NCBI GenBank assembly: GCA_964414635.1
Contig: CAYPZJ010000001.1
Location: 1 to 44,255 of the forward strand
Direction: 5' to 3'
Origin: an uncultured Spirochaetia bacterium
Lineage (GTDB): Bacteria; Spirochaetota; UBA6919; CAYPZJ01
Length of the DNA: 44,255 nucleotides
Part shown: positions 1-44,255 of the stretch, piece after piece
How positions within the stretch are numbered: the first letter of the stretch is position 1
Layout of the letters: every line of letters begins with the position of its first letter
Made by a program: the position numbers and the translations under genes
The notes under the pieces: generated by a model
Told to the model about the DNA's origin: nothing
The model's database searches: none
The model's input: only the letters and a program-made list of their open reading frames with translations

Positions 1-617
1 AACAGCATTTAATCATCAACAGGAATCTACCATTTTTTAAATTCGCACCCATCCTGTTTCATATAGCACCCTAAAGGATATAGTTCCGATGTTTTTAACT
101 AATAACCTTGTCCTTATGGGCAAGTTGTGATACAGCATTGTAGCGAATACTTGTTAAAACAACAAATTCATCCTGGTTTCGCGCTTGCTAAATAACGATC
201 AATATTCAGTCGTCAGCGAGATCCCTAGAAATCTGGCAAAAATCTCATCACTTAATTTAAATCGTTTACAACCGGGTTACACATTTCCATGGAAAGAATG
301 CAATATCTTAAAGTAGCAAGGTAGACACGGAGATACGTCCCTACGGTTGATTCTGATAAGGATCAAGCTCTGTATTGACCCCATTGTATATTTTTATCTA
401 AAGAGACCGAAACCCATACAATCATCTAAAACAAAAATATGATCAAAAAACAAAAAACTGGTTGCAAGATTTTCATGGTATGTTATATTATCAAATTGGG
501 TGGCGTACATGGTACTCCAAGATTGTACCAATGTTAGGCATGGTGTAGTATCATAGTAATCTAACGCTCTTGCGTAGATTAATTTACGCAAAAGAATATG
601 AATCCAAAGGATTAATT

Positions 618-2498
618 ATGCGACTTCCATTCATTTTTATTAACAGTTTGATCTTGTTTCTATTTCTTATGAGCCTTTTTTGTACACAAGCAAGTATTTT
701 TGAGTATTTCCATCTTCCTGATGCCGAATCATCCTCTGTAATAGCGACAACATCCGTATCAACCGGCAATAAGACTTCATCATCTCAATACTCGCAGATC
801 TCCTCATCCTCGAGTATTCAACCCGTATCTTATGATGTTACGCCGGATACTGGCACCTTATTGCTACCAACGGGTTCCATTACACTTATTTTTTCAGAAA
901 CTATGAATACAACGGTTCTAACCACTACTGGTGATTTAGCAACAGAAATTGGTGGTACTTCCGTAGGAATCCAATGGCAAAAAACCACATTTCCCGAGGA
1001 TACACTGATCATCTCACCTGAAGTAAGCTGGAGCGAGGGAGTCGATCGCCAATTATCACTTGAAGTGCAAGGGATCAATCAATCGGTCACAACAACAATT
1101 ACATTAACCTATATAGTAGACAATACCGCGCCAACCGTACAACCTGTTCCTGAACCCTTTGTTCCGTTACTCCCTACCGAATCACTATTGTTTAAATTTT
1201 CAGAATCCATAGATCAGAGTACGGTTTCAATAGTTACCGTAGGATCGTTGTCGAATGCCGAATCTACCTGGTCATCGGATATCCAAACCAATGATACCTT
1301 AACCTTGACTCCATCGGCTGCAACATGGGGTAGTGGAGCGGGGACCGTTACGGTATCTTTTTCTGATTTATATGGAAACCAAGTAACAGATAAAATCTTT
1401 GAGTTTACCGTAACCGATGATGTAATATATGTAAATGATGATGCAACCGGAGGTAATGGCTCGATTATAGATCCCTATGATTCAATTCAAAGCGCAATCA
1501 CTGCTGCGGGTACACCGGTGCAGTCGATTTCTATTTTTGTCGCGCAAGGTACCTACATGGAAGATATTCAAGTATCTGTCGATAATATTTCTATTTACGG
1601 TGGGTTCGCAGAAGATTTCTCCCATCGTTCTCAAGATCCTTCATTGACTACGATCCAGAGTAGTGGGGGGAGTTCTGCAGTATTAATTGAAAATGTAAGT
1701 TCTGGTAATTCATTCGATGGGTTTTCGGTATACGCCTCTTCCAGCTCTTCGAATCATGCCTTGCGTATTGTGAATTCTGCTATACATGTTCAACACTGCG
1801 TACTATCTGGTGGAATGGGAGGGAATTCCTTTGGGATTAAAATAGAAAGCTCTGATCCTGCTCCTGCGCTTAGGTATAATGTGATTGATGGAGGGGAAGG
1901 ATCCAGTTATTCTCGAGCGATTGATACCAATGTAGCTCCTGCAATCATCCAAAATAACCGAATTATTGCAGGACGAAGCAACACCCAAACCGTGGGTATC
2001 TATGTATACGATACCAATGCACTAATCCAGAATAACATGATTTATTGTGAACATTCAGCACCTTTTCAAGGAATCTATCTGGATTCACCGGGACCCACCA
2101 ATATTGAACCAACGATAGAAAATAATCTCATTTTTAGCACGAGTGGGCATGCTGAAACCTATGGGATCATCGAAAGCGATATGTATTCTGATTTTCCATC
2201 CGTTAGAGCACAAAATATCTTTGGGTGTACATACCTCTACCATGATTATACAGAAGGATTAAAAACAAATTTAAGTGATACCATCAGTGTTGTAGGAGGT
2301 TCCTATACGCTTAATACCTTATTGTTTATCAATGAAACACTGGGAACCATAGATTCAGAAGGTTATTACACTGGTAATTTTGATGGATTAACGTTTCACA
2401 TTGGGGGAGTATTTATCGCAGGCGTTATCGATGATTTTAACCATACGCCACGTACGGATCCATTATCAATTGGACCCTACGAATATGATGCCCCGTAA
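618..2498 (+). CDS. Secreted surface protein: 2 SbsA-type Ig-like domains + right-handed parallel beta-helix (DUF1565/pectate-lyase fold)
   Basis: The track ORF opens with TTG at 570. The in-frame ATG at 618 has AAAGGA 7 nt upstream and starts a signal peptide (MRLPFIFINSLILFLFLMSLFCTQA). Two '..FSE.M/ID..T' Ig-like modules are followed by the beta-helix cap 'VIYVNDDATGGNGSIIDPYDSIQSAITAAG' and repeated 'I.NN.I' rungs. Confidence 0.8.
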   Translation: MRLPFIFINSLILFLFLMSLFCTQASIFEYFHLPDAESSSVIATTSVSTGNKTSSSQYSQISSSSSIQPVSYDVTPDTGTLLLPTGSITLIFSETMNTTVLTTTGDLATEIGGTSVGIQWQKTTFPEDTLIISPEVSWSEGVDRQLSLEVQGINQSVTTTITLTYIVDNTAPTVQPVPEPFVPLLPTESLLFKFSESIDQSTVSIVTVGSLSNAESTWSSDIQTNDTLTLTPSAATWGSGAGTVTVSFSDLYGNQVTDKIFEFTVTDDVIYVNDDATGGNGSIIDPYDSIQSAITAAGTPVQSISIFVAQGTYMEDIQVSVDNISIYGGFAEDFSHRSQDPSLTTIQSSGGSSAVLIENVSSGNSFDGFSVYASSSSSNHALRIVNSAIHVQHCVLSGGMGGNSFGIKIESSDPAPALRYNVIDGGEGSSYSRAIDTNVAPAIIQNNRIIAGRSNTQTVGIYVYDTNALIQNNMIYCEHSAPFQGIYLDSPGPTNIEPTIENNLIFSTSGHAETYGIIESDMYSDFPSVRAQNIFGCTYLYHDYTEGLKTNLSDTISVVGGSYTLNTLLFINETLGTIDSEGYYTGNFDGLTFHIGGVFIAGVIDDFNHTPRTDPLSIGPYEYDAP

Positions 2499-2499
2499 A

Positions 2500-3570
2500 C
2501 TAAGGGATGGTTCGTAACACCGTATATCGTAATCCTATTGTAAGTAACAAAAGCATAAGTGCGGCGATAACAAAATAAAAGAACAGCTCTGATGTTTTGG
2601 TTTGAACCATCCGAGTATCAATGATCGAGGTTTCCAGCGCGTCAATGGTTCGATATACTTCTTGAAGATCTTCTTCACTTACCGCTCGAAAAAAACGTCC
2701 ACCTGTTGATGATGCAATACGTTTCAGAATATCTTCTTGCAGTATCTCTGTGTTTGATTGCAGCTGATAGATATGGCTTTGATTAGGAAGGGGAACCATA
2801 ACATGTTCTTTATCACCGATGCCAATGGTATATATTTTTATCCCTCGTTTGGCTGCTTCTTTTGCTACTTCTTCGGGATCCTTGCCTTTGTTAGAATTTC
2901 CGTCTGTCAGTAAAATAATCACCTTGGATTGTGCAGGTGAACTTTCCAATCCCACCATTGCCATTCCTAATCCATCACCGATAGCTGTTTTTCCAGTTCC
3001 ACCAATATAATCAAAGTCGGCTTTTTTCAATTCATTAATCAATGATAACCGTGAAGTTGTTAGAGGAACCAACCGCATTGGGAAGTTAGAAAAAACAATC
3101 AGTCCCATACGATCGTTAGTACGACGATGAATAAAATCTATCAGTACTCGCTTTGCAACGTCAATACGGGGTTCTGCAACTTGTTTTACATCATGATAAA
3201 ACACCGTGAATCCCCGCGCAAACGCTTCCATCCCCATTTTTTCGGGGTCGCCATCTACAAATTGCATACTCCCCGATACATCCAACAAGATTTGTATATC
3301 AATTCCTTTGATAGAAGTTTCATCGTATTTGGGTTCTCCATACTGAGGACGTGCCATTCCTACAACAAGAAGGGTTAAAACAAGCAGATTTAAAATAAAA
3401 AGCAGATGACGTCTAATAAACGATACGTCGGCACCGATCTTTTTTAACATAAAAACGGTGGAAAAACGAAACCGTCCGGTATGGCGTCGGTAGATCACGT
3501 ACCGAACTAGAATAAGCAAAGGGACCAACCCTAAAAGAAATAACCAGCCCCAATGTAAAAAGTAAAACAA
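2500..3570 (-). CDS. batA: VWA-domain membrane protein, BatA-like
   Basis: Has an N-terminal TM region (FLHWGWLFLLGLVPLLILV), the MIDAS motif DVSGSM, a VWA core (ILLTDGNSN) and a C-terminal TM. The start is TTG at 3570, with a GGGGGA SD inside the end of the upstream gene. It is the last gene of the MoxR-DUF58 operon. Confidence 0.88.
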   Translation of the reverse strand: MFYFLHWGWLFLLGLVPLLILVRYVIYRRHTGRFRFSTVFMLKKIGADVSFIRRHLLFILNLLVLTLLVVGMARPQYGEPKYDETSIKGIDIQILLDVSGSMQFVDGDPEKMGMEAFARGFTVFYHDVKQVAEPRIDVAKRVLIDFIHRRTNDRMGLIVFSNFPMRLVPLTTSRLSLINELKKADFDYIGGTGKTAIGDGLGMAMVGLESSPAQSKVIILLTDGNSNKGKDPEEVAKEAAKRGIKIYTIGIGDKEHVMVPLPNQSHIYQLQSNTEILQEDILKRIASSTGGRFFRAVSEEDLQEVYRTIDALETSIIDTRMVQTKTSELFFYFVIAALMLLLLTIGLRYTVLRTIP

Positions 3571-3572
3571 CG

Positions 3573-4880
3573 TTATTCCCCCTTTGTTTGGGAAGATGCA
3601 GAAGCAGCAGGATGGGTTACCAATTCGGGACGCTCCATCCGTTGTACAATATCCATCCCCCGTTGATAGGTTAAGTCAATTTCATCTGAATTCGGAATCA
3701 CTTTCGCAAATTTCACCATATCACAGGTTTCTAAAAACTGCATAATCTTTGTCTGGTGATCTGATTCAACTCCTCGAAGTTTCAATAAACCAGGAACCCG
3801 CTGCGTTGTTGTTTCCATAATAAAGATACGGAAGGTTCTACTTAAAAATCGTCGGATAATAATCGATAATTCCACATGAAATTCCTTTATTTCCCCTGAT
3901 GCCAGCAGCTCGGATTGTATCAACGTTCGCATCTCCTCCATGGCTATCTCATAGGGTGTTCGAAGATGCCCATAGACACGAGTTTTGACTCCATATTTCA
4001 GTATCAGAAATAGGATGAGTGTAATCACGCCTAAAATAACTCCAGCAAGTAAAACGTAAAACAATGGTGAATTCCAGAATGTATGAGGATTCTCTATATA
4101 AGGTGATAGAGGAAGTGGTTGGGCGTTTTCTTGTAGCTTCAATTGCCGCAGATGCAGAGTCGCAGCAGGTACAAATGTCTGTTTTTTCATGCCTCCGCTA
4201 GTATATACAACATGAAGAGTACGGATATGAAACAATCGATAATCAAATATCCGTACTTGACAGCGAACGGTAAGCATTCTGTTTTTCTGTGCATCGGTAT
4301 GTTGGGAGATATGATACTGCGCTCCATCGGCATACGGGATGATTTCTAATTCGTAGGGAGGTTCTTCAGGGAATGGGGGAATTTCTACAGGTAACGGTTC
4401 TGCTAAGGGCGTCGTTTCAGATTCCACATCGGCATCGTTTTGATCTTCATTCGCCGGGAATTCATCAGATGGTTGTACACTCGAATTCGTCTCTAAAGGA
4501 ATAGTAGCCTCCTCGTTTTCATCGACACCACCGGATGGCACTTCATCAGTTTGTTCTTCCATTTGCGATTCAGAATCTGTTTTGGGATGTACCCACTCGT
4601 ATGGAATATCCGCACGGGTAAATAGATTCAGCACATCCCATGACTCATTGGGTTTCATGGGGATGGATGGGGATAGCGACACCAATTTTTCATAGGGAGA
4701 TAATTGAATCGTAAAAGTCAGCTCAATAAGGGAGCCGGGAACGGTTCCTAAACCTTCTGCCCCGATTTCTATATCAAGGGACCATCCCATCGTAACACTA
4801 CAAACAAGCAACCATGTAGTCAGTATCCAACGGAGGGAATGGAAACCAAGATAGCGCTTAACCGTACAAACCATGTTCAA
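3573..4880 (-). CDS. Membrane protein: exported BatD-like N-domain, acidic Glu/Asp/Pro linker, one TM, DUF4381-like cytoplasmic tail
   Basis: 435-aa ORF with AAGGAG upstream of a TTG start at 4880 (alternative ATG at 4874). It has a signal/TM at the N-terminus and a central TM (LFYVLLAGVILGVITLILFLIL). The tail '...TTTQRV..LLKL...IMQFLETCDMVKFAKV' fits the DUF4381 pattern. It lies between the DUF58 and VWA genes, as in Bat operons. The domain names are assigned by pattern recognition only. Confidence 0.7.
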   Translation of the reverse strand: MNMVCTVKRYLGFHSLRWILTTWLLVCSVTMGWSLDIEIGAEGLGTVPGSLIELTFTIQLSPYEKLVSLSPSIPMKPNESWDVLNLFTRADIPYEWVHPKTDSESQMEEQTDEVPSGGVDENEEATIPLETNSSVQPSDEFPANEDQNDADVESETTPLAEPLPVEIPPFPEEPPYELEIIPYADGAQYHISQHTDAQKNRMLTVRCQVRIFDYRLFHIRTLHVVYTSGGMKKQTFVPAATLHLRQLKLQENAQPLPLSPYIENPHTFWNSPLFYVLLAGVILGVITLILFLILKYGVKTRVYGHLRTPYEIAMEEMRTLIQSELLASGEIKEFHVELSIIIRRFLSRTFRIFIMETTTQRVPGLLKLRGVESDHQTKIMQFLETCDMVKFAKVIPNSDEIDLTYQRGMDIVQRMERPELVTHPAASASSQTKGE

Positions 4881-4886
4881 ACTACT

Positions 4887-5765
4887 TTATCTCCTTCGGG
4901 AACGTTGTTTAAAAAAGCGTATGAGGGGTAACAAATATGGTTTATGGGTTTGAAGTTTAATGGAATCGATTTTTAATAATTGCATAACACCCAATCGTTC
5001 CTGTTCCATCTGTACAATACCTTTTTCATATGCATGTTTCATTTTCTGACTGTTGGTGTCTACCACCACGATTTCTCCGGTTTCGGGATCCACCACCTCG
5101 ATCATCCCAACTTCTGGGAGGATATGTTCCATTTGATCTTCAATGTGGATCGCTACAAAATCATGCTTATATGCTGCCATTTTTAAGGATTTTTGATAAT
5201 CCAAGGGAGAAAGAAAATCCGACACAAAAAAAACGATTGCTTTTCTTTTGAGGACACGATTTAGATATTCTAAAGCCTGGTTGATATCCGTACGAGTTCC
5301 TTGCACTTTGGGTTTAGCAATTTCGCGGATAATGCGTAGGACATGATTTCGGCTTTTTTGAGGGGGTAGAAATAACTCTATTTCATCGGTGAAAATTAAT
5401 AAAGCAACCTTGTCCTTGTTCTGAAGTGCGGAAAAAGCTAAACAGGCGGATACCTCCAACGCTAAATCTTGCTTGGTACGTCCCTGGGTCCCAAATTGTT
5501 GGGAAGCGGATGCATCGATCGCAATGACCACCGTTAGCTCGCGTTCTTCGGTATACCGTTTTACATACGCCTGGTCGGAACGTGCTGTAACATTCCAATC
5601 GATGTTTTTAATATCATCACCGGGTGTATATTCCGCTACTTCCTCAAATTCCATTCCCTGCCCACGAAATACACTGTGATAATCCCCCGCTAGCATCCCT
5701 TGGACAATTTTCTTGGTATGGATTTCAATCCTACGAATTCGCTTGAGTAAATCGGATTGTTCCAT
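4887..5765 (-). CDS. DUF58 domain protein (MoxR-associated, VWA-like)
   Basis: Carries the signature 'FRGQGMEFEEVAEYTPGDDIKNIDWNVTAR' and 'VIAIDASASQ'. Its ATG overlaps the MoxR stop codon (TAATG), which suggests translational coupling. Confidence 0.9.
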   Translation of the reverse strand: MEQSDLLKRIRRIEIHTKKIVQGMLAGDYHSVFRGQGMEFEEVAEYTPGDDIKNIDWNVTARSDQAYVKRYTEERELTVVIAIDASASQQFGTQGRTKQDLALEVSACLAFSALQNKDKVALLIFTDEIELFLPPQKSRNHVLRIIREIAKPKVQGTRTDINQALEYLNRVLKRKAIVFFVSDFLSPLDYQKSLKMAAYKHDFVAIHIEDQMEHILPEVGMIEVVDPETGEIVVVDTNSQKMKHAYEKGIVQMEQERLGVMQLLKIDSIKLQTHKPYLLPLIRFFKQRSRRR

Positions 5766-6748
5766 TAAGGTACCTCAACTGTATTGAATATCCGTTGAAT
5801 GATTTCATCCGCATCCTTATCTTCCGCTTCGGCTTCATAGCTTAATATAATCCGATGGCGCAGCACATCAGCCCCGATTACACGAATATCTTCAGGAGTG
5901 ACATATCCACGTCCTTGGAGAAATGCTCGAGCTTTCCCTGCCAAGGCTAAAAAGATGGACGCTCGAGGGGATGCCCCATACGTGATTAAATCCGGGTCAA
6001 TTTTATAATCTTGGGGATAACGGGATGCTGCAACAATATCCAAAATATAGTCCACAACCTTTTCATCAATGTATATTTGTTTTATTAAATCACGCAGCTG
6101 CAGCACTTTTTCCATACTAATAACCGGTTGGATTTCATGCAAACCTTCCTCCACCACATGTTTGACAATCACCTTTTCCTCTTCTTTTGTTGGATAAGTG
6201 ATTTTCAATTTCAACATAAACCGGTCCACTTGTGCTTCAGGAAGGGGATACGTTCCCTCTTGCTCAATGGGATTTTCCGTTGCCAATACAATGAATGGTT
6301 CTTGAAGCTGGAATGTCGTATCACCAATGGTTACCTGCCGTTCCTGCATACACTCTAACAGGGCGCTTTGTACTTTGGAAGGCGCTCGGTTGATCTCATC
6401 AGCAAGAAGAATATTGGTGAAGATGGGCCCTTTCTTTGTTGTGAAATCACCTGTTTTCTGGTTATAAATTAGGGTTCCAATTAAATCAGCAGGGAGTAGA
6501 TCCGGTGTAAACTGTATTCGTTTGGAATCTGCACTGATAGCTTTCGCCAAACTCGTTACCGTCAACGTTTTCGCAAGACCGGGAACTCCTTCGATGAGAA
6601 CATGTCCGTTAGTAAACAACGTAATCAACAACCGATCGATCATTTCCTGTTGTCCTACAATTACTTTCCCAATTTCTGTCTTTACCTTTTGGACGTGCTC
6701 CATTTCTTGATTTACTTGATCGTTCAAACGTGAAATATCAATGTCCAT
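5765..6748 (-). CDS. MoxR-family AAA+ ATPase
   Basis: Walker A 'EGVPGLAKT', Walker B 'ILLADEINRAPSKVQSALLECMQERQVT' and 'VLATENP' match the AAA_3/MoxR family. A strong SD (GAGGAGA) sits upstream of the ATG at 6748. Confidence 0.95.
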   Translation of the reverse strand: MDIDISRLNDQVNQEMEHVQKVKTEIGKVIVGQQEMIDRLLITLFTNGHVLIEGVPGLAKTLTVTSLAKAISADSKRIQFTPDLLPADLIGTLIYNQKTGDFTTKKGPIFTNILLADEINRAPSKVQSALLECMQERQVTIGDTTFQLQEPFIVLATENPIEQEGTYPLPEAQVDRFMLKLKITYPTKEEEKVIVKHVVEEGLHEIQPVISMEKVLQLRDLIKQIYIDEKVVDYILDIVAASRYPQDYKIDPDLITYGASPRASIFLALAGKARAFLQGRGYVTPEDIRVIGADVLRHRIILSYEAEAEDKDADEIIQRIFNTVEVP

Positions 6749-6823
6749 GGTTTCTCCTCATCTGGTGGTTCGGGTATTCGTCTGACTTGGGATTCCCCAT
6801 CCTGAATACCACGAACAGCATTT

Positions 6824-7762
6824 CTATAATACAAAAAGAACTGTTTTTACTTCATTTTCCAGGTGTTCCAAATCCTGAGTCGTCATCCGCTGCTTTCCAT
6901 ACTGAAGGTTGTCTAGTAACATAAAGAATTTGGTAACCCCCTCCTTGATCTGATCATCATACTGCTTCAATTTAAAAAAATCTTCCAAGCGACGTACCTG
7001 TGCTTTGCGCAAAATGAATTGGGTGATGAGCATACGAGTAATAGGAATCAAATGTTTAAGTCCCCGTCGGGTTTTGTGAACTTTTGCTTCTAGGAATTTC
7101 TGATAAATTCGTTCTGGATAATCTTCGGGTAGTTCATCCCCTTGTTCAATGATACGTTGCTTCCGGATGATGGCTAGATAATAAATAATAAGAACAATGA
7201 AAACAGCGCATAAGAGGGATCCCAGGATCATACCAATCGTAGTAATAATTTGTATGGTAAGCGGATGGGTTACTCCCAGCTGCTTAATGTGGCTGGTGGT
7301 CCGGATGGAAAGTTCGGTATTCAGCTGTCTGATATTTTCTTCCGTCACTTCTAAATTCCGAGTAACCATCACTTTCCGGAGTTTCTCTAATTTAGGAGAG
7401 AAAATAAGATCAATTCCTGGTAGCTCCATAAAGCCACTTGGTTCATCGTCGTCTACATAAATCGTATACACCAACTGGATCTGTTCAGCTGGACGATCTT
7501 GTTGGATAGCGGTGCTTGTATAAACATCAATATCCTGTAAAATGATACCCGGTTTATCGAACTCCGTGGTATAGGTAAAAAAATAGTCCTGGGTATTGAT
7601 CCAGTGGGTTGTGAAAATGATCTGCGTGGTTTCCCCACTCCAAATATATTGATCCGATATGGTTGTTTTACTATCTAAAAGGCGGGGCTCGGAAAGGATG
7701 GAATCATCCTGGGTAATCACCTGCCCACCTAATAACCATAGAATAATGAACATGTACGTCAT
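6824..7762 (-). CDS. Membrane protein with the same architecture as 3573-4880 (exported domain, TM, DUF4381-like tail)
   Basis: The track ORF starts at TTG 7813; the ATG at 7762 begins a signal-like segment (MTYMFIILWLLGG). It has a central TM (IITTIGMILGSLLCAVFIVLIIYYL) and the tail '...LLDNLQYGKQRMT', which parallels '..ETCDMVKFAKV' in the 435-aa protein. It is the first gene of the MoxR operon. Confidence 0.65.
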   Translation of the reverse strand: MTYMFIILWLLGGQVITQDDSILSEPRLLDSKTTISDQYIWSGETTQIIFTTHWINTQDYFFTYTTEFDKPGIILQDIDVYTSTAIQQDRPAEQIQLVYTIYVDDDEPSGFMELPGIDLIFSPKLEKLRKVMVTRNLEVTEENIRQLNTELSIRTTSHIKQLGVTHPLTIQIITTIGMILGSLLCAVFIVLIIYYLAIIRKQRIIEQGDELPEDYPERIYQKFLEAKVHKTRRGLKHLIPITRMLITQFILRKAQVRRLEDFFKLKQYDDQIKEGVTKFFMLLDNLQYGKQRMTTQDLEHLENEVKTVLFVL

Positions 7763-8104
7763 GAATTTTCCGCTTTCTCTTATTCCGAATAGGTTAATCA
7801 GCTCTGCCAACAAGGGTTCGAATACTACTCGTAAACGAACTCAAACCGTGTGTCAAATTGCACAAGCCAAATTTAAACGCGGCGGATGCTTCGGATTGGG
7901 GTTCGTAATCAGAACCATTTCCAAACCAACTCGCTTGTTTTAACACCGATTACCATGCTTTCCTTACAAAAAACCAATTTTCGCACTTTCTTGTATCACG
8001 ACAACTAGAAAACAAATCCCATAGTAAAAAGTAAACATTAATAAGTAGAAAAGGATGTGTATTCAAGTATATCGGTATTGTACCGATTTTATGTATGCGG
8101 AATG

Positions 8105-8177
<73 letters not shown>

Positions 8178-8217
8178 AGTTCGTAGTAAAATATACCATG
8201 ATTCACGAAAAACGTCA

Positions 8218-9081
8218 ATGCCCATAACCATCCGATCCAACGCAAAGCTAAACCTTCATCTGGAAGTAACCGGTACGCTTCCATCAGGGTATCATCTGCT
8301 AGAAACAGTATTCATACCAATTTCCTTTGAAGATACCCTTACGTTTTCCCCCCATCCCTATCCGTTCCTGTTTACTTGTTCTGCAAACCAGTTGGAAACA
8401 GACCACAATCTTATTGTACAAGCCTATAATCAATTATATCCATATTTCCGATCCCATTCCATGGGCGTAGCGATCCATTTAAACAAACGAATTCCAACCG
8501 GTGGAGGATTAGGAGGAGGTTCTAGTAATGCTGCTATGACATTAATCGGGTTAAATCAATATTATCAACTGGGATTGACCCGAGAACAATTAGCAACCTA
8601 TGCAATCCACCTCGGAGCGGATGTCCCTTTCTTTTTGTGGAATACGCCTTGTTTTGCAAAAGGAATTGGAGAACACTTAATTCCACTTTGTACTATAAAA
8701 CAACAGGTTTGGTTTTTCCTAGTATTTCCTGGGATTAAGATTGAAACACGTTGGGCGTATAAGCAGGTGGATCGCTTGTGCTATACACCTGTATTACGGG
8801 AGCAAGCTATTTTTGACGCGATACAAACCGATTGGGATTGGAATACACTGGGTACCCTATTCATCAACCGGTTTGAAGATATTGTTTTTAACCGGTATCC
8901 CCAATTGGGACAAATGCATACATGGTTGAACAACCAACCTGATGTGCTATGTGCTCGTATGACGGGATCCGGGTCTACGTTGTTTGCACTGGTATCCGAA
9001 TATGCTGCATTGGAGTCATTAGCACGAACGTTTCATACAATGTTTCCCGGAGTACGAGTAGGAAGTGCAACCCCATTATAA
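8218..9081 (+). CDS. ispE: 4-(cytidine 5'-diphospho)-2-C-methyl-D-erythritol kinase
   Basis: Has the GHMP-kinase motif 'IPTGGGLGGGSSNAA', an N-terminal 'KLNLHLEV.G....GYH.LETVF' and a C-terminal 'MTGSGSTLFAL'. Both the length and the ATG start are typical of IspE. Confidence 0.92.
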   Translation: MPITIRSNAKLNLHLEVTGTLPSGYHLLETVFIPISFEDTLTFSPHPYPFLFTCSANQLETDHNLIVQAYNQLYPYFRSHSMGVAIHLNKRIPTGGGLGGGSSNAAMTLIGLNQYYQLGLTREQLATYAIHLGADVPFFLWNTPCFAKGIGEHLIPLCTIKQQVWFFLVFPGIKIETRWAYKQVDRLCYTPVLREQAIFDAIQTDWDWNTLGTLFINRFEDIVFNRYPQLGQMHTWLNNQPDVLCARMTGSGSTLFALVSEYAALESLARTFHTMFPGVRVGSATPL

Positions 9082-9093
9082 CCATATTCTGGC

Positions 9094-11283
9094 TTACGAT
9101 TCGGAAGGGCGGGCATCGTAATCCTTTGCGTATTCCATCATGGTATCGAACTCCACACGAATTTCTTCCACCAAATTCGTTAACCAATCAATAGTATACC
9201 GAGTTGCCAATTCAAGGGCATCTTCATAAAAATTTATGATATCCGTTTTTAACTCAGACACTTCGTTTCGTGCTGATAATTTGTCTTCTTTAAACTTTGC
9301 CTGAATACGATTAAGTTCCCGTACGGCTTTTACATTAAAGGCTTCTCGTTTTGATAGTGTAACCAGCATTTTATAAAAGAACTGGGGATCGGTTTCAAAT
9401 ACCGTTTTAATCTGTTCCTGATCCAGACAGATCACCTTTGTTTCATCGGCTGCGATCAAGGTGGCAGTACGATTTTGCCCCAACAGCATCGCTGTTTCCC
9501 CAATCACAGCCCCTGTTTCGGTTTCGGAATCAATCTTTTTATGTTCTACTAATACATCAATTATTCCACTAACAAGAATATAAACATACCGAGCAGGTTC
9601 GTGTTCTTTCACAATAACATCTCCCCGTTTAAACATACGGGTGTACGGATCCAACGCTTCGCCACGTACGGTGATTCGAGTAGCTGCCTTATCAAGAATA
9701 AAGAGATTCCCTTTTTTATACGTTCGCCTCTTCTCATATTTCTTTATCAGATCCAGTAACCACGGATAACGTTTTTCATCATAATATCGCTTCACCGTAT
9801 TCAGCGATTTAGCAAAGAGCACCCGTAATGTTTTTATCACTCGTTCATAACTTCCTTGAATGGATTCCAGTTCCGCATTTTTTTTACGGTAGATCTGTTG
9901 TACTTGTGTAATTACCTGGGCAATATTTTGTGCAATGGTCCACCCGATGTGATACTGTGAAGCCATATCTATAATTCGTTTTGGACCCACCGATCGAATT
10001 TTACAGGAATCCCCTTTCACGACACGCAGATGACGTTGGATGGGTTCATCTAATTGTTGGGATAAAAGCAATTCAGCAACCCCAAACATCATATTCGTTC
10101 CACTAAATTCAAAGGATTCCCCTCCTAATTCGTATGTGATACTCCCTTCTTCTAAGATATATCCTTGTTCTGCTGGATCCAACCAATCATAAACCATCTC
10201 AATAGGTGCCCGTTTTCCCATCTCCACCGCAGCTTCTTCTTCAACATTAATAGCCACCCGATCCAGCCAATCTAATTCGTATTTATTGGCGAGGGTAGAA
10301 GACTGTTTTCCAAATCCTTCTATTTCCACTTGTATTTGAGCAATACGTTCCATCAAGGAATCTTCATCCGTTCCGTAGATTTGTAATAAACGATTCACTT
10401 CACCCACGGTGCGGATATTAAACGCTTCACGCTGAGCCAACGTGGTCAACATACGTAAAAAGAAATCTTTCCCCTCCTCAAAAATGAGTTGAATCTGAGT
10501 ATGGGGAATTTTAATGAGTTCTGCATCGGATAGGGCTTTTAACGTTGCTGTACGATTTTGCTTTAATAACATTGCTGTTTCACCAATGATCGTACCGGGT
10601 TCTTCTACTTTATCCAGGATTTTTTCCCGTACTGACACTTCGAGCTGTCCTTTATTGAGAATGAATAATTCCGTTGCCGGTTCGCCCTCTTCCATAATGA
10701 TGCTATCTGCTGGATATACTTTCAGAAAACGTTGGATCAATTCTGTATCGATAGCAAAGGTACTGGCTTTGGGTTCCCAAAGAAAAGAATTCCCCTGCCG
10801 ATAAATTGCAGATTTCGTATGTTTGGCAAGAATATCAATCAACCAGGTATAATGATTGTGATCAACAAATCGTTGTAGCAAATTAACATTTTTGGCAAAA
10901 ACTATACTCAATCCCTTAATGAGTTTTTGGTTGGTAGAAAGTTGGTGATTCTTTTCGGTGAAGATCTGCTGGCAAGACGTAATTACATGCGCCATATTTT
11001 GAGCGATCGTCCATCCAATATTAAACGATTTGGCATACTTCAATACGTGTTCTTTCGGGACTTTCCGATATTCACAGGATTCGCCTTCCAATACCTGAAG
11101 TTGCCTAGTAAAAGGACGATCATATGCACGTTCCAATAGGAGCTCACTCACCCCGAACATCATATTGCTTCCACAGAACTCAAATTGCTCTTGTTCTATA
11201 GAATAAATAAGAGTTCCCTGTTTTAAAAGATATGCTTGTTCAGAAGGATCATTGACATCATAAATTAAATCAGCATATGCCAT
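9094..11283 (-). CDS. Tandem-duplicated cyclic-nucleotide-binding protein (2 degenerate + 2 canonical CNB domains, no output domain)
   Basis: Canonical phosphate-binding cassettes 'IGETAMLLKQNRTATLKA' and 'IGETAMLLGQNRTATLIA'. The two ~365-aa halves align throughout (e.g. 'FEFCGSNMMFGVSELLL'/'FEFSGTNMMFGVAELLL' and 'IGWTIAQNMAHVIT'/'IGWTIAQNIAQVIT'). The track start at 11313 is TTG; the ATG at 11283 has AGGA 8 nt upstream. Confidence 0.85.
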   Translation of the reverse strand: MAYADLIYDVNDPSEQAYLLKQGTLIYSIEQEQFEFCGSNMMFGVSELLLERAYDRPFTRQLQVLEGESCEYRKVPKEHVLKYAKSFNIGWTIAQNMAHVITSCQQIFTEKNHQLSTNQKLIKGLSIVFAKNVNLLQRFVDHNHYTWLIDILAKHTKSAIYRQGNSFLWEPKASTFAIDTELIQRFLKVYPADSIIMEEGEPATELFILNKGQLEVSVREKILDKVEEPGTIIGETAMLLKQNRTATLKALSDAELIKIPHTQIQLIFEEGKDFFLRMLTTLAQREAFNIRTVGEVNRLLQIYGTDEDSLMERIAQIQVEIEGFGKQSSTLANKYELDWLDRVAINVEEEAAVEMGKRAPIEMVYDWLDPAEQGYILEEGSITYELGGESFEFSGTNMMFGVAELLLSQQLDEPIQRHLRVVKGDSCKIRSVGPKRIIDMASQYHIGWTIAQNIAQVITQVQQIYRKKNAELESIQGSYERVIKTLRVLFAKSLNTVKRYYDEKRYPWLLDLIKKYEKRRTYKKGNLFILDKAATRITVRGEALDPYTRMFKRGDVIVKEHEPARYVYILVSGIIDVLVEHKKIDSETETGAVIGETAMLLGQNRTATLIAADETKVICLDQEQIKTVFETDPQFFYKMLVTLSKREAFNVKAVRELNRIQAKFKEDKLSARNEVSELKTDIINFYEDALELATRYTIDWLTNLVEEIRVEFDTMMEYAKDYDARPSES

Positions 11284-11463
11284 ACCATAGTTCCTACCAG
11301 CTGGATGGTACAAATAATGGGATCATGATCATCAGGTGGAAGCTAATGTGTGTACACTCCGCTATTCCAACTGGATAAATTCCAGCGAAGGTACATCCCA
11401 CTACAAACATAACAAATAAATTTCAGTCAGACAAAAGAAAGCAGAAAGGATACAGGAGTCATC

Positions 11464-11492
11464 TTGACGATCCCGTACAGACCTGTTATATT
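11464..11492 (+). promoter_or_regulatory. Sigma70-like promoter for tRNA-Leu (TTGACG - 17 nt - TATATT)
   Basis: The -35 box TTGACG (11464-11469) and the -10 box TATATT (11487-11492) are separated by exactly 17 nt. The -10 box ends 14 nt upstream of the mature tRNA 5' end. Confidence 0.5.
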
Positions 11493-11506
11493 GTATCCAC
11501 GAAGCT

Positions 11507-11590
11507 GCCCAGGTGGTGGAATTGGTAGACACGCTAGCTTGAGGGGCTAGTGCCCGTTCGGGTGTGCTGGTTCAAGTCCAGTCCTGGGCA
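11507..11590 (+). tRNA. tRNA-Leu (anticodon GAG), type II with long variable arm
   Basis: GCCCAGGTGGTGGAATTGGTAGACACGCTAGCTTGAGGGGCTAGTGCCCGTTCGGGTGTGCTGGTTCAAGTCCAGTCCTGGGCA has a 7-bp acceptor stem, the anticodon arm CTAGC/TTGAGGG/GCTAG, a long variable stem-loop and a GGTTCAAGTCC T-loop. Confidence 0.9.
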
Positions 11591-11605
11591 AAACTGTACC
11601 CCTGC

Positions 11606-14050
11606 TTACTCTTCTTGATCACGAGTCCATTTCCGTATCGTACGTAACAACTCATCGATCCCAAATGGCTTTGTAATATAATCATCGGAACCAACTTGTC
11701 TAGATCGTTCCTTATCTTCCTCACGAGCAAACGCCGTCACCGCAATAATTGGAATATGCCAGTATCGTTCATTGGATTTGATCTGGGCAATTGCTTCGAA
11801 TCCATCCATCATGGGCATTTGTAAATCCATTAATACAATGTCTATTTGATCATATCGGGCTTTTAATTGATCTACGGCTTCATGTCCATTATGTGCAACC
11901 AAGGTTTGAACTTTGCACTTTTTTAACAACGTGGTAACAACGGACAAACTGACGGGATCATCATCAACGACTAAAACCCGTACGCCATCAATTCCATATT
12001 TCGTGGTTGGATTCTCATCTGTAGCGTTATTGGCAAGTTCATTATCCTGGGGAGTATATGCTGCTGTGAAAAAAAAGATACTCCCTTTACCCGGTTCGCT
12101 TTCCACCCAGATTTCTCCTTGTAACCGTTCCACCAATCGTTCACACAACGCTAAACCCAATCCAGATCCTTCATAATCTCGAGTGGAACTATAATCAACC
12201 TGGTAAAATGGTTCAAAAATAGATTTGTGTTTGTCTTTGGGGATACCCACACCCGTGTCCTTTACTTTAAATAGCAGTTTATCCCCTTGGACTTGCATTT
12301 CCACCGTAATGGTTCCGAATTCCGGTGTAAATTTTTTCGCATTGGAAAGCAAGTTAATTAACACCTGCCGGATTTTTGATTTATCGGTTTTAATATACAT
12401 ATCTGGCACATCAATACGGTATTCCAAATGAGTGGGGTTATCCCCACGTACTATTTCTACAACAGAACGTGCCAATTCCGATGTAGAAAAAGAATCTTCT
12501 GTTTCTCGTTCTTGACCCGCTTCGATAGCAGCAATATCCAAAATATCATTAATCACCGAAAGCAGGTGCTTTCCTGATTTGATAATCACATCAAGCGAAT
12601 CCCGATATTCTGCGCTCATATGTTTATTAAGTAACATGATTTGGGTATGCCCTAATATCCCATTCAAGGGCGTACGAAGTTCGTGCGACATGACTGAAAG
12701 GAATTCAGATTTGGTACGATTGGCAGATTCAGCCATTTCTTTCGCTTCGTGCAGCTCTTTGTTGACTTGTTCTAATTCTTGAAAGGATCGTTTAAGTGCC
12801 GTGTTCTTTTGTTCCAATTGATGGTGAGATGCTTCTAGTTTTATATTTGCAAGACGGAGTTCTTCATTTTGCTCTTCTAAGCGTTCGTTTAATTGTTTTA
12901 TTTGGATTTCCCTGGTTTTGAGTTCGGAAATATCGGTGATAACAGCAAAACTGCCATTCATATTCCCTTGCTGATCTACAATGGCTGATGGGGCGATAAT
13001 TGTTTCCAAGGTCTGCCCATTTTTTTTTACCCACTTTAATTCGTAGGTATTTAACGCGCCACTGCGCCGCTTCTCATATTGCTTTTTAAATGTATTCCGA
13101 GAGGAGGGATGAACAAAATCAATCACTGGTTGGTGTATTAATTCCGAACGCTCATATCCAAGCATGGTACAAAGACTTGCATTAACATACTCAAACAATG
13201 CTTGGGTATTTTCGATTGCTAATCCATCCGTCATTGTTTCAACCAACAAGCGAAAACGTTCCTCACTTTCCCGTAATGCTTGTTCCATGTGTTTGCGATT
13301 CGTAATATTAATCACATACCCTAAGAAGTATTGAATCACATGCTGGTCATCCCGAATAACAGTCGTAAAATCATGAAGCCAAATGGGTTCGCCGGTTTTA
13401 GTAATCACCCGATAATCCGAGTGTTCAAAAAAATCCGCTTGCTTGGTTCGATACTTCTCCGTTTCTTTTACTATAGTGGTACGATCTTCCTCTGCAATTA
13501 TCTCAAGATAGCTGATCCCTTTCGATTTAAAATCATCAACCGTGTATCCCATCACATCAACTACATTGGGAGAAACATAATCTACAGTATATTCCGGATC
13601 ATTACGCCATTTAAAAATCACCACATTCCCTTTAGTGAAAATACTTCGTTCTTCTTTTATTAATCTCGTTGCAAGATCACGCTCCCGAGCAGTACTCCGT
13701 TGAATGGTTTGATCCTTATACACAAACAGATGGGCATCTTTCCCTTCATATGTAATATGTCGCAGCCGTACTTCTACCTGTAGCTCTTGATGATGGCGAT
13801 CCAGTAATATGAGATTAAGTGTTATAGGCGGAGTGGATGCATTTATGGATTGGAGCTGTTGTTTAAATGAAACACTATATTCGGGAGCAAGAATTGCAGT
13901 AATCGATTTATTGAGTAATTTATTGGAGTCATATTCAAGTTGGGAATAAAACGCTTCGTTTTGCCAGACAATATGGCTCTTCTGAATAATTGCTATCCCT
14001 TCAGAAACATCAGAAAGTAGGATGGAAGAAGCCACATCATCTTTCTTCAT
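11606..14050 (-). CDS. Hybrid sensor histidine kinase/response regulator with multiple PAS domains
   Basis: About 3 PAS-like segments and a coiled coil (LEEQNEELRLANIKLE) precede the H-box 'FLSVMSHELRTPLNGILG', the N/G boxes 'LINLLSNAKKFT', 'DTGVGIP' and 'GSGLGLALC', and a C-terminal receiver ('VLVVDDDP', 'VLMDLQMPMMDG', 'ITKP'). Confidence 0.92.
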   Translation of the reverse strand: MKKDDVASSILLSDVSEGIAIIQKSHIVWQNEAFYSQLEYDSNKLLNKSITAILAPEYSVSFKQQLQSINASTPPITLNLILLDRHHQELQVEVRLRHITYEGKDAHLFVYKDQTIQRSTARERDLATRLIKEERSIFTKGNVVIFKWRNDPEYTVDYVSPNVVDVMGYTVDDFKSKGISYLEIIAEEDRTTIVKETEKYRTKQADFFEHSDYRVITKTGEPIWLHDFTTVIRDDQHVIQYFLGYVINITNRKHMEQALRESEERFRLLVETMTDGLAIENTQALFEYVNASLCTMLGYERSELIHQPVIDFVHPSSRNTFKKQYEKRRSGALNTYELKWVKKNGQTLETIIAPSAIVDQQGNMNGSFAVITDISELKTREIQIKQLNERLEEQNEELRLANIKLEASHHQLEQKNTALKRSFQELEQVNKELHEAKEMAESANRTKSEFLSVMSHELRTPLNGILGHTQIMLLNKHMSAEYRDSLDVIIKSGKHLLSVINDILDIAAIEAGQERETEDSFSTSELARSVVEIVRGDNPTHLEYRIDVPDMYIKTDKSKIRQVLINLLSNAKKFTPEFGTITVEMQVQGDKLLFKVKDTGVGIPKDKHKSIFEPFYQVDYSSTRDYEGSGLGLALCERLVERLQGEIWVESEPGKGSIFFFTAAYTPQDNELANNATDENPTTKYGIDGVRVLVVDDDPVSLSVVTTLLKKCKVQTLVAHNGHEAVDQLKARYDQIDIVLMDLQMPMMDGFEAIAQIKSNERYWHIPIIAVTAFAREEDKERSRQVGSDDYITKPFGIDELLRTIRKWTRDQEE

Positions 14051-14655
14051 ACGAGCGTATCCTAATTAAACCCAGATCATCATTATTATTTATCGCATTC
14101 AACCCCTCGCATTTGTTTGAGATATCTGTTGTATTCACCGACACGGAATATTGAAATATTGCCTAAGTCAGTAAGCGATTCCCATTGATAACCGTATACT
14201 CAAACAAACCCATTCTATTCAGAGATCGTATCAAAAAACAGATTGGGTGAACGTAAAGAACCAATTCGTAAACCTGGTGTCATGAGATACGAGTCTCTCT
14301 AACCTGAAAAATAGAAACGTATCTCGTAGTTCCCCAATAAAGACTCAAACCAACGCATGGGACCTTTTTCTATCTATAGTATTATGAAACGGACCTATAT
14401 ACCAGGGTGCGGTTTCATAAATGGAGCTTCATTTTGTCATCTATCAACCATCAAAACGCCTATACAACTACTAATATAATAAAAAAGCAAAAAATTATAC
14501 ACATTTTCTTTGTTCGATCCCACAATTGGCTCTCAATTTGTAGATACTATAGTTGTATGCATTTTCTAATAGAAGGTGAGGTATCCAAATAGCTATTTTA
14601 TATGAGGGGTTCCACTGTATACAAGTGAGTAAAATGCCCTTTACATCTTTTGATC

Positions 14656-15339
14656 TCAATCTGGTATTCGTTCTCCAAAAAGTGCCGTTCCAATCCTTAC
14701 ATGGGTCGCTCCTTCCTCAATTGCAATTCGATAGTCACTACTCATACCCATGGATAAGTATTCTAATGATAGACTGGGGAATTTCCCTTTGATGGAATCG
14801 CGTAGTTGAGCCAGCTTTTTAAATGCCTGGCGTATTTGTTGTTCGTCGTCAACCAAGGGTCCAATGGTCATTAAACCAGTAATTCTTATATGATCCATTT
14901 TAATAAGAGATTGAATCAATGATGCCAGGTCAGTAGGATCTACTCCAAATTTCTGTTCTTCTCCAGATGTATTTACTTGGAGAAAAACGTCCATGATTTT
15001 ATCTAGCCCCCGACAACGCTTATCAAGTTCTTCGGCAAGTCGAAGACTATCTACCGATTCAATCACATCAAAAAGCTTTGCGGCATATTTAGCTTTATTG
15101 GTCTGAAGATGACCAACCAAATGCCATGTAATGTCTAGATCATCCAGTTCAGGAATCTTTTCCCGTGCTTCTTGAATCCGACTTTCCCCGAAGATGCGCT
15201 GTCCAGCTGCATGCGCGGCACGAATTTTTTCTAGTGGATGGGTTTTACTTACCGCAACTAAGGTAACAGGATGCATAATAGAATGTTTACGCCTAATTTC
15301 CTCAATATCTGCCAAGATGGTTTCAATTCGTTCTTTCAT
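14656..15339 (-). CDS. yggS: YggS-family pyridoxal-phosphate homeostasis protein
   Basis: 'LVAVSKTHP', 'FGESRIQEA', 'WHLVGHLQTNKAKY', 'LSMGMSSDY' and 'GATHVRIGTALFG' match the YggS/PROSC family at the typical length of ~227 aa. Confidence 0.92.
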   Translation of the reverse strand: MKERIETILADIEEIRRKHSIMHPVTLVAVSKTHPLEKIRAAHAAGQRIFGESRIQEAREKIPELDDLDITWHLVGHLQTNKAKYAAKLFDVIESVDSLRLAEELDKRCRGLDKIMDVFLQVNTSGEEQKFGVDPTDLASLIQSLIKMDHIRITGLMTIGPLVDDEQQIRQAFKKLAQLRDSIKGKFPSLSLEYLSMGMSSDYRIAIEEGATHVRIGTALFGERIPD

Positions 15340-15594
15340 TTTGATTCGATTCCTTTTTTTTCAAAGATCGGCATATTAATGTGGTTTACCATGCTGGGGA
15401 TTATCCTAAAGCAAAATGCCTTCCAACCACCCGCGGATTAAATAGATAGCCTAATTCGTATTTTGTTATTGGCTTTGTATGAAATCCATGTTAGTAAGAG
15501 AAATTCATTCTATAAATAGGTTTTTTACCTTGACTTGGAGTAAGAAACGGTTCCTTAAAAATGATTGGTGTTTTATAACCGTATGGAATTCGTA

Positions 15595-16617
15595 TTATGG
15601 AAGTGCACACGGATCAGGGGTAATGGCATCACCAAAGAAACAAAACTTCACTCCTCCATCCAGATGATCACAAGCTGGGATTGCACAATCCGCATCGGTT
15701 TGACAGTGAATAACTTCATTGCTTTCATTGACACAAGGACCATTACTTGATGAATTCCAACAACACCCTGTCGCTGTGCCCGGATCAGCCTTTTGGCGAT
15801 AGAATACAGAGAATTCCAGTAGCAGTGCTTCTTCTTCCCGATAGGCAAATTGTGGGTCATCATCCATAATAAAACCCGCACTATTAGGTACTTGAAAAAT
15901 CCCAGAATAATCCGAATAGATTGGATTCGACCCCCCATATATTTCTTCCTTATACGAAGTTACATTTCCATCGGAGAAAAATTGATATTCAATCAGAATC
16001 ATGTCTATTTCCTGCCAGATGGAAGCATCCCCGATTTGGGTTTGTTGCTGGCGTTCATAGCGGGATTGCCATGTTCCTGTAAGTAAGGGCGTCGGCTCCC
16101 CTCCATCGATTCGATTAAAAGACCGAAACGCCAGCTTTTCATCATCCACATAAAAACTTACAATATAGCTTTCCAAGTCATGGGAAGGAAGTTCCGGATC
16201 ATTCGTAGTAAAGGATTCCTCCATGAGAAAAATCGAATCAATCGGTATAGTATCTTTCCCAACCGTACGCTGAATCGTTCCTTCGGTTTCATTCCACCAT
16301 TGGAACGTTCCAGTTGTGGTATCTGTTTTATAATAATTCCACTGTTTTGCATCCATCGGATCCGGTCTGTATTCTTTTAGCTCTCGGGTATATGTTCCAC
16401 TTGGATTGTAGGTTTCATCGGTTGTGAAACTATATGTTTCCTCATAAATCCGTGCCCCTTCCACCCGTTCATTTAGAAATGTTCCATTAATAATGCTATC
16501 GGGAATGTATTGCCCTTGGTTGATGGGTTCACCACATGAAAACCCTCCAAGTAGTATTACAGAAAAAACAATCCCGAAAGCCCAAAAACGTGTATAGACC
16601 GTACAAGATTTAATCAT
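15595..16617 (-). CDS. Lipoprotein of unknown function with Cys-rich C-terminal tail (paralog of 16703-17578)
   Basis: Lipobox 'LLGGFSC'. It aligns with the neighbouring gene at CGE.IN.G, ING, PSGTYT, TGT.QW, YVD.EK and G.WQS. The last ~58 aa contain 8 Cys. The start is uncertain: the track uses GTG at 16686, and the ATG at 16617 gives a classical lipoprotein signal peptide. Confidence 0.65.
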   Translation of the reverse strand: MIKSCTVYTRFWAFGIVFSVILLGGFSCGEPINQGQYIPDSIINGTFLNERVEGARIYEETYSFTTDETYNPSGTYTRELKEYRPDPMDAKQWNYYKTDTTTGTFQWWNETEGTIQRTVGKDTIPIDSIFLMEESFTTNDPELPSHDLESYIVSFYVDDEKLAFRSFNRIDGGEPTPLLTGTWQSRYERQQQTQIGDASIWQEIDMILIEYQFFSDGNVTSYKEEIYGGSNPIYSDYSGIFQVPNSAGFIMDDDPQFAYREEEALLLEFSVFYRQKADPGTATGCCWNSSSNGPCVNESNEVIHCQTDADCAIPACDHLDGGVKFCFFGDAITPDPCALP

Positions 16618-16702
16618 TGCATGAACCGATAGCCAAACCTGTTGAATTGGGATTAATAATTGAGTATGCATAAATGCGGTCCTCACTTAACAAGAAAATC
16701 AG

Positions 16703-17578
16703 TTAGTTTAAGGTTTCTTTTGTATAGATTGGATAGTCCATTAGAAGCGCTTCATCTGTTAGATAAGCTGGTTTTTTTACACCATCCAATTCAAAACCTG
16801 CCGTTCCATAATAGTAATAAAACGGTTTTTCAGCACCACTTACGACGGGTTTTTTTGAAGCGATAGGGACACGACCCGGATAATTTTCCGACCGCTCCCA
16901 TGTAAACCGCCCGTTATCATACAAAACATATTTATCATAAACACTAACAACAGGAGCCCATTCGAGCAAATCATGGGGTTGATACAGCTGAAAGTACGAT
17001 TGCCAAATGCCTTCAAAATCTAAATCTACTTCATCATCGGTATTATAAATGGGCGTTTCTTCTAAATCATTTCGTAAAACAAAGGGACGAAGGGATACCT
17101 TCTCGTGGTCAACATAAATACTTAAGATATGCCGATATAAAATGGATGTATCAAATGATGTGGCATTGGCTCCACTTGCTTCTCGGCTTGTTTCGATAAA
17201 CATGATATGATTAAGGGGAATGAAATCCGATGCATTTTCACCAAACGTATATGTATACCCCTCGTGTTGTGCCCATTGATAGGTTCCTGTAATGGTCATC
17301 ACCGTTTCATTAATTTCCGAAGGAGTATCGGGATCTAAATTTTGAATTATCTTCTTATTCGTATAGGTACCACTGGGTAAAATTCCATCCGATGTAAACT
17401 GATACCGTTCTATAATTTGCTCGTATCCGGTGTAAGAAATATTTATATATACACCATTAAGGATGTTGGTTACAGGCGGGGTGCCTCGATTAATTCCCTC
17501 TCCGCAGGATAGTAAAACGAATCCTACCATGAGAATAAGCATACATATAATTGCAATGTGAGGCTTGTGTCGGCTCAT
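16703..17578 (-). CDS. Lipoprotein of unknown function (paralog of 15595-16617, no Cys-rich tail)
   Basis: The ATG at 17578 is preceded by GGAGG at 6 nt (the track start at 17644 is TTG). The signal peptide and lipobox are 'MSRHKPHIAIICMLILMVGFVLLSC'. Confidence 0.7.
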   Translation of the reverse strand: MSRHKPHIAIICMLILMVGFVLLSCGEGINRGTPPVTNILNGVYINISYTGYEQIIERYQFTSDGILPSGTYTNKKIIQNLDPDTPSEINETVMTITGTYQWAQHEGYTYTFGENASDFIPLNHIMFIETSREASGANATSFDTSILYRHILSIYVDHEKVSLRPFVLRNDLEETPIYNTDDEVDLDFEGIWQSYFQLYQPHDLLEWAPVVSVYDKYVLYDNGRFTWERSENYPGRVPIASKKPVVSGAEKPFYYYYGTAGFELDGVKKPAYLTDEALLMDYPIYTKETLN

Positions 17579-17914
17579 ACATACCTCCAACGGGCTGGGT
17601 ATCCTACCTTTGTAAAGTATAACAAATCTCACAACAATTCGCAACTAGAATCTATTCTTTATGCGGTTATTATATCCAGATGAATCAGAAAACACGATGG
17701 AGAATCATATAGTTTCCCTTGTTCGCATCATATATACCTTTCCGATATCTCCACACTGTTTGTGAAAAAGGCGGAGCGTCGTGTATGTTTACTGCGATGT
17801 ATTATGATTTGTTAATCGTTTGAAGTACAGCTAACGACCCGAGGTGAATAAAAACAAGGAAAACAATCGAAAAAAATCGATCACGGTGTTAAACTAAAGA
17901 AAGAGAGGTTGTTT

Positions 17915-18778
17915 ATGAAACGACTAGGATTTACGATTGCTTGGATAGGGTTGCTCACATTATTCGTTTTCGGAGGTGTGGTTTCTCTTCACGCCCAAGG
18001 ATCCGCTTCGGATGGATTTAATCTTGTATCCACAGGAACAACGCCCCGACAACAATTGACACTACAATGGACGGATCAGGAGATACGGTATGAAGTCCAT
18101 GTGGAAATGACTATGGCTTTGGGTCCCCTTGGGGAAACGAAAACCATTATGGAGATGGATGTGGGGTTTCAAAAAATTCAACAAGTACGAAACGGTGATA
18201 CGCAATTACGCGTTACCTTTTATAACCCCTCGGGAATACTCACCTTATTTGGTGTGGAAAACCCGATACCAGCCCTTCAACGTCTTCATCAAGCGTATTT
18301 TACAATGACAGCCAGTCCCCAGGGTAATTTTCGGGACATTCAACTTTCACCAGGACTCCAAGAAATTCTGCAGGATCAGAATATTTCCGTTACCGATCAA
18401 TTCCTACGATTCTTTTTAGCACTCCCGGATGAACCAATTGGGAGAGGAGCGATCTGGAAAAACGAGTTTGAACTCCCTATTAATTTACATTATGGCGCAT
18501 TGCTAACAAAAACAATCCAAACCGTCCGCTATAATGGCGTAACCAGAGGATCGCTTGCTGAATTTATGGTTTCGGGAACGATCCAAGCCCGGTCTGATAC
18601 CACTTCAGAAAATACAGGAAATCGTGTTCGAGGAAGCGGCGAAATAGCAGGAACCGTACGATATGATACCCAGGCAAAACGCATTGTGACAAGTGAAATT
18701 CGTCAACGGTTGAACGTAACTGTAGATACCAACCAACAAGTGGAACTTTTTCGGCTTATCCAGGTTCGATTACACTAA
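17915..18778 (+). CDS. Secreted hypothetical protein
   Basis: AGAGAGG SD lies 7 nt upstream of the ATG at 17915. The signal peptide is MKRLGFTIAWIGLLTLFVFGGVVSLHA/QG. I recognise no motif; the sequence has a beta-rich character. Confidence 0.6.
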   Translation: MKRLGFTIAWIGLLTLFVFGGVVSLHAQGSASDGFNLVSTGTTPRQQLTLQWTDQEIRYEVHVEMTMALGPLGETKTIMEMDVGFQKIQQVRNGDTQLRVTFYNPSGILTLFGVENPIPALQRLHQAYFTMTASPQGNFRDIQLSPGLQEILQDQNISVTDQFLRFFLALPDEPIGRGAIWKNEFELPINLHYGALLTKTIQTVRYNGVTRGSLAEFMVSGTIQARSDTTSENTGNRVRGSGEIAGTVRYDTQAKRIVTSEIRQRLNVTVDTNQQVELFRLIQVRLH

Positions 18779-18893
18779 CCCCGTTTTACTATGATGAGTA
18801 CTATTGGTGAGCGTTTCAACACTCGAGTGAATAGAAATGGTACAAAACCATATATTTCCATAAATACTATTAAATTAGGTTGATGTATAGATA

Positions 18894-20726
18894 TTAAGGC
18901 AGGCTATTTGCTTTGCGCGGAGTTGCTCGTGTGTTGAGTTCATAGCCGGGAGCGATATATTGGGGATCGGTGGTAGTGCAGCGGTGCCAACTTGCAGGAT
19001 CCGTACCATCGCCTGGATTGGTTGGATTCCGTTCCATCGAATAGGAGATGCCACCCTCATAGCCACCTTTTGTAAGGGGGATATTCGTACCATTCCATGC
19101 TTCATCCACAATTTGTCCCAACGAGTTCTTTAACGTAATATGAGCATCAAACGGATTCACGGGTATAGATACATCATCCTCATCATCATCTTCTTCAATA
19201 GGAGGAGGGGACAGTTTGATATAATCGAGGTTGTTTGTATAACCATTCAGAAAAAAGTCATTTTCTGGGAACGCATTTGCCAGAATAGCATCATTCTCTC
19301 CAATATGAGGCTCTGTGATCAAAAAATATCCATTGGGTGGGATTATCGTACCTTCAACAAATCCAATATGATTCCATTTGGGATGATTGGGATATCCTGT
19401 AATACCATCGATGACCCAGTAGGCTAAATCAATTTCCTGATCGGTCATATTTCGAAGTTCGATAAACTCATTTTCCCCAAACGGTCCTGGGTAGTGGGAA
19501 CCATCTGCATGGGTAATGGGTCCCAATCCATCATCCGAAACAGGTCCTGCCCAGAATACTTCATTAATGATAACTTCGCCTGGTTGCGATTTGGTGCCCG
19601 GAAAATCATCCCCATTTTTCCATTGGTGATTCCAATTCTCAACAAATAAATCAGCTGCCCTTTGGCTATGGATAATCGTTAAGACCTCGTCGTTATTAAA
19701 ATTTGCATTATTGGACCAATTAAACGACCCTGTTAATACCTTCGCATGATCGGTACCCGCATCCACAATCATAGTCTTATTATGCAAGCGTCCACCACCA
19801 CCTTGCCAGTCCCCATATACATACGTGTTTTCATTTCCATCCATACGAATTTGCAGGTTTCCATTGGTTTCCTGAAGTGCACTAATTAACCGAAATACTT
19901 CTACATGCATACTGTGCGTTAACTGGGATCGATCCAGCACCCCACGTACTTGTACGCCTCGTTTGGCTGCTTGAATCATCAGCTCACCCATTTCCGATTT
20001 TGTAAACGCAAAAATCATAAAGTATACATTATCCGTAGCCTCTTGAAGCGCTTTGTAAAACTTAGTAATCGGTGCTTCATGAGGTGAAAAATATACTTCC
20101 ACACGGGTATCGCCTACTTGAAAAACATTCAGGTTATCCGTAAGGGTTTTTGAATGCCCGAATTTCCCATTAAACATCTGTTCGAACTCCCGGGTGAAAT
20201 CCGCCGCTACATCCCGATCATAAATAATCATAGCATTGTTATCATTGTGTTCCATTCCACTGGTTGTAATGTTAGATGTGCCTGTAAATACCACCCGATT
20301 ATCTGCAATCAAAAATTTATTATGCATAATACTTGGATTATTCCCACTTACACTGGGGATATCATTTTCTACCAACGCTAGGTATCCAGCATGACGAGAT
20401 TGTTTATAGGTAATGGAACCCACATGCCGGCATCGAACTCCTCGTTTGTGTGCGCTAATAATCGCATCAATAATCGCAGGATGATAGAACCCGTAAAAGG
20501 CAAAATCTAACGTCTTTTGTGCATTATTAATGATTTTAATTAATCCATCATCCATTAACGAATCGGTACCGTTATATTGTGTGGTATTGGGACTGTTGAA
20601 ATAATACTCGATATATTCAGGTTCAGTATTCATTTCACCAATAGGATTCCAAGTACAGGATGAAAACCCCAAACCGAGTAGTTGAATCACCAGGATAATC
20701 AGAATAAAAATGCGGTATTTAGCCAT
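18894..20726 (-). CDS. Exported phospholipase-D-superfamily enzyme (two intact HKD motifs) fused to a C-terminal lamin tail domain (LTD)
   Basis: Lipobox 'LGLGFSSC'. HKD1 is 'HNKFLIADNRVVFTGTSNIT' (His codon ~20322-20324). HKD2 is 'HNKTMIVDAGTDHAKVLTGSFNWSNNA' (His codon ~19782-19784). The LTD covers ~18900-19590 ('VIINEVFWAG...NEFIELRN...DLAYWVI'). The ATG at 20726 has GGAGA 6 nt upstream. Confidence 0.85.
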   Translation of the reverse strand: MAKYRIFILIILVIQLLGLGFSSCTWNPIGEMNTEPEYIEYYFNSPNTTQYNGTDSLMDDGLIKIINNAQKTLDFAFYGFYHPAIIDAIISAHKRGVRCRHVGSITYKQSRHAGYLALVENDIPSVSGNNPSIMHNKFLIADNRVVFTGTSNITTSGMEHNDNNAMIIYDRDVAADFTREFEQMFNGKFGHSKTLTDNLNVFQVGDTRVEVYFSPHEAPITKFYKALQEATDNVYFMIFAFTKSEMGELMIQAAKRGVQVRGVLDRSQLTHSMHVEVFRLISALQETNGNLQIRMDGNENTYVYGDWQGGGGRLHNKTMIVDAGTDHAKVLTGSFNWSNNANFNNDEVLTIIHSQRAADLFVENWNHQWKNGDDFPGTKSQPGEVIINEVFWAGPVSDDGLGPITHADGSHYPGPFGENEFIELRNMTDQEIDLAYWVIDGITGYPNHPKWNHIGFVEGTIIPPNGYFLITEPHIGENDAILANAFPENDFFLNGYTNNLDYIKLSPPPIEEDDDEDDVSIPVNPFDAHITLKNSLGQIVDEAWNGTNIPLTKGGYEGGISYSMERNPTNPGDGTDPASWHRCTTTDPQYIAPGYELNTRATPRKANSLP

Positions 20727-20773
20727 TTCATATCTCCACATTGCAAGCTGGGATGGATTACTCCCTCATTGAA

Positions 20774-21982
20774 TCAGGGAATGGGATTTGTAGTTGGCGA
20801 ACCCCAAATTCCATCGAATACAATAAATTTAAAAAAATCGGAAAAATATTTCGTATGATTCGTTCCATTGGGATGTAACCTTCGAATAATTATCAGAGTA
20901 CTATCCCCAAAATCCACCCAATTATCAAATTGAGCATCGTGATATACTTCAGTAAACCCATTCGAATATATACAAATAGTTTCACGATCCAAGGCTTCAT
21001 CAATGATAAGTACGTTGCCCCCGATCCGAGAAGCAGGATCATCATATATTTGCACCGAACCCAGAAACTCATCTCGAAATCGTGCACCAAGGGTTGCATC
21101 AAGTCCATCTGCATTCACAATCCCCATAACTGTAAATGGGTATACCGGATCCGTTTGCCCTGTGGGGATGTAAGAAAATGTCCGCTTATAATGCAACGCA
21201 TCATACAATGCAGCGTCACTAAACGAAGAAGCAAGAAAATGAACCGATTGTTCTGCCCGATACACTTCTTTAATAAGCTCAGACATGGGGAATTCCTGGG
21301 GTCCAAAATAAAGGGTCACTTCAAAATCATGCGTCTGATACGTGTAGTAGGTATTTCCTGCTTTTAAGGGTGCGCTATCGTACGGTGCCCAGGCTTCACC
21401 AAATACGCCATGAACCAGTTGATTAAACTCCTGATCAAAATCTTCAGCGATTTTTTCGGAATAGATATCTAATCCAAAAGTATGCGTCGTATTAAAATCC
21501 CACCATGTCACCGGAGACCCAGCGATCCAGGTATACATTTCATCAATAATACAAAAATTATGAGACATATCACTCGTATACGTTCCTCGTGTCTTACCAT
21601 CCCCAAATGTACAAGGGATTCCCGCACTTAACAATTGTACCGAACTATAGTCACCTGAATAATCAATATCTGAAACGTATTCAACCTGTACACCACGGTT
21701 CTGTGCTTGAATCATAGCATCCGCAATAGCCGGAAAATCAAACCTGGAAAAGGCACATTTGACCGTGCGTTCAGACTGGTTGATATGTTCTATTAATTTT
21801 TCATCCATGAGGTTAGGATAGGAACCAGGCATCGCAAAATATCCTTCTAAAAAGGCAAGGTAATGGTCAGGTGTACTTTGAAAATTGTTGTTCCAGGAAC
21901 ATGCACTAGCAAGGATACTACTGCATAATAGCATGATTCCAATCCGTAAGATTTTATATCGCTCGTTCTTAGGCATAATCAT
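20774..21982 (-). CDS. PLD-like lipoprotein with both HKD motifs degenerate (predicted pseudoenzyme)
   Basis: Lipobox 'ILASAC'. It is collinear with the PLD part of 18894-20726 (e.g. 'FPAIADAMIQAQNRGVQV' vs 'HPAIIDAIISAHKRGVRC' and 'IAEDFDQEFNQLVHGVFG' vs 'VAADFTREFEQMFNGKFG'). Motif 1 reads 'HNFCIIDEMYTWIAGSPVT', so Lys and Asn are lost. Motif 2 reads 'GGNVLIIDEAL', so His and Lys are lost. Confidence 0.8.
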   Translation of the reverse strand: MIMPKNERYKILRIGIMLLCSSILASACSWNNNFQSTPDHYLAFLEGYFAMPGSYPNLMDEKLIEHINQSERTVKCAFSRFDFPAIADAMIQAQNRGVQVEYVSDIDYSGDYSSVQLLSAGIPCTFGDGKTRGTYTSDMSHNFCIIDEMYTWIAGSPVTWWDFNTTHTFGLDIYSEKIAEDFDQEFNQLVHGVFGEAWAPYDSAPLKAGNTYYTYQTHDFEVTLYFGPQEFPMSELIKEVYRAEQSVHFLASSFSDAALYDALHYKRTFSYIPTGQTDPVYPFTVMGIVNADGLDATLGARFRDEFLGSVQIYDDPASRIGGNVLIIDEALDRETICIYSNGFTEVYHDAQFDNWVDFGDSTLIIIRRLHPNGTNHTKYFSDFFKFIVFDGIWGSPTTNPIP

Positions 21983-22019
21983 ATCATCCTATTGTTTTCT
22001 GAAGTTATTCCCAAAAAAA

Positions 22020-22706
22020 TTAATATTGCGATTGACACGGTTCACCCGGGGAAGCAAAGGTACGGGTACGATATCCCTCAGCAACATGCACGCCGGTATG
22101 GGAAGCACTATAGGTATACCAGCTGGATACACTCACGCCATCGCTGGTGAAATAATCCTGATCCCGTTCCATGGATCGAGCCGTATACCCATCGGTAGAA
22201 CCACCCATCGGAAGTTGATCACTGATTCCTACTGGTTCCCCTAGCTGTTTATAAGCACTCCAAATGGTTATTCTAAAATATCGATCCGGAATTGTAAGAT
22301 GGGGTAAGGCTACATGGAGAACATCTGTAAGGGGGAAAGCATGATTCGTATTATTGGCAACAATGAAAAAGGCATCGGGATAGAGGATAAAATCCGGGTT
22401 TTGAGGGATAACAACCGTTTTGCGGACAACTCCTTCGAAAGTAAAATACCAGCCAGACATATTTACTGGTATTTCTGTTTGATTTTGGATTTCAATGAAG
22501 TCATCATCGGGATAATAGGTTCCTGCATCATCGTAAGAACCTGCCCACATCACTTCGGAGATAATAATCCCTCCCCGATCAGCAAATCCCCCTAAATTAT
22601 TTTCATAGAAGGAGGTGTATGGATCTTCATCCCAAGTGCATCCTATCATTGCCCAAATTACCAATCCGAGCACGCCAATGAGGATTTGTATTGTTTGTTT
22701 TCCCAT
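22020..22706 (-). CDS. Stand-alone lamin-tail-domain (LTD) lipoprotein
   Basis: GGAAGGGGG SD and lipobox 'AMIGC'. 'IIISEVMWAGSYDD...DDFIEIQNQTEIPVNMSGWYF' aligns with the LTD of 18894-20726. Confidence 0.8.
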   Translation of the reverse strand: MGKQTIQILIGVLGLVIWAMIGCTWDEDPYTSFYENNLGGFADRGGIIISEVMWAGSYDDAGTYYPDDDFIEIQNQTEIPVNMSGWYFTFEGVVRKTVVIPQNPDFILYPDAFFIVANNTNHAFPLTDVLHVALPHLTIPDRYFRITIWSAYKQLGEPVGISDQLPMGGSTDGYTARSMERDQDYFTSDGVSVSSWYTYSASHTGVHVAEGYRTRTFASPGEPCQSQY

Positions 22707-22724
22707 GTTTTCTGCCCCCTTCCG

Positions 22725-24377
22725 TTAGAATTTGACCATGGTACCTAATTCAAGGGACATCGTTGGAGCAGTACCTCCAAATGCGGTTCCGGTATCCGCA
22801 TGAGGATCGGTTCCTCCCGCTAATTCCGTAATTTCAATTTCATAGTATGATCCTGGAAAAAACATCCCTGCTCGAATAAACATATCCCATTCTTGTTCCA
22901 TATCCGGTTTAGTCAGGTGGAATAATACTTCCACGTCCCATTCAAAACCTAGCATTTTTCCGAATCGTTCCTGGGCTTCTATTTCTTCTGCACTCATCCA
23001 ATCGTTGGATGCTATATTGGAAAAGTCAAGAATATCTGTAGCATTAGTATCCCAATACAACCAACCCGCTGCATTTATTGTTAATTGATGAAAGGGACTA
23101 AATCCAGCTCCCAAATTAATAAAAAATGTCCCGCTTTTGCGATTATATCGTTGTGGTGTGTTATCAATCCCATCGTCATCAGTATATGCGCTAGGGTGAA
23201 ACCCGTTTAGTTTATTCACAATAAAACCACCCATTTGACTTCCTTTAAAGGAAACAAATCCATTTCGTGTCATATATCCATCCCCACGGTAATGTCCGCC
23301 AGAAGCATACCAACCATTAAGCCAGGCATCTAAGCTTATGCGTTTGCTTAATCTTATGCTAGCTTCGCCCCCCAGATTTATTGCAAACCCCAAATTATCC
23401 ACAATAGGTGCTCCATAGGCTCGTTGATCCACACCATAGGAAAAAGCCGCATCCAGAAATGCTTTGATATCATAGGTGTTTTCTTGTTGGAATTTGGCAA
23501 TCCCACGAATCCCGCCCATTGTGGAGTAATCATCATCCCCAAAATTCGCAATCTGTCCATTAATACTACGATCGGAGCCTCCGCCTGGTAGCGCACCAAA
23601 TTTTGCGAAGAAAAAATAGGCTTTCATATCCAAAAAGGAAACCAACTTCTGATCGCTTTCAAAAATAGCCCCCATCCGCAATGTATTCACATCCCCGCGC
23701 ATTCCAATATCTTCGTTTTCCCGATGGGTATGGATTCTCAGATAATCATAAGGAGAAACATCAACTCCCATACCAAACAAATCGAATGCCAGCACTCGGA
23801 TAGAAAATTTCTGGATCACATCGAATTGGAGTACGACCGCATCCAACACGTCTTTTAACATATAATCATGACTCATTCCACCAATTTGGAAAAATTGTCG
23901 CCCTATCTTTATATTGAATAGAAAATTAGGTTGTTCTACCAGATCCCCTTCGATATATAAATTCAGGAAATTAAGCAAGGCACCGCCCATGCCCTCGGAA
24001 GAGCTGGACAGTTGATCTTTCCCCCAGAAACCAGATTGAGCAAGATTCATATGAAATTTCATATTATAAAATTCTGGGATTAATAAACCAAAATTCAACT
24101 GTACCCCTTCCAATACAACCATCGTTGCATCATCGGTATCAAATATGGTATCATCGGATTCTTCATCTGTTGGCGTGAAATCACGATTATTAAACAGAAT
24201 TCCGTGGGTTTCAAAACTTAGATCGAGGATTAAGCGATCACTTAAAAACCCGCCAGCAAAAGATTGATCGGGGTTTGTATCCATCGTGGTTGTTAAATCA
24301 TCGGATTGATCGGCATACACCACAAGTACGGGAATCATCAGAAGAAGGGTTGTGAAGAGAGTCACAATCAATTTCAT
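22725..24377 (-). CDS. Outer-membrane beta-barrel (porin-like) protein
   Basis: Signal peptide MKLIVTLFTTLLLMIPVLVVYA/DQ (ATG at 24377 with AAGGAA upstream; the track start at 24395 is TTG). It has alternating amphipathic beta-strand character, is rich in Gly and aromatic residues, and ends in the terminal beta-signal '...LELGTMVKF'. The family is not assignable by eye. Confidence 0.7.
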   Translation of the reverse strand: MKLIVTLFTTLLLMIPVLVVYADQSDDLTTTMDTNPDQSFAGGFLSDRLILDLSFETHGILFNNRDFTPTDEESDDTIFDTDDATMVVLEGVQLNFGLLIPEFYNMKFHMNLAQSGFWGKDQLSSSSEGMGGALLNFLNLYIEGDLVEQPNFLFNIKIGRQFFQIGGMSHDYMLKDVLDAVVLQFDVIQKFSIRVLAFDLFGMGVDVSPYDYLRIHTHRENEDIGMRGDVNTLRMGAIFESDQKLVSFLDMKAYFFFAKFGALPGGGSDRSINGQIANFGDDDYSTMGGIRGIAKFQQENTYDIKAFLDAAFSYGVDQRAYGAPIVDNLGFAINLGGEASIRLSKRISLDAWLNGWYASGGHYRGDGYMTRNGFVSFKGSQMGGFIVNKLNGFHPSAYTDDDGIDNTPQRYNRKSGTFFINLGAGFSPFHQLTINAAGWLYWDTNATDILDFSNIASNDWMSAEEIEAQERFGKMLGFEWDVEVLFHLTKPDMEQEWDMFIRAGMFFPGSYYEIEITELAGGTDPHADTGTAFGGTAPTMSLELGTMVKF

Positions 24378-24525
24378 AGCTTCATTCCTTTTCAAAGTTA
24401 CATTCTGTAGCCTTAGCCACAGTAATAGCAGGTGATGGGTTTATTTATAGTAATGTGCGACAAAGCCACACGATTTTCTTTATCAGAATACTCTATCATA
24501 AGTTGTATGGATCTACTACAAACCC

Positions 24526-25743
24526 CTATCTTTTAGCATAGGCATAACTTGCAGGTGATACCTGGTAACTAATATTATCTGGATCTACATCTCCAGGTAT
24601 ATCGGGGTCCGGTTCTAAAACAAAGGCTGCATACGTATAGGCGATCCCTGCGACAGCTAACGTATCGGTATGCGCCGCACCAGTACCCTGATAAATACGC
24701 ATTCCATCAGCAGGACTTGTAGGAATCCTTTCAGTAGATTCGTTGCGCATAATCACAATGTTTAACCCCGTTGGATTACTCCAGGAAAGGCTAATACCAC
24801 TTGCATCGCTCGTTGCAGTAAAAGATGGAATTTTTGGAAATACGGGTTTTATAATTTGGAGTTGATCTGCAGAATAATAAATAAATCCAATATCGCTGTA
24901 GCTAATATACCCAGGACCAGTAAAAATTACCTGGGTACCCAACTCCATTGGTAATTGGATGCGCCCGGTATCATAATCCAATAATAACTTCCAGGAGGTC
25001 CCATCCACTTCTCGAATGGTATTCAAAGCAAACGTATCATCGGATGAAGCTACTGCGGTGACAAATCCTGTGATACGAAATACTTTGTTTATGAAAATCG
25101 TCAGATCCTTAGAAGTATCCCAAAATGGTTTTGCAAGTTCGGTTGCTAAATCCGAAACCATTTGATCTGTCATAACTTGGTATGACACAGGATTTAAGGT
25201 GCCATTGGGGGTAATCCGTCCGTGATTGGTTACTATTTCCCATTCCAAGACGATAGGGACATCATAACTTTTACGAGCTAGTGTCACATGCATATCAATG
25301 CGATCACCCGGCCATACATTCGCATCAATCATATTTTTAGTTAATACCATTAGACCAGCCTGGGAATCCTGCATCCAGAAGCATCCATAGTGGCGAATAT
25401 CTCCCCATGCGTCCATGGGTGCGCTATCATACATATATTTATAATAATAGGTTGGATAGGAAGTGACGGTTCCGCTAATCATAATATCCACAGGAGTTTC
25501 AAAATAGCTGTTGAAGCTGTTGATTAAAGTGCGAATATTTCCATCTTCCGTATAGGGTTGATTGGTAAAAACCACATCCAAACCAACAGAGGAAGCAGGG
25601 GGATTCGGTACAATAGAATCACCATTCGGAACGGTACATCCTATACAACAGACGATTATCCCAAGTAAGATTATCATATAAATTCCTGAGAACACGTTTT
25701 TGAACGGGGTTGTTGGGGTAATGGGTTTTAATACGGGTTGCAT
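24526..25743 (-). CDS. Surface lipoprotein with C-terminal FN3-like domain
   Basis: GAGGAAA SD and lipobox 'CCIGC'. The ~250-aa N-terminal domain is unrecognised. The C-terminal 'ISLSWSNPTGLNIVIMRNES...PADGMRIYQGTG...YTYAAFV' has the same FN3 flavour as one module of the giant protein. Confidence 0.7.
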   Translation of the reverse strand: MQPVLKPITPTTPFKNVFSGIYMIILLGIIVCCIGCTVPNGDSIVPNPPASSVGLDVVFTNQPYTEDGNIRTLINSFNSYFETPVDIMISGTVTSYPTYYYKYMYDSAPMDAWGDIRHYGCFWMQDSQAGLMVLTKNMIDANVWPGDRIDMHVTLARKSYDVPIVLEWEIVTNHGRITPNGTLNPVSYQVMTDQMVSDLATELAKPFWDTSKDLTIFINKVFRITGFVTAVASSDDTFALNTIREVDGTSWKLLLDYDTGRIQLPMELGTQVIFTGPGYISYSDIGFIYYSADQLQIIKPVFPKIPSFTATSDASGISLSWSNPTGLNIVIMRNESTERIPTSPADGMRIYQGTGAAHTDTLAVAGIAYTYAAFVLEPDPDIPGDVDPDNISYQVSPASYAYAKR

Positions 25744-26167
25744 AGGGTTTCCTCTAGTTAAGCTGCGTACGCTGCTTGGAAGAAGCTAAATACTAAATAC
25801 GGTGTATTTTATAGAGAATAAAAACCAATATGGGGCTCATAATAGTTCTAATCATACATAGGCACGGATTTCTTGGAATTGATTTGGATACAACCAATTC
25901 TATGATCCGACCCTTCCCCTATATCGTACTCATTCAGATCCTATGATGTGTGTTAAGACGTGTATTAAACACGTTGTTATAATGCTCGAACACCATCCCA
26001 AAATACAAAGTAGTATGAGCTGTGTTTGAACCGTACGATGAAATCAGTTGTTTTGATCCGATATGTAATTTGATATTTCAACCAATTCAACGGCAATAAG
26101 GTAAGAAAAAAAAAGAAAATGGAACATTAAGAAATGATAAATCCCATTCATGAAAATAACCTGTCTT

Positions 26168-27661
26168 TCAAAAATCAGTGATTTTTGATACCCATTCTGG
26201 GTGATCAACAAATGGATTCCGATTCCCTTGTAGTTCAAATATGGTATCATTTCGAGTACGCTCTTCATCCGATACGGGAAATGTTGTATGCCATGTTTTA
26301 AGTGTGGTTTCCATTTGGTTTGTGATGTGGTATGTATCATATCCCCAATTTTGGGTATCAAAATTGACATTACCATGATACCGCGTACTAATATAGAAAT
26401 GCGCTCGAGCTACGACTCCTTTATGCTCATCACGAGGTTCAAACACAGTACCCGGATAATCGCCGGTACCTTTTTTACTTCCACCATTTTCCCATGTGAT
26501 GCCACCGGTTACAACTCCAAATGGATTGGTGAACCGTTGGAGGTTCGCATCTGACCATGCAGGAAATAAATGATGTAAATCAGTTTTCGCAGTTTCCCAT
26601 TCATCATAGGAGGATTGAGGCCAAGTATGCTCGCAATTATAATCCGTACTAAGAATTTGCCCGGTATATACACATTCAATGGTTCCAGGACTTCCTTCTG
26701 CAAATATGGTTTGATACATATGCTGTCGAACCGTTGTGTAATCCATAACCACATGATCATCAATTAATGCTTGTAATTCCAGGATAAACGCTTCATCGGA
26801 TAAACTGGTATTCACATCCTGATAATAAGCAATAACCGGGTCAACCCATGTTCCCGTTGTAAAACCAAGCGTATGAATATACGGTTCGGAAAGTGGTTCA
26901 TGAAGAGAAGTGGTAACTGCAGCAAGTACCTTTATTTTATACGTTGTATTATCCTGCAAACGATTTGTAGGGGTAAGAATAAATTCTTTATTCAAATTTT
27001 GAGCTTGAGGCGGAGCTGAAAAGGTGACACAGCTACTAAAATTATCAGAAGAAAGCTGCACATTCCCTGTACAGGCTGTATCCATGGTATTTACAGTCAT
27101 GGTGGAGATATTCATCTCCCGATTAAATGTGAGTTTGATTTTTAAATCGGGAAACACATCTGTTTCTCCATCGGAAGGATCTGTGGCAATAACTGTAGGA
27201 GACCCTCCAGATCCCCCTATGGTAGTAAACCCGGTTGGGGTAATATAATCCTCACTCAATCGAATCCCTTTGACACTCACCACTCCCGTTGTAACTTTTA
27301 TCTGATAGGTGATTCCAGCTTGAAGGGATACTTTGGGTTGAAGAGAGTAATGATAATCATCAAATACTTGTGGTTGTTGAGTCATGGGAACGCAGGTAGT
27401 AAATCCATCTGCAGATACTTGGATGGTTCCTGTGCATTCATAGGTGTCAATGTTGGTTGTCATCGTTGTAGGGTCAACAATATGACTAAGCGACACAATA
27501 ATCTCCGTATCCAGCGCAACGTCGGTAGCACCATCGGTTGGAGAAAGATAGCCTACATAGAATGGATTCGGTTCATCCTGACAACGAAGGGTCAATCCCA
27601 TGCTAATCAGTAATAGGATTAGTCCTGAAGCTATATATTTTCCACTCATCATTTTAAACAT
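26168..27661 (-). CDS. Exported endonuclease I-family nuclease with two N-terminal SbsA-type Ig-like domains
   Basis: The C-terminal ~230 aa carry endonuclease I motifs: 'NCEHTWPQS', 'DLHHLFPAWSDANLQRFTNPFG', 'FEPRDEHKGVVARAHFYISTRY' and 'GNRNPFVDHPEW'. AAGGAG lies 9 nt upstream of the ATG at 27661; the track start at 27679 has no SD. A hydrophobic signal peptide is present. Confidence 0.88.
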   Translation of the reverse strand: MFKMMSGKYIASGLILLLISMGLTLRCQDEPNPFYVGYLSPTDGATDVALDTEIIVSLSHIVDPTTMTTNIDTYECTGTIQVSADGFTTCVPMTQQPQVFDDYHYSLQPKVSLQAGITYQIKVTTGVVSVKGIRLSEDYITPTGFTTIGGSGGSPTVIATDPSDGETDVFPDLKIKLTFNREMNISTMTVNTMDTACTGNVQLSSDNFSSCVTFSAPPQAQNLNKEFILTPTNRLQDNTTYKIKVLAAVTTSLHEPLSEPYIHTLGFTTGTWVDPVIAYYQDVNTSLSDEAFILELQALIDDHVVMDYTTVRQHMYQTIFAEGSPGTIECVYTGQILSTDYNCEHTWPQSSYDEWETAKTDLHHLFPAWSDANLQRFTNPFGVVTGGITWENGGSKKGTGDYPGTVFEPRDEHKGVVARAHFYISTRYHGNVNFDTQNWGYDTYHITNQMETTLKTWHTTFPVSDEERTRNDTIFELQGNRNPFVDHPEWVSKITDF

Positions 27662-28029
27662 AAACCTGTACTCCTTCATGTAGTACTAGAAAAATTTGTG
27701 CCGGATACTTCTACCGTTGCTTTTAGACCAAAAAACTTCAAAGATCATGGAAAATATACGCAGTCTAACAAGTATCCTAAGGATAACACAAAGAAGTTAA
27801 GATTTGATAAAAATTTGTTTGTTAATAATCATAGTACACAGCACCTGCAAGTTGAATCTTGGGGGCTTGAGCCCACCATTAGGAATATAAGGGTGTGTTG
27901 TTAATTTTTGAGTGCTCACACTTGCTTATATACCTTGACCCGTACCCATACAATTCAACGATTCAAAAAAACCTGGACAGCCTGTTCAATAGGTGAAAGA
28001 ACAGCATCCTGCATTCCGTTTTTTTTATG

Positions 28030-29052
28030 TTATTTGACTTTTACAACCCAATTATAGGGATCATCCCGATCGCATAATTGGATATCCTGGAGCGCATCGT
28101 ACAATTTCTTTGTAATGGGACCGACCTCTTCATTATTAAATGAATAACGAGTGCCCTCGAATGTAAACGATCCAATGGAAGCAATAATGGCGGCTGTTCC
28201 ACTACAAAAACATTCTGTGGCGCTTGCTGCTACTTCTTCATACGAAATTTCACGTTCTTCAACTTCCATTCCAAGTTCTTTTTGAGCCAGTTCCAATACC
28301 GATTTTCGTGTGATACCAGGTAGAATTGTTCCTTTAAGAGTAGGAGTAACCATTTTATTGTTAATCACAGCAAAAAAATTAGCCGCACCTACCTCTTCGA
28401 TATACTTGTCGTGTTTGGCATCGACATACAGGCATTCAGCAAATCCATCGGCTTTTGCTAGCTTGCCGGGTAACAAGGACCCAGAATAATTCCCAATGGC
28501 TTTGACTCCTCCAATTCCACCAGGTGCAGCACGATGAAAATCAGTATTAATAATTAAATGAATGGGTTTGAAACCGCTTTTAAAGTAAGGACCTACAGGT
28601 GAAACATAGATAAGCAGCGTATATTCGGGTGCAGGTGACACCCCTAAAATGGGACCCGAACCAAATAATATGGGTCGGACGTATAAGCTTCCTTTTCGAT
28701 AGGGTGGGATGTATTCTTCATTTTCAAGTACGAGTTGTTTAACGATATCAACGAATTTTTCAGGTGGGAATTCCTTCATACATAAGCGTTTTGCTGATTC
28801 ATTCATTCGTTTCCCATTCTCAATCGGACGGAAGAGAACGATGGATTCATTTTTTGTACGATACGCTTTTAATCCCTCAAAGCAACCCTGTCCATAATTC
28901 AATACTCCTGCAACCGGAGAAAGTGAAATGTTTCCGAATGGAATGAACTCCCCTGCTCCCCATTCGCCATCCGGTTTTCCTTCTACTTTGTACATGGTTT
29001 TCGTGGGTGTCATCGCAAAGGTTAAGGCATCCCAATTAATGTTAATAGCCAT
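28030..29052 (-). CDS. ilvE: Branched-chain amino acid aminotransferase
   Basis: 'LNYGQGCFEGLKAYR', 'LFRP..N..RM..SA.RL.M', 'GGIGGVKAIGNY' and 'LPGITRKSVLELA' match the class IV aminotransferase pattern. AAGGAG lies 6 nt upstream of the ATG at 29052. Confidence 0.92.
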   Translation of the reverse strand: MAININWDALTFAMTPTKTMYKVEGKPDGEWGAGEFIPFGNISLSPVAGVLNYGQGCFEGLKAYRTKNESIVLFRPIENGKRMNESAKRLCMKEFPPEKFVDIVKQLVLENEEYIPPYRKGSLYVRPILFGSGPILGVSPAPEYTLLIYVSPVGPYFKSGFKPIHLIINTDFHRAAPGGIGGVKAIGNYSGSLLPGKLAKADGFAECLYVDAKHDKYIEEVGAANFFAVINNKMVTPTLKGTILPGITRKSVLELAQKELGMEVEEREISYEEVAASATECFCSGTAAIIASIGSFTFEGTRYSFNNEEVGPITKKLYDALQDIQLCDRDDPYNWVVKVK

Positions 29053-29223
29053 AGTTTTCTCCTTACATAATGCACTCATTATAATAATAATACAAGCGTG
29101 TTAAATGTGCAAGCTTATGTGAAAAAGAATCCTACCCTACTTATATAGAAATGGATAAATCAAATTGGAACCGATTGGAGCTCCCGCAACCGATGCAACA
29201 ATCCGTAAAAATAACGGCATCCA

Positions 29224-32200
29224 TTAGGGGCAATCATAGCTCGTTGGCTGGGCTGGCATACACACCACCTCCATATCATATAGCATTTGAATCTCGTATG
29301 GGGATAACGGACGGTCATATACCCGAACATCATCCAAATCCCCTTCCCAAAAATTGGAGATATGAGTCGGATCTGCTCCTAGATGGAGTTGATCCGTTGT
29401 AGTATTGAGCGTTTTACTCGAACTATTTGCTATCGTGCCATTTCGATAAATTTTTAGCCAGGATCCATCATATGTAAGAACCCAATGTTCCCAATCCGTC
29501 GGCATGGCTTGGGTACTATCCAGATTAGAACCCGCTCCAAATTGTCCCTCCACATTATACGGACTAAATGCATTGGTTCCGATTCCAAACGCTGTATCCG
29601 GTGTAGCATAATTTCCCCAAATAGCAGCCGGCATTTTATCAAAAGGAGTGGCTGTGTTCGATTTCAACCAAATGCTTAATGTTCGGGGAGCCGCACCAGA
29701 AATAGTTAAATCCGAGGTGGAATAGATATAATTACTCATCCCATCATAGGTGTATGCAGCATTTGAATTACTGAATCGGTCTGTAACCAGGGATCCGGCC
29801 GAACTCGTATTTCCATTATTGGATCCTATCTGATCATCCGCATTTCCTGAAAAAGTATAATACAATTCCAGCCCTTCACCTAGCCCCGGAGTAACAGAAC
29901 TGGATGATTCATACGCTCCAATAGAAAACCCCGGATCTGCTGTACGGGTTGTTCCTAAAATATCGACGGTTACATTTCCGCATGATTGGGATCCATCCCC
30001 ACAGACATTGGCACTGGTGTCTTTCCCCCCATTTACGATATGCCAAAAAATTCCACTCACTAATGTGTTTTGGGCTAATTCAAAGCTGGAATTACCAAAA
30101 TTCTGAAAGGGATCTCCCGTCCCTTCATCTGGGAGCTGAACATTATTTACAAAGAAGGGTTCAAAATTTTCCATCTCGTGGAGGGGTCCCTTAAATGTCG
30201 CTCCATCGTAGTAACTGTTTAAGACTTGTGTCGTAGCTTTCCAAATCCCATTATGCTCAAACGAAATAGCAGGGGTTCCACTAGTTTCATCGTACAAGAC
30301 CGTGTAGGTACCAGTAAATGTACCTCGCGCAACCAACATATTGTTTGTGATAAGGGGAGTGGAGGATCCTTCATAGTGCATAATTGCCATGGCACCGTTA
30401 TTCGCCGCATCGGTAATAACCGTGTTATTGCTAAGAATGGGTTCACCTGCTTGGATATGGATTCCATAATTGGTGTTAGATCCGGACGTGGAATCCACGG
30501 GTCCCGTTTCAATCACATTATTTTTGCATACCGCACCATTGGACGCTACCGTCAGATGTAAACCAACAGTGGAGCATGTACCACTACCACTAGTCACATC
30601 CCCAATCGTAATCGTATTTCGATTTACCGTTACAGTATTCGTACTATTAATAATCTTAATCCCCAATTCATCATGGGCTGAAGCTGCACCGGTGCTATAT
30701 CCAAGAGTATCAACGATGTTTCGGGCAATGTTATATGTCAGAGTTCCATTCAAAAAGATAGCCATATTTTCAATAGAAGCACCATTCGCCCGAATCAACG
30801 TATTATCCAAAATATCAACAGAGCCATTATCCAATCGTATTCCATAAGACCGTCCGCCCAAAGGTGCCGCACTACCCCCAGAAATCTCTGTATTATTGGA
30901 TATCGTGATGGTGTTGGAAACCGCATCACCTGCAATCCCCGCTGCATACGCATTCCCGGTTGTTGGACCATATCCCGTACCAATAAAATCATTGGAATCA
31001 ATGGTTACATTGGCATCATCGATATATACACCTGCAGATATTCCTGTGGTGGTATTTGTAACATTCCCTGATTGAATCGAAGTATTCCCCTGTATTACTG
31101 GGGATGTGGAATTGGAGGTCACATACACACCAAAACTTTCATCATCCGCGTTACCTGCCGTAATAGAATTCCCTGTTGTTATGCTGCCGGTAACATTTCC
31201 ATTTAATTTAATCCCATACGCTGCGGTTGTTGCATTTCCAACTATAACGGTATTCATATTGGTGATGGTGCATGTTTCACCGGCATTTTCACACGCGATC
31301 CCAATACAAGTCCCTCCCCCACCCGTCTGGATTTGACTGCTTTCAATAGAAATCGCACCTGCATCACTGATACCATATACACCATAATTTGTACTGCTTG
31401 TATTTGTACTTCCTGTGTCAATGGTACTATTAGAAATGGTAACGCTTGCATTGGATGCATAGATTCCATAGACATTCTGTGAAGCTGTTCCTAACGCACT
31501 AAAATCAATATCCGATTGATTAAACGAAAGATTCCCCCCTGATATGGCAACCGCCGTGCGTTCGGTCCCGGAAACGGTATCAATTGTACAATGGTCAATG
31601 GTTAGTTGACTTGATGTAATATCAACAGCAGTACCAGGACTTCCACTTATTGTGTTTTGTATAGTAAATCCTTTAAGGGTAACGGGTTGTGAAAGACCAG
31701 AATAGGAAATAACGGTGGTTGCTGGATAAGTGAGCATAGAAGATCCCATCGTCCGTGCACCTTCACTATAGGTTGTATCGTCATATCCTCCCTGTATTGA
31801 AACATCCGTGGTAATAGCAAGGGGTTCCGCATAGGTTCCCGCTTTTACTTTAATGGTTGTAAAATAGGGATTTGCTGTAGCAATTGTTACCGCTGCACCA
31901 ATCGTTTTTTTCGGTTCACTAGGAAGGCATCCGGATTGGGTATCATCGGACTGTGCTTGATCCACATACAAAATTGGATCCGAAAATACGATAGTATAGA
32001 TTCCTTCGGTAGGATCACTGCATCCATCTGAAAGAATCGGTGTAATACGGATTCGATACGGGGTGGCTGGTACAAATCCGGTATTCCATGTAAAGGTTGT
32101 GGATGAGGTGGTTGTCAAGGGAACCCACGACGAAAAACCTGGTCCAACCGCATATTCAATTTTATATTGACTCACCCCACTCAATGCATCCCATGTATAG

Positions 32201-35200
32201 GTAGCACTACTTCCTACTGCTGGTGACACGGGTTCATCGGTTAGGGTTACTGCATCACAACTAATGGTCCAGGTATGACTGGGTACTGTTCCTGGTTCCC
32301 AATTACCTGCTTCGTCCCTGCCAATAACATATAATTCATACATCCCAGGCATCAAATCATGGTGAACAATGGGTTGACTCACAGAATATTCGGGACTATA
32401 AAAACCCAAAGCGCCTACTTTGTATTTATAAGCTACCACATCGGTTCCACTTACAGTAATATTAATGCTGGTTGTACTACCCGATTCGGGTAAGTTGCTT
32501 AAAATCGTGGTAGGCGGGGTAGCATCAATCTCCCAGGTGAATGATTGTGCCGTAGCCCAATTTCCAGCCAGATCACGTGATTCAACTACCAGTGTGTGTT
32601 CGCCATCAGATAACCCGCTTTCTGCGATCGGAAACGCCACATTGATATCTGTTGAAAACGGAAGGGTATCAATATAATAATGATAATGACTTACTTCCGT
32701 TCCTGTAACCACCACATTGATTGAATCATCATTTACATAGGTAGGAGGCAAATTGGATAAAGAAAAACTGGGAGCTGTCAAATCAACCTGCCAATTAAAT
32801 AAGGTGGCATCCTCGACAGCCTGCCAATTTCCTACTGCATCCATCCCAAGTACTTCCAAACTAATCAAACCTTCTGATAATCCTGTTTCCGAAATAGGAG
32901 TAGCGATTGGTATCGTATCGCTCCAATTTCCACCATTCAAACGATACGTATAGGCTGTTACATCGGTACCTCCTACTGTAATGGTTGCGGAAGTATCATT
33001 CGTATGGGAAGCCGGTGTTCCGCTCAAAACAGCAGTGGGTGGTGTCCTATCAATATTCCATGAATAGGATGCGGCGGAAGGAATGGTTTCCATATTTCCT
33101 GCTGCATCGATTCCACGGATACGGACCGTTTGAGTTCCCTCTAGTAAGTTAGAAAGAGCGATGGGTGTGGCGGTATTGGGTATGGGGATCCAACTTCCTG
33201 TATTAAGTTGATATTGAAAACACACCACATCTATCCCTCCAACCAAGATGGAAGCACTTGTCTGATTCGTTGGGTTATCGGGTGTACTTAAAAATTGGGC
33301 ATCAGGTGGGGTCGTATCCACTTCAAATGAATATGTAGTAGCGGATGCAACATCCTGCCAGACTATAGAAGGAGTATCACGCTTCCCAACGACTTCCAAT
33401 GTATAATTACTTTCTCCAAGTGGACCTAATGATATGGGAGTTCCGATTGGTGTTTCCGCTGACCAGCCTCCTCCGTTAAGTTGATATTGATATGAAACAA
33501 CCTGGGTTCCTCCCACGTTAATCGTAAATGATGTTTGATTTGAATAGCGATCGGGTAGATTGCTTAACACCGCTTCCACCACACCGGTATCAATCTCCCA
33601 GGTGTAACTGGTTGCTGAACCATCCGCTTGCCAGTTCCCTGCGGCATCCCTTCCTACTACCTGTACCGTATGGCTTCCACTACTGAGGGTATGGATAATC
33701 GCAGTAGCAACAGCGGTTTCGGAAGACCATGTACCCCCATCAAATTTCACTTTATAATAGGTAACATCCGTGCCGGTAACCACAATATTTGTTTCGGTTC
33801 GATTTGACGTAGCAGCCGGTAATTGGGTTAATATCGCTAGCGGTGGGGTGGTGTCAATATTCCAACTAAATATCGTGGGAGACGCTTGATAATTTCCAAC
33901 GGTATCCCGTGCCCGAACTAATAACGTATGTGCTCCGGCACTCAAACCTGTTTCACTTATAGGCGTAGCAAGGGGGATATCACTACTCCATCCCCCTCCA
34001 TCCAGTTGATATTGATACGCACTCGCGTCCGATCCCGTAACCGAAATGGCGATACTCGTACTATTTGTTTGAATCGAAGGGGTATTTGTAAGTGTAATTG
34101 AGGGCGGTGTTAAATCAATCGTCCAGGTATAGGATTGAGCATCTTCGGGATCTTGCCAATTTCCTGCGTTATCCTTTGTAATAACAGAGAGGGTATGTTC
34201 ACCTTCTGTCAGATCCTCCAAAAACAGTTGTTGAATAATAGAACGTTCACTACTATATCCACCTCCGTCGATATCATATTTATACGTAAGCGCATCGGAT
34301 GCTTGAACGCCGACTAAAATATTGGTGCTATTGGTTGTGGATGGCGGTAAATTAAGTAAGATGGCTGTTGCGGGTAATGTATCCACGGTAAAGACAAAAG
34401 ATTGATCCGCAAAAGAAGAACAACCAGGTATTACTTGGGTATTATATGCTTTAACCTGTACACAATAGGTTCCATCCGGCAAGGCAGATTCCACTATCCA
34501 AGAGGTCGTTGTTACATTCGATTTTGATTGAATTACAGAACCGGAACAACTGGTGTTTCCATAAATCGTAAGCTCATACGTATCACCATAAGTAGGTTCC
34601 GTCCAGGATAACGTAGGATTCGGATTGTTGGTAATGGTATTCCCCGTAATTTCAAAAGCACCTGGTGTATGGCATAGATTCACTTGAGTTTTTGTTCCCT
34701 TAGTTCTACAATTATCCTGCGCGTCACAAGCGAAGAGTGAATAATACCAATTTCCATCCCCGGGATCCACTTCGGTAGTGGTTTCCTTATTTCCTGTATA
34801 AATTGAAGTCCCATCTGACACCGAAGCCGGGTATTCGTTAGATTTGCGACGCAGCATCATATATGAGAAATCTGGATCCCATTTAGGATTTGTCCAGTCT
34901 AGTGTAATTGCGTAGGAAGGTGATATCGAAGCGAGAAGGGACGGCGCTCCATAGGTGGGAGGTGTTGTATCCGCAAGTGTAGTAAATTCCCCTGCCGGAA
35001 CTGGATAGGGGTCACCGGTTAAATTATCGTACGATGCAGGTGTTAAGCGATAATAATACGTGGTTTGGGCATTCAAATCGTAGCTGACATAGGAATTACC
35101 CAAATAGTTTTCCACCAATTCAGTCAGTGAAGCGAATGTGCTCTGCGTAGATAGCTCAAGCGTCATCTGTGCCCACGAATCGGTTTCCCAAATAAAAGTC

Positions 35201-36954
35201 GCACCTTTATCGGTAATGTTATCCACGCTGGCGGAAAGCATTTGCGGAGGAGTGCCGGTTTGGGGGGTGGTTGTAGTAAATGTTCCAGGTGAGCTCGGGT
35301 AAGAATCACTTTTATTGTAAGCATAGTCCATGGCGCTAAGTCGGTAATAATAGGTGGTAGCAGGTTGTAAACCGATGTGGTTATAATACGATGCTTCAAT
35401 ATTTTTAGTTGTATATAACACGGAATTAAAATTTGATTGGGTACTAAGTTCCAATGTTACAAAAGCAGGTTCTGTTAGTTCCCAAGTAAACCGGGCTTTT
35501 TCTTCTTCTACCGCCTCAACAGAAATCGAATCAAATCCAGGGGGGGTTGTATCGGAAGTAGTATTACTCGTAAAGGAAAAACCGTATCCTACACCTAATA
35601 TGTTTCCTGCAGGATCGGCAGCATTTTTCCCAATCACAAAGGTATATTCGGTATTATAAGTCAGATCATAGGTAGGATAGAAAAACAGTTGGGATCCCTG
35701 CCACCCTATCGTTCCTTCCACTAATTCAGCCTGATTGGGATTCCCTTTATACAATTGAACGTGTTGGGGGGTAGTAATGCGATCCATCACTTCTGAAAAA
35801 GTAACTATAATGGGAGCACTGGGAGATACATCCGTCTGTCCGTCTAATGGAAAATGAGATACAATGGAAGGATTTTCAGTATCAGCACTATCAGCGGTGC
35901 GAAAGGTATAGATAAGTGCTTCTTCCAAATTCAGCCCGGAGCAATCTCGTGCGAAAGTGGTTACAATCACACGGTAAGATTCATGTACATTGAGTAATGC
36001 TGATGGAACAAACAACAACATATCCCCTTCCCAAATAAATTCTCCTGCCACATCATTGCCTGTTGCGTTTCGTAATCGAAATGCTTGCTCCGTTGCTTCC
36101 GTATCCATTCCTTCGCTGAACTGGATTCCGATAAAGCTTTCAATGGGTACAGACGTCTGATCCGCTACGGGAACTGCTTCAATAACCTTTGGGGCAATTA
36201 TATCCGGATTGGGATCCACGGAGAATAACGAAAAAAATTCTTGAGCCAGTGTTCCCGATCCATCCTTCGTAGAAATCTTTGTTTTAGCTGTTACCATTAC
36301 TGAAGCACCCAATGGAAATGGATCATCCGGCGTAAATCGGATCTGGGTATCCTGTGGGAATGATAGGGTTCCTGTAATCCGTGAATCATTCGTAATAACA
36401 TCAATTGCACCTTCAGCCGAAGTCGATGCAATCGGTTCAGAAAATGTTAAAATAATTGGGGTGTTGGTACTAGCTTCACTGGCTAATCGGGCGGGGTATA
36501 TTCCAACAACAGACAATGGTGGAGTTTCGGTGCTAAATGTTAGAGCGAGCGTTCTATCGAAGGTATATCCATTGGTGGCTTTCAAATCAGGATAGATATT
36601 CACCGTATAATCAAAATTATAGAGTAATGAATGAGTGGGAGTTAATGTTACGGTTTGACCTTGTACCTGCTGGATAACAGTTATTGGTGTGCCGTTTGCA
36701 ACCAATTCAATAGTATCTTTGGTGGAGGTGGCATCCACATCCTTTTCAAATGTGATGACTATCGTGGTATCAATCGGAACGCGTTCCGCCCCATCATTCG
36801 GAGCCATTGTAACCCACTTCTGTCGTTTTAATTCTTCATATTCATCCATTTGTTTATTCAGATTATCAATCGAAGGATAGCATGTAACGAAAAGCAAACT
36901 GGAAAATAAGATCAACATAAGCAATGTGATAAGAGAGGATATGTGGGTATTCAT
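29224..36954 (-). CDS. Giant (2576 aa) multidomain surface protein: SbsA-Ig x4, FN3-like x3, 8 tandem Ig-like repeats, parallel beta-helix, C-terminal LamG/ConA-like lectin domain
   Basis: A single uninterrupted ORF with a signal/lipobox-like N-terminus (LLFVTC). Approximate domain map: SbsA-Ig modules at 35560-36820, FN3-like modules at 34690-35560, repeats at 32263-34383, beta-helix at 30200-31980 ('ILYVDQAQSDD...KKTIGAAVTIA', Gly/Asn/Thr-rich rungs) and LamG at 29250-29880 ('LELYYTFSGNADD...LSIWLKSN...WEHWVLTYDG...DLDDVRVYDRPLS'). Confidence 0.9.
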   Translation of the reverse strand: MNTHISSLITLLMLILFSSLLFVTCYPSIDNLNKQMDEYEELKRQKWVTMAPNDGAERVPIDTTIVITFEKDVDATSTKDTIELVANGTPITVIQQVQGQTVTLTPTHSLLYNFDYTVNIYPDLKATNGYTFDRTLALTFSTETPPLSVVGIYPARLASEASTNTPIILTFSEPIASTSAEGAIDVITNDSRITGTLSFPQDTQIRFTPDDPFPLGASVMVTAKTKISTKDGSGTLAQEFFSLFSVDPNPDIIAPKVIEAVPVADQTSVPIESFIGIQFSEGMDTEATEQAFRLRNATGNDVAGEFIWEGDMLLFVPSALLNVHESYRVIVTTFARDCSGLNLEEALIYTFRTADSADTENPSIVSHFPLDGQTDVSPSAPIIVTFSEVMDRITTPQHVQLYKGNPNQAELVEGTIGWQGSQLFFYPTYDLTYNTEYTFVIGKNAADPAGNILGVGYGFSFTSNTTSDTTPPGFDSISVEAVEEEKARFTWELTEPAFVTLELSTQSNFNSVLYTTKNIEASYYNHIGLQPATTYYYRLSAMDYAYNKSDSYPSSPGTFTTTTPQTGTPPQMLSASVDNITDKGATFIWETDSWAQMTLELSTQSTFASLTELVENYLGNSYVSYDLNAQTTYYYRLTPASYDNLTGDPYPVPAGEFTTLADTTPPTYGAPSLLASISPSYAITLDWTNPKWDPDFSYMMLRRKSNEYPASVSDGTSIYTGNKETTTEVDPGDGNWYYSLFACDAQDNCRTKGTKTQVNLCHTPGAFEITGNTITNNPNPTLSWTEPTYGDTYELTIYGNTSCSGSVIQSKSNVTTTSWIVESALPDGTYCVQVKAYNTQVIPGCSSFADQSFVFTVDTLPATAILLNLPPSTTNSTNILVGVQASDALTYKYDIDGGGYSSERSIIQQLFLEDLTEGEHTLSVITKDNAGNWQDPEDAQSYTWTIDLTPPSITLTNTPSIQTNSTSIAISVTGSDASAYQYQLDGGGWSSDIPLATPISETGLSAGAHTLLVRARDTVGNYQASPTIFSWNIDTTPPLAILTQLPAATSNRTETNIVVTGTDVTYYKVKFDGGTWSSETAVATAIIHTLSSGSHTVQVVGRDAAGNWQADGSATSYTWEIDTGVVEAVLSNLPDRYSNQTSFTINVGGTQVVSYQYQLNGGGWSAETPIGTPISLGPLGESNYTLEVVGKRDTPSIVWQDVASATTYSFEVDTTPPDAQFLSTPDNPTNQTSASILVGGIDVVCFQYQLNTGSWIPIPNTATPIALSNLLEGTQTVRIRGIDAAGNMETIPSAASYSWNIDRTPPTAVLSGTPASHTNDTSATITVGGTDVTAYTYRLNGGNWSDTIPIATPISETGLSEGLISLEVLGMDAVGNWQAVEDATLFNWQVDLTAPSFSLSNLPPTYVNDDSINVVVTGTEVSHYHYYIDTLPFSTDINVAFPIAESGLSDGEHTLVVESRDLAGNWATAQSFTWEIDATPPTTILSNLPESGSTTSINITVSGTDVVAYKYKVGALGFYSPEYSVSQPIVHHDLMPGMYELYVIGRDEAGNWEPGTVPSHTWTISCDAVTLTDEPVSPAVGSSATYTWDALSGVSQYKIEYAVGPGFSSWVPLTTTSSTTFTWNTGFVPATPYRIRITPILSDGCSDPTEGIYTIVFSDPILYVDQAQSDDTQSGCLPSEPKKTIGAAVTIATANPYFTTIKVKAGTYAEPLAITTDVSIQGGYDDTTYSEGARTMGSSMLTYPATTVISYSGLSQPVTLKGFTIQNTISGSPGTAVDITSSQLTIDHCTIDTVSGTERTAVAISGGNLSFNQSDIDFSALGTASQNVYGIYASNASVTISNSTIDTGSTNTSSTNYGVYGISDAGAISIESSQIQTGGGGTCIGIACENAGETCTITNMNTVIVGNATTAAYGIKLNGNVTGSITTGNSITAGNADDESFGVYVTSNSTSPVIQGNTSIQSGNVTNTTTGISAGVYIDDANVTIDSNDFIGTGYGPTTGNAYAAGIAGDAVSNTITISNNTEISGGSAAPLGGRSYGIRLDNGSVDILDNTLIRANGASIENMAIFLNGTLTYNIARNIVDTLGYSTGAASAHDELGIKIINSTNTVTVNRNTITIGDVTSGSGTCSTVGLHLTVASNGAVCKNNVIETGPVDSTSGSNTNYGIHIQAGEPILSNNTVITDAANNGAMAIMHYEGSSTPLITNNMLVARGTFTGTYTVLYDETSGTPAISFEHNGIWKATTQVLNSYYDGATFKGPLHEMENFEPFFVNNVQLPDEGTGDPFQNFGNSSFELAQNTLVSGIFWHIVNGGKDTSANVCGDGSQSCGNVTVDILGTTRTADPGFSIGAYESSSSVTPGLGEGLELYYTFSGNADDQIGSNNGNTSSAGSLVTDRFSNSNAAYTYDGMSNYIYSTSDLTISGAAPRTLSIWLKSNTATPFDKMPAAIWGNYATPDTAFGIGTNAFSPYNVEGQFGAGSNLDSTQAMPTDWEHWVLTYDGSWLKIYRNGTIANSSSKTLNTTTDQLHLGADPTHISNFWEGDLDDVRVYDRPLSPYEIQMLYDMEVVCMPAQPTSYDCP
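32263..34383 (-). repeat. Eight tandem ~88-aa (~265-bp) divergent Ig-like repeats inside the giant gene
   Basis: Each unit has the form 'D.TPP.a.Ls..P...TN.TS..I.V.G.DV..Y.Y.L.GG.WS.....TPI...GLSEG.HTL.V.g.D.AGNWq.....s..W.ID'. The units are divergent at the protein level, and I saw no identical DNA copies by eye. Confidence 0.85.
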
Positions 36955-37261
36955 AAGCTATTCCTATTGTAAACGTTGCTCCACCGGAGCAGCAAGGCTA
37001 TGTATTTTGATGGAAAGTCATGTTTGATCCCAATTAAACCGATTTTGTTCAAGTGTGGAATAAAAGTGATCCAACGTTGTTCTTTAAGAAAACATAGAAA
37101 TTGGTACTTACAATCATGATTCCATCCACTTTAAAATATACTCAATCGGGTTGGATTTGACAATTTTTAAACGATATAGAAAACAAACATACAGATGTCA
37201 ATCTGTCACACAGGCAAGAGCAAATCCCACTGATGGATATTTTTATGAGGAGGTTCATTTT

Positions 37262-39151
37262 TTAGGAGTGGTACCAAGTATCTAGCCACCATTCAAATAC
37301 AAAAAGAGTCCAAAGTTGTTTGCGGTTATCTTGAACTCCGTTGAAGTGATCCTGAAGCAGCTGTGTAATTTGGGTCGCATTAAAAAATCCTTCCCGCTTT
37401 ATTTTTTCAGGTGCAAAGATATCTTGTACCATTTCTTTTAAATCGGATCGAAACCAATGTGCGATGGGAATTCCGAACCCTTTTTTAGGGCGATTCAATA
37501 TTACACGGGGCAGCTTCGATTCTAACACCTTTTTCATAAGATACTTACCTTGGTTTATATGAAATTTATACTTACACGGCAAGGTTTGTGCTAGGTGTGC
37601 CATCTCTACATCTAAAAATGGAGTACGGGCTTCCAGTGATACCGCCATGGAAGCACGATCGACTTTTACTAGGATATCATCATGCAAATACATTTTCACA
37701 TAAAAATAGGATAACCGATCCAATGGTTTCAAATTTGTAGCGTTATGATGAAACCCAATTACTTCCTCATACAATCGATCGGCATCTAGAACCTCCGGAA
37801 TCTGTAATACCTGATGCAGATCCGCTTCCATAAATGCACCTAACCATACTTGTTCTCGATACGAAGCAGGTACATGAGAACCACGGAGGAACTGCTTTAT
37901 TAGAAAGTCAAGGCTAAGGTTACGCATATTAACAGGCAATTTCTTCGCAAGCGGGTGGATCACATTTGAGTGTAGAAAGGAAGGGAGGATGTGGTAAATT
38001 CGATTCAGCTGATTAGCAAAGAACGTAGGATAACCCATAAATAACTCATCGCCGCCGTCCCCTCCTAATGCTACCGTAACATGTTCTCGTGTAAATTTGG
38101 ACAGAAGATAGGTTGGAATGATCGAAGCATCGGCAAAGGGTTCATCTAAAAAAGAAAAAACATAGGGAAGCATATCTTTCAAGGCATCGGAATGTAGGAT
38201 TTGTTCGTGATGATCGGTCCCAAAATGATCTGCAACGATTCGGGCGTAGTTGGATTCATCAAAGCTCCGGTCTTCAAATCCAATTGAGAACGTTTTGATT
38301 TTATGAGGATCAATCAAATCTGCCATGTACGCTACTACCGAGGAGGAATCAATCCCACCACTAAGAAAAACACCCAATGGAACATCGCTAATTAGCCGTC
38401 TTCGTACACTTTCCCGAAAAATATGGTCAAACCGCTCCTTCCATTCTTCTTCTGTGGCAGTGTTCCCATATGAAGGCTGGAGATTATAATCCCAATAGGT
38501 ATGCTTTTTAAGAGTTCTATTTTCAAATAGTAAAAAATGTCCTGCTTCCAGTTTATGAATTCCTTTAAAAATGGAATGGGGGGTTGGAACATATTCATGG
38601 GTTAAATATTTTTGAAGGCTAGGTAGATCAATTTCTAAAGGTAGATCCGGAATAGCTCGAAACGCTTTTAATTCGGAGGCAAATATTAATGTATCCTTCC
38701 AGAATGTATAATACACAGGTTTCTTGCCAAATCGGTCCCGGGCAATAAATAATCGCTGCTTTTGTGTGTCCCATAAAGCAAATGCAAACATCCCGTTCAT
38801 ATGTTGTAAGCAATCCACGCCATATTCTTCATACAAATGCACCACCGTTTCCACATCCGTTTGGGTATAAAAACGATGGCGTTTCCCTGCCAGAGCATCT
38901 CGTAATTCTGGGAAATTGTATATCTCACCATTTAGTACGATCGCAATGTTCTTTTTTTCGTTAAAAATAGGTTGATGCCCTGTTTCCAAATCTATAATAC
39001 TTAATCTTCTGAAACCTAATCCTACGCCGGGGGTTACAACATACCCTTCGTCGTCGGGTCCACGATGGGTAATGGTTTGCGCCATATTTTTCAGCACTTG
39101 GTACGGATCAAAGAAAGGGGGTTGTCCAGCAAATCCAACTATTCCACACAT
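37262..39151 (-). CDS. asnB: Asparagine synthase (glutamine-hydrolysing) family amidotransferase
   Basis: An N-terminal nucleophile 'MCGIVGF', the GATase-2 core 'RGPDDEG...RRLSIIDL..GHQP' and the synthetase PP-loop 'GVFLSGGIDSS'. It is 629 aa long. Confidence 0.9.
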   Translation of the reverse strand: MCGIVGFAGQPPFFDPYQVLKNMAQTITHRGPDDEGYVVTPGVGLGFRRLSIIDLETGHQPIFNEKKNIAIVLNGEIYNFPELRDALAGKRHRFYTQTDVETVVHLYEEYGVDCLQHMNGMFAFALWDTQKQRLFIARDRFGKKPVYYTFWKDTLIFASELKAFRAIPDLPLEIDLPSLQKYLTHEYVPTPHSIFKGIHKLEAGHFLLFENRTLKKHTYWDYNLQPSYGNTATEEEWKERFDHIFRESVRRRLISDVPLGVFLSGGIDSSSVVAYMADLIDPHKIKTFSIGFEDRSFDESNYARIVADHFGTDHHEQILHSDALKDMLPYVFSFLDEPFADASIIPTYLLSKFTREHVTVALGGDGGDELFMGYPTFFANQLNRIYHILPSFLHSNVIHPLAKKLPVNMRNLSLDFLIKQFLRGSHVPASYREQVWLGAFMEADLHQVLQIPEVLDADRLYEEVIGFHHNATNLKPLDRLSYFYVKMYLHDDILVKVDRASMAVSLEARTPFLDVEMAHLAQTLPCKYKFHINQGKYLMKKVLESKLPRVILNRPKKGFGIPIAHWFRSDLKEMVQDIFAPEKIKREGFFNATQITQLLQDHFNGVQDNRKQLWTLFVFEWWLDTWYHS

Positions 39152-39873
39152 ATATCGGTTTGATTCAGTTCCTGTTCAGTGATTTGAAGATCTTCCGGGG
39201 TATCAATTTCCCATCCCCGTAAACCTTCTACGGGTAGAATAGTAATAGATTCTCCCATTTTTACAAGTTGATTCAGAATTTGCTCCACTGCCAGATTCAT
39301 TCCATCGGTTTGATGTCTTAAATGTTCGGCAGCACGCTTATAGGTTGCCAGATATTCCTCACCAATAGCAGACAATCCAATATAACCGCCATCATACGAT
39401 GTGGCTTGCTTTGAAAGATATGCCAATGTGCCCGAAGACGTTGCTATCCATTTCATATCGTCTGCCTGTAATGGATGTTGCGTATCTCCAAAAATCTGGA
39501 TGCTCCGAGGAGGATTGGGGATATACTCCAACAAAGTCCTAGGATAGATATGATCAGCATTGCATAGGAGAAAACTGGAATGAAGATGGGGGAGGGCACA
39601 CATTAAAGACGATAGATTTCCAGGCGTTTGTTGTGGATTACGAAGTAATACCAAAGGTGGATATCGGTTTTCTTGAGACTGAAGGAATTCTTTTAATAGG
39701 CGGAAGCCATATCCTCCAACCACGATAATCGATTCTGGATTGAGCTGAGAAATAAAATCTAGCGTGTACTGTATTAAAGGACGATTTAGCACGGGTAGGA
39801 GCGCTTTGGGTTGCTTCTCAGCAGCTGCTCCTAGGCGTGAACCCTTTCCTGCTGCCAGAATACACACCTGCAT
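39139..39873 (-). CDS. Sugar-phosphate nucleotidyltransferase family protein
   Basis: N-terminal 'MQVCILAAGKGSRLG....PKALLPV..RPLIQY' is the NTP-transferase signature. Its 3' end overlaps the asnB start by 13 nt. Confidence 0.8.
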   Translation of the reverse strand: MQVCILAAGKGSRLGAAAEKQPKALLPVLNRPLIQYTLDFISQLNPESIIVVGGYGFRLLKEFLQSQENRYPPLVLLRNPQQTPGNLSSLMCALPHLHSSFLLCNADHIYPRTLLEYIPNPPRSIQIFGDTQHPLQADDMKWIATSSGTLAYLSKQATSYDGGYIGLSAIGEEYLATYKRAAEHLRHQTDGMNLAVEQILNQLVKMGESITILPVEGLRGWEIDTPEDLQITEQELNQTDICVE

Positions 39874-39878
39874 AGGGA

Positions 39879-40589
39879 TTATTGCTTTTTCACAATGCGT
39901 GCTTCTTCGATACCAGGCACATTCACCCGGTCAATTAAATCCAAAACTGCTTTAACTGCTTCCCGTGCAGAATTGTATGTAGCATCGGATTCAATTTGAT
40001 ATACTGTTTTCCCGCTTGAAAAGATCACAGACTTTACTTGCGTTGGAAAGCCTCGATATGTGAGGTAATCACTGGTGTCTTGTGCTGTGGTTTCATTATT
40101 ATGGGTTGCGATTCGGATAACATAGGGACCTGTTCTAGGTATGGGATGCTCTGCCATATACACATCGACAGGATTTGTTGTTCGCTGGGGTGTAGATGAA
40201 ACCGTACGCGCTGATGTGTCATCCTCTTCAAATTGAGGTTGGGGGGGGATTGGAGGAACCGCTGCTGGATTCGATGGTTGCTGATTGGGTTTTTCATCCA
40301 AGGGTATTGTAACCGAATGTCGTCGGGAATGATTATCTCCATACGATTGATTAGGGATCCTTTCCGTAGGTGAAGCAGGGGTATAGCCTGGGGGAGGAGA
40401 TTGGTATTGATCTTGTTTTGTATCTTCTCCAGATCCGCTCCCTGCAAGAATACCAAGGAAGAATACGGTGGTAAGTAAAAATAAAAACGTCCCAGCAACG
40501 ATCATGGCTCGTGAATTGGTTAGCTGGATAACCAATACTTCCTTTTGTCTGGTACGGGGGGCTTGATGGGTTGGGTTCTGTGGTTTCAT
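39879..40589 (-). CDS. Bitopic membrane protein with Pro-rich linker and C-terminal SPOR-like domain
   Basis: One TM (MIVAGTFLFLLTTVFFLGILAG) and a Pro/Gln-rich spacer. The C-terminal ~80 aa, 'YVIRIATHNNETTAQDTSDYLTYRGFPTQVKSV..SGKTVYQIESDATYNSAREAVKAV', fit the SPOR beta-alpha-beta-beta pattern. Confidence 0.6.
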   Translation of the reverse strand: MKPQNPTHQAPRTRQKEVLVIQLTNSRAMIVAGTFLFLLTTVFFLGILAGSGSGEDTKQDQYQSPPPGYTPASPTERIPNQSYGDNHSRRHSVTIPLDEKPNQQPSNPAAVPPIPPQPQFEEDDTSARTVSSTPQRTTNPVDVYMAEHPIPRTGPYVIRIATHNNETTAQDTSDYLTYRGFPTQVKSVIFSSGKTVYQIESDATYNSAREAVKAVLDLIDRVNVPGIEEARIVKKQ

Positions 40590-40633
40590 AGGATGCCGTC
40601 CCTTTTTACATTCATCCCACAGATTCCAAGCGT

Positions 40634-42118
40634 TTAGAATCCATGGTTGGATTTTAATGTCTGGATCAGCGGAATCACCTGGTTGGTTAGGTCGTCGAGT
40701 GATCCGACATTTTCAATGTGGGTATCGGCATTTTTTTGAATAAGCTGACTAAAATTTTGTTGCGCTTGGAGAATACCATCAATTTCTTCAGGGGATCGAT
40801 GATCCCGATTAACTCCCCGTTCCCGTGCAACCTCTAATGGTACGGTAACACCAATTATGTGATCACACAATCGATCCAACCCAATAGTAAATAACAATGC
40901 AGCATCAATGACTACGAGTTGAGAACCGATTTGTTTCAACTGCTGGGCAACGAGATTATACATAACCGGATGGAGAATTCGATTGAGTGTCTGAAGCGCC
41001 TGCGGATCAGAGAACACTCGTTTTCCCAATGCTTTGCGGTCAATCCGGCCGTATTCATTACATATAGCATCCCCAAATGTACCAATAATTTGACTTTTTT
41101 GCAGTTCCAACGCTTGATGACCTACTTCATCCACATCGATAGTTAGAAAATCATGTTCTACAAATAAGCGAGTTACGGTCGATTTTCCTGCTGCATACCC
41201 TCCAGTAATACCAACCACCAAATGGGATGTATTTGTAATCGAATTGGTTTTCAGTTGTTGCATAAAGATTCCTGAAACAATAAGGATCAATCCCACAAAA
41301 GTTGACCAATAAATGGGTTCTTCCAAAATAAAATGGATGAATACAAGCGATAGAAAGGGTGATAAAAAGATGAAATTGCTAATACGTGCTGTAGAACGAG
41401 TTAAACTCAATGCCTTTAACCAGAATATAAACGTGATTCCCATTTCAAATACACCAACATAAATCGAACCGATTAGTCCCTCCCAGGAAGGGATCATAAA
41501 TCCTTCAATAAAGGGAATACTCAATGCAATTAGTAGGAAACCAATCAAAAAACTAAGAAACAGCTTTGCTACTTCCCCCCGTTTATCTCGAACGCTTAAA
41601 AGCCAAAAAACCGCCCAGATAAACGCACTTGCCAATGCGAGCAATACACCAATAATATCAACCGTGTGAAGTGCATAAAACGACCCTTTCGTCGAAATAA
41701 AAAACACACCTGTAAAACTCAATAATAATGCAAGCAAGCTAGGGAGTGTCATCCGTTGTTTGAGAATGGGAATAGCAAGCACAGCAAGCACAATGGGCCA
41801 AATCATATTTATAGGTTGGGCTTGTTGAGCATCCAATCTATCATATGCATTAAAGAGTATCAAATAATATAAAAAGGGGTTTAAAAACCCTAATAATAAT
41901 GTCATACCCCATTGTCGAGGACTTAGGTGAAATACCGTGTGTATTTGTTTCCGATAAACCAAGACCCCTCCAGTAATCAGGACGGAAATTAGGGACGAAA
42001 TTAATAACAGCTGGTATACGGATATATATGCTAATGTAAGTTTAAATGCAGTTGCAACCGTGGACCAAATCAATACCGCGGAAAGTGCATACAGAAGGGC
42101 TTTGCGCTCATGATGCAT
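40634..42118 (-). CDS. coaE: Fusion protein: EamA/DMT-type 10-TM permease (N-terminal) + dephospho-CoA kinase (C-terminal)
   Basis: Residues ~1-290 form multiple TM helices of EamA type. A single ORF then continues into 'VVGITGGYAAGKSTV' (P-loop, ~41180-41220), 'IDVDEVGH', 'LNRILHPVM', 'VVIDAALLF' and 'D.IIGVTVP.EVARERGVNRD', which is the CoaE pattern. Confidence 0.85.
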   Translation of the reverse strand: MHHERKALLYALSAVLIWSTVATAFKLTLAYISVYQLLLISSLISVLITGGVLVYRKQIHTVFHLSPRQWGMTLLLGFLNPFLYYLILFNAYDRLDAQQAQPINMIWPIVLAVLAIPILKQRMTLPSLLALLLSFTGVFFISTKGSFYALHTVDIIGVLLALASAFIWAVFWLLSVRDKRGEVAKLFLSFLIGFLLIALSIPFIEGFMIPSWEGLIGSIYVGVFEMGITFIFWLKALSLTRSTARISNFIFLSPFLSLVFIHFILEEPIYWSTFVGLILIVSGIFMQQLKTNSITNTSHLVVGITGGYAAGKSTVTRLFVEHDFLTIDVDEVGHQALELQKSQIIGTFGDAICNEYGRIDRKALGKRVFSDPQALQTLNRILHPVMYNLVAQQLKQIGSQLVVIDAALLFTIGLDRLCDHIIGVTVPLEVARERGVNRDHRSPEEIDGILQAQQNFSQLIQKNADTHIENVGSLDDLTNQVIPLIQTLKSNHGF

Positions 42119-42121
42119 AGT

Positions 42122-43837
42122 TTACCACCATACCCATTCTTCATCGTTGATTGAAAAAATGCGTTCATCACCCGCTCCCCCTTCTTCAACCATCCAATAC
42201 AACCATCCCGCTTTCAATTCGGATAATTCTACCCCATATTGTTCCTGATCTTCAATCCAATGCGCTTCAGAAATGGTAATGGTTCGTATAATTTCCCATC
42301 CTTGATTCCACCGGTATAAACGATAGCACCGTCCTTTTTTCAACGGTTTATTTAACGCATATTCCCCTCGAAAATCAACGGAACGAATTACTAGTGATGT
42401 TAATGGATTGGTTGTTTTATTATCTGATCCACCGGTATCTCCATTAAACCAGTACATCTGCCCGGTACGATCCAAGTGAAATGGACTTCGAATTGGGTTG
42501 CCGCCTTGAAAAGGATTTGATGGATGGAACGCTCGTATGGCTTGGATTAAATAGACCAATCCGGTTCCAACTTTATTAAAACATATATGGTGCATTGTTT
42601 CTGTTATATATTGAGCGCTGACAGGTTGCCAGGTTCCATTGTTAAATACTGTTAGTAGTAGCATATCTCCTTGGGATAGGGGATTATTTAGTGTGACACA
42701 TATACGTGTCGTATGCGTATACTCGGATGTAACATCCAAATAATGAAGAAATCGAAGTTGACGCGGTAAGGGGGTTGCTAATACTGCTTTAATTAAGCTT
42801 GGAGGAAGATGCGTGTGGAAGGTCTTTCGATAAACTTTAGGGATAAGTTTGGGTAAAAAGGGCGGATCCATGCTACCATCACAACCCATGAATGCTTGGG
42901 TTCCACCAGATGGGAATAGAATCACATTCCATGCATGATTGTTTCCAGCATGTCCCCAAAATGGTACGTAATCACTCGTTGCAGCAATACCAACTGAGCG
43001 TAAGGCATAGGTAGCAAAATTAGTCATATCTTCACACCGTCCTGCCTTTCGTTCAAGCATCTGAGTAAACGATTGATCGGTTGGATGAAAGTGATATCCT
43101 GGATCGAATATGAATATACGCGATATTGCCTGATTGATTACCTGTGCAACGTCCTGGATTTTATGATATGGAAATGGAGGAGTTATATACGAGTGAAATC
43201 GATCCATAAAAAAGTGTCGCCAGGAATCAACGGGTTCCTGACTCACCCGGTAAGGAAGAATATAATCTAAAAAAATTGCCCATGAATAAGCACTCGCCCA
43301 AGGAACCGTATGCCGAACTTCCAACGCCAGATGAATCGTATCGACTAGTTCGCTAAGGGAGACCGTATTCACATCCCGCTCAATCTTGGATCGGGCAAAT
43401 CGAATCGCTCCGTATTCTTCTTGCATTGCATTCCACAACGCTTGAATTGATTCGGTATCCAAATAGGGATCAAATGGGTGAGGCAACCGTTCCCCTGTTT
43501 CACTCACGACATGATAGTATTCAGTATAATGATATCGTACCTGCGTTAACAGGAAGACAAATGCTTCCTGGAACTCGACTGACTGGGTTTGTACGTTGCT
43601 ATTCCACACTTGAATCAGCTGATTCGGTGTGGGATACCAGGTGCCAATTTCTGTTAATGCTTCGGGTAAAAGCGAAGTAGCAGATGATTCGGACTCATGT
43701 AATGCTGCCGAAGGGGTTGGTCTCTTAGTGGATGAACCACAAGATAGGATTAGAATTCCAAAAACCATACCCAGCATAACGCCAACCCGAAGAAAATGGG
43801 TTCGCGGAATTCTAGCATTAATTCTGAGCCGTTGCAT
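42122..43837 (-). CDS. Transglutaminase-like (Cys-His-Asp core) lipoprotein
   Basis: Lipobox 'ILILSC'. The core 'GRCEDMTNFATYALRSVGIAATSDYVPFWGHAGNNHAWNVILF' matches a transglutaminase-like cysteine protease fold. It is the first gene of a tightly packed operon, with a 3-nt gap to the next gene. Confidence 0.8.
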   Translation of the reverse strand: MQRLRINARIPRTHFLRVGVMLGMVFGILILSCGSSTKRPTPSAALHESESSATSLLPEALTEIGTWYPTPNQLIQVWNSNVQTQSVEFQEAFVFLLTQVRYHYTEYYHVVSETGERLPHPFDPYLDTESIQALWNAMQEEYGAIRFARSKIERDVNTVSLSELVDTIHLALEVRHTVPWASAYSWAIFLDYILPYRVSQEPVDSWRHFFMDRFHSYITPPFPYHKIQDVAQVINQAISRIFIFDPGYHFHPTDQSFTQMLERKAGRCEDMTNFATYALRSVGIAATSDYVPFWGHAGNNHAWNVILFPSGGTQAFMGCDGSMDPPFLPKLIPKVYRKTFHTHLPPSLIKAVLATPLPRQLRFLHYLDVTSEYTHTTRICVTLNNPLSQGDMLLLTVFNNGTWQPVSAQYITETMHHICFNKVGTGLVYLIQAIRAFHPSNPFQGGNPIRSPFHLDRTGQMYWFNGDTGGSDNKTTNPLTSLVIRSVDFRGEYALNKPLKKGRCYRLYRWNQGWEIIRTITISEAHWIEDQEQYGVELSELKAGWLYWMVEEGGAGDERIFSINDEEWVWW

Positions 43838-44255
43838 TCTAGGGAAAGGTAGCGTATTCGAGAGCGCTTGTCAAGTTCTTCCTTTGTGTGGGTGGGAGTT
43901 TAAAAAGAAGACTATTTCAGCTAATTCTCTATACCGATGAATGAATTCATCGGCTATTCTCGCAAAACCAACCTTTGTCGATTAAATATACCAAGGCGAC
44001 GTAGATCTCCTAGGGGTTGATAGTCATGTGTTTTAACACTCGTCGTACCCGGAAACGAAAAACTGGACAGCCAGCCAAGGGTACAATTGAGCACAGATTC
44101 TGTAATTAAAAAGATAACAACCCTTTGGTTTTCCAGCATAACATATCCCTAACTCAAAAGGAAATTATTTTTTCACTTTTTCCACCACTTTGGGTTATAT
44201 GAATTAGATTATTGGAATGGTAATCCGCTTTCCGAATTTCAGAAATTCTTTCACG

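Follow-up and report, generated by a model that had tools for sequence, protein, structure and literature searches.

What do six consecutive genes for exported proteins, all on the minus strand at positions 18894-27679 of the window (the whole 44,255-nucleotide stretch of DNA analyzed here), do for the cell that carries them? An earlier note had listed these genes from the sequence; the open reading frames are present as described, and export signals could be read in all six. Signal peptides and lipoboxes were assigned by sequence inspection and by conservation among orthologs, and the lipobox cysteine is kept among orthologs in all four soluble families. In transcription order, the genes are:

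26168-27679, minus strand: endonuclease I preceded by two Big_5 Ig-like domains at the N-terminus (503 aa)
24526-25743, minus strand: lipoprotein built of two OB-like modules plus a C-terminal extension (405 aa)
22725-24395, minus strand: outer-membrane beta-barrel of 18 strands, AlgE/OprD-like in fold (556 aa with the TTG start, 550 aa if the ATG at 24377 is used)
22020-22706, minus strand: stand-alone lamin-tail-domain (LTD) lipoprotein (228 aa)
20774-21982, minus strand: pseudo-PLD lipoprotein, a PLD fold without catalytic residues (402 aa)
18894-20741, minus strand: PLD-LTD lipoprotein, a two-HKD PLD-superfamily phosphodiesterase with a C-terminal LTD (615 aa)

Intergenic gaps from endonuclease I to PLD-LTD are 424, 130, 18, 37 and 32 bp. 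Because the last gaps are short, the four genes from barrel to PLD-LTD are packed like an operon, with the LTD gene starting 18 bp past the barrel stop codon; the endonuclease I gene, set off by 424 bp, may be transcribed on its own. Each of the six proteins is acidic (predicted pI 4.4-4.9), which may reflect the habitat. Other exported proteins of the window are equally acidic.

The cluster is real, is conserved across several bacterial phyla, and is not a chance juxtaposition. The comparison of gene neighborhoods proposed in the earlier note found the genes co-conserved in relatives, with linkage in both directions. The barrel gene adjoins LTD and PLD genes in 30 of 35 assessable loci, the linked loci coming from Leptospirales/Turneriella, Spirochaetia, Bradymonadales/Lujinxingia, Myxococcota and other MAGs, and a reverse search from PLD-LTD placed every relative at 33-40% identity within the same cluster. 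The five stand-alone barrels form a single derived clade, and the same genomes also carry a linked copy. One distant locus (L022) contains all six families in the order barrel, LTD, pseudo-PLD, PLD-LTD, 405-like and endonuclease I; another (L015) lacks the catalytic PLD. Several Leptospiraceae loci include genes for adenosine deaminase, uracil phosphoribosyltransferase and a second phosphoribosyltransferase within about 6 kb, at varying positions.

The barrel is the defining and rarest component of the cluster, with 191 cluster representatives among 1.84 billion and 11 homologs in a word-indexed search. It had been described as a large outer-membrane beta-barrel ending in ...MVKF; it carries that C-terminus and a type-I signal (by inspection, ...VVYA before DQ), and its AlphaFold2 model has 18 strands (pTM 0.72). 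A Foldseek search of the model, also suggested in the earlier note, identified an AlgE/OprD-like fold, with AlgE as the best match (3rbh, E 6e-14, target-normalized TM 0.65), followed by C. jejuni MOMP and the OccD/OccK porins. Despite the shared 18-strand fold, identity to AlgE and the OprD/Occ porins is about 12%, and the Pfam Alginate_exp model matches only weakly, on the C-terminal part (19.8 bits, cut-off 25.2). Also unlike these porins, the family has its own invariant motif, GFVSFKG...YTDDDGID, in a long extracellular-type loop between strands 13 and 14 that is the most conserved part of the protein. Barrels of the AlgE type thread a linear polyanion, and the AlgE pore is electropositive. 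By contrast, a crude count of lumen-facing strand residues in the window barrel gave 12 Lys+Arg versus 21 Asp+Glu, and the same crude count at these positions gave more acidic than basic residues in 9 of 9 homologs. The lining thus appears net acidic in the model, a poor fit to a simple polyanion conduit. The possibility that this is a generic porin failed, as the family is rare and adjoins LTD and PLD genes in all clades but one derived paralogous clade.

Genes for homologs of the 405-aa protein immediately precede the barrel gene in L015, L023, L024, L030, L033, L034, L036, L042, L043 and L045; in L022 a 405-like gene lies downstream, adjoining endonuclease I (hhalign probability 98.6, E 8e-16). 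It is a lipoprotein as claimed (lipobox by inspection, ...CIGC, its cysteine kept among orthologs). The FN3 tail attributed to it finds no support in Pfam: its last ~110 residues are an extension absent from all homologs, and its body places it in a conserved family characterized by two OB-like modules. The window copy has no Pfam match and gave no confident AlphaFold2 model (pLDDT 33). DUF5689 matches 8 of 9 family members at sub-threshold scores (best E 2.4e-6; family consensus 25.3 bits, under the Pfam threshold), a similarity missing from the window's own copy, and the family shows further weak, sub-threshold similarity to DUF5818, BOF and tRNA_anti-codon. From these matches the family looks OB-fold-like, and we propose that the 405-aa protein partners the barrel as a substrate binder. 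DdbD, which is predicted to bind DNA and to partner the outer-membrane transporter of ddbABCDEF, belongs to DUF5689; ddbABCDEF is a polysaccharide-utilization-locus (PUL)-like DNA-utilization locus of Bacteroidales, known from gut Bacteroides (Sharan et al. 2025, bioRxiv 10.1101/2025.03.18.642099). Natural transformation of Riemerella requires a DUF5689-family protein (PMC8459023).

The profile-HMM searches that had been recommended returned Endonuclease_1, LTD and PLDc matches in Pfam. The 228-aa protein is the stand-alone LTD lipoprotein it was taken for, matching Pfam LTD just above the cut-off (34.7 bits against 34.3, E 2.5e-8) and carrying a lipobox cysteine (by inspection, ...MIGC); its orthologs immediately follow the barrel in all type A loci. 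The 402-aa protein, with a lipobox cysteine in ...LASAC (inspection), matches PLDc_2 over its N-terminal half only (E 1.9e-10). Both HKD motifs are destroyed, as had been read: the sites are SHNFCIID (Lys lost) and GGNVLIID (His and Lys lost), and among 12 aligned orthologs the motif 1 Lys is absent in 12 of 12, its His is mostly absent, and motif 2 is found in none. In Leptospiraceae loci the pseudo-PLD domain is one part of giant fusion proteins that also contain LTD and Big_5 repeats. This fusion to LTD repeats, together with the universal loss of catalytic residues, supports a binding role alongside the LTDs, and we propose that the pseudo-PLD is a non-catalytic binder or partner.

The PLD with two intact HKD motifs fused to an LTD is likewise present. 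The 615-aa protein has a lipobox cysteine (...GFSSC, inspection), two PLDc_2 matches (E 5e-45), a C-terminal LTD match (36.5 bits when the tail is scanned alone) and the motifs HNKFLIAD...GTSN and HNKTMIVD...GSFN; both copies of HxK(x)4D...GSxN are kept in 13 of 13 orthologs. Phospholipases and lipid synthases are members of the PLD superfamily as well. By sequence, the catalytic domain is closest to the nuclease branch (Zucchini/MitoPLD, Nuc, NucT and DrmC) as the best match in three libraries: NucT in NCBIfam (E 3e-21; cardiolipin synthase E 2.6e-8), MitoPLD/Zucchini (2.8e-13), Nuc 1byr (8.8e-10) and NucT (6.6e-6) in PDB, and DrmC in PADLOC (E 3e-23). Every NCBIfam nuclease match is far below its curated cut-off, including the NucT equivalogs, and the top PDB match, MitoPLD, bears the label cardiolipin hydrolase in its deposited entry. 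Nuc (Salmonella pKM101), NucT (H. pylori) and Zucchini/MitoPLD share the HxK(x)4D motif and need no metal ion, but they are homodimers of ~155-200 aa with a single domain and a single HKD motif, whereas PLD-LTD has two HKD lobes per chain, carries an LTD at its C-terminus and is lipid-anchored. Among other nucleases, LTDs are found repeatedly: on the extracellular enzymes ExeM and Xds and on one from Izemoplasmatales (PMC6085458, PMC6746945, PMC8289736). Xds does not need the domain for its nuclease activity, and ExeM needs it only in part (PMC6746945, PMC6085458). Here DNA binding is an assumed, candidate role of the LTDs.

The C-terminal domain of the 503-aa protein is a clear member of the endonuclease I family (EndA, Vvn, Dns; Pfam E 6.7e-39), with Vvn (1ouo) and Vibrio EndA proteins as PDB sequence matches. 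Like them it is exported, with a hydrophobic N-terminal signal ending in LTLRC (inspection), and has the EHxxP catalytic-type motif (EHTWP at residue 350). Unlike them it has two N-terminal Big_5 stretches (Pfam E 9e-20), the Ig-like domains noticed earlier, and its gene is cluster-linked. This linkage occurs in two loci only, at different positions; the second is L022, whose homolog is 33% identical (E 5e-33). We regard it as a putative accessory DNase of the cluster.

We lean, by somewhat better than even chances, toward the view that the locus is an outer-membrane module that would capture, degrade and import extracellular nucleic acid without a TonB-dependent transporter. The four lipoproteins (OB-like 405 aa, LTD, dead PLD and active PLD-LTD), facing either the surface or the periplasm, would assemble into a complex on or around the AlgE/OprD-like barrel. 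The non-catalytic proteins would hold the polymer, which would be cut by the Nuc/Zucchini/NucT-type PLD-LTD and here also by the secreted endonuclease I. Products (oligonucleotides or nucleotides) would cross the barrel into the periplasm, where salvage enzymes encoded elsewhere would take over. The substrate is most likely nucleic acid, DNA or RNA, because the PLD groups with nuclease-type PLDs, endonuclease I is cluster-linked a second time at another position, an OB-like lipoprotein with weak DUF5689 similarity adjoins the barrel, and nucleobase-salvage genes adjoin the Leptospiraceae versions. The idea of a PUL-like exported locus aimed at nucleic acid thus gains comparative support for a phosphodiester polymer, but the seemingly acidic, un-AlgE-like barrel lining misfits a simple polyanion conduit. 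Also counted against nucleic acid were the acidic pI, unusual for DNA binders; the phospholipases and lipid synthases of the PLD superfamily, the cardiolipin-hydrolase label of the top PDB match and the NCBIfam nuclease matches below cut-off; the dispensable LTD of Xds (PMC6746945); the sub-threshold DUF5689 similarity, absent in the window copy; the rarity of endonuclease I linkage and the L015 locus without catalytic PLD; and the absence from the locus of genes for a periplasmic nucleotidase, a phosphatase or an inner-membrane nucleoside transporter.

Several of these points would suit the same architecture acting on another phosphodiester substrate from lysed or prey cells, be it phospholipids, teichoic-acid-type polymers or RNA only, with the barrel importing small products; in the phospholipid version, a true phospholipase D would release head groups (choline, ethanolamine, glycerol). 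PLDc and cardiolipin-synthase models also match the catalytic protein, the acidic-looking lining is better suited to cationic or neutral head groups than to polyanions, predatory Bradymonadales are among the carriers, and membrane association has been proposed for bacterial LTDs (Mans et al. 2004, as cited in PMC6085458 and PMC6746945). We nevertheless judge this unlikely, though it deserves real weight: nuclease-type PLD models (NucT, DrmC) outscore the lipid-type model, endonuclease I is linked twice, the partner lipoprotein is OB-like, the neighbors are nucleobase-salvage rather than lipid or choline catabolism genes, and no lipase, acyl hydrolase or FadL-type channel occurs at any examined locus. 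It is improbable that the barrel is instead a Slam-like platform or translocon displaying the neighboring lipoproteins, whose enzymes would remodel biofilm eDNA or attack prey without coupled import. The tight, reciprocal linkage to four lipoprotein genes, the conserved loop as a possible docking site and the acidic lumen fit such a role, but the closest folds (AlgE, MOMP, OccD/K) are solute or polymer channels, Pfam finds no DUF560 or TPR periplasmic domain in the barrel, and the stand-alone paralog clade without a lipoprotein partner is easier to reconcile with a channel than with a dedicated translocon.

Natural transformation, with the barrel as the entry port for DNA and the nucleases processing incoming strands, seems very improbable. 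Comparable roles in DNA uptake have been suggested for H. pylori NucT and for the DdbCD-like pair of Riemerella, NucT is the best NCBIfam match, and a polyanion-threading fold would be apt, as would the DUF5689 requirement in Riemerella (PMC8459023). However, competence genes (ComEA, ComEC, pilus, secretin) are absent near the cluster in every examined locus, one to two predicted active nucleases with several binders look degradative, salvage genes are the neighbors, and the lining is not basic. Anti-phage defense with a DISARM DrmC-like PLD, or AlgE-like polymer export, would account for the PADLOC and Foldseek matches but is effectively excluded by export signals and gene content: every protein is exported or lipidated whereas DISARM is cytoplasmic, PADLOC found no other DISARM component, Alginate_exp stays under threshold, and no locus holds a glycosyltransferase, polymerase or inner-membrane export component, nor does the cluster have alginate biosynthesis genes.

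The preferred nucleic-acid reading has partial precedents. ExeM (Shewanella) and Xds (Vibrio cholerae), which serve in eDNA degradation and nutrient acquisition, are also exported, envelope-associated nucleases combining LTD and OB-fold nucleic-acid-binding modules. Their LTD, OB and EEP nuclease domains share one polypeptide, whereas here LTD, OB-like module and a PLD catalytic domain are spread over separate lipoproteins and a dedicated barrel is co-encoded. The earlier note knew of no described locus of this composition; we too found no description of the present architecture in the literature, but ddbABCDEF was published for Bacteroidales in 2025. The present locus would share PLUL-type logic for DNA with ddbABCDEF and Riemerella RA0C_RS04915/04920 (PMC8459023). 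As in ddbABCDEF, nucleases that are SPII lipoproteins would be co-encoded with a non-catalytic binder at the surface and a transporter in the outer membrane, the genes for binder and transporter are immediate neighbors, the binder family is weakly OB-type similar to DUF5689, and both loci are linked to nucleobase metabolism. Unlike there, the putative channel is an 18-strand barrel without plug or TonB box rather than a TonB-dependent transporter, the nucleases belong to the PLD superfamily and the endonuclease I family, and the LTD proteins and conserved pseudo-PLD have no described Ddb counterpart; DUF5689 membership is under the Pfam threshold, the function is predicted, and the cluster is carried by Spirochaetota, Myxococcota and others instead of Bacteroidota. 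The concept of PUL-like DNA harvest is therefore already known from Bacteroidota, and the present cluster uses almost entirely different parts.

The six genes of the cluster are consecutive minus-strand open reading frames, as the earlier note had described. From endonuclease I onward they are:

26168-27679, minus strand: endonuclease I, 503 aa; Endonuclease_1 (E = 6.7e-39) preceded by two Big_5 stretches (Pfam)
24526-25743, minus strand: 405-aa lipoprotein; lipobox, without a Pfam match of its own
22725-24395, minus strand: barrel; type-I signal peptide, C-terminus ...MVKF
22020-22706, minus strand: lamin tail domain (LTD) lipoprotein, 228 aa; LTD barely over the Pfam threshold
20774-21982, minus strand: pseudo-PLD, 402 aa; PLDc_2 in the N-terminal half (Pfam)
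18894-20741, minus strand: PLD-LTD, 615 aa; two PLDc_2 domains and an LTD (Pfam)

Pfam agreed with most of the domains that had been read from the sequence (an endonuclease I with two Ig-like domains, an LTD protein, a PLD-like protein and a PLD-LTD fusion). The view that all six products are exported also held: four have lipobox cysteines, conserved among the orthologs of each soluble family; the barrel begins with a type-I signal, and the endonuclease has a hydrophobic signal ending in LTLRC. The intergenic gaps, in the same gene order, are 424, 130, 18, 37 and 32 bp, and the last four genes, from the barrel to the PLD-LTD, are thus packed like an operon. Matches to promoter and terminator consensus sequences were no commoner than in shuffled sequence, and an intergenic repeat scan gave only short chance-level matches besides one near-perfect 18-bp palindrome (AAGCTGCGTACGCTGCTT-like, 25760-25777), 17-34 nt upstream of the start codon of the 405-aa gene. 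From its sequence, this palindrome could be an operator or a stem-loop.

All six cluster proteins are acidic (pI 4.4-4.9). Exported proteins across the window have pI values of 4.1-4.9, compared with mostly ~5-9 for predicted cytoplasmic proteins. Because exported proteins outside the cluster are equally acidic and cytoplasmic ones are not, the acidity suggests adaptation to the habitat, a saline one, and arguments on DNA binding that are based on charge are therefore confounded. The window contig comes from microbial-mat metagenomes (JGI 3300012009 and ENA PRJEB25599 assemblies). Several other features of the window lie around the cluster:

29224-36954, minus strand: giant 2576-aa exported protein two genes upstream of the cluster, with Big_5, Big_13, Big_3_3, Y_Y_Y and Laminin_G_3 domains and a net charge of -171
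17909-18778, plus strand: convergent 289-aa exported protein
15595-16686 and 16703-17644, minus strand: paralogous acidic lipoprotein-like proteins of 313 and 363 aa (mutual E ~1e-23)
2500-7813, minus strand: aerotolerance-type operon of BatA/VWA, DUF58 and MoxR (AAA_3), an arrangement typical of Leptospira and Bacteroides

The acidic paralogs and the 289-aa protein form a trio just beyond the PLD-LTD gene; they have no Pfam match and occur only in copies of the window contig, being absent from related loci.

Conservation of the gene neighbourhood, proposed earlier as a check, proved strong in both search directions. We examined contigs encoding barrel homologs together with a scan of GTDB genomes, and compared the window proteins by phmmer with all ORFs in the resulting loci (each given an L number). 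The cluster occurs in three gene orders:

Gene orders of the cluster and their carriers
Type A (window, Bradymonadales/Lujinxingia, Myxococcota, unclassified MAGs): 405-like lipoprotein, barrel, LTD, pseudo-PLD, PLD-LTD
Type A' (Turneriella-like genomes): barrel, LTD, pseudo-PLD, PLD-LTD
Type B (Leptospiraceae, Spirochaetia): giant pseudo-PLD/LTD/Big_5-repeat fusion, second LTD protein, barrel, ~950-aa PLD-LTD

LTD and/or PLD genes adjoin the barrel gene in 30 of the 35 assessable non-redundant loci; the other five barrels stand alone and make up a single derived clade, and their genomes also carry a linked copy. At the type A' locus L022, the PLD-LTD is followed by a 405-family protein (hhalign probability 98.6, E = 8e-16), with an endonuclease I after it, and so all six window families recur in a distant locus in another order. 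This endonuclease (33% identity, E = 5e-33) is the second found linked to the cluster. In the reverse test, a metagenome scan with the PLD-LTD alignment, all relatives at 33-40% identity (L045-L049) were located in the same cluster, and the more distant PLDs from that scan were outside it. Housekeeping genes near the window cluster match those of the compared loci weakly (YggS, 37%).

Some loci deviate from these orders. At L015, genes for the barrel, the LTD protein and the pseudo-PLD are present with no catalytic PLD-LTD within 8 kb, and at L040 a frameshift or a fault in the assembly breaks the barrel into two ORFs. Contigs of a 'Caldithrix sp.' MAG (DYKF01..., L016/L022) are nearly identical to those of a 'Turneriella parva' MAG (DYPL01..., L014/L020) for both barrel paralogs, and the two MAGs have the SulCav sample prefix in common, which suggests a binning or labelling problem.

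Nucleobase-salvage genes lie within ~6 kb of type B clusters at varying positions. They encode adenosine deaminase (L008, L009/L039, L026), uracil phosphoribosyltransferase (L008, L026, L035) and another phosphoribosyltransferase (L008, L035). A VUPS-SpoIIE phosphatase, an adenosine deaminase and a ~300-aa protein are found together beside the type B clusters of L008, L009/L039, L026 and L028, and this trio may be a regulatory or salvage unit. By Pfam, type A loci have no recurring flanking genes; their neighbours encode PEP carboxylase, LPMO-like and AstE-like proteins, and proteins without assignment.

Both PLD catalytic (HKD) motifs noted in the PLD-LTD are intact (HNKFLIAD...GTSN and HNKTMIVD...GSFN), Pfam finds the LTD to which they are fused, and the two HxK(x)4D...GSxN motifs are kept in 13/13 catalytic orthologs (PLDc_2 E = 5e-45). 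The 402-aa protein, in which both motifs had been called destroyed, indeed reads SHNF... and GGNV... instead, and the catalytic residues are lost in 12/12 orthologs. Such consistent loss, beside consistent retention in the catalytic family, identifies the pseudo-PLD at the level of sequence as a pseudo-enzyme that has been maintained, as opposed to a gene in decay.

Among NCBIfam families, the PLD-LTD ranks NucT (3e-21), DrmC and DpdK ahead of cardiolipin synthase (2.6e-8), with all matches below curated cut-offs. The best NucT match (NF010492) reaches 75.7 bits against a cut-off of 297, so that by profile score the protein resembles NucT and is not a NucT equivalog. Its PDB matches place Zucchini/MitoPLD, Nuc and NucT above 'Phospholipase' 7e0m, and PADLOC returns DrmC (3e-23). 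These rankings are suggestive of a protein closer to nuclease-type than to lipid-type PLDs, and do not prove its substrate.

Endonuclease I passes its Pfam threshold by a wide margin (PF04231, 134.5 bits, cut-off 25), matches Vvn and EndA among PDB sequences, and carries the E-H-x-x-P catalytic motif as EHTWP at residue 350. The alignment to Vvn spans conserved blocks downstream, and by motif and position the EHTWP histidine is the probable counterpart of Vvn His80.

The LTD of the 228-aa protein (PF00932) is a marginal call at 34.7 bits against a threshold of 34.3, and the tail of the PLD-LTD scores 34.2 bits in a full-length scan and 36.5 when scanned alone; LTD orthologs likewise match the Pfam family. 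Such domains are found repeatedly on nucleases: on ExeM and Xds, both extracellular, and on one from Izemoplasmatales (PMC6085458, PMC6746945, PMC8289736). Xds works without its LTD and ExeM needs its own in part, and the literature is undecided on nucleic-acid binding by bacterial LTDs (PMC6746945, PMC6085458).

Family alignment (A2) divides the 405-aa lipoprotein into two OB-like modules. DUF5689 matches at E<=1 occur in eight of nine family members, the window copy having none; all are sub-threshold, including the best (2.4e-6), and the consensus of the family reaches 25.3 bits where 28.6 are required. DUF5818 is matched by 5/9 members, and BOF and tRNA_anti-codon by single weak matches. 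The FN3 tail proposed for this protein found no Pfam support even at E<=1, and the segment concerned is an extension present only in the window copy. A profile search of the family against PDB sequences gave no match, and AlphaFold2 reached a pLDDT of 33 from a two-sequence alignment, P0018 being the sole usable homolog from word-indexed searches. Many type A loci encode a second, more divergent 405-like paralog directly upstream of the first (L042:7606-8625, L036:7667-8719, L033:2453-3463, L034:7110-8441, L024:7721-8806, L045:1681-2937); the window has one copy.

The large outer-membrane β-barrel that had been recognized by its ...MVKF terminus is modelled by AlphaFold2 with 18 strands (pTM 0.72). 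Foldseek places AlgE first (3rbh, E = 6e-14, TM 0.65 normalised to the target), followed by C. jejuni MOMP and OccD/OccK porins, and the 18-strand fold is thus in common with AlgE. The Alginate_exp threshold (PF13372) is missed at 19.8 bits against 25.2, with only the C-terminal part matching. The family is rare: a word-indexed search of 5.8 billion proteins returned 11, and a full HMM scan of 1.84 billion gave 191 cluster representatives. Conservation is highest in a long loop that joins strands 13 and 14 and carries an invariant GFVSFKG...YTDDDGID; strand parity in the model places this loop on the extracellular side. This acidic loop (GFVSFKG...HPSAYTDDDGID, barrel residues ~359-416, window ~23150-23320) resembles, in sequence, Ca2+-binding motifs of the DxDxDG type. 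A crude residue count without model coordinates gives 12 Lys+Arg versus 21 Asp+Glu for the lumen, and the corresponding positions carry more acidic than basic residues in each of the nine homologs, whereas the pore of AlgE is basic and electropositive. The barrel clade of L014, L016, L017, L018 and L019 is without LTD or PLD neighbours (L021 is too short to judge), and the L019 barrel gene lies between a Rrf2-sufBCD operon and a gene for a small multihaem cytochrome. Stand-alone barrels may carry a different substrate.

Of the systems in the literature, ddbABCDEF (Ddb) of Bacteroides thetaiotaomicron comes closest. This PUL-like locus of six genes encodes lipoprotein nucleases together with the TonB-dependent transporter DdbC and DdbD, a DUF5689 protein that partners it, and the bacterium needs the locus to deplete exogenous DNA (bioRxiv 10.1101/2025.03.18.642099); it is related to a natural-transformation gene pair of Riemerella (PMC8459023). 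The cluster is like Ddb in its overall logic, in a putative binder gene adjoining the channel gene, in possibly using an OB-type binder, and in co-encoding lipoprotein enzymes that are nuclease-type by sequence. It does not have Ddb's defining feature, since none of the six proteins contains a TonB-dependent receptor domain and the place of the transporter is taken by an AlgE-like barrel; nothing equivalent to the enzymes, LTD proteins and pseudo-PLD of the cluster has been described in Ddb. The likeness to a polysaccharide-utilisation locus, drawn in the earlier note, stands for the organisation only, there being no SusC, SusD or TonB-receptor domains. Unlike ExeM and Xds, which join LTD, OB and EEP domains in one polypeptide, the cluster has no EEP domain and divides its domains over separate genes. 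No alg genes occur in any locus examined. The cluster belongs to none of the Ddb, Sus, ExeM/Xds, AlgE and DISARM families. A literature search turned up no account of a bacterial locus that combines PLD, LTD and barrel, of a PLD-plus-LTD locus or of a link between Leptospira and lamin tails. The composition is therefore apparently undescribed, as had been supposed, but the general concept was published for Bacteroidota in 2025: the concept is no longer new and the machinery is.

On balance we lean slightly towards a module whose substrate is nucleic acid. Non-catalytic lipoproteins would hold the polymer, the PLD-LTD would cut it, joined in the window organism by endonuclease I, and the barrel would admit the breakdown products. 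We favour this module because of the nuclease-type affinities of the PLD, the two linkages of endonuclease I, the OB-like binder beside the channel, the recurrence of LTDs on extracellular nucleases and the salvage genes near type B loci. Several points weigh against it: a similarity ranking is no proof of substrate, Xds can dispense with its LTD, the DUF5689 similarity falls below threshold, the lumen is acidic by rough count, as are all six proteins, and genes for a nucleotidase, a phosphatase or an inner-membrane transporter are absent from the locus. That the cluster acts on another phosphodiester, for example phospholipid head groups or polymers of the teichoic type, is unlikely, lipid-type matches of the PLD ranking behind nuclease-type ones.

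That the barrel, with AlgE and porins as its nearest folds, is a platform for displaying the lipoproteins seems quite improbable to us, and DNA uptake for natural transformation, despite the Riemerella relatives of Ddb, very improbable. Defence or polymer export is next to negligible, since the export signals and the genes present exclude it. The match to DrmC of DISARM is confined to the generic PLD domain, the protein is a lipoprotein and not cytoplasmic, and no other DISARM genes are present; loci examined contain no synthase or inner-membrane export genes. 

A further-reaching version of the nucleic-acid module, to which we give somewhat less than even odds, is an undescribed TonB-independent machine for carrying nucleic acid across the outer membrane that evolved apart from the Bacteroidota Ddb. 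It would consist of the AlgE-like barrel, LTD proteins, OB-like lipoprotein, conserved pseudo-PLD and Nuc-type PLD, and be common to free-living Leptospirales and predatory Bradymonadales/Myxococcota.

The cluster is real, conserved and apparently undescribed, and its function, as judged from sequence, is well motivated and unproven. Extracellular DNA is a large pool of P, N and C in sediments, microbial mats and biofilms, and for very few lineages of two-membrane bacteria is it known how the products of its breakdown cross the outer membrane. The sole dedicated DNA-utilisation locus that we found in the literature dates from 2025, is TonB-dependent and is confined to Bacteroidota. The cluster suggests that other phyla, with predators and saprophytic spirochaetes among them, have a second solution that works by a different mechanism, and it offers candidate roles for three poorly understood parts: bacterial LTDs, a conserved dead PLD and rare AlgE-like barrels. 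Cultured relatives exist for some of the carriers (Turneriella, Lujinxingia, Bradymonas), so that the hypothesis is directly testable. Were the substrate phospholipid, the cluster would still be a new module for scavenging cell debris. If the TonB-free machine is real, it would give bacterial LTDs and a PLD pseudo-enzyme their first physiological role, and a passive barrel would import oligonucleotides, or even DNA.

Follow-up and report, generated by a model that had tools for sequence, protein, structure and literature searches.

Two adjacent putative lipoprotein genes, of 402 and 228 aa, found in a 44,255-nt stretch of DNA of an uncultured Spirochaetia bacterium (the window) together probably encode an ancient paralog, split in two and catalytically dead, of the PLD-PLD-LTD phosphodiesterase whose gene lies immediately downstream. 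Both halves tile the 615-aa enzyme, and the genes lie in an arrangement that recurs in other genomes. Named sources label the dead-PLD/LTD cassette proteins only "hypothetical protein".

Table. Features of the cassette region, in positions of the window
Feature	Position	Strand	Basis or remark
PLD-PLD-LTD protein, putative lipoprotein, 615 aa	18894-20741	-	Pfam PLDc_2 x2, PLDc, LTD
HKD-less PLD-fold putative lipoprotein (dead PLD), 402 aa	20774-21982	-	ORF; PLDc_2 E 1.9e-10
Small LTD putative lipoprotein, 228 aa	22020-22706	-	Pfam LTD 34.7 bits; corresponds to the LTD half of the fused enzyme
Predicted outer-membrane beta-barrel, AlgE-like, 556 aa	22725-24395	-	First conserved gene of the four-gene core
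405-aa lipoprotein	24526-25743	-	Next to the barrel on its upstream side; fifth member, with weak conservation
Degenerate motif 1 MSHNFCIID, residues 139-147	21542-21568	-	Translation and alignment register
Degenerate motif 2 GGNVLIID, residues 321-328	20999-21022	-	Translation and hhalign register

The 402-aa protein had been described in the initial annotation as aligning end to end with the PLD half of the 615-aa protein. Pairwise BLASTP gave 28% identity between residues 26-263 and residues 27-255 of the enzyme (E 4e-26) and ended at residue 263, the Pfam PLDc_2 match covered residues 63-189 only, and residues 256-402 had no match with the family HMM. The full-length correspondence was nevertheless recovered by profile-profile comparison, in which hhalign paired columns 8-400 of the dead family with columns 17-396 of the PLD-LTD family (probability 99.95%, E 1.2e-38), and in an AlphaFold2 model showing a full bilobed PLD fold (pLDDT 81, pTM 0.79). 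Foldseek searches with this model returned the lysosomal 5' exonucleases PLD3 and PLD4 (8v07, 9vbg, 8s86) as best PDB matches (E 5e-19, TM 0.60-0.65), the matches to PLD3, PLD4 and vaccinia virus F13 ranging from E 1e-15 to 5e-19. Taken together, the Pfam match in lobe 1, the hhalign alignment and the AlphaFold2/Foldseek results indicate that the 402-aa protein adopts the PLD-superfamily fold with both lobes. Its translation probably begins at the ATG at 21976, which is preceded 8 nt upstream by AGGA and would give a protein of 400 aa.

The correspondence of the 228-aa protein with the LTD half of the enzyme was borne out over the entire half at the profile level. BLASTP aligned residues 45-220 with residues 388-608 (24% identity, E 7e-8), the PLD-LTD family HMM matched the protein over positions 399-602 (E 6e-22), and hhalign aligned the small-LTD family with columns 406-610 of the fused family, through the C-terminus (probability 99.8%, E 5.3e-29). 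The Pfam LTD model (PF00932) was passed marginally (34.7 bits against a cut-off of 34.3) and, reinforced by the hhalign result, the 228-aa product counts as a lamin tail domain protein. Within the window's genome, the small LTD scored 50 bits against the LTD of the 615-aa protein and 30 and 19 bits against the other LTD proteins. In the loci with the main gene order, the dead PLD gene is immediately preceded by an ortholog of the small LTD. Fusions of a small LTD to a dead PLD, which would be Rosetta-stone evidence, were sought in the top 150 representatives and not seen.

The loss of the catalytic motifs was then read residue by residue. In motif 1, all alignments pair Asp147 of the 402-aa protein with Asp147 of the 615-aa protein, so that the HxK(x)4D positions are occupied by Ser140, His141 and Asn142. 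Ser140 thus replaces the canonical His and Asn142 the Lys, His141 standing at the x position and Asp147 being kept; where the enzyme has GTSN, the 402-aa protein has AGSP, in which Asn is changed to Pro. The losses of Lys and Asn noticed in the initial annotation were right, but its register was off by one and the canonical His is gone too. Motif 2, for which the loss of His and Lys had been read in the correct register as judged by hhalign, has Gly321 in place of His and Asn323 in place of Lys, keeps Asp328, and no Asn is present at the GSxN position of lobe 2. These substitutions extend to the whole family: column 140 is Thr in 31 and Ser in 24 of the 66 members and never His, column 142 is Asn in 42 and never Lys, column 323 is Thr in 45 and Asn in nine and never Lys, and Asp328 is present in 59. 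At the canonical His and Lys columns, the catalytic residues are gone in 66/66 members. A His does occur one residue past the canonical position in 53/66 members, a shift of the kind that the initial annotation had considered, but neither Lys column contains Lys in any member. No match to HxK(x)4D was found in the 402-aa protein or in 68 related representatives. The 402-aa protein therefore lacks both catalytic His and both Lys of a competent PLD/HKD enzyme.

The HKD-less PLD lipoproteins form an unnamed family of at least 66 clusters at 50% identity. A word-indexed homolog search with the 402-aa protein recovered only the query itself and three remote PLDs, the family surfacing only in an exhaustive representative search. 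In the phylogenetic tree, 25 of the 26 dead-family sequences grouped in one clade (100) and the PLD-LTD sequences in another (99), and a single bipartition (SH-aLRT 96) united both families to the exclusion of 35 other two-HKD PLDs. The HKD-less family is thus the sister clade of the PLD-LTD enzymes. It carries conserved motifs of its own, FGPQE, ALxYK and Asp360; the conserved residues include Asp105, Pro228, Lys266 (65/66), Asp328 and Asp360 (63/63), and Pro228-Gln229-Glu230 is nearly invariant. Asp360 aligns with the Asp of the invariant NDE motif of the enzyme family, which suggests a shared structural residue. The only long member (P0156) has an insert of Asp-rich repeats.

Besides the window, the order barrel, small LTD, dead PLD, PLD-LTD was observed wherever the contig reaches in 14 non-redundant loci, the synteny set comprising L013-L027 and L038; the loci were gathered with a narrow alignment (A2), which favours loci of the main subgroup over those of the divergent branch to which the window belongs. 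In other loci the small LTD is preceded by a homolog of the barrel (E 1e-59 to 1e-74), and start and stop codons overlap at many cassette junctions, by 1-4 nt in L016, L022 and L027. L013, the nearest orthologous locus, shares this order, with identities of 54%, 39% and 64%. In one genome (G305) the dead PLD has no adjacent PLD-LTD gene. The 405-aa lipoprotein of the window has no Pfam match, and phmmer matched it, in eight loci, to the gene that immediately precedes the barrel (E 5.5e-13 to 2.3e-4). The gene order was seen in metagenome-assembled genomes (MAGs) labelled Myxococcota, Bradymonadia and Deltaproteobacteria, which argues that the duplication and the split are ancient and that the genes have travelled together since. 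The four genes therefore constitute an old, conserved and unnamed cassette and not a recent local accident. Mis-binning or recent transfer of the contig was considered and rejected: its tetranucleotide distance (0.0042, genome median 0.0072), that of the cassette (0.0120, 95th percentile 0.0149) and the GC content of 41.3% are typical of the genome. A promoter and terminator scan of the window gave fewer matches than were obtained in shuffled sequences.

All three proteins have an N-terminal hydrophobic stretch followed by a putative lipobox, LASAC in the 402-aa, AMIGC in the 228-aa and GFSSC in the 615-aa protein; the lipobox Cys is present in each of them and is kept in 60 of the 66 dead-family members. 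No internal stop was found in any cassette gene across the examined loci, and the early observation that the ORFs are intact and the lipoboxes retained thus extends beyond the window. The dN/dS estimate that had been proposed as a check for selection was obtained from L018 and L020, the only unsaturated pair, which comes from high-GC genomes in which NG86 probably underestimates dS; the ratio is 0.60 in the dead PLD, compared with 0.48 in the barrel and 0.37 in the enzyme. No ratio could be computed for the window against L013, because of saturation at synonymous sites (pS 0.75-0.80); dN is highest for the dead PLD (0.60 vs 0.39 and 0.25 for the two other genes). The dead PLD evolves faster than the enzyme and about as fast as the barrel; by mean identity across loci, 36% vs 48.5% for the enzyme, it is the fastest gene of the cassette, which points to a modest constraint. 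With intact ORFs, family-specific residues and a dN/dS below 1, the 402-aa protein has, at the sequence level, the features of a retained pseudoenzyme and not those of a decaying pseudogene.

The 615-aa protein has two intact HxK(x)4D...GSxN motifs, belongs to a PLD-LTD family of more than 414 members and is probably a phosphodiesterase or nuclease. The solved sequences nearest to it are Zucchini/MitoPLD, Nuc (1byr) and NucT (6ehi), and its scores against the NucT equivalog models of NCBIfam (42-76 bits) are far under their cut-offs of 211-351. The 556-aa barrel matched Pfam Alginate_exp (PF13372) with an E of 3.9e-4 and 19.8 bits, under the cut-off of 25.2; its AlphaFold2 model (pLDDT 72.5) gave AlgE for all top Foldseek matches (E 6e-15, TMt 0.60-0.65, rmsd ~8 A). 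A leaning towards a nuclease comes from the proximity to Zucchini, Nuc and NucT, from the LTD known in ExeM and from the conduction of an anionic polymer by AlgE. In ExeM, an extracellular nuclease, deletion of the LTD lowers the in-vitro activity (PMC6085458). A phospholipid or another phosphodiester polymer could also be the substrate of the 615-aa enzyme. An Endonuclease I gene is located near the cassette in the window; since other loci do not share this neighbour, it adds little to the nuclease reading. The flanking genes of the cassette in other loci showed no consistent functional theme by Pfam.

In the mechanism that we propose, the three lipoproteins and the AlgE-like barrel would cooperate at the outer membrane and act on a polymer with phosphodiester bonds, for which extracellular nucleic acid is the likeliest candidate, and the dead PLD with the small LTD would be a non-catalytic module. 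A role of the dead PLD as a partner in binding or scaffolding, as the initial annotation had suggested, is plausible. This module may form with the active enzyme a pseudo-heterodimer that goes back to a homodimeric ancestor, or it may hold the substrate near the enzyme and the channel. A more ambitious picture, tentative and rather doubtful, is that of an undescribed outer-membrane machine that captures and processes extracellular nucleic acid or another anionic phosphodiester polymer, made of the lipoprotein, the AlgE-like barrel, the small LTD, the HKD-less PLD and the PLD-LTD, in which the small LTD and the dead PLD would act as an enzyme-shaped receptor that binds the polymer without cleaving it and delivers it to the channel for polyanions and to the active paralog, much as SusD-like proteins do for glycans.

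The initial annotation had regarded the pair as a split copy of the fused neighbour. Paralogy stands; a local split of that particular gene does not, because the 402-aa protein is nearer to distant relatives within the HKD-less family (102 bits) than to the 615-aa neighbour (82 bits). A young copy, duplicated and split from the genome's own 615-aa gene and now decaying, would agree with the adjacency and paralogy of the genes and with the high dN of the dead PLD against L013, but it is hardly credible and was rejected in view of the conserved HKD-less family and the conserved synteny: the family is monophyletic with its own motifs, and the same arrangement with intact ORFs is present in at least 14 other loci of different lineages, whose identities of 30-45% rule out one recently transferred element. 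It is very unlikely that the HKD-less PLD is still an enzyme with a non-canonical site, composed for example of His141 with the conserved Glu230, Lys266 and Asp360. The frequency of His141 (53/66) and the near invariance of Lys266, Asp360 and Pro228-Gln229-Glu230 would fit such a site, but PLD chemistry requires two His and two Lys coming from both lobes, and in lobe 2 no His is conserved within the motif or adjacent to it, Lys being absent from both Lys positions in all 66 members. Moreover, active enzymes often carry His, Asn or Asp at the x position (HHK, HNK, HDK), in agreement with a structural role for His141. In P0125, the nearest ortholog, this position is Tyr, and Asp360 has its counterpart in the NDE motif.

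Regulators derived from paralogs of enzymes are known in general, and the dead PLD, alone or together with the small LTD, might be an inhibitor or chaperone silencing the PLD-LTD enzyme in the periplasm until the enzyme arrives where it acts, in the manner of nuclease inhibitors or effector-immunity pairs. Strict co-occurrence with the enzyme, translational coupling to it and the predicted export of all these lipoproteins are compatible with this. We nevertheless consider it quite unlikely, since nothing specific speaks in its favour, an LTD partner and a barrel are not obviously needed for it, and the dead PLD of G305 stands away from any PLD-LTD gene; the immunity proteins of PLD-type effectors known to us are not PLD-like. 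A cassette acting on a substrate other than nucleic acid, bound by the dead PLD, in export or remodelling of an anionic phosphodiester polymer or in outer-membrane phospholipid turnover, is unlikely. AlgE, the nearest fold of the barrel, exports an anionic polysaccharide, the PLD superfamily includes lipid hydrolases and synthases, and Endonuclease I is not a conserved neighbour. However, the enzyme lobes are nearest to the nuclease branch and are weakly matched by the NucT models, LTD is typically found fused to extracellular nucleases, ExeM being an example, and the surroundings of the cassette show no conserved genes for glycosyltransferases or polymer synthesis.

Several known systems resemble the proposed dead paralog and its cassette in part. 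The HKD set of vaccinia virus F13 is partly degenerate and its membrane role mainly non-enzymatic. The two-lobed PLD fold of F13 (9fhk, 9fhs) strongly matches the 402-aa model (E 3e-16, TMt 0.70), but F13 is a viral, palmitoylated protein of the cytosolic face which keeps one motif and has neither LTD partner nor barrel. PLD3 and PLD4 are two-lobed single chains, as in the 402-aa model, and PLD3 forms homodimers (8s86); they differ in being active and eukaryotic, with both HKD motifs, and share 10-13% identity with the 402-aa protein. Nuc (pKM101, 1byr), NucT (H. pylori, 6ehi) and Zucchini/MitoPLD, the nearest solved sequences to the dead family as well, have the same lobe fold but are active, single-HKD and homodimerising; in the 402-aa protein two lobes are fused and the HKD motifs are missing. 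A precedent is the DUF1669/SACK1 domain of FAM83, a PLD pseudoenzyme without PLD catalysis that is kept as a protein-binding scaffold (PMC6008594). The dead-family profile matched FAM83B (5lzk) with an E of 4.4e-6, and the 402-aa protein scored 13.8 bits against SACK1 (PF07894), below the cut-off of 21.4, which makes it an analogue and not a member. FAM83 proteins are vertebrate, cytosolic and single-lobed, anchor CK1 and have no active PLD paralog as partner, whereas the 402-aa protein is a predicted exported bacterial lipoprotein with two lobes, encoded beside an active paralog. ExeM of Shewanella oneidensis likewise has an LTD on an exported nuclease, accessory to nucleic-acid degradation, but its catalytic domains are EEP and YhcR-like and not PLD, its LTD is fused and not separate, and it has no dead paralog (PMC6085458). 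The ddbABCDEF DNA-utilisation locus of Bacteroides thetaiotaomicron would be a functional analogue of the cassette; it relies on another outer-membrane transporter, not an AlgE-like barrel, no pseudoenzyme is described, and the main text of the paper never mentions lamin-tail domains or phospholipase D (PMC12478041).

Pseudoenzymes that partner active paralogs are well documented in eukaryotes; to our knowledge, fewer such pairs have been documented in bacteria, exported ones especially. The dead copy is here split in two genes beside the active enzyme and an AlgE-like channel, in a cassette kept in many uncultured Myxococcota-type lineages and also in at least one further phylum. Should the cassette serve to harvest DNA, it would represent a second architecture for outer-membrane nucleic-acid utilisation besides the recent Bacteroidales ddb loci, and the dead PLD would be a clean test case for the conversion of a phosphodiesterase fold into a binding module. 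If the substrate is another one, the cassette still defines five co-inherited families that may be annotated together.

We found that a split, catalytically dead copy of the 615-aa PLD-LTD enzyme is encoded beside it, an arrangement that is real and well beyond chance. Four tightly packed ORFs run on the minus strand from 24395 to 18894, with intergenic gaps of 18, 37 and 32 nt, and encode a barrel protein, a small LTD lipoprotein, an HKD-less protein of 402 aa (the dead PLD) and the enzyme. The true start of the dead-PLD gene is probably its third codon, the ATG at 21976; an AGGA stands in front of it, and a public protein collection uses the same start (400 aa). The genome holds this single cassette and no other PLD, and, by tetranucleotide and GC measures, contig and cassette share the composition of the remaining genome.

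Features of the cassette region and of the atypical loci found in other genomes.
Sequence	Feature	Position	Strand	Remarks
Window	615-aa lipoprotein (enzyme)	18894-20741	minus	Pfam: 2x PLDc_2, PLDc active-site motif, LTD
Window	Acidic run PPIEEDDDEDDVSIP in LTD half of enzyme	19140-19200	minus	residues ~513-523
Window	402-aa lipoprotein (dead PLD)	20774-21982	minus	one Pfam PLDc_2 match, residues 63-189 only
Window	228-aa lipoprotein (small LTD)	22020-22706	minus	Pfam LTD 34.7 bits, barely above the cut-off of 34.3
Window	556-aa protein (barrel), signal peptide	22725-24395	minus	Pfam Alginate_exp match, sub-threshold
Window	405-aa lipoprotein	24526-25743	minus	farther upstream; no Pfam match
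Window	Big_5-Big_5-Endonuclease I protein	26168-27679	minus	farther upstream; adjoins cassette
L036 (G015:C81:30000-42000)	PLD-LTD	5246-7180
L036	Barrel	7229-8752
L036	Degenerate PLD, 333 aa	8776-9774		no HKD; 51 bits to dead-PLD HMM
L036	Small LTD	9799-10491
L035 (G029:C53:7000-17361)	Small LTD	8603-9250
L035	Active two-HKD PLD	9268-10362		cut at contig end
G305	PLD-LTD-like frame, 660 aa	G305:C15:950-1642

The initial annotation had aligned the dead PLD end to end with the PLD half of the enzyme and the small LTD with its LTD half. The latter was borne out: the 228-aa protein corresponds to positions 399-602 of the fused-family HMM (E 6e-22) and, at profile level, to columns 406-610, up to the C-terminus (probability 99.8%, E 5.3e-29). 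For the dead PLD the answer depends on the method. Pairwise BLASTP aligned residues 26-263 only (28% identity, E 4e-26), and an HMM of 120 PLD-LTD relatives reached no further than residue 255. Full coverage emerged from comparison of the two family profiles (338 columns, 8-400 versus 17-396, probability 99.95%, E 1.2e-38) and from an AlphaFold2 model built on a 16-sequence alignment, which has two complete lobes (pLDDT 81, pTM 0.79). The best PDB matches of this model were the two-lobed exonucleases PLD3 and PLD4, the bacterial PLD 7e0m and vaccinia F13, a viral relative with a partly degenerate site (E 5e-19 to 1e-15, TM 0.60-0.70). These profile-level matches indicate that the small LTD and the dead PLD together tile the enzyme.

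The motif 1 region is ungapped in all alignments, with Asp147 of the dead PLD facing Asp147 of the enzyme, and the His140-Asn141-Lys142 of the latter lies opposite Ser140-His141-Asn142. In this register the His of 'HNF' occupies the x position of H-x-K and not the catalytic one; motif 1, previously read one residue out of register as lacking Lys and Asn, therefore lacks both His and Lys, and the loss of Asn still holds (enzyme GTSN opposite AGSP). Motif 2 had been read correctly: GGNVLIID faces the enzyme's HNKTMIVD, with His replaced by Gly321, Lys by Asn323, and Asp328 retained. Active PLDs, too, frequently carry His, Asn or Asp at the x position (HHK, HNK, HDK), and the closest ortholog of the dead PLD has Tyr; we tentatively read His141 as structural.

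A word-indexed homolog search with the dead PLD returned no relatives, and an exhaustive search among 1.84 billion representatives gave 825 matches. They contained one full-length ortholog (P0125; 40% identity, E 3.6e-84) followed by a long run of proteins of about 400 aa; in 68 of the best 148 the HxK(x)4D motif was absent altogether, and 66 of these were aligned. Canonical residues were found in none of the 66 at the lobe 1 His position (140; Thr in 31, Ser in 24), the lobe 1 Lys position (142; Asn in 42) or the lobe 2 Lys position (323; Thr in 45, Asn in 9). The family keeps both motif Asp residues and Asp360, which aligns with the Asp of the enzyme's invariant NDE motif, and the lipobox Cys is kept in 60/66. 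It also has motifs of its own, M-[TS]-H-N-F-xxx-D, FGPQE (Pro228 in 65/66) and ALxYK (Lys266 in 65/66), with further conservation at Asp328 and F-x-D360. The residues that hold the fold have survived and those that do the chemistry have gone. Where sources name these proteins at all, they are called 'hypothetical protein'. One member, P0156 (783 aa), carries in its second lobe an insert of about 380 aa with Asp-rich DxDxDG-type repeats, similar to thrombospondin type 3 calcium-binding repeats.

A maximum-likelihood tree computed for 86 PLD modules placed the HKD-less proteins in one clade (25/26, support 100) and the PLD-LTD enzymes in another (support 99), jointly split from 35 other two-HKD PLDs (SH-aLRT 96). 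The dead PLD scored 102 bits against distant proteins of the HKD-less family and 82 bits against the neighbouring enzyme. The duplication is ancient. The initial view of a split copy of the fused neighbour is thus sustained as to paralogy, since both halves tile the enzyme, but not as to a local split.

The surroundings of family members were taken from metagenome and MAG contigs, and their ORFs sorted with four HMMs. As far as the contigs reach, all non-redundant loci with an HKD-less PLD share the order barrel, small LTD, dead PLD, PLD-PLD-LTD (L013, L014, L016, L017, L018, L020-L027 and L038), save that L023 lacks the last gene. Closest to the window is L013, a JGI metagenome contig of 3.5 kb on which the order is unchanged; identity to the window is 54% (small LTD), 39% (dead PLD) and 64% (enzyme). 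Overlaps of 1-4 nt are common at the gene junctions (e.g. L016, L022, L027), as is typical of co-translated subunits. Host MAGs, labelled Proteobacteria, Bradymonadia, Myxococcales, Myxococcota or Deltaproteobacteria, have genomes of 4.5-12 Mb and one dead PLD apiece. In 8 loci the gene directly upstream of the barrel is weakly homologous to that of the 405-aa lipoprotein in the window (E 5.5e-13 to 2.3e-4), which is probably a fifth cassette member. No relative of the Endonuclease I protein occurs beside the cassette in the other loci examined, and its adjacency is a feature of the window's genome alone. Among 301 genomes of the window's phylum, only the window's own gave a strong match; closer inspection revealed a full cassette in genome G191 and a permuted one in G015, so that the cassette is present though sparse in this phylum.

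Several loci depart from the common order. The permuted locus of G015 (L036) has a strongly degenerate PLD placed before the LTD gene, the order expected right after gene fission. L023 (5942-7165 and downstream, in genome G305) has no PLD-LTD gene after its barrel, small LTD and dead PLD, and a PLD-LTD-like frame lies on another contig of that genome. In L035 the small LTD is immediately 5' of an active PLD with no dead PLD between them, which indicates that it is not exclusively tied to the dead paralog. Within the window's genome, the best non-self match of the small-LTD HMM was the enzyme's LTD (50 bits, full domain), and two other LTD proteins scored 30 and 19 bits. The acidic run of the enzyme lies in a stretch of 18 residues left unmatched when the enzyme is aligned to its L013 ortholog, and is therefore a lineage-specific insertion. 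The three cassette lipoproteins of the window carry Cys-[Ser/Thr]-Trp-[Asn/Asp] directly past the lipobox (CTWN, CSWN, CTWD; N-termini at 20741, 21982 and 22706), and L013 orthologs read CSKN and CAYQ instead; the signature may serve lineage-specific sorting or processing, or may have arisen by chance.

Divergence of the cassette genes. dN/dS was estimated by NG86 from L018 versus L020, the sole less-diverged pair.
Gene	Mean pairwise identity	dN, window vs L013	dN/dS, L018 vs L020
PLD-LTD enzyme	48.5%	0.25	0.37
Small LTD	45%	0.39	0.52
Barrel	38%		0.48
Upstream lipoprotein	38%
Dead PLD	36%	0.60	0.60

No internal stop was present in any cassette gene at any locus. Synonymous sites are saturated between the window and L013, so no ratio is given for that pair. 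By these estimates, the dead PLD is less constrained than the enzyme and about as constrained as the barrel, and its evolution is clearly non-neutral. A pseudogene was excluded, intact 400-codon frames being found at 30-40% identity in more than 12 lineages.

PLD-fold pseudoenzymes are known in vertebrates, where the DUF1669 domain of FAM83 anchors CK1 (PMC6008594); the dead PLD is not a FAM83 member, and its SACK1 score is under the cut-off. The ddbABCDEF DNA-utilisation loci of Bacteroidales, described in 2025, bring together nucleases, accessory proteins and a transporter of the outer membrane (PMC12478041); the main text of that paper mentions neither lamin-tail domains nor phospholipase D, and the paper reports no dead paralog. 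In the limited literature searched, where absence is not proof, we found no paper on this cassette or on the bacterial family of HKD-less PLDs. A pseudoenzyme partnering an active paralog, as the dead PLD may do, is a kind already known.

The role of the dead PLD and small LTD can be framed as a hypothesis. By sequence, the enzyme lobes are closest to the nuclease branch, with Zucchini/MitoPLD, Nuc and NucT as nearest solved relatives, and NCBIfam NucT matches are sub-threshold. The barrel model (pLDDT 72.5) most resembles AlgE (E 6e-15, TMt 0.65), a channel for an anionic polymer. Extracellular nucleases can carry an LTD, as does ExeM, whose activity in vitro falls when the LTD is removed (PMC6085458). 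From the nuclease-branch lobes, the LTD of ExeM-like nucleases and the AlgE-like barrel, we favour an outer-membrane assembly whose substrate would be extracellular nucleic acid and whose non-catalytic module would consist of the small LTD and the dead PLD. The two could together restore the form of a PLD-LTD protomer and pair with the active enzyme, an ancestral homodimer having become a heterodimer with one dead partner, for which PLD3 homodimers offer a structural precedent; or they could bind substrate and present it to enzyme or channel. Less probable rival readings are an inhibitor or chaperone role for the dead PLD, action of the cassette on another phosphodiester substrate and, least likely, residual non-canonical catalysis. 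Taken together, these results agree in kind with the initial interpretation of a paralogous, dead and retained copy, and differ in scale: it is an ancient conserved module and not a local split.
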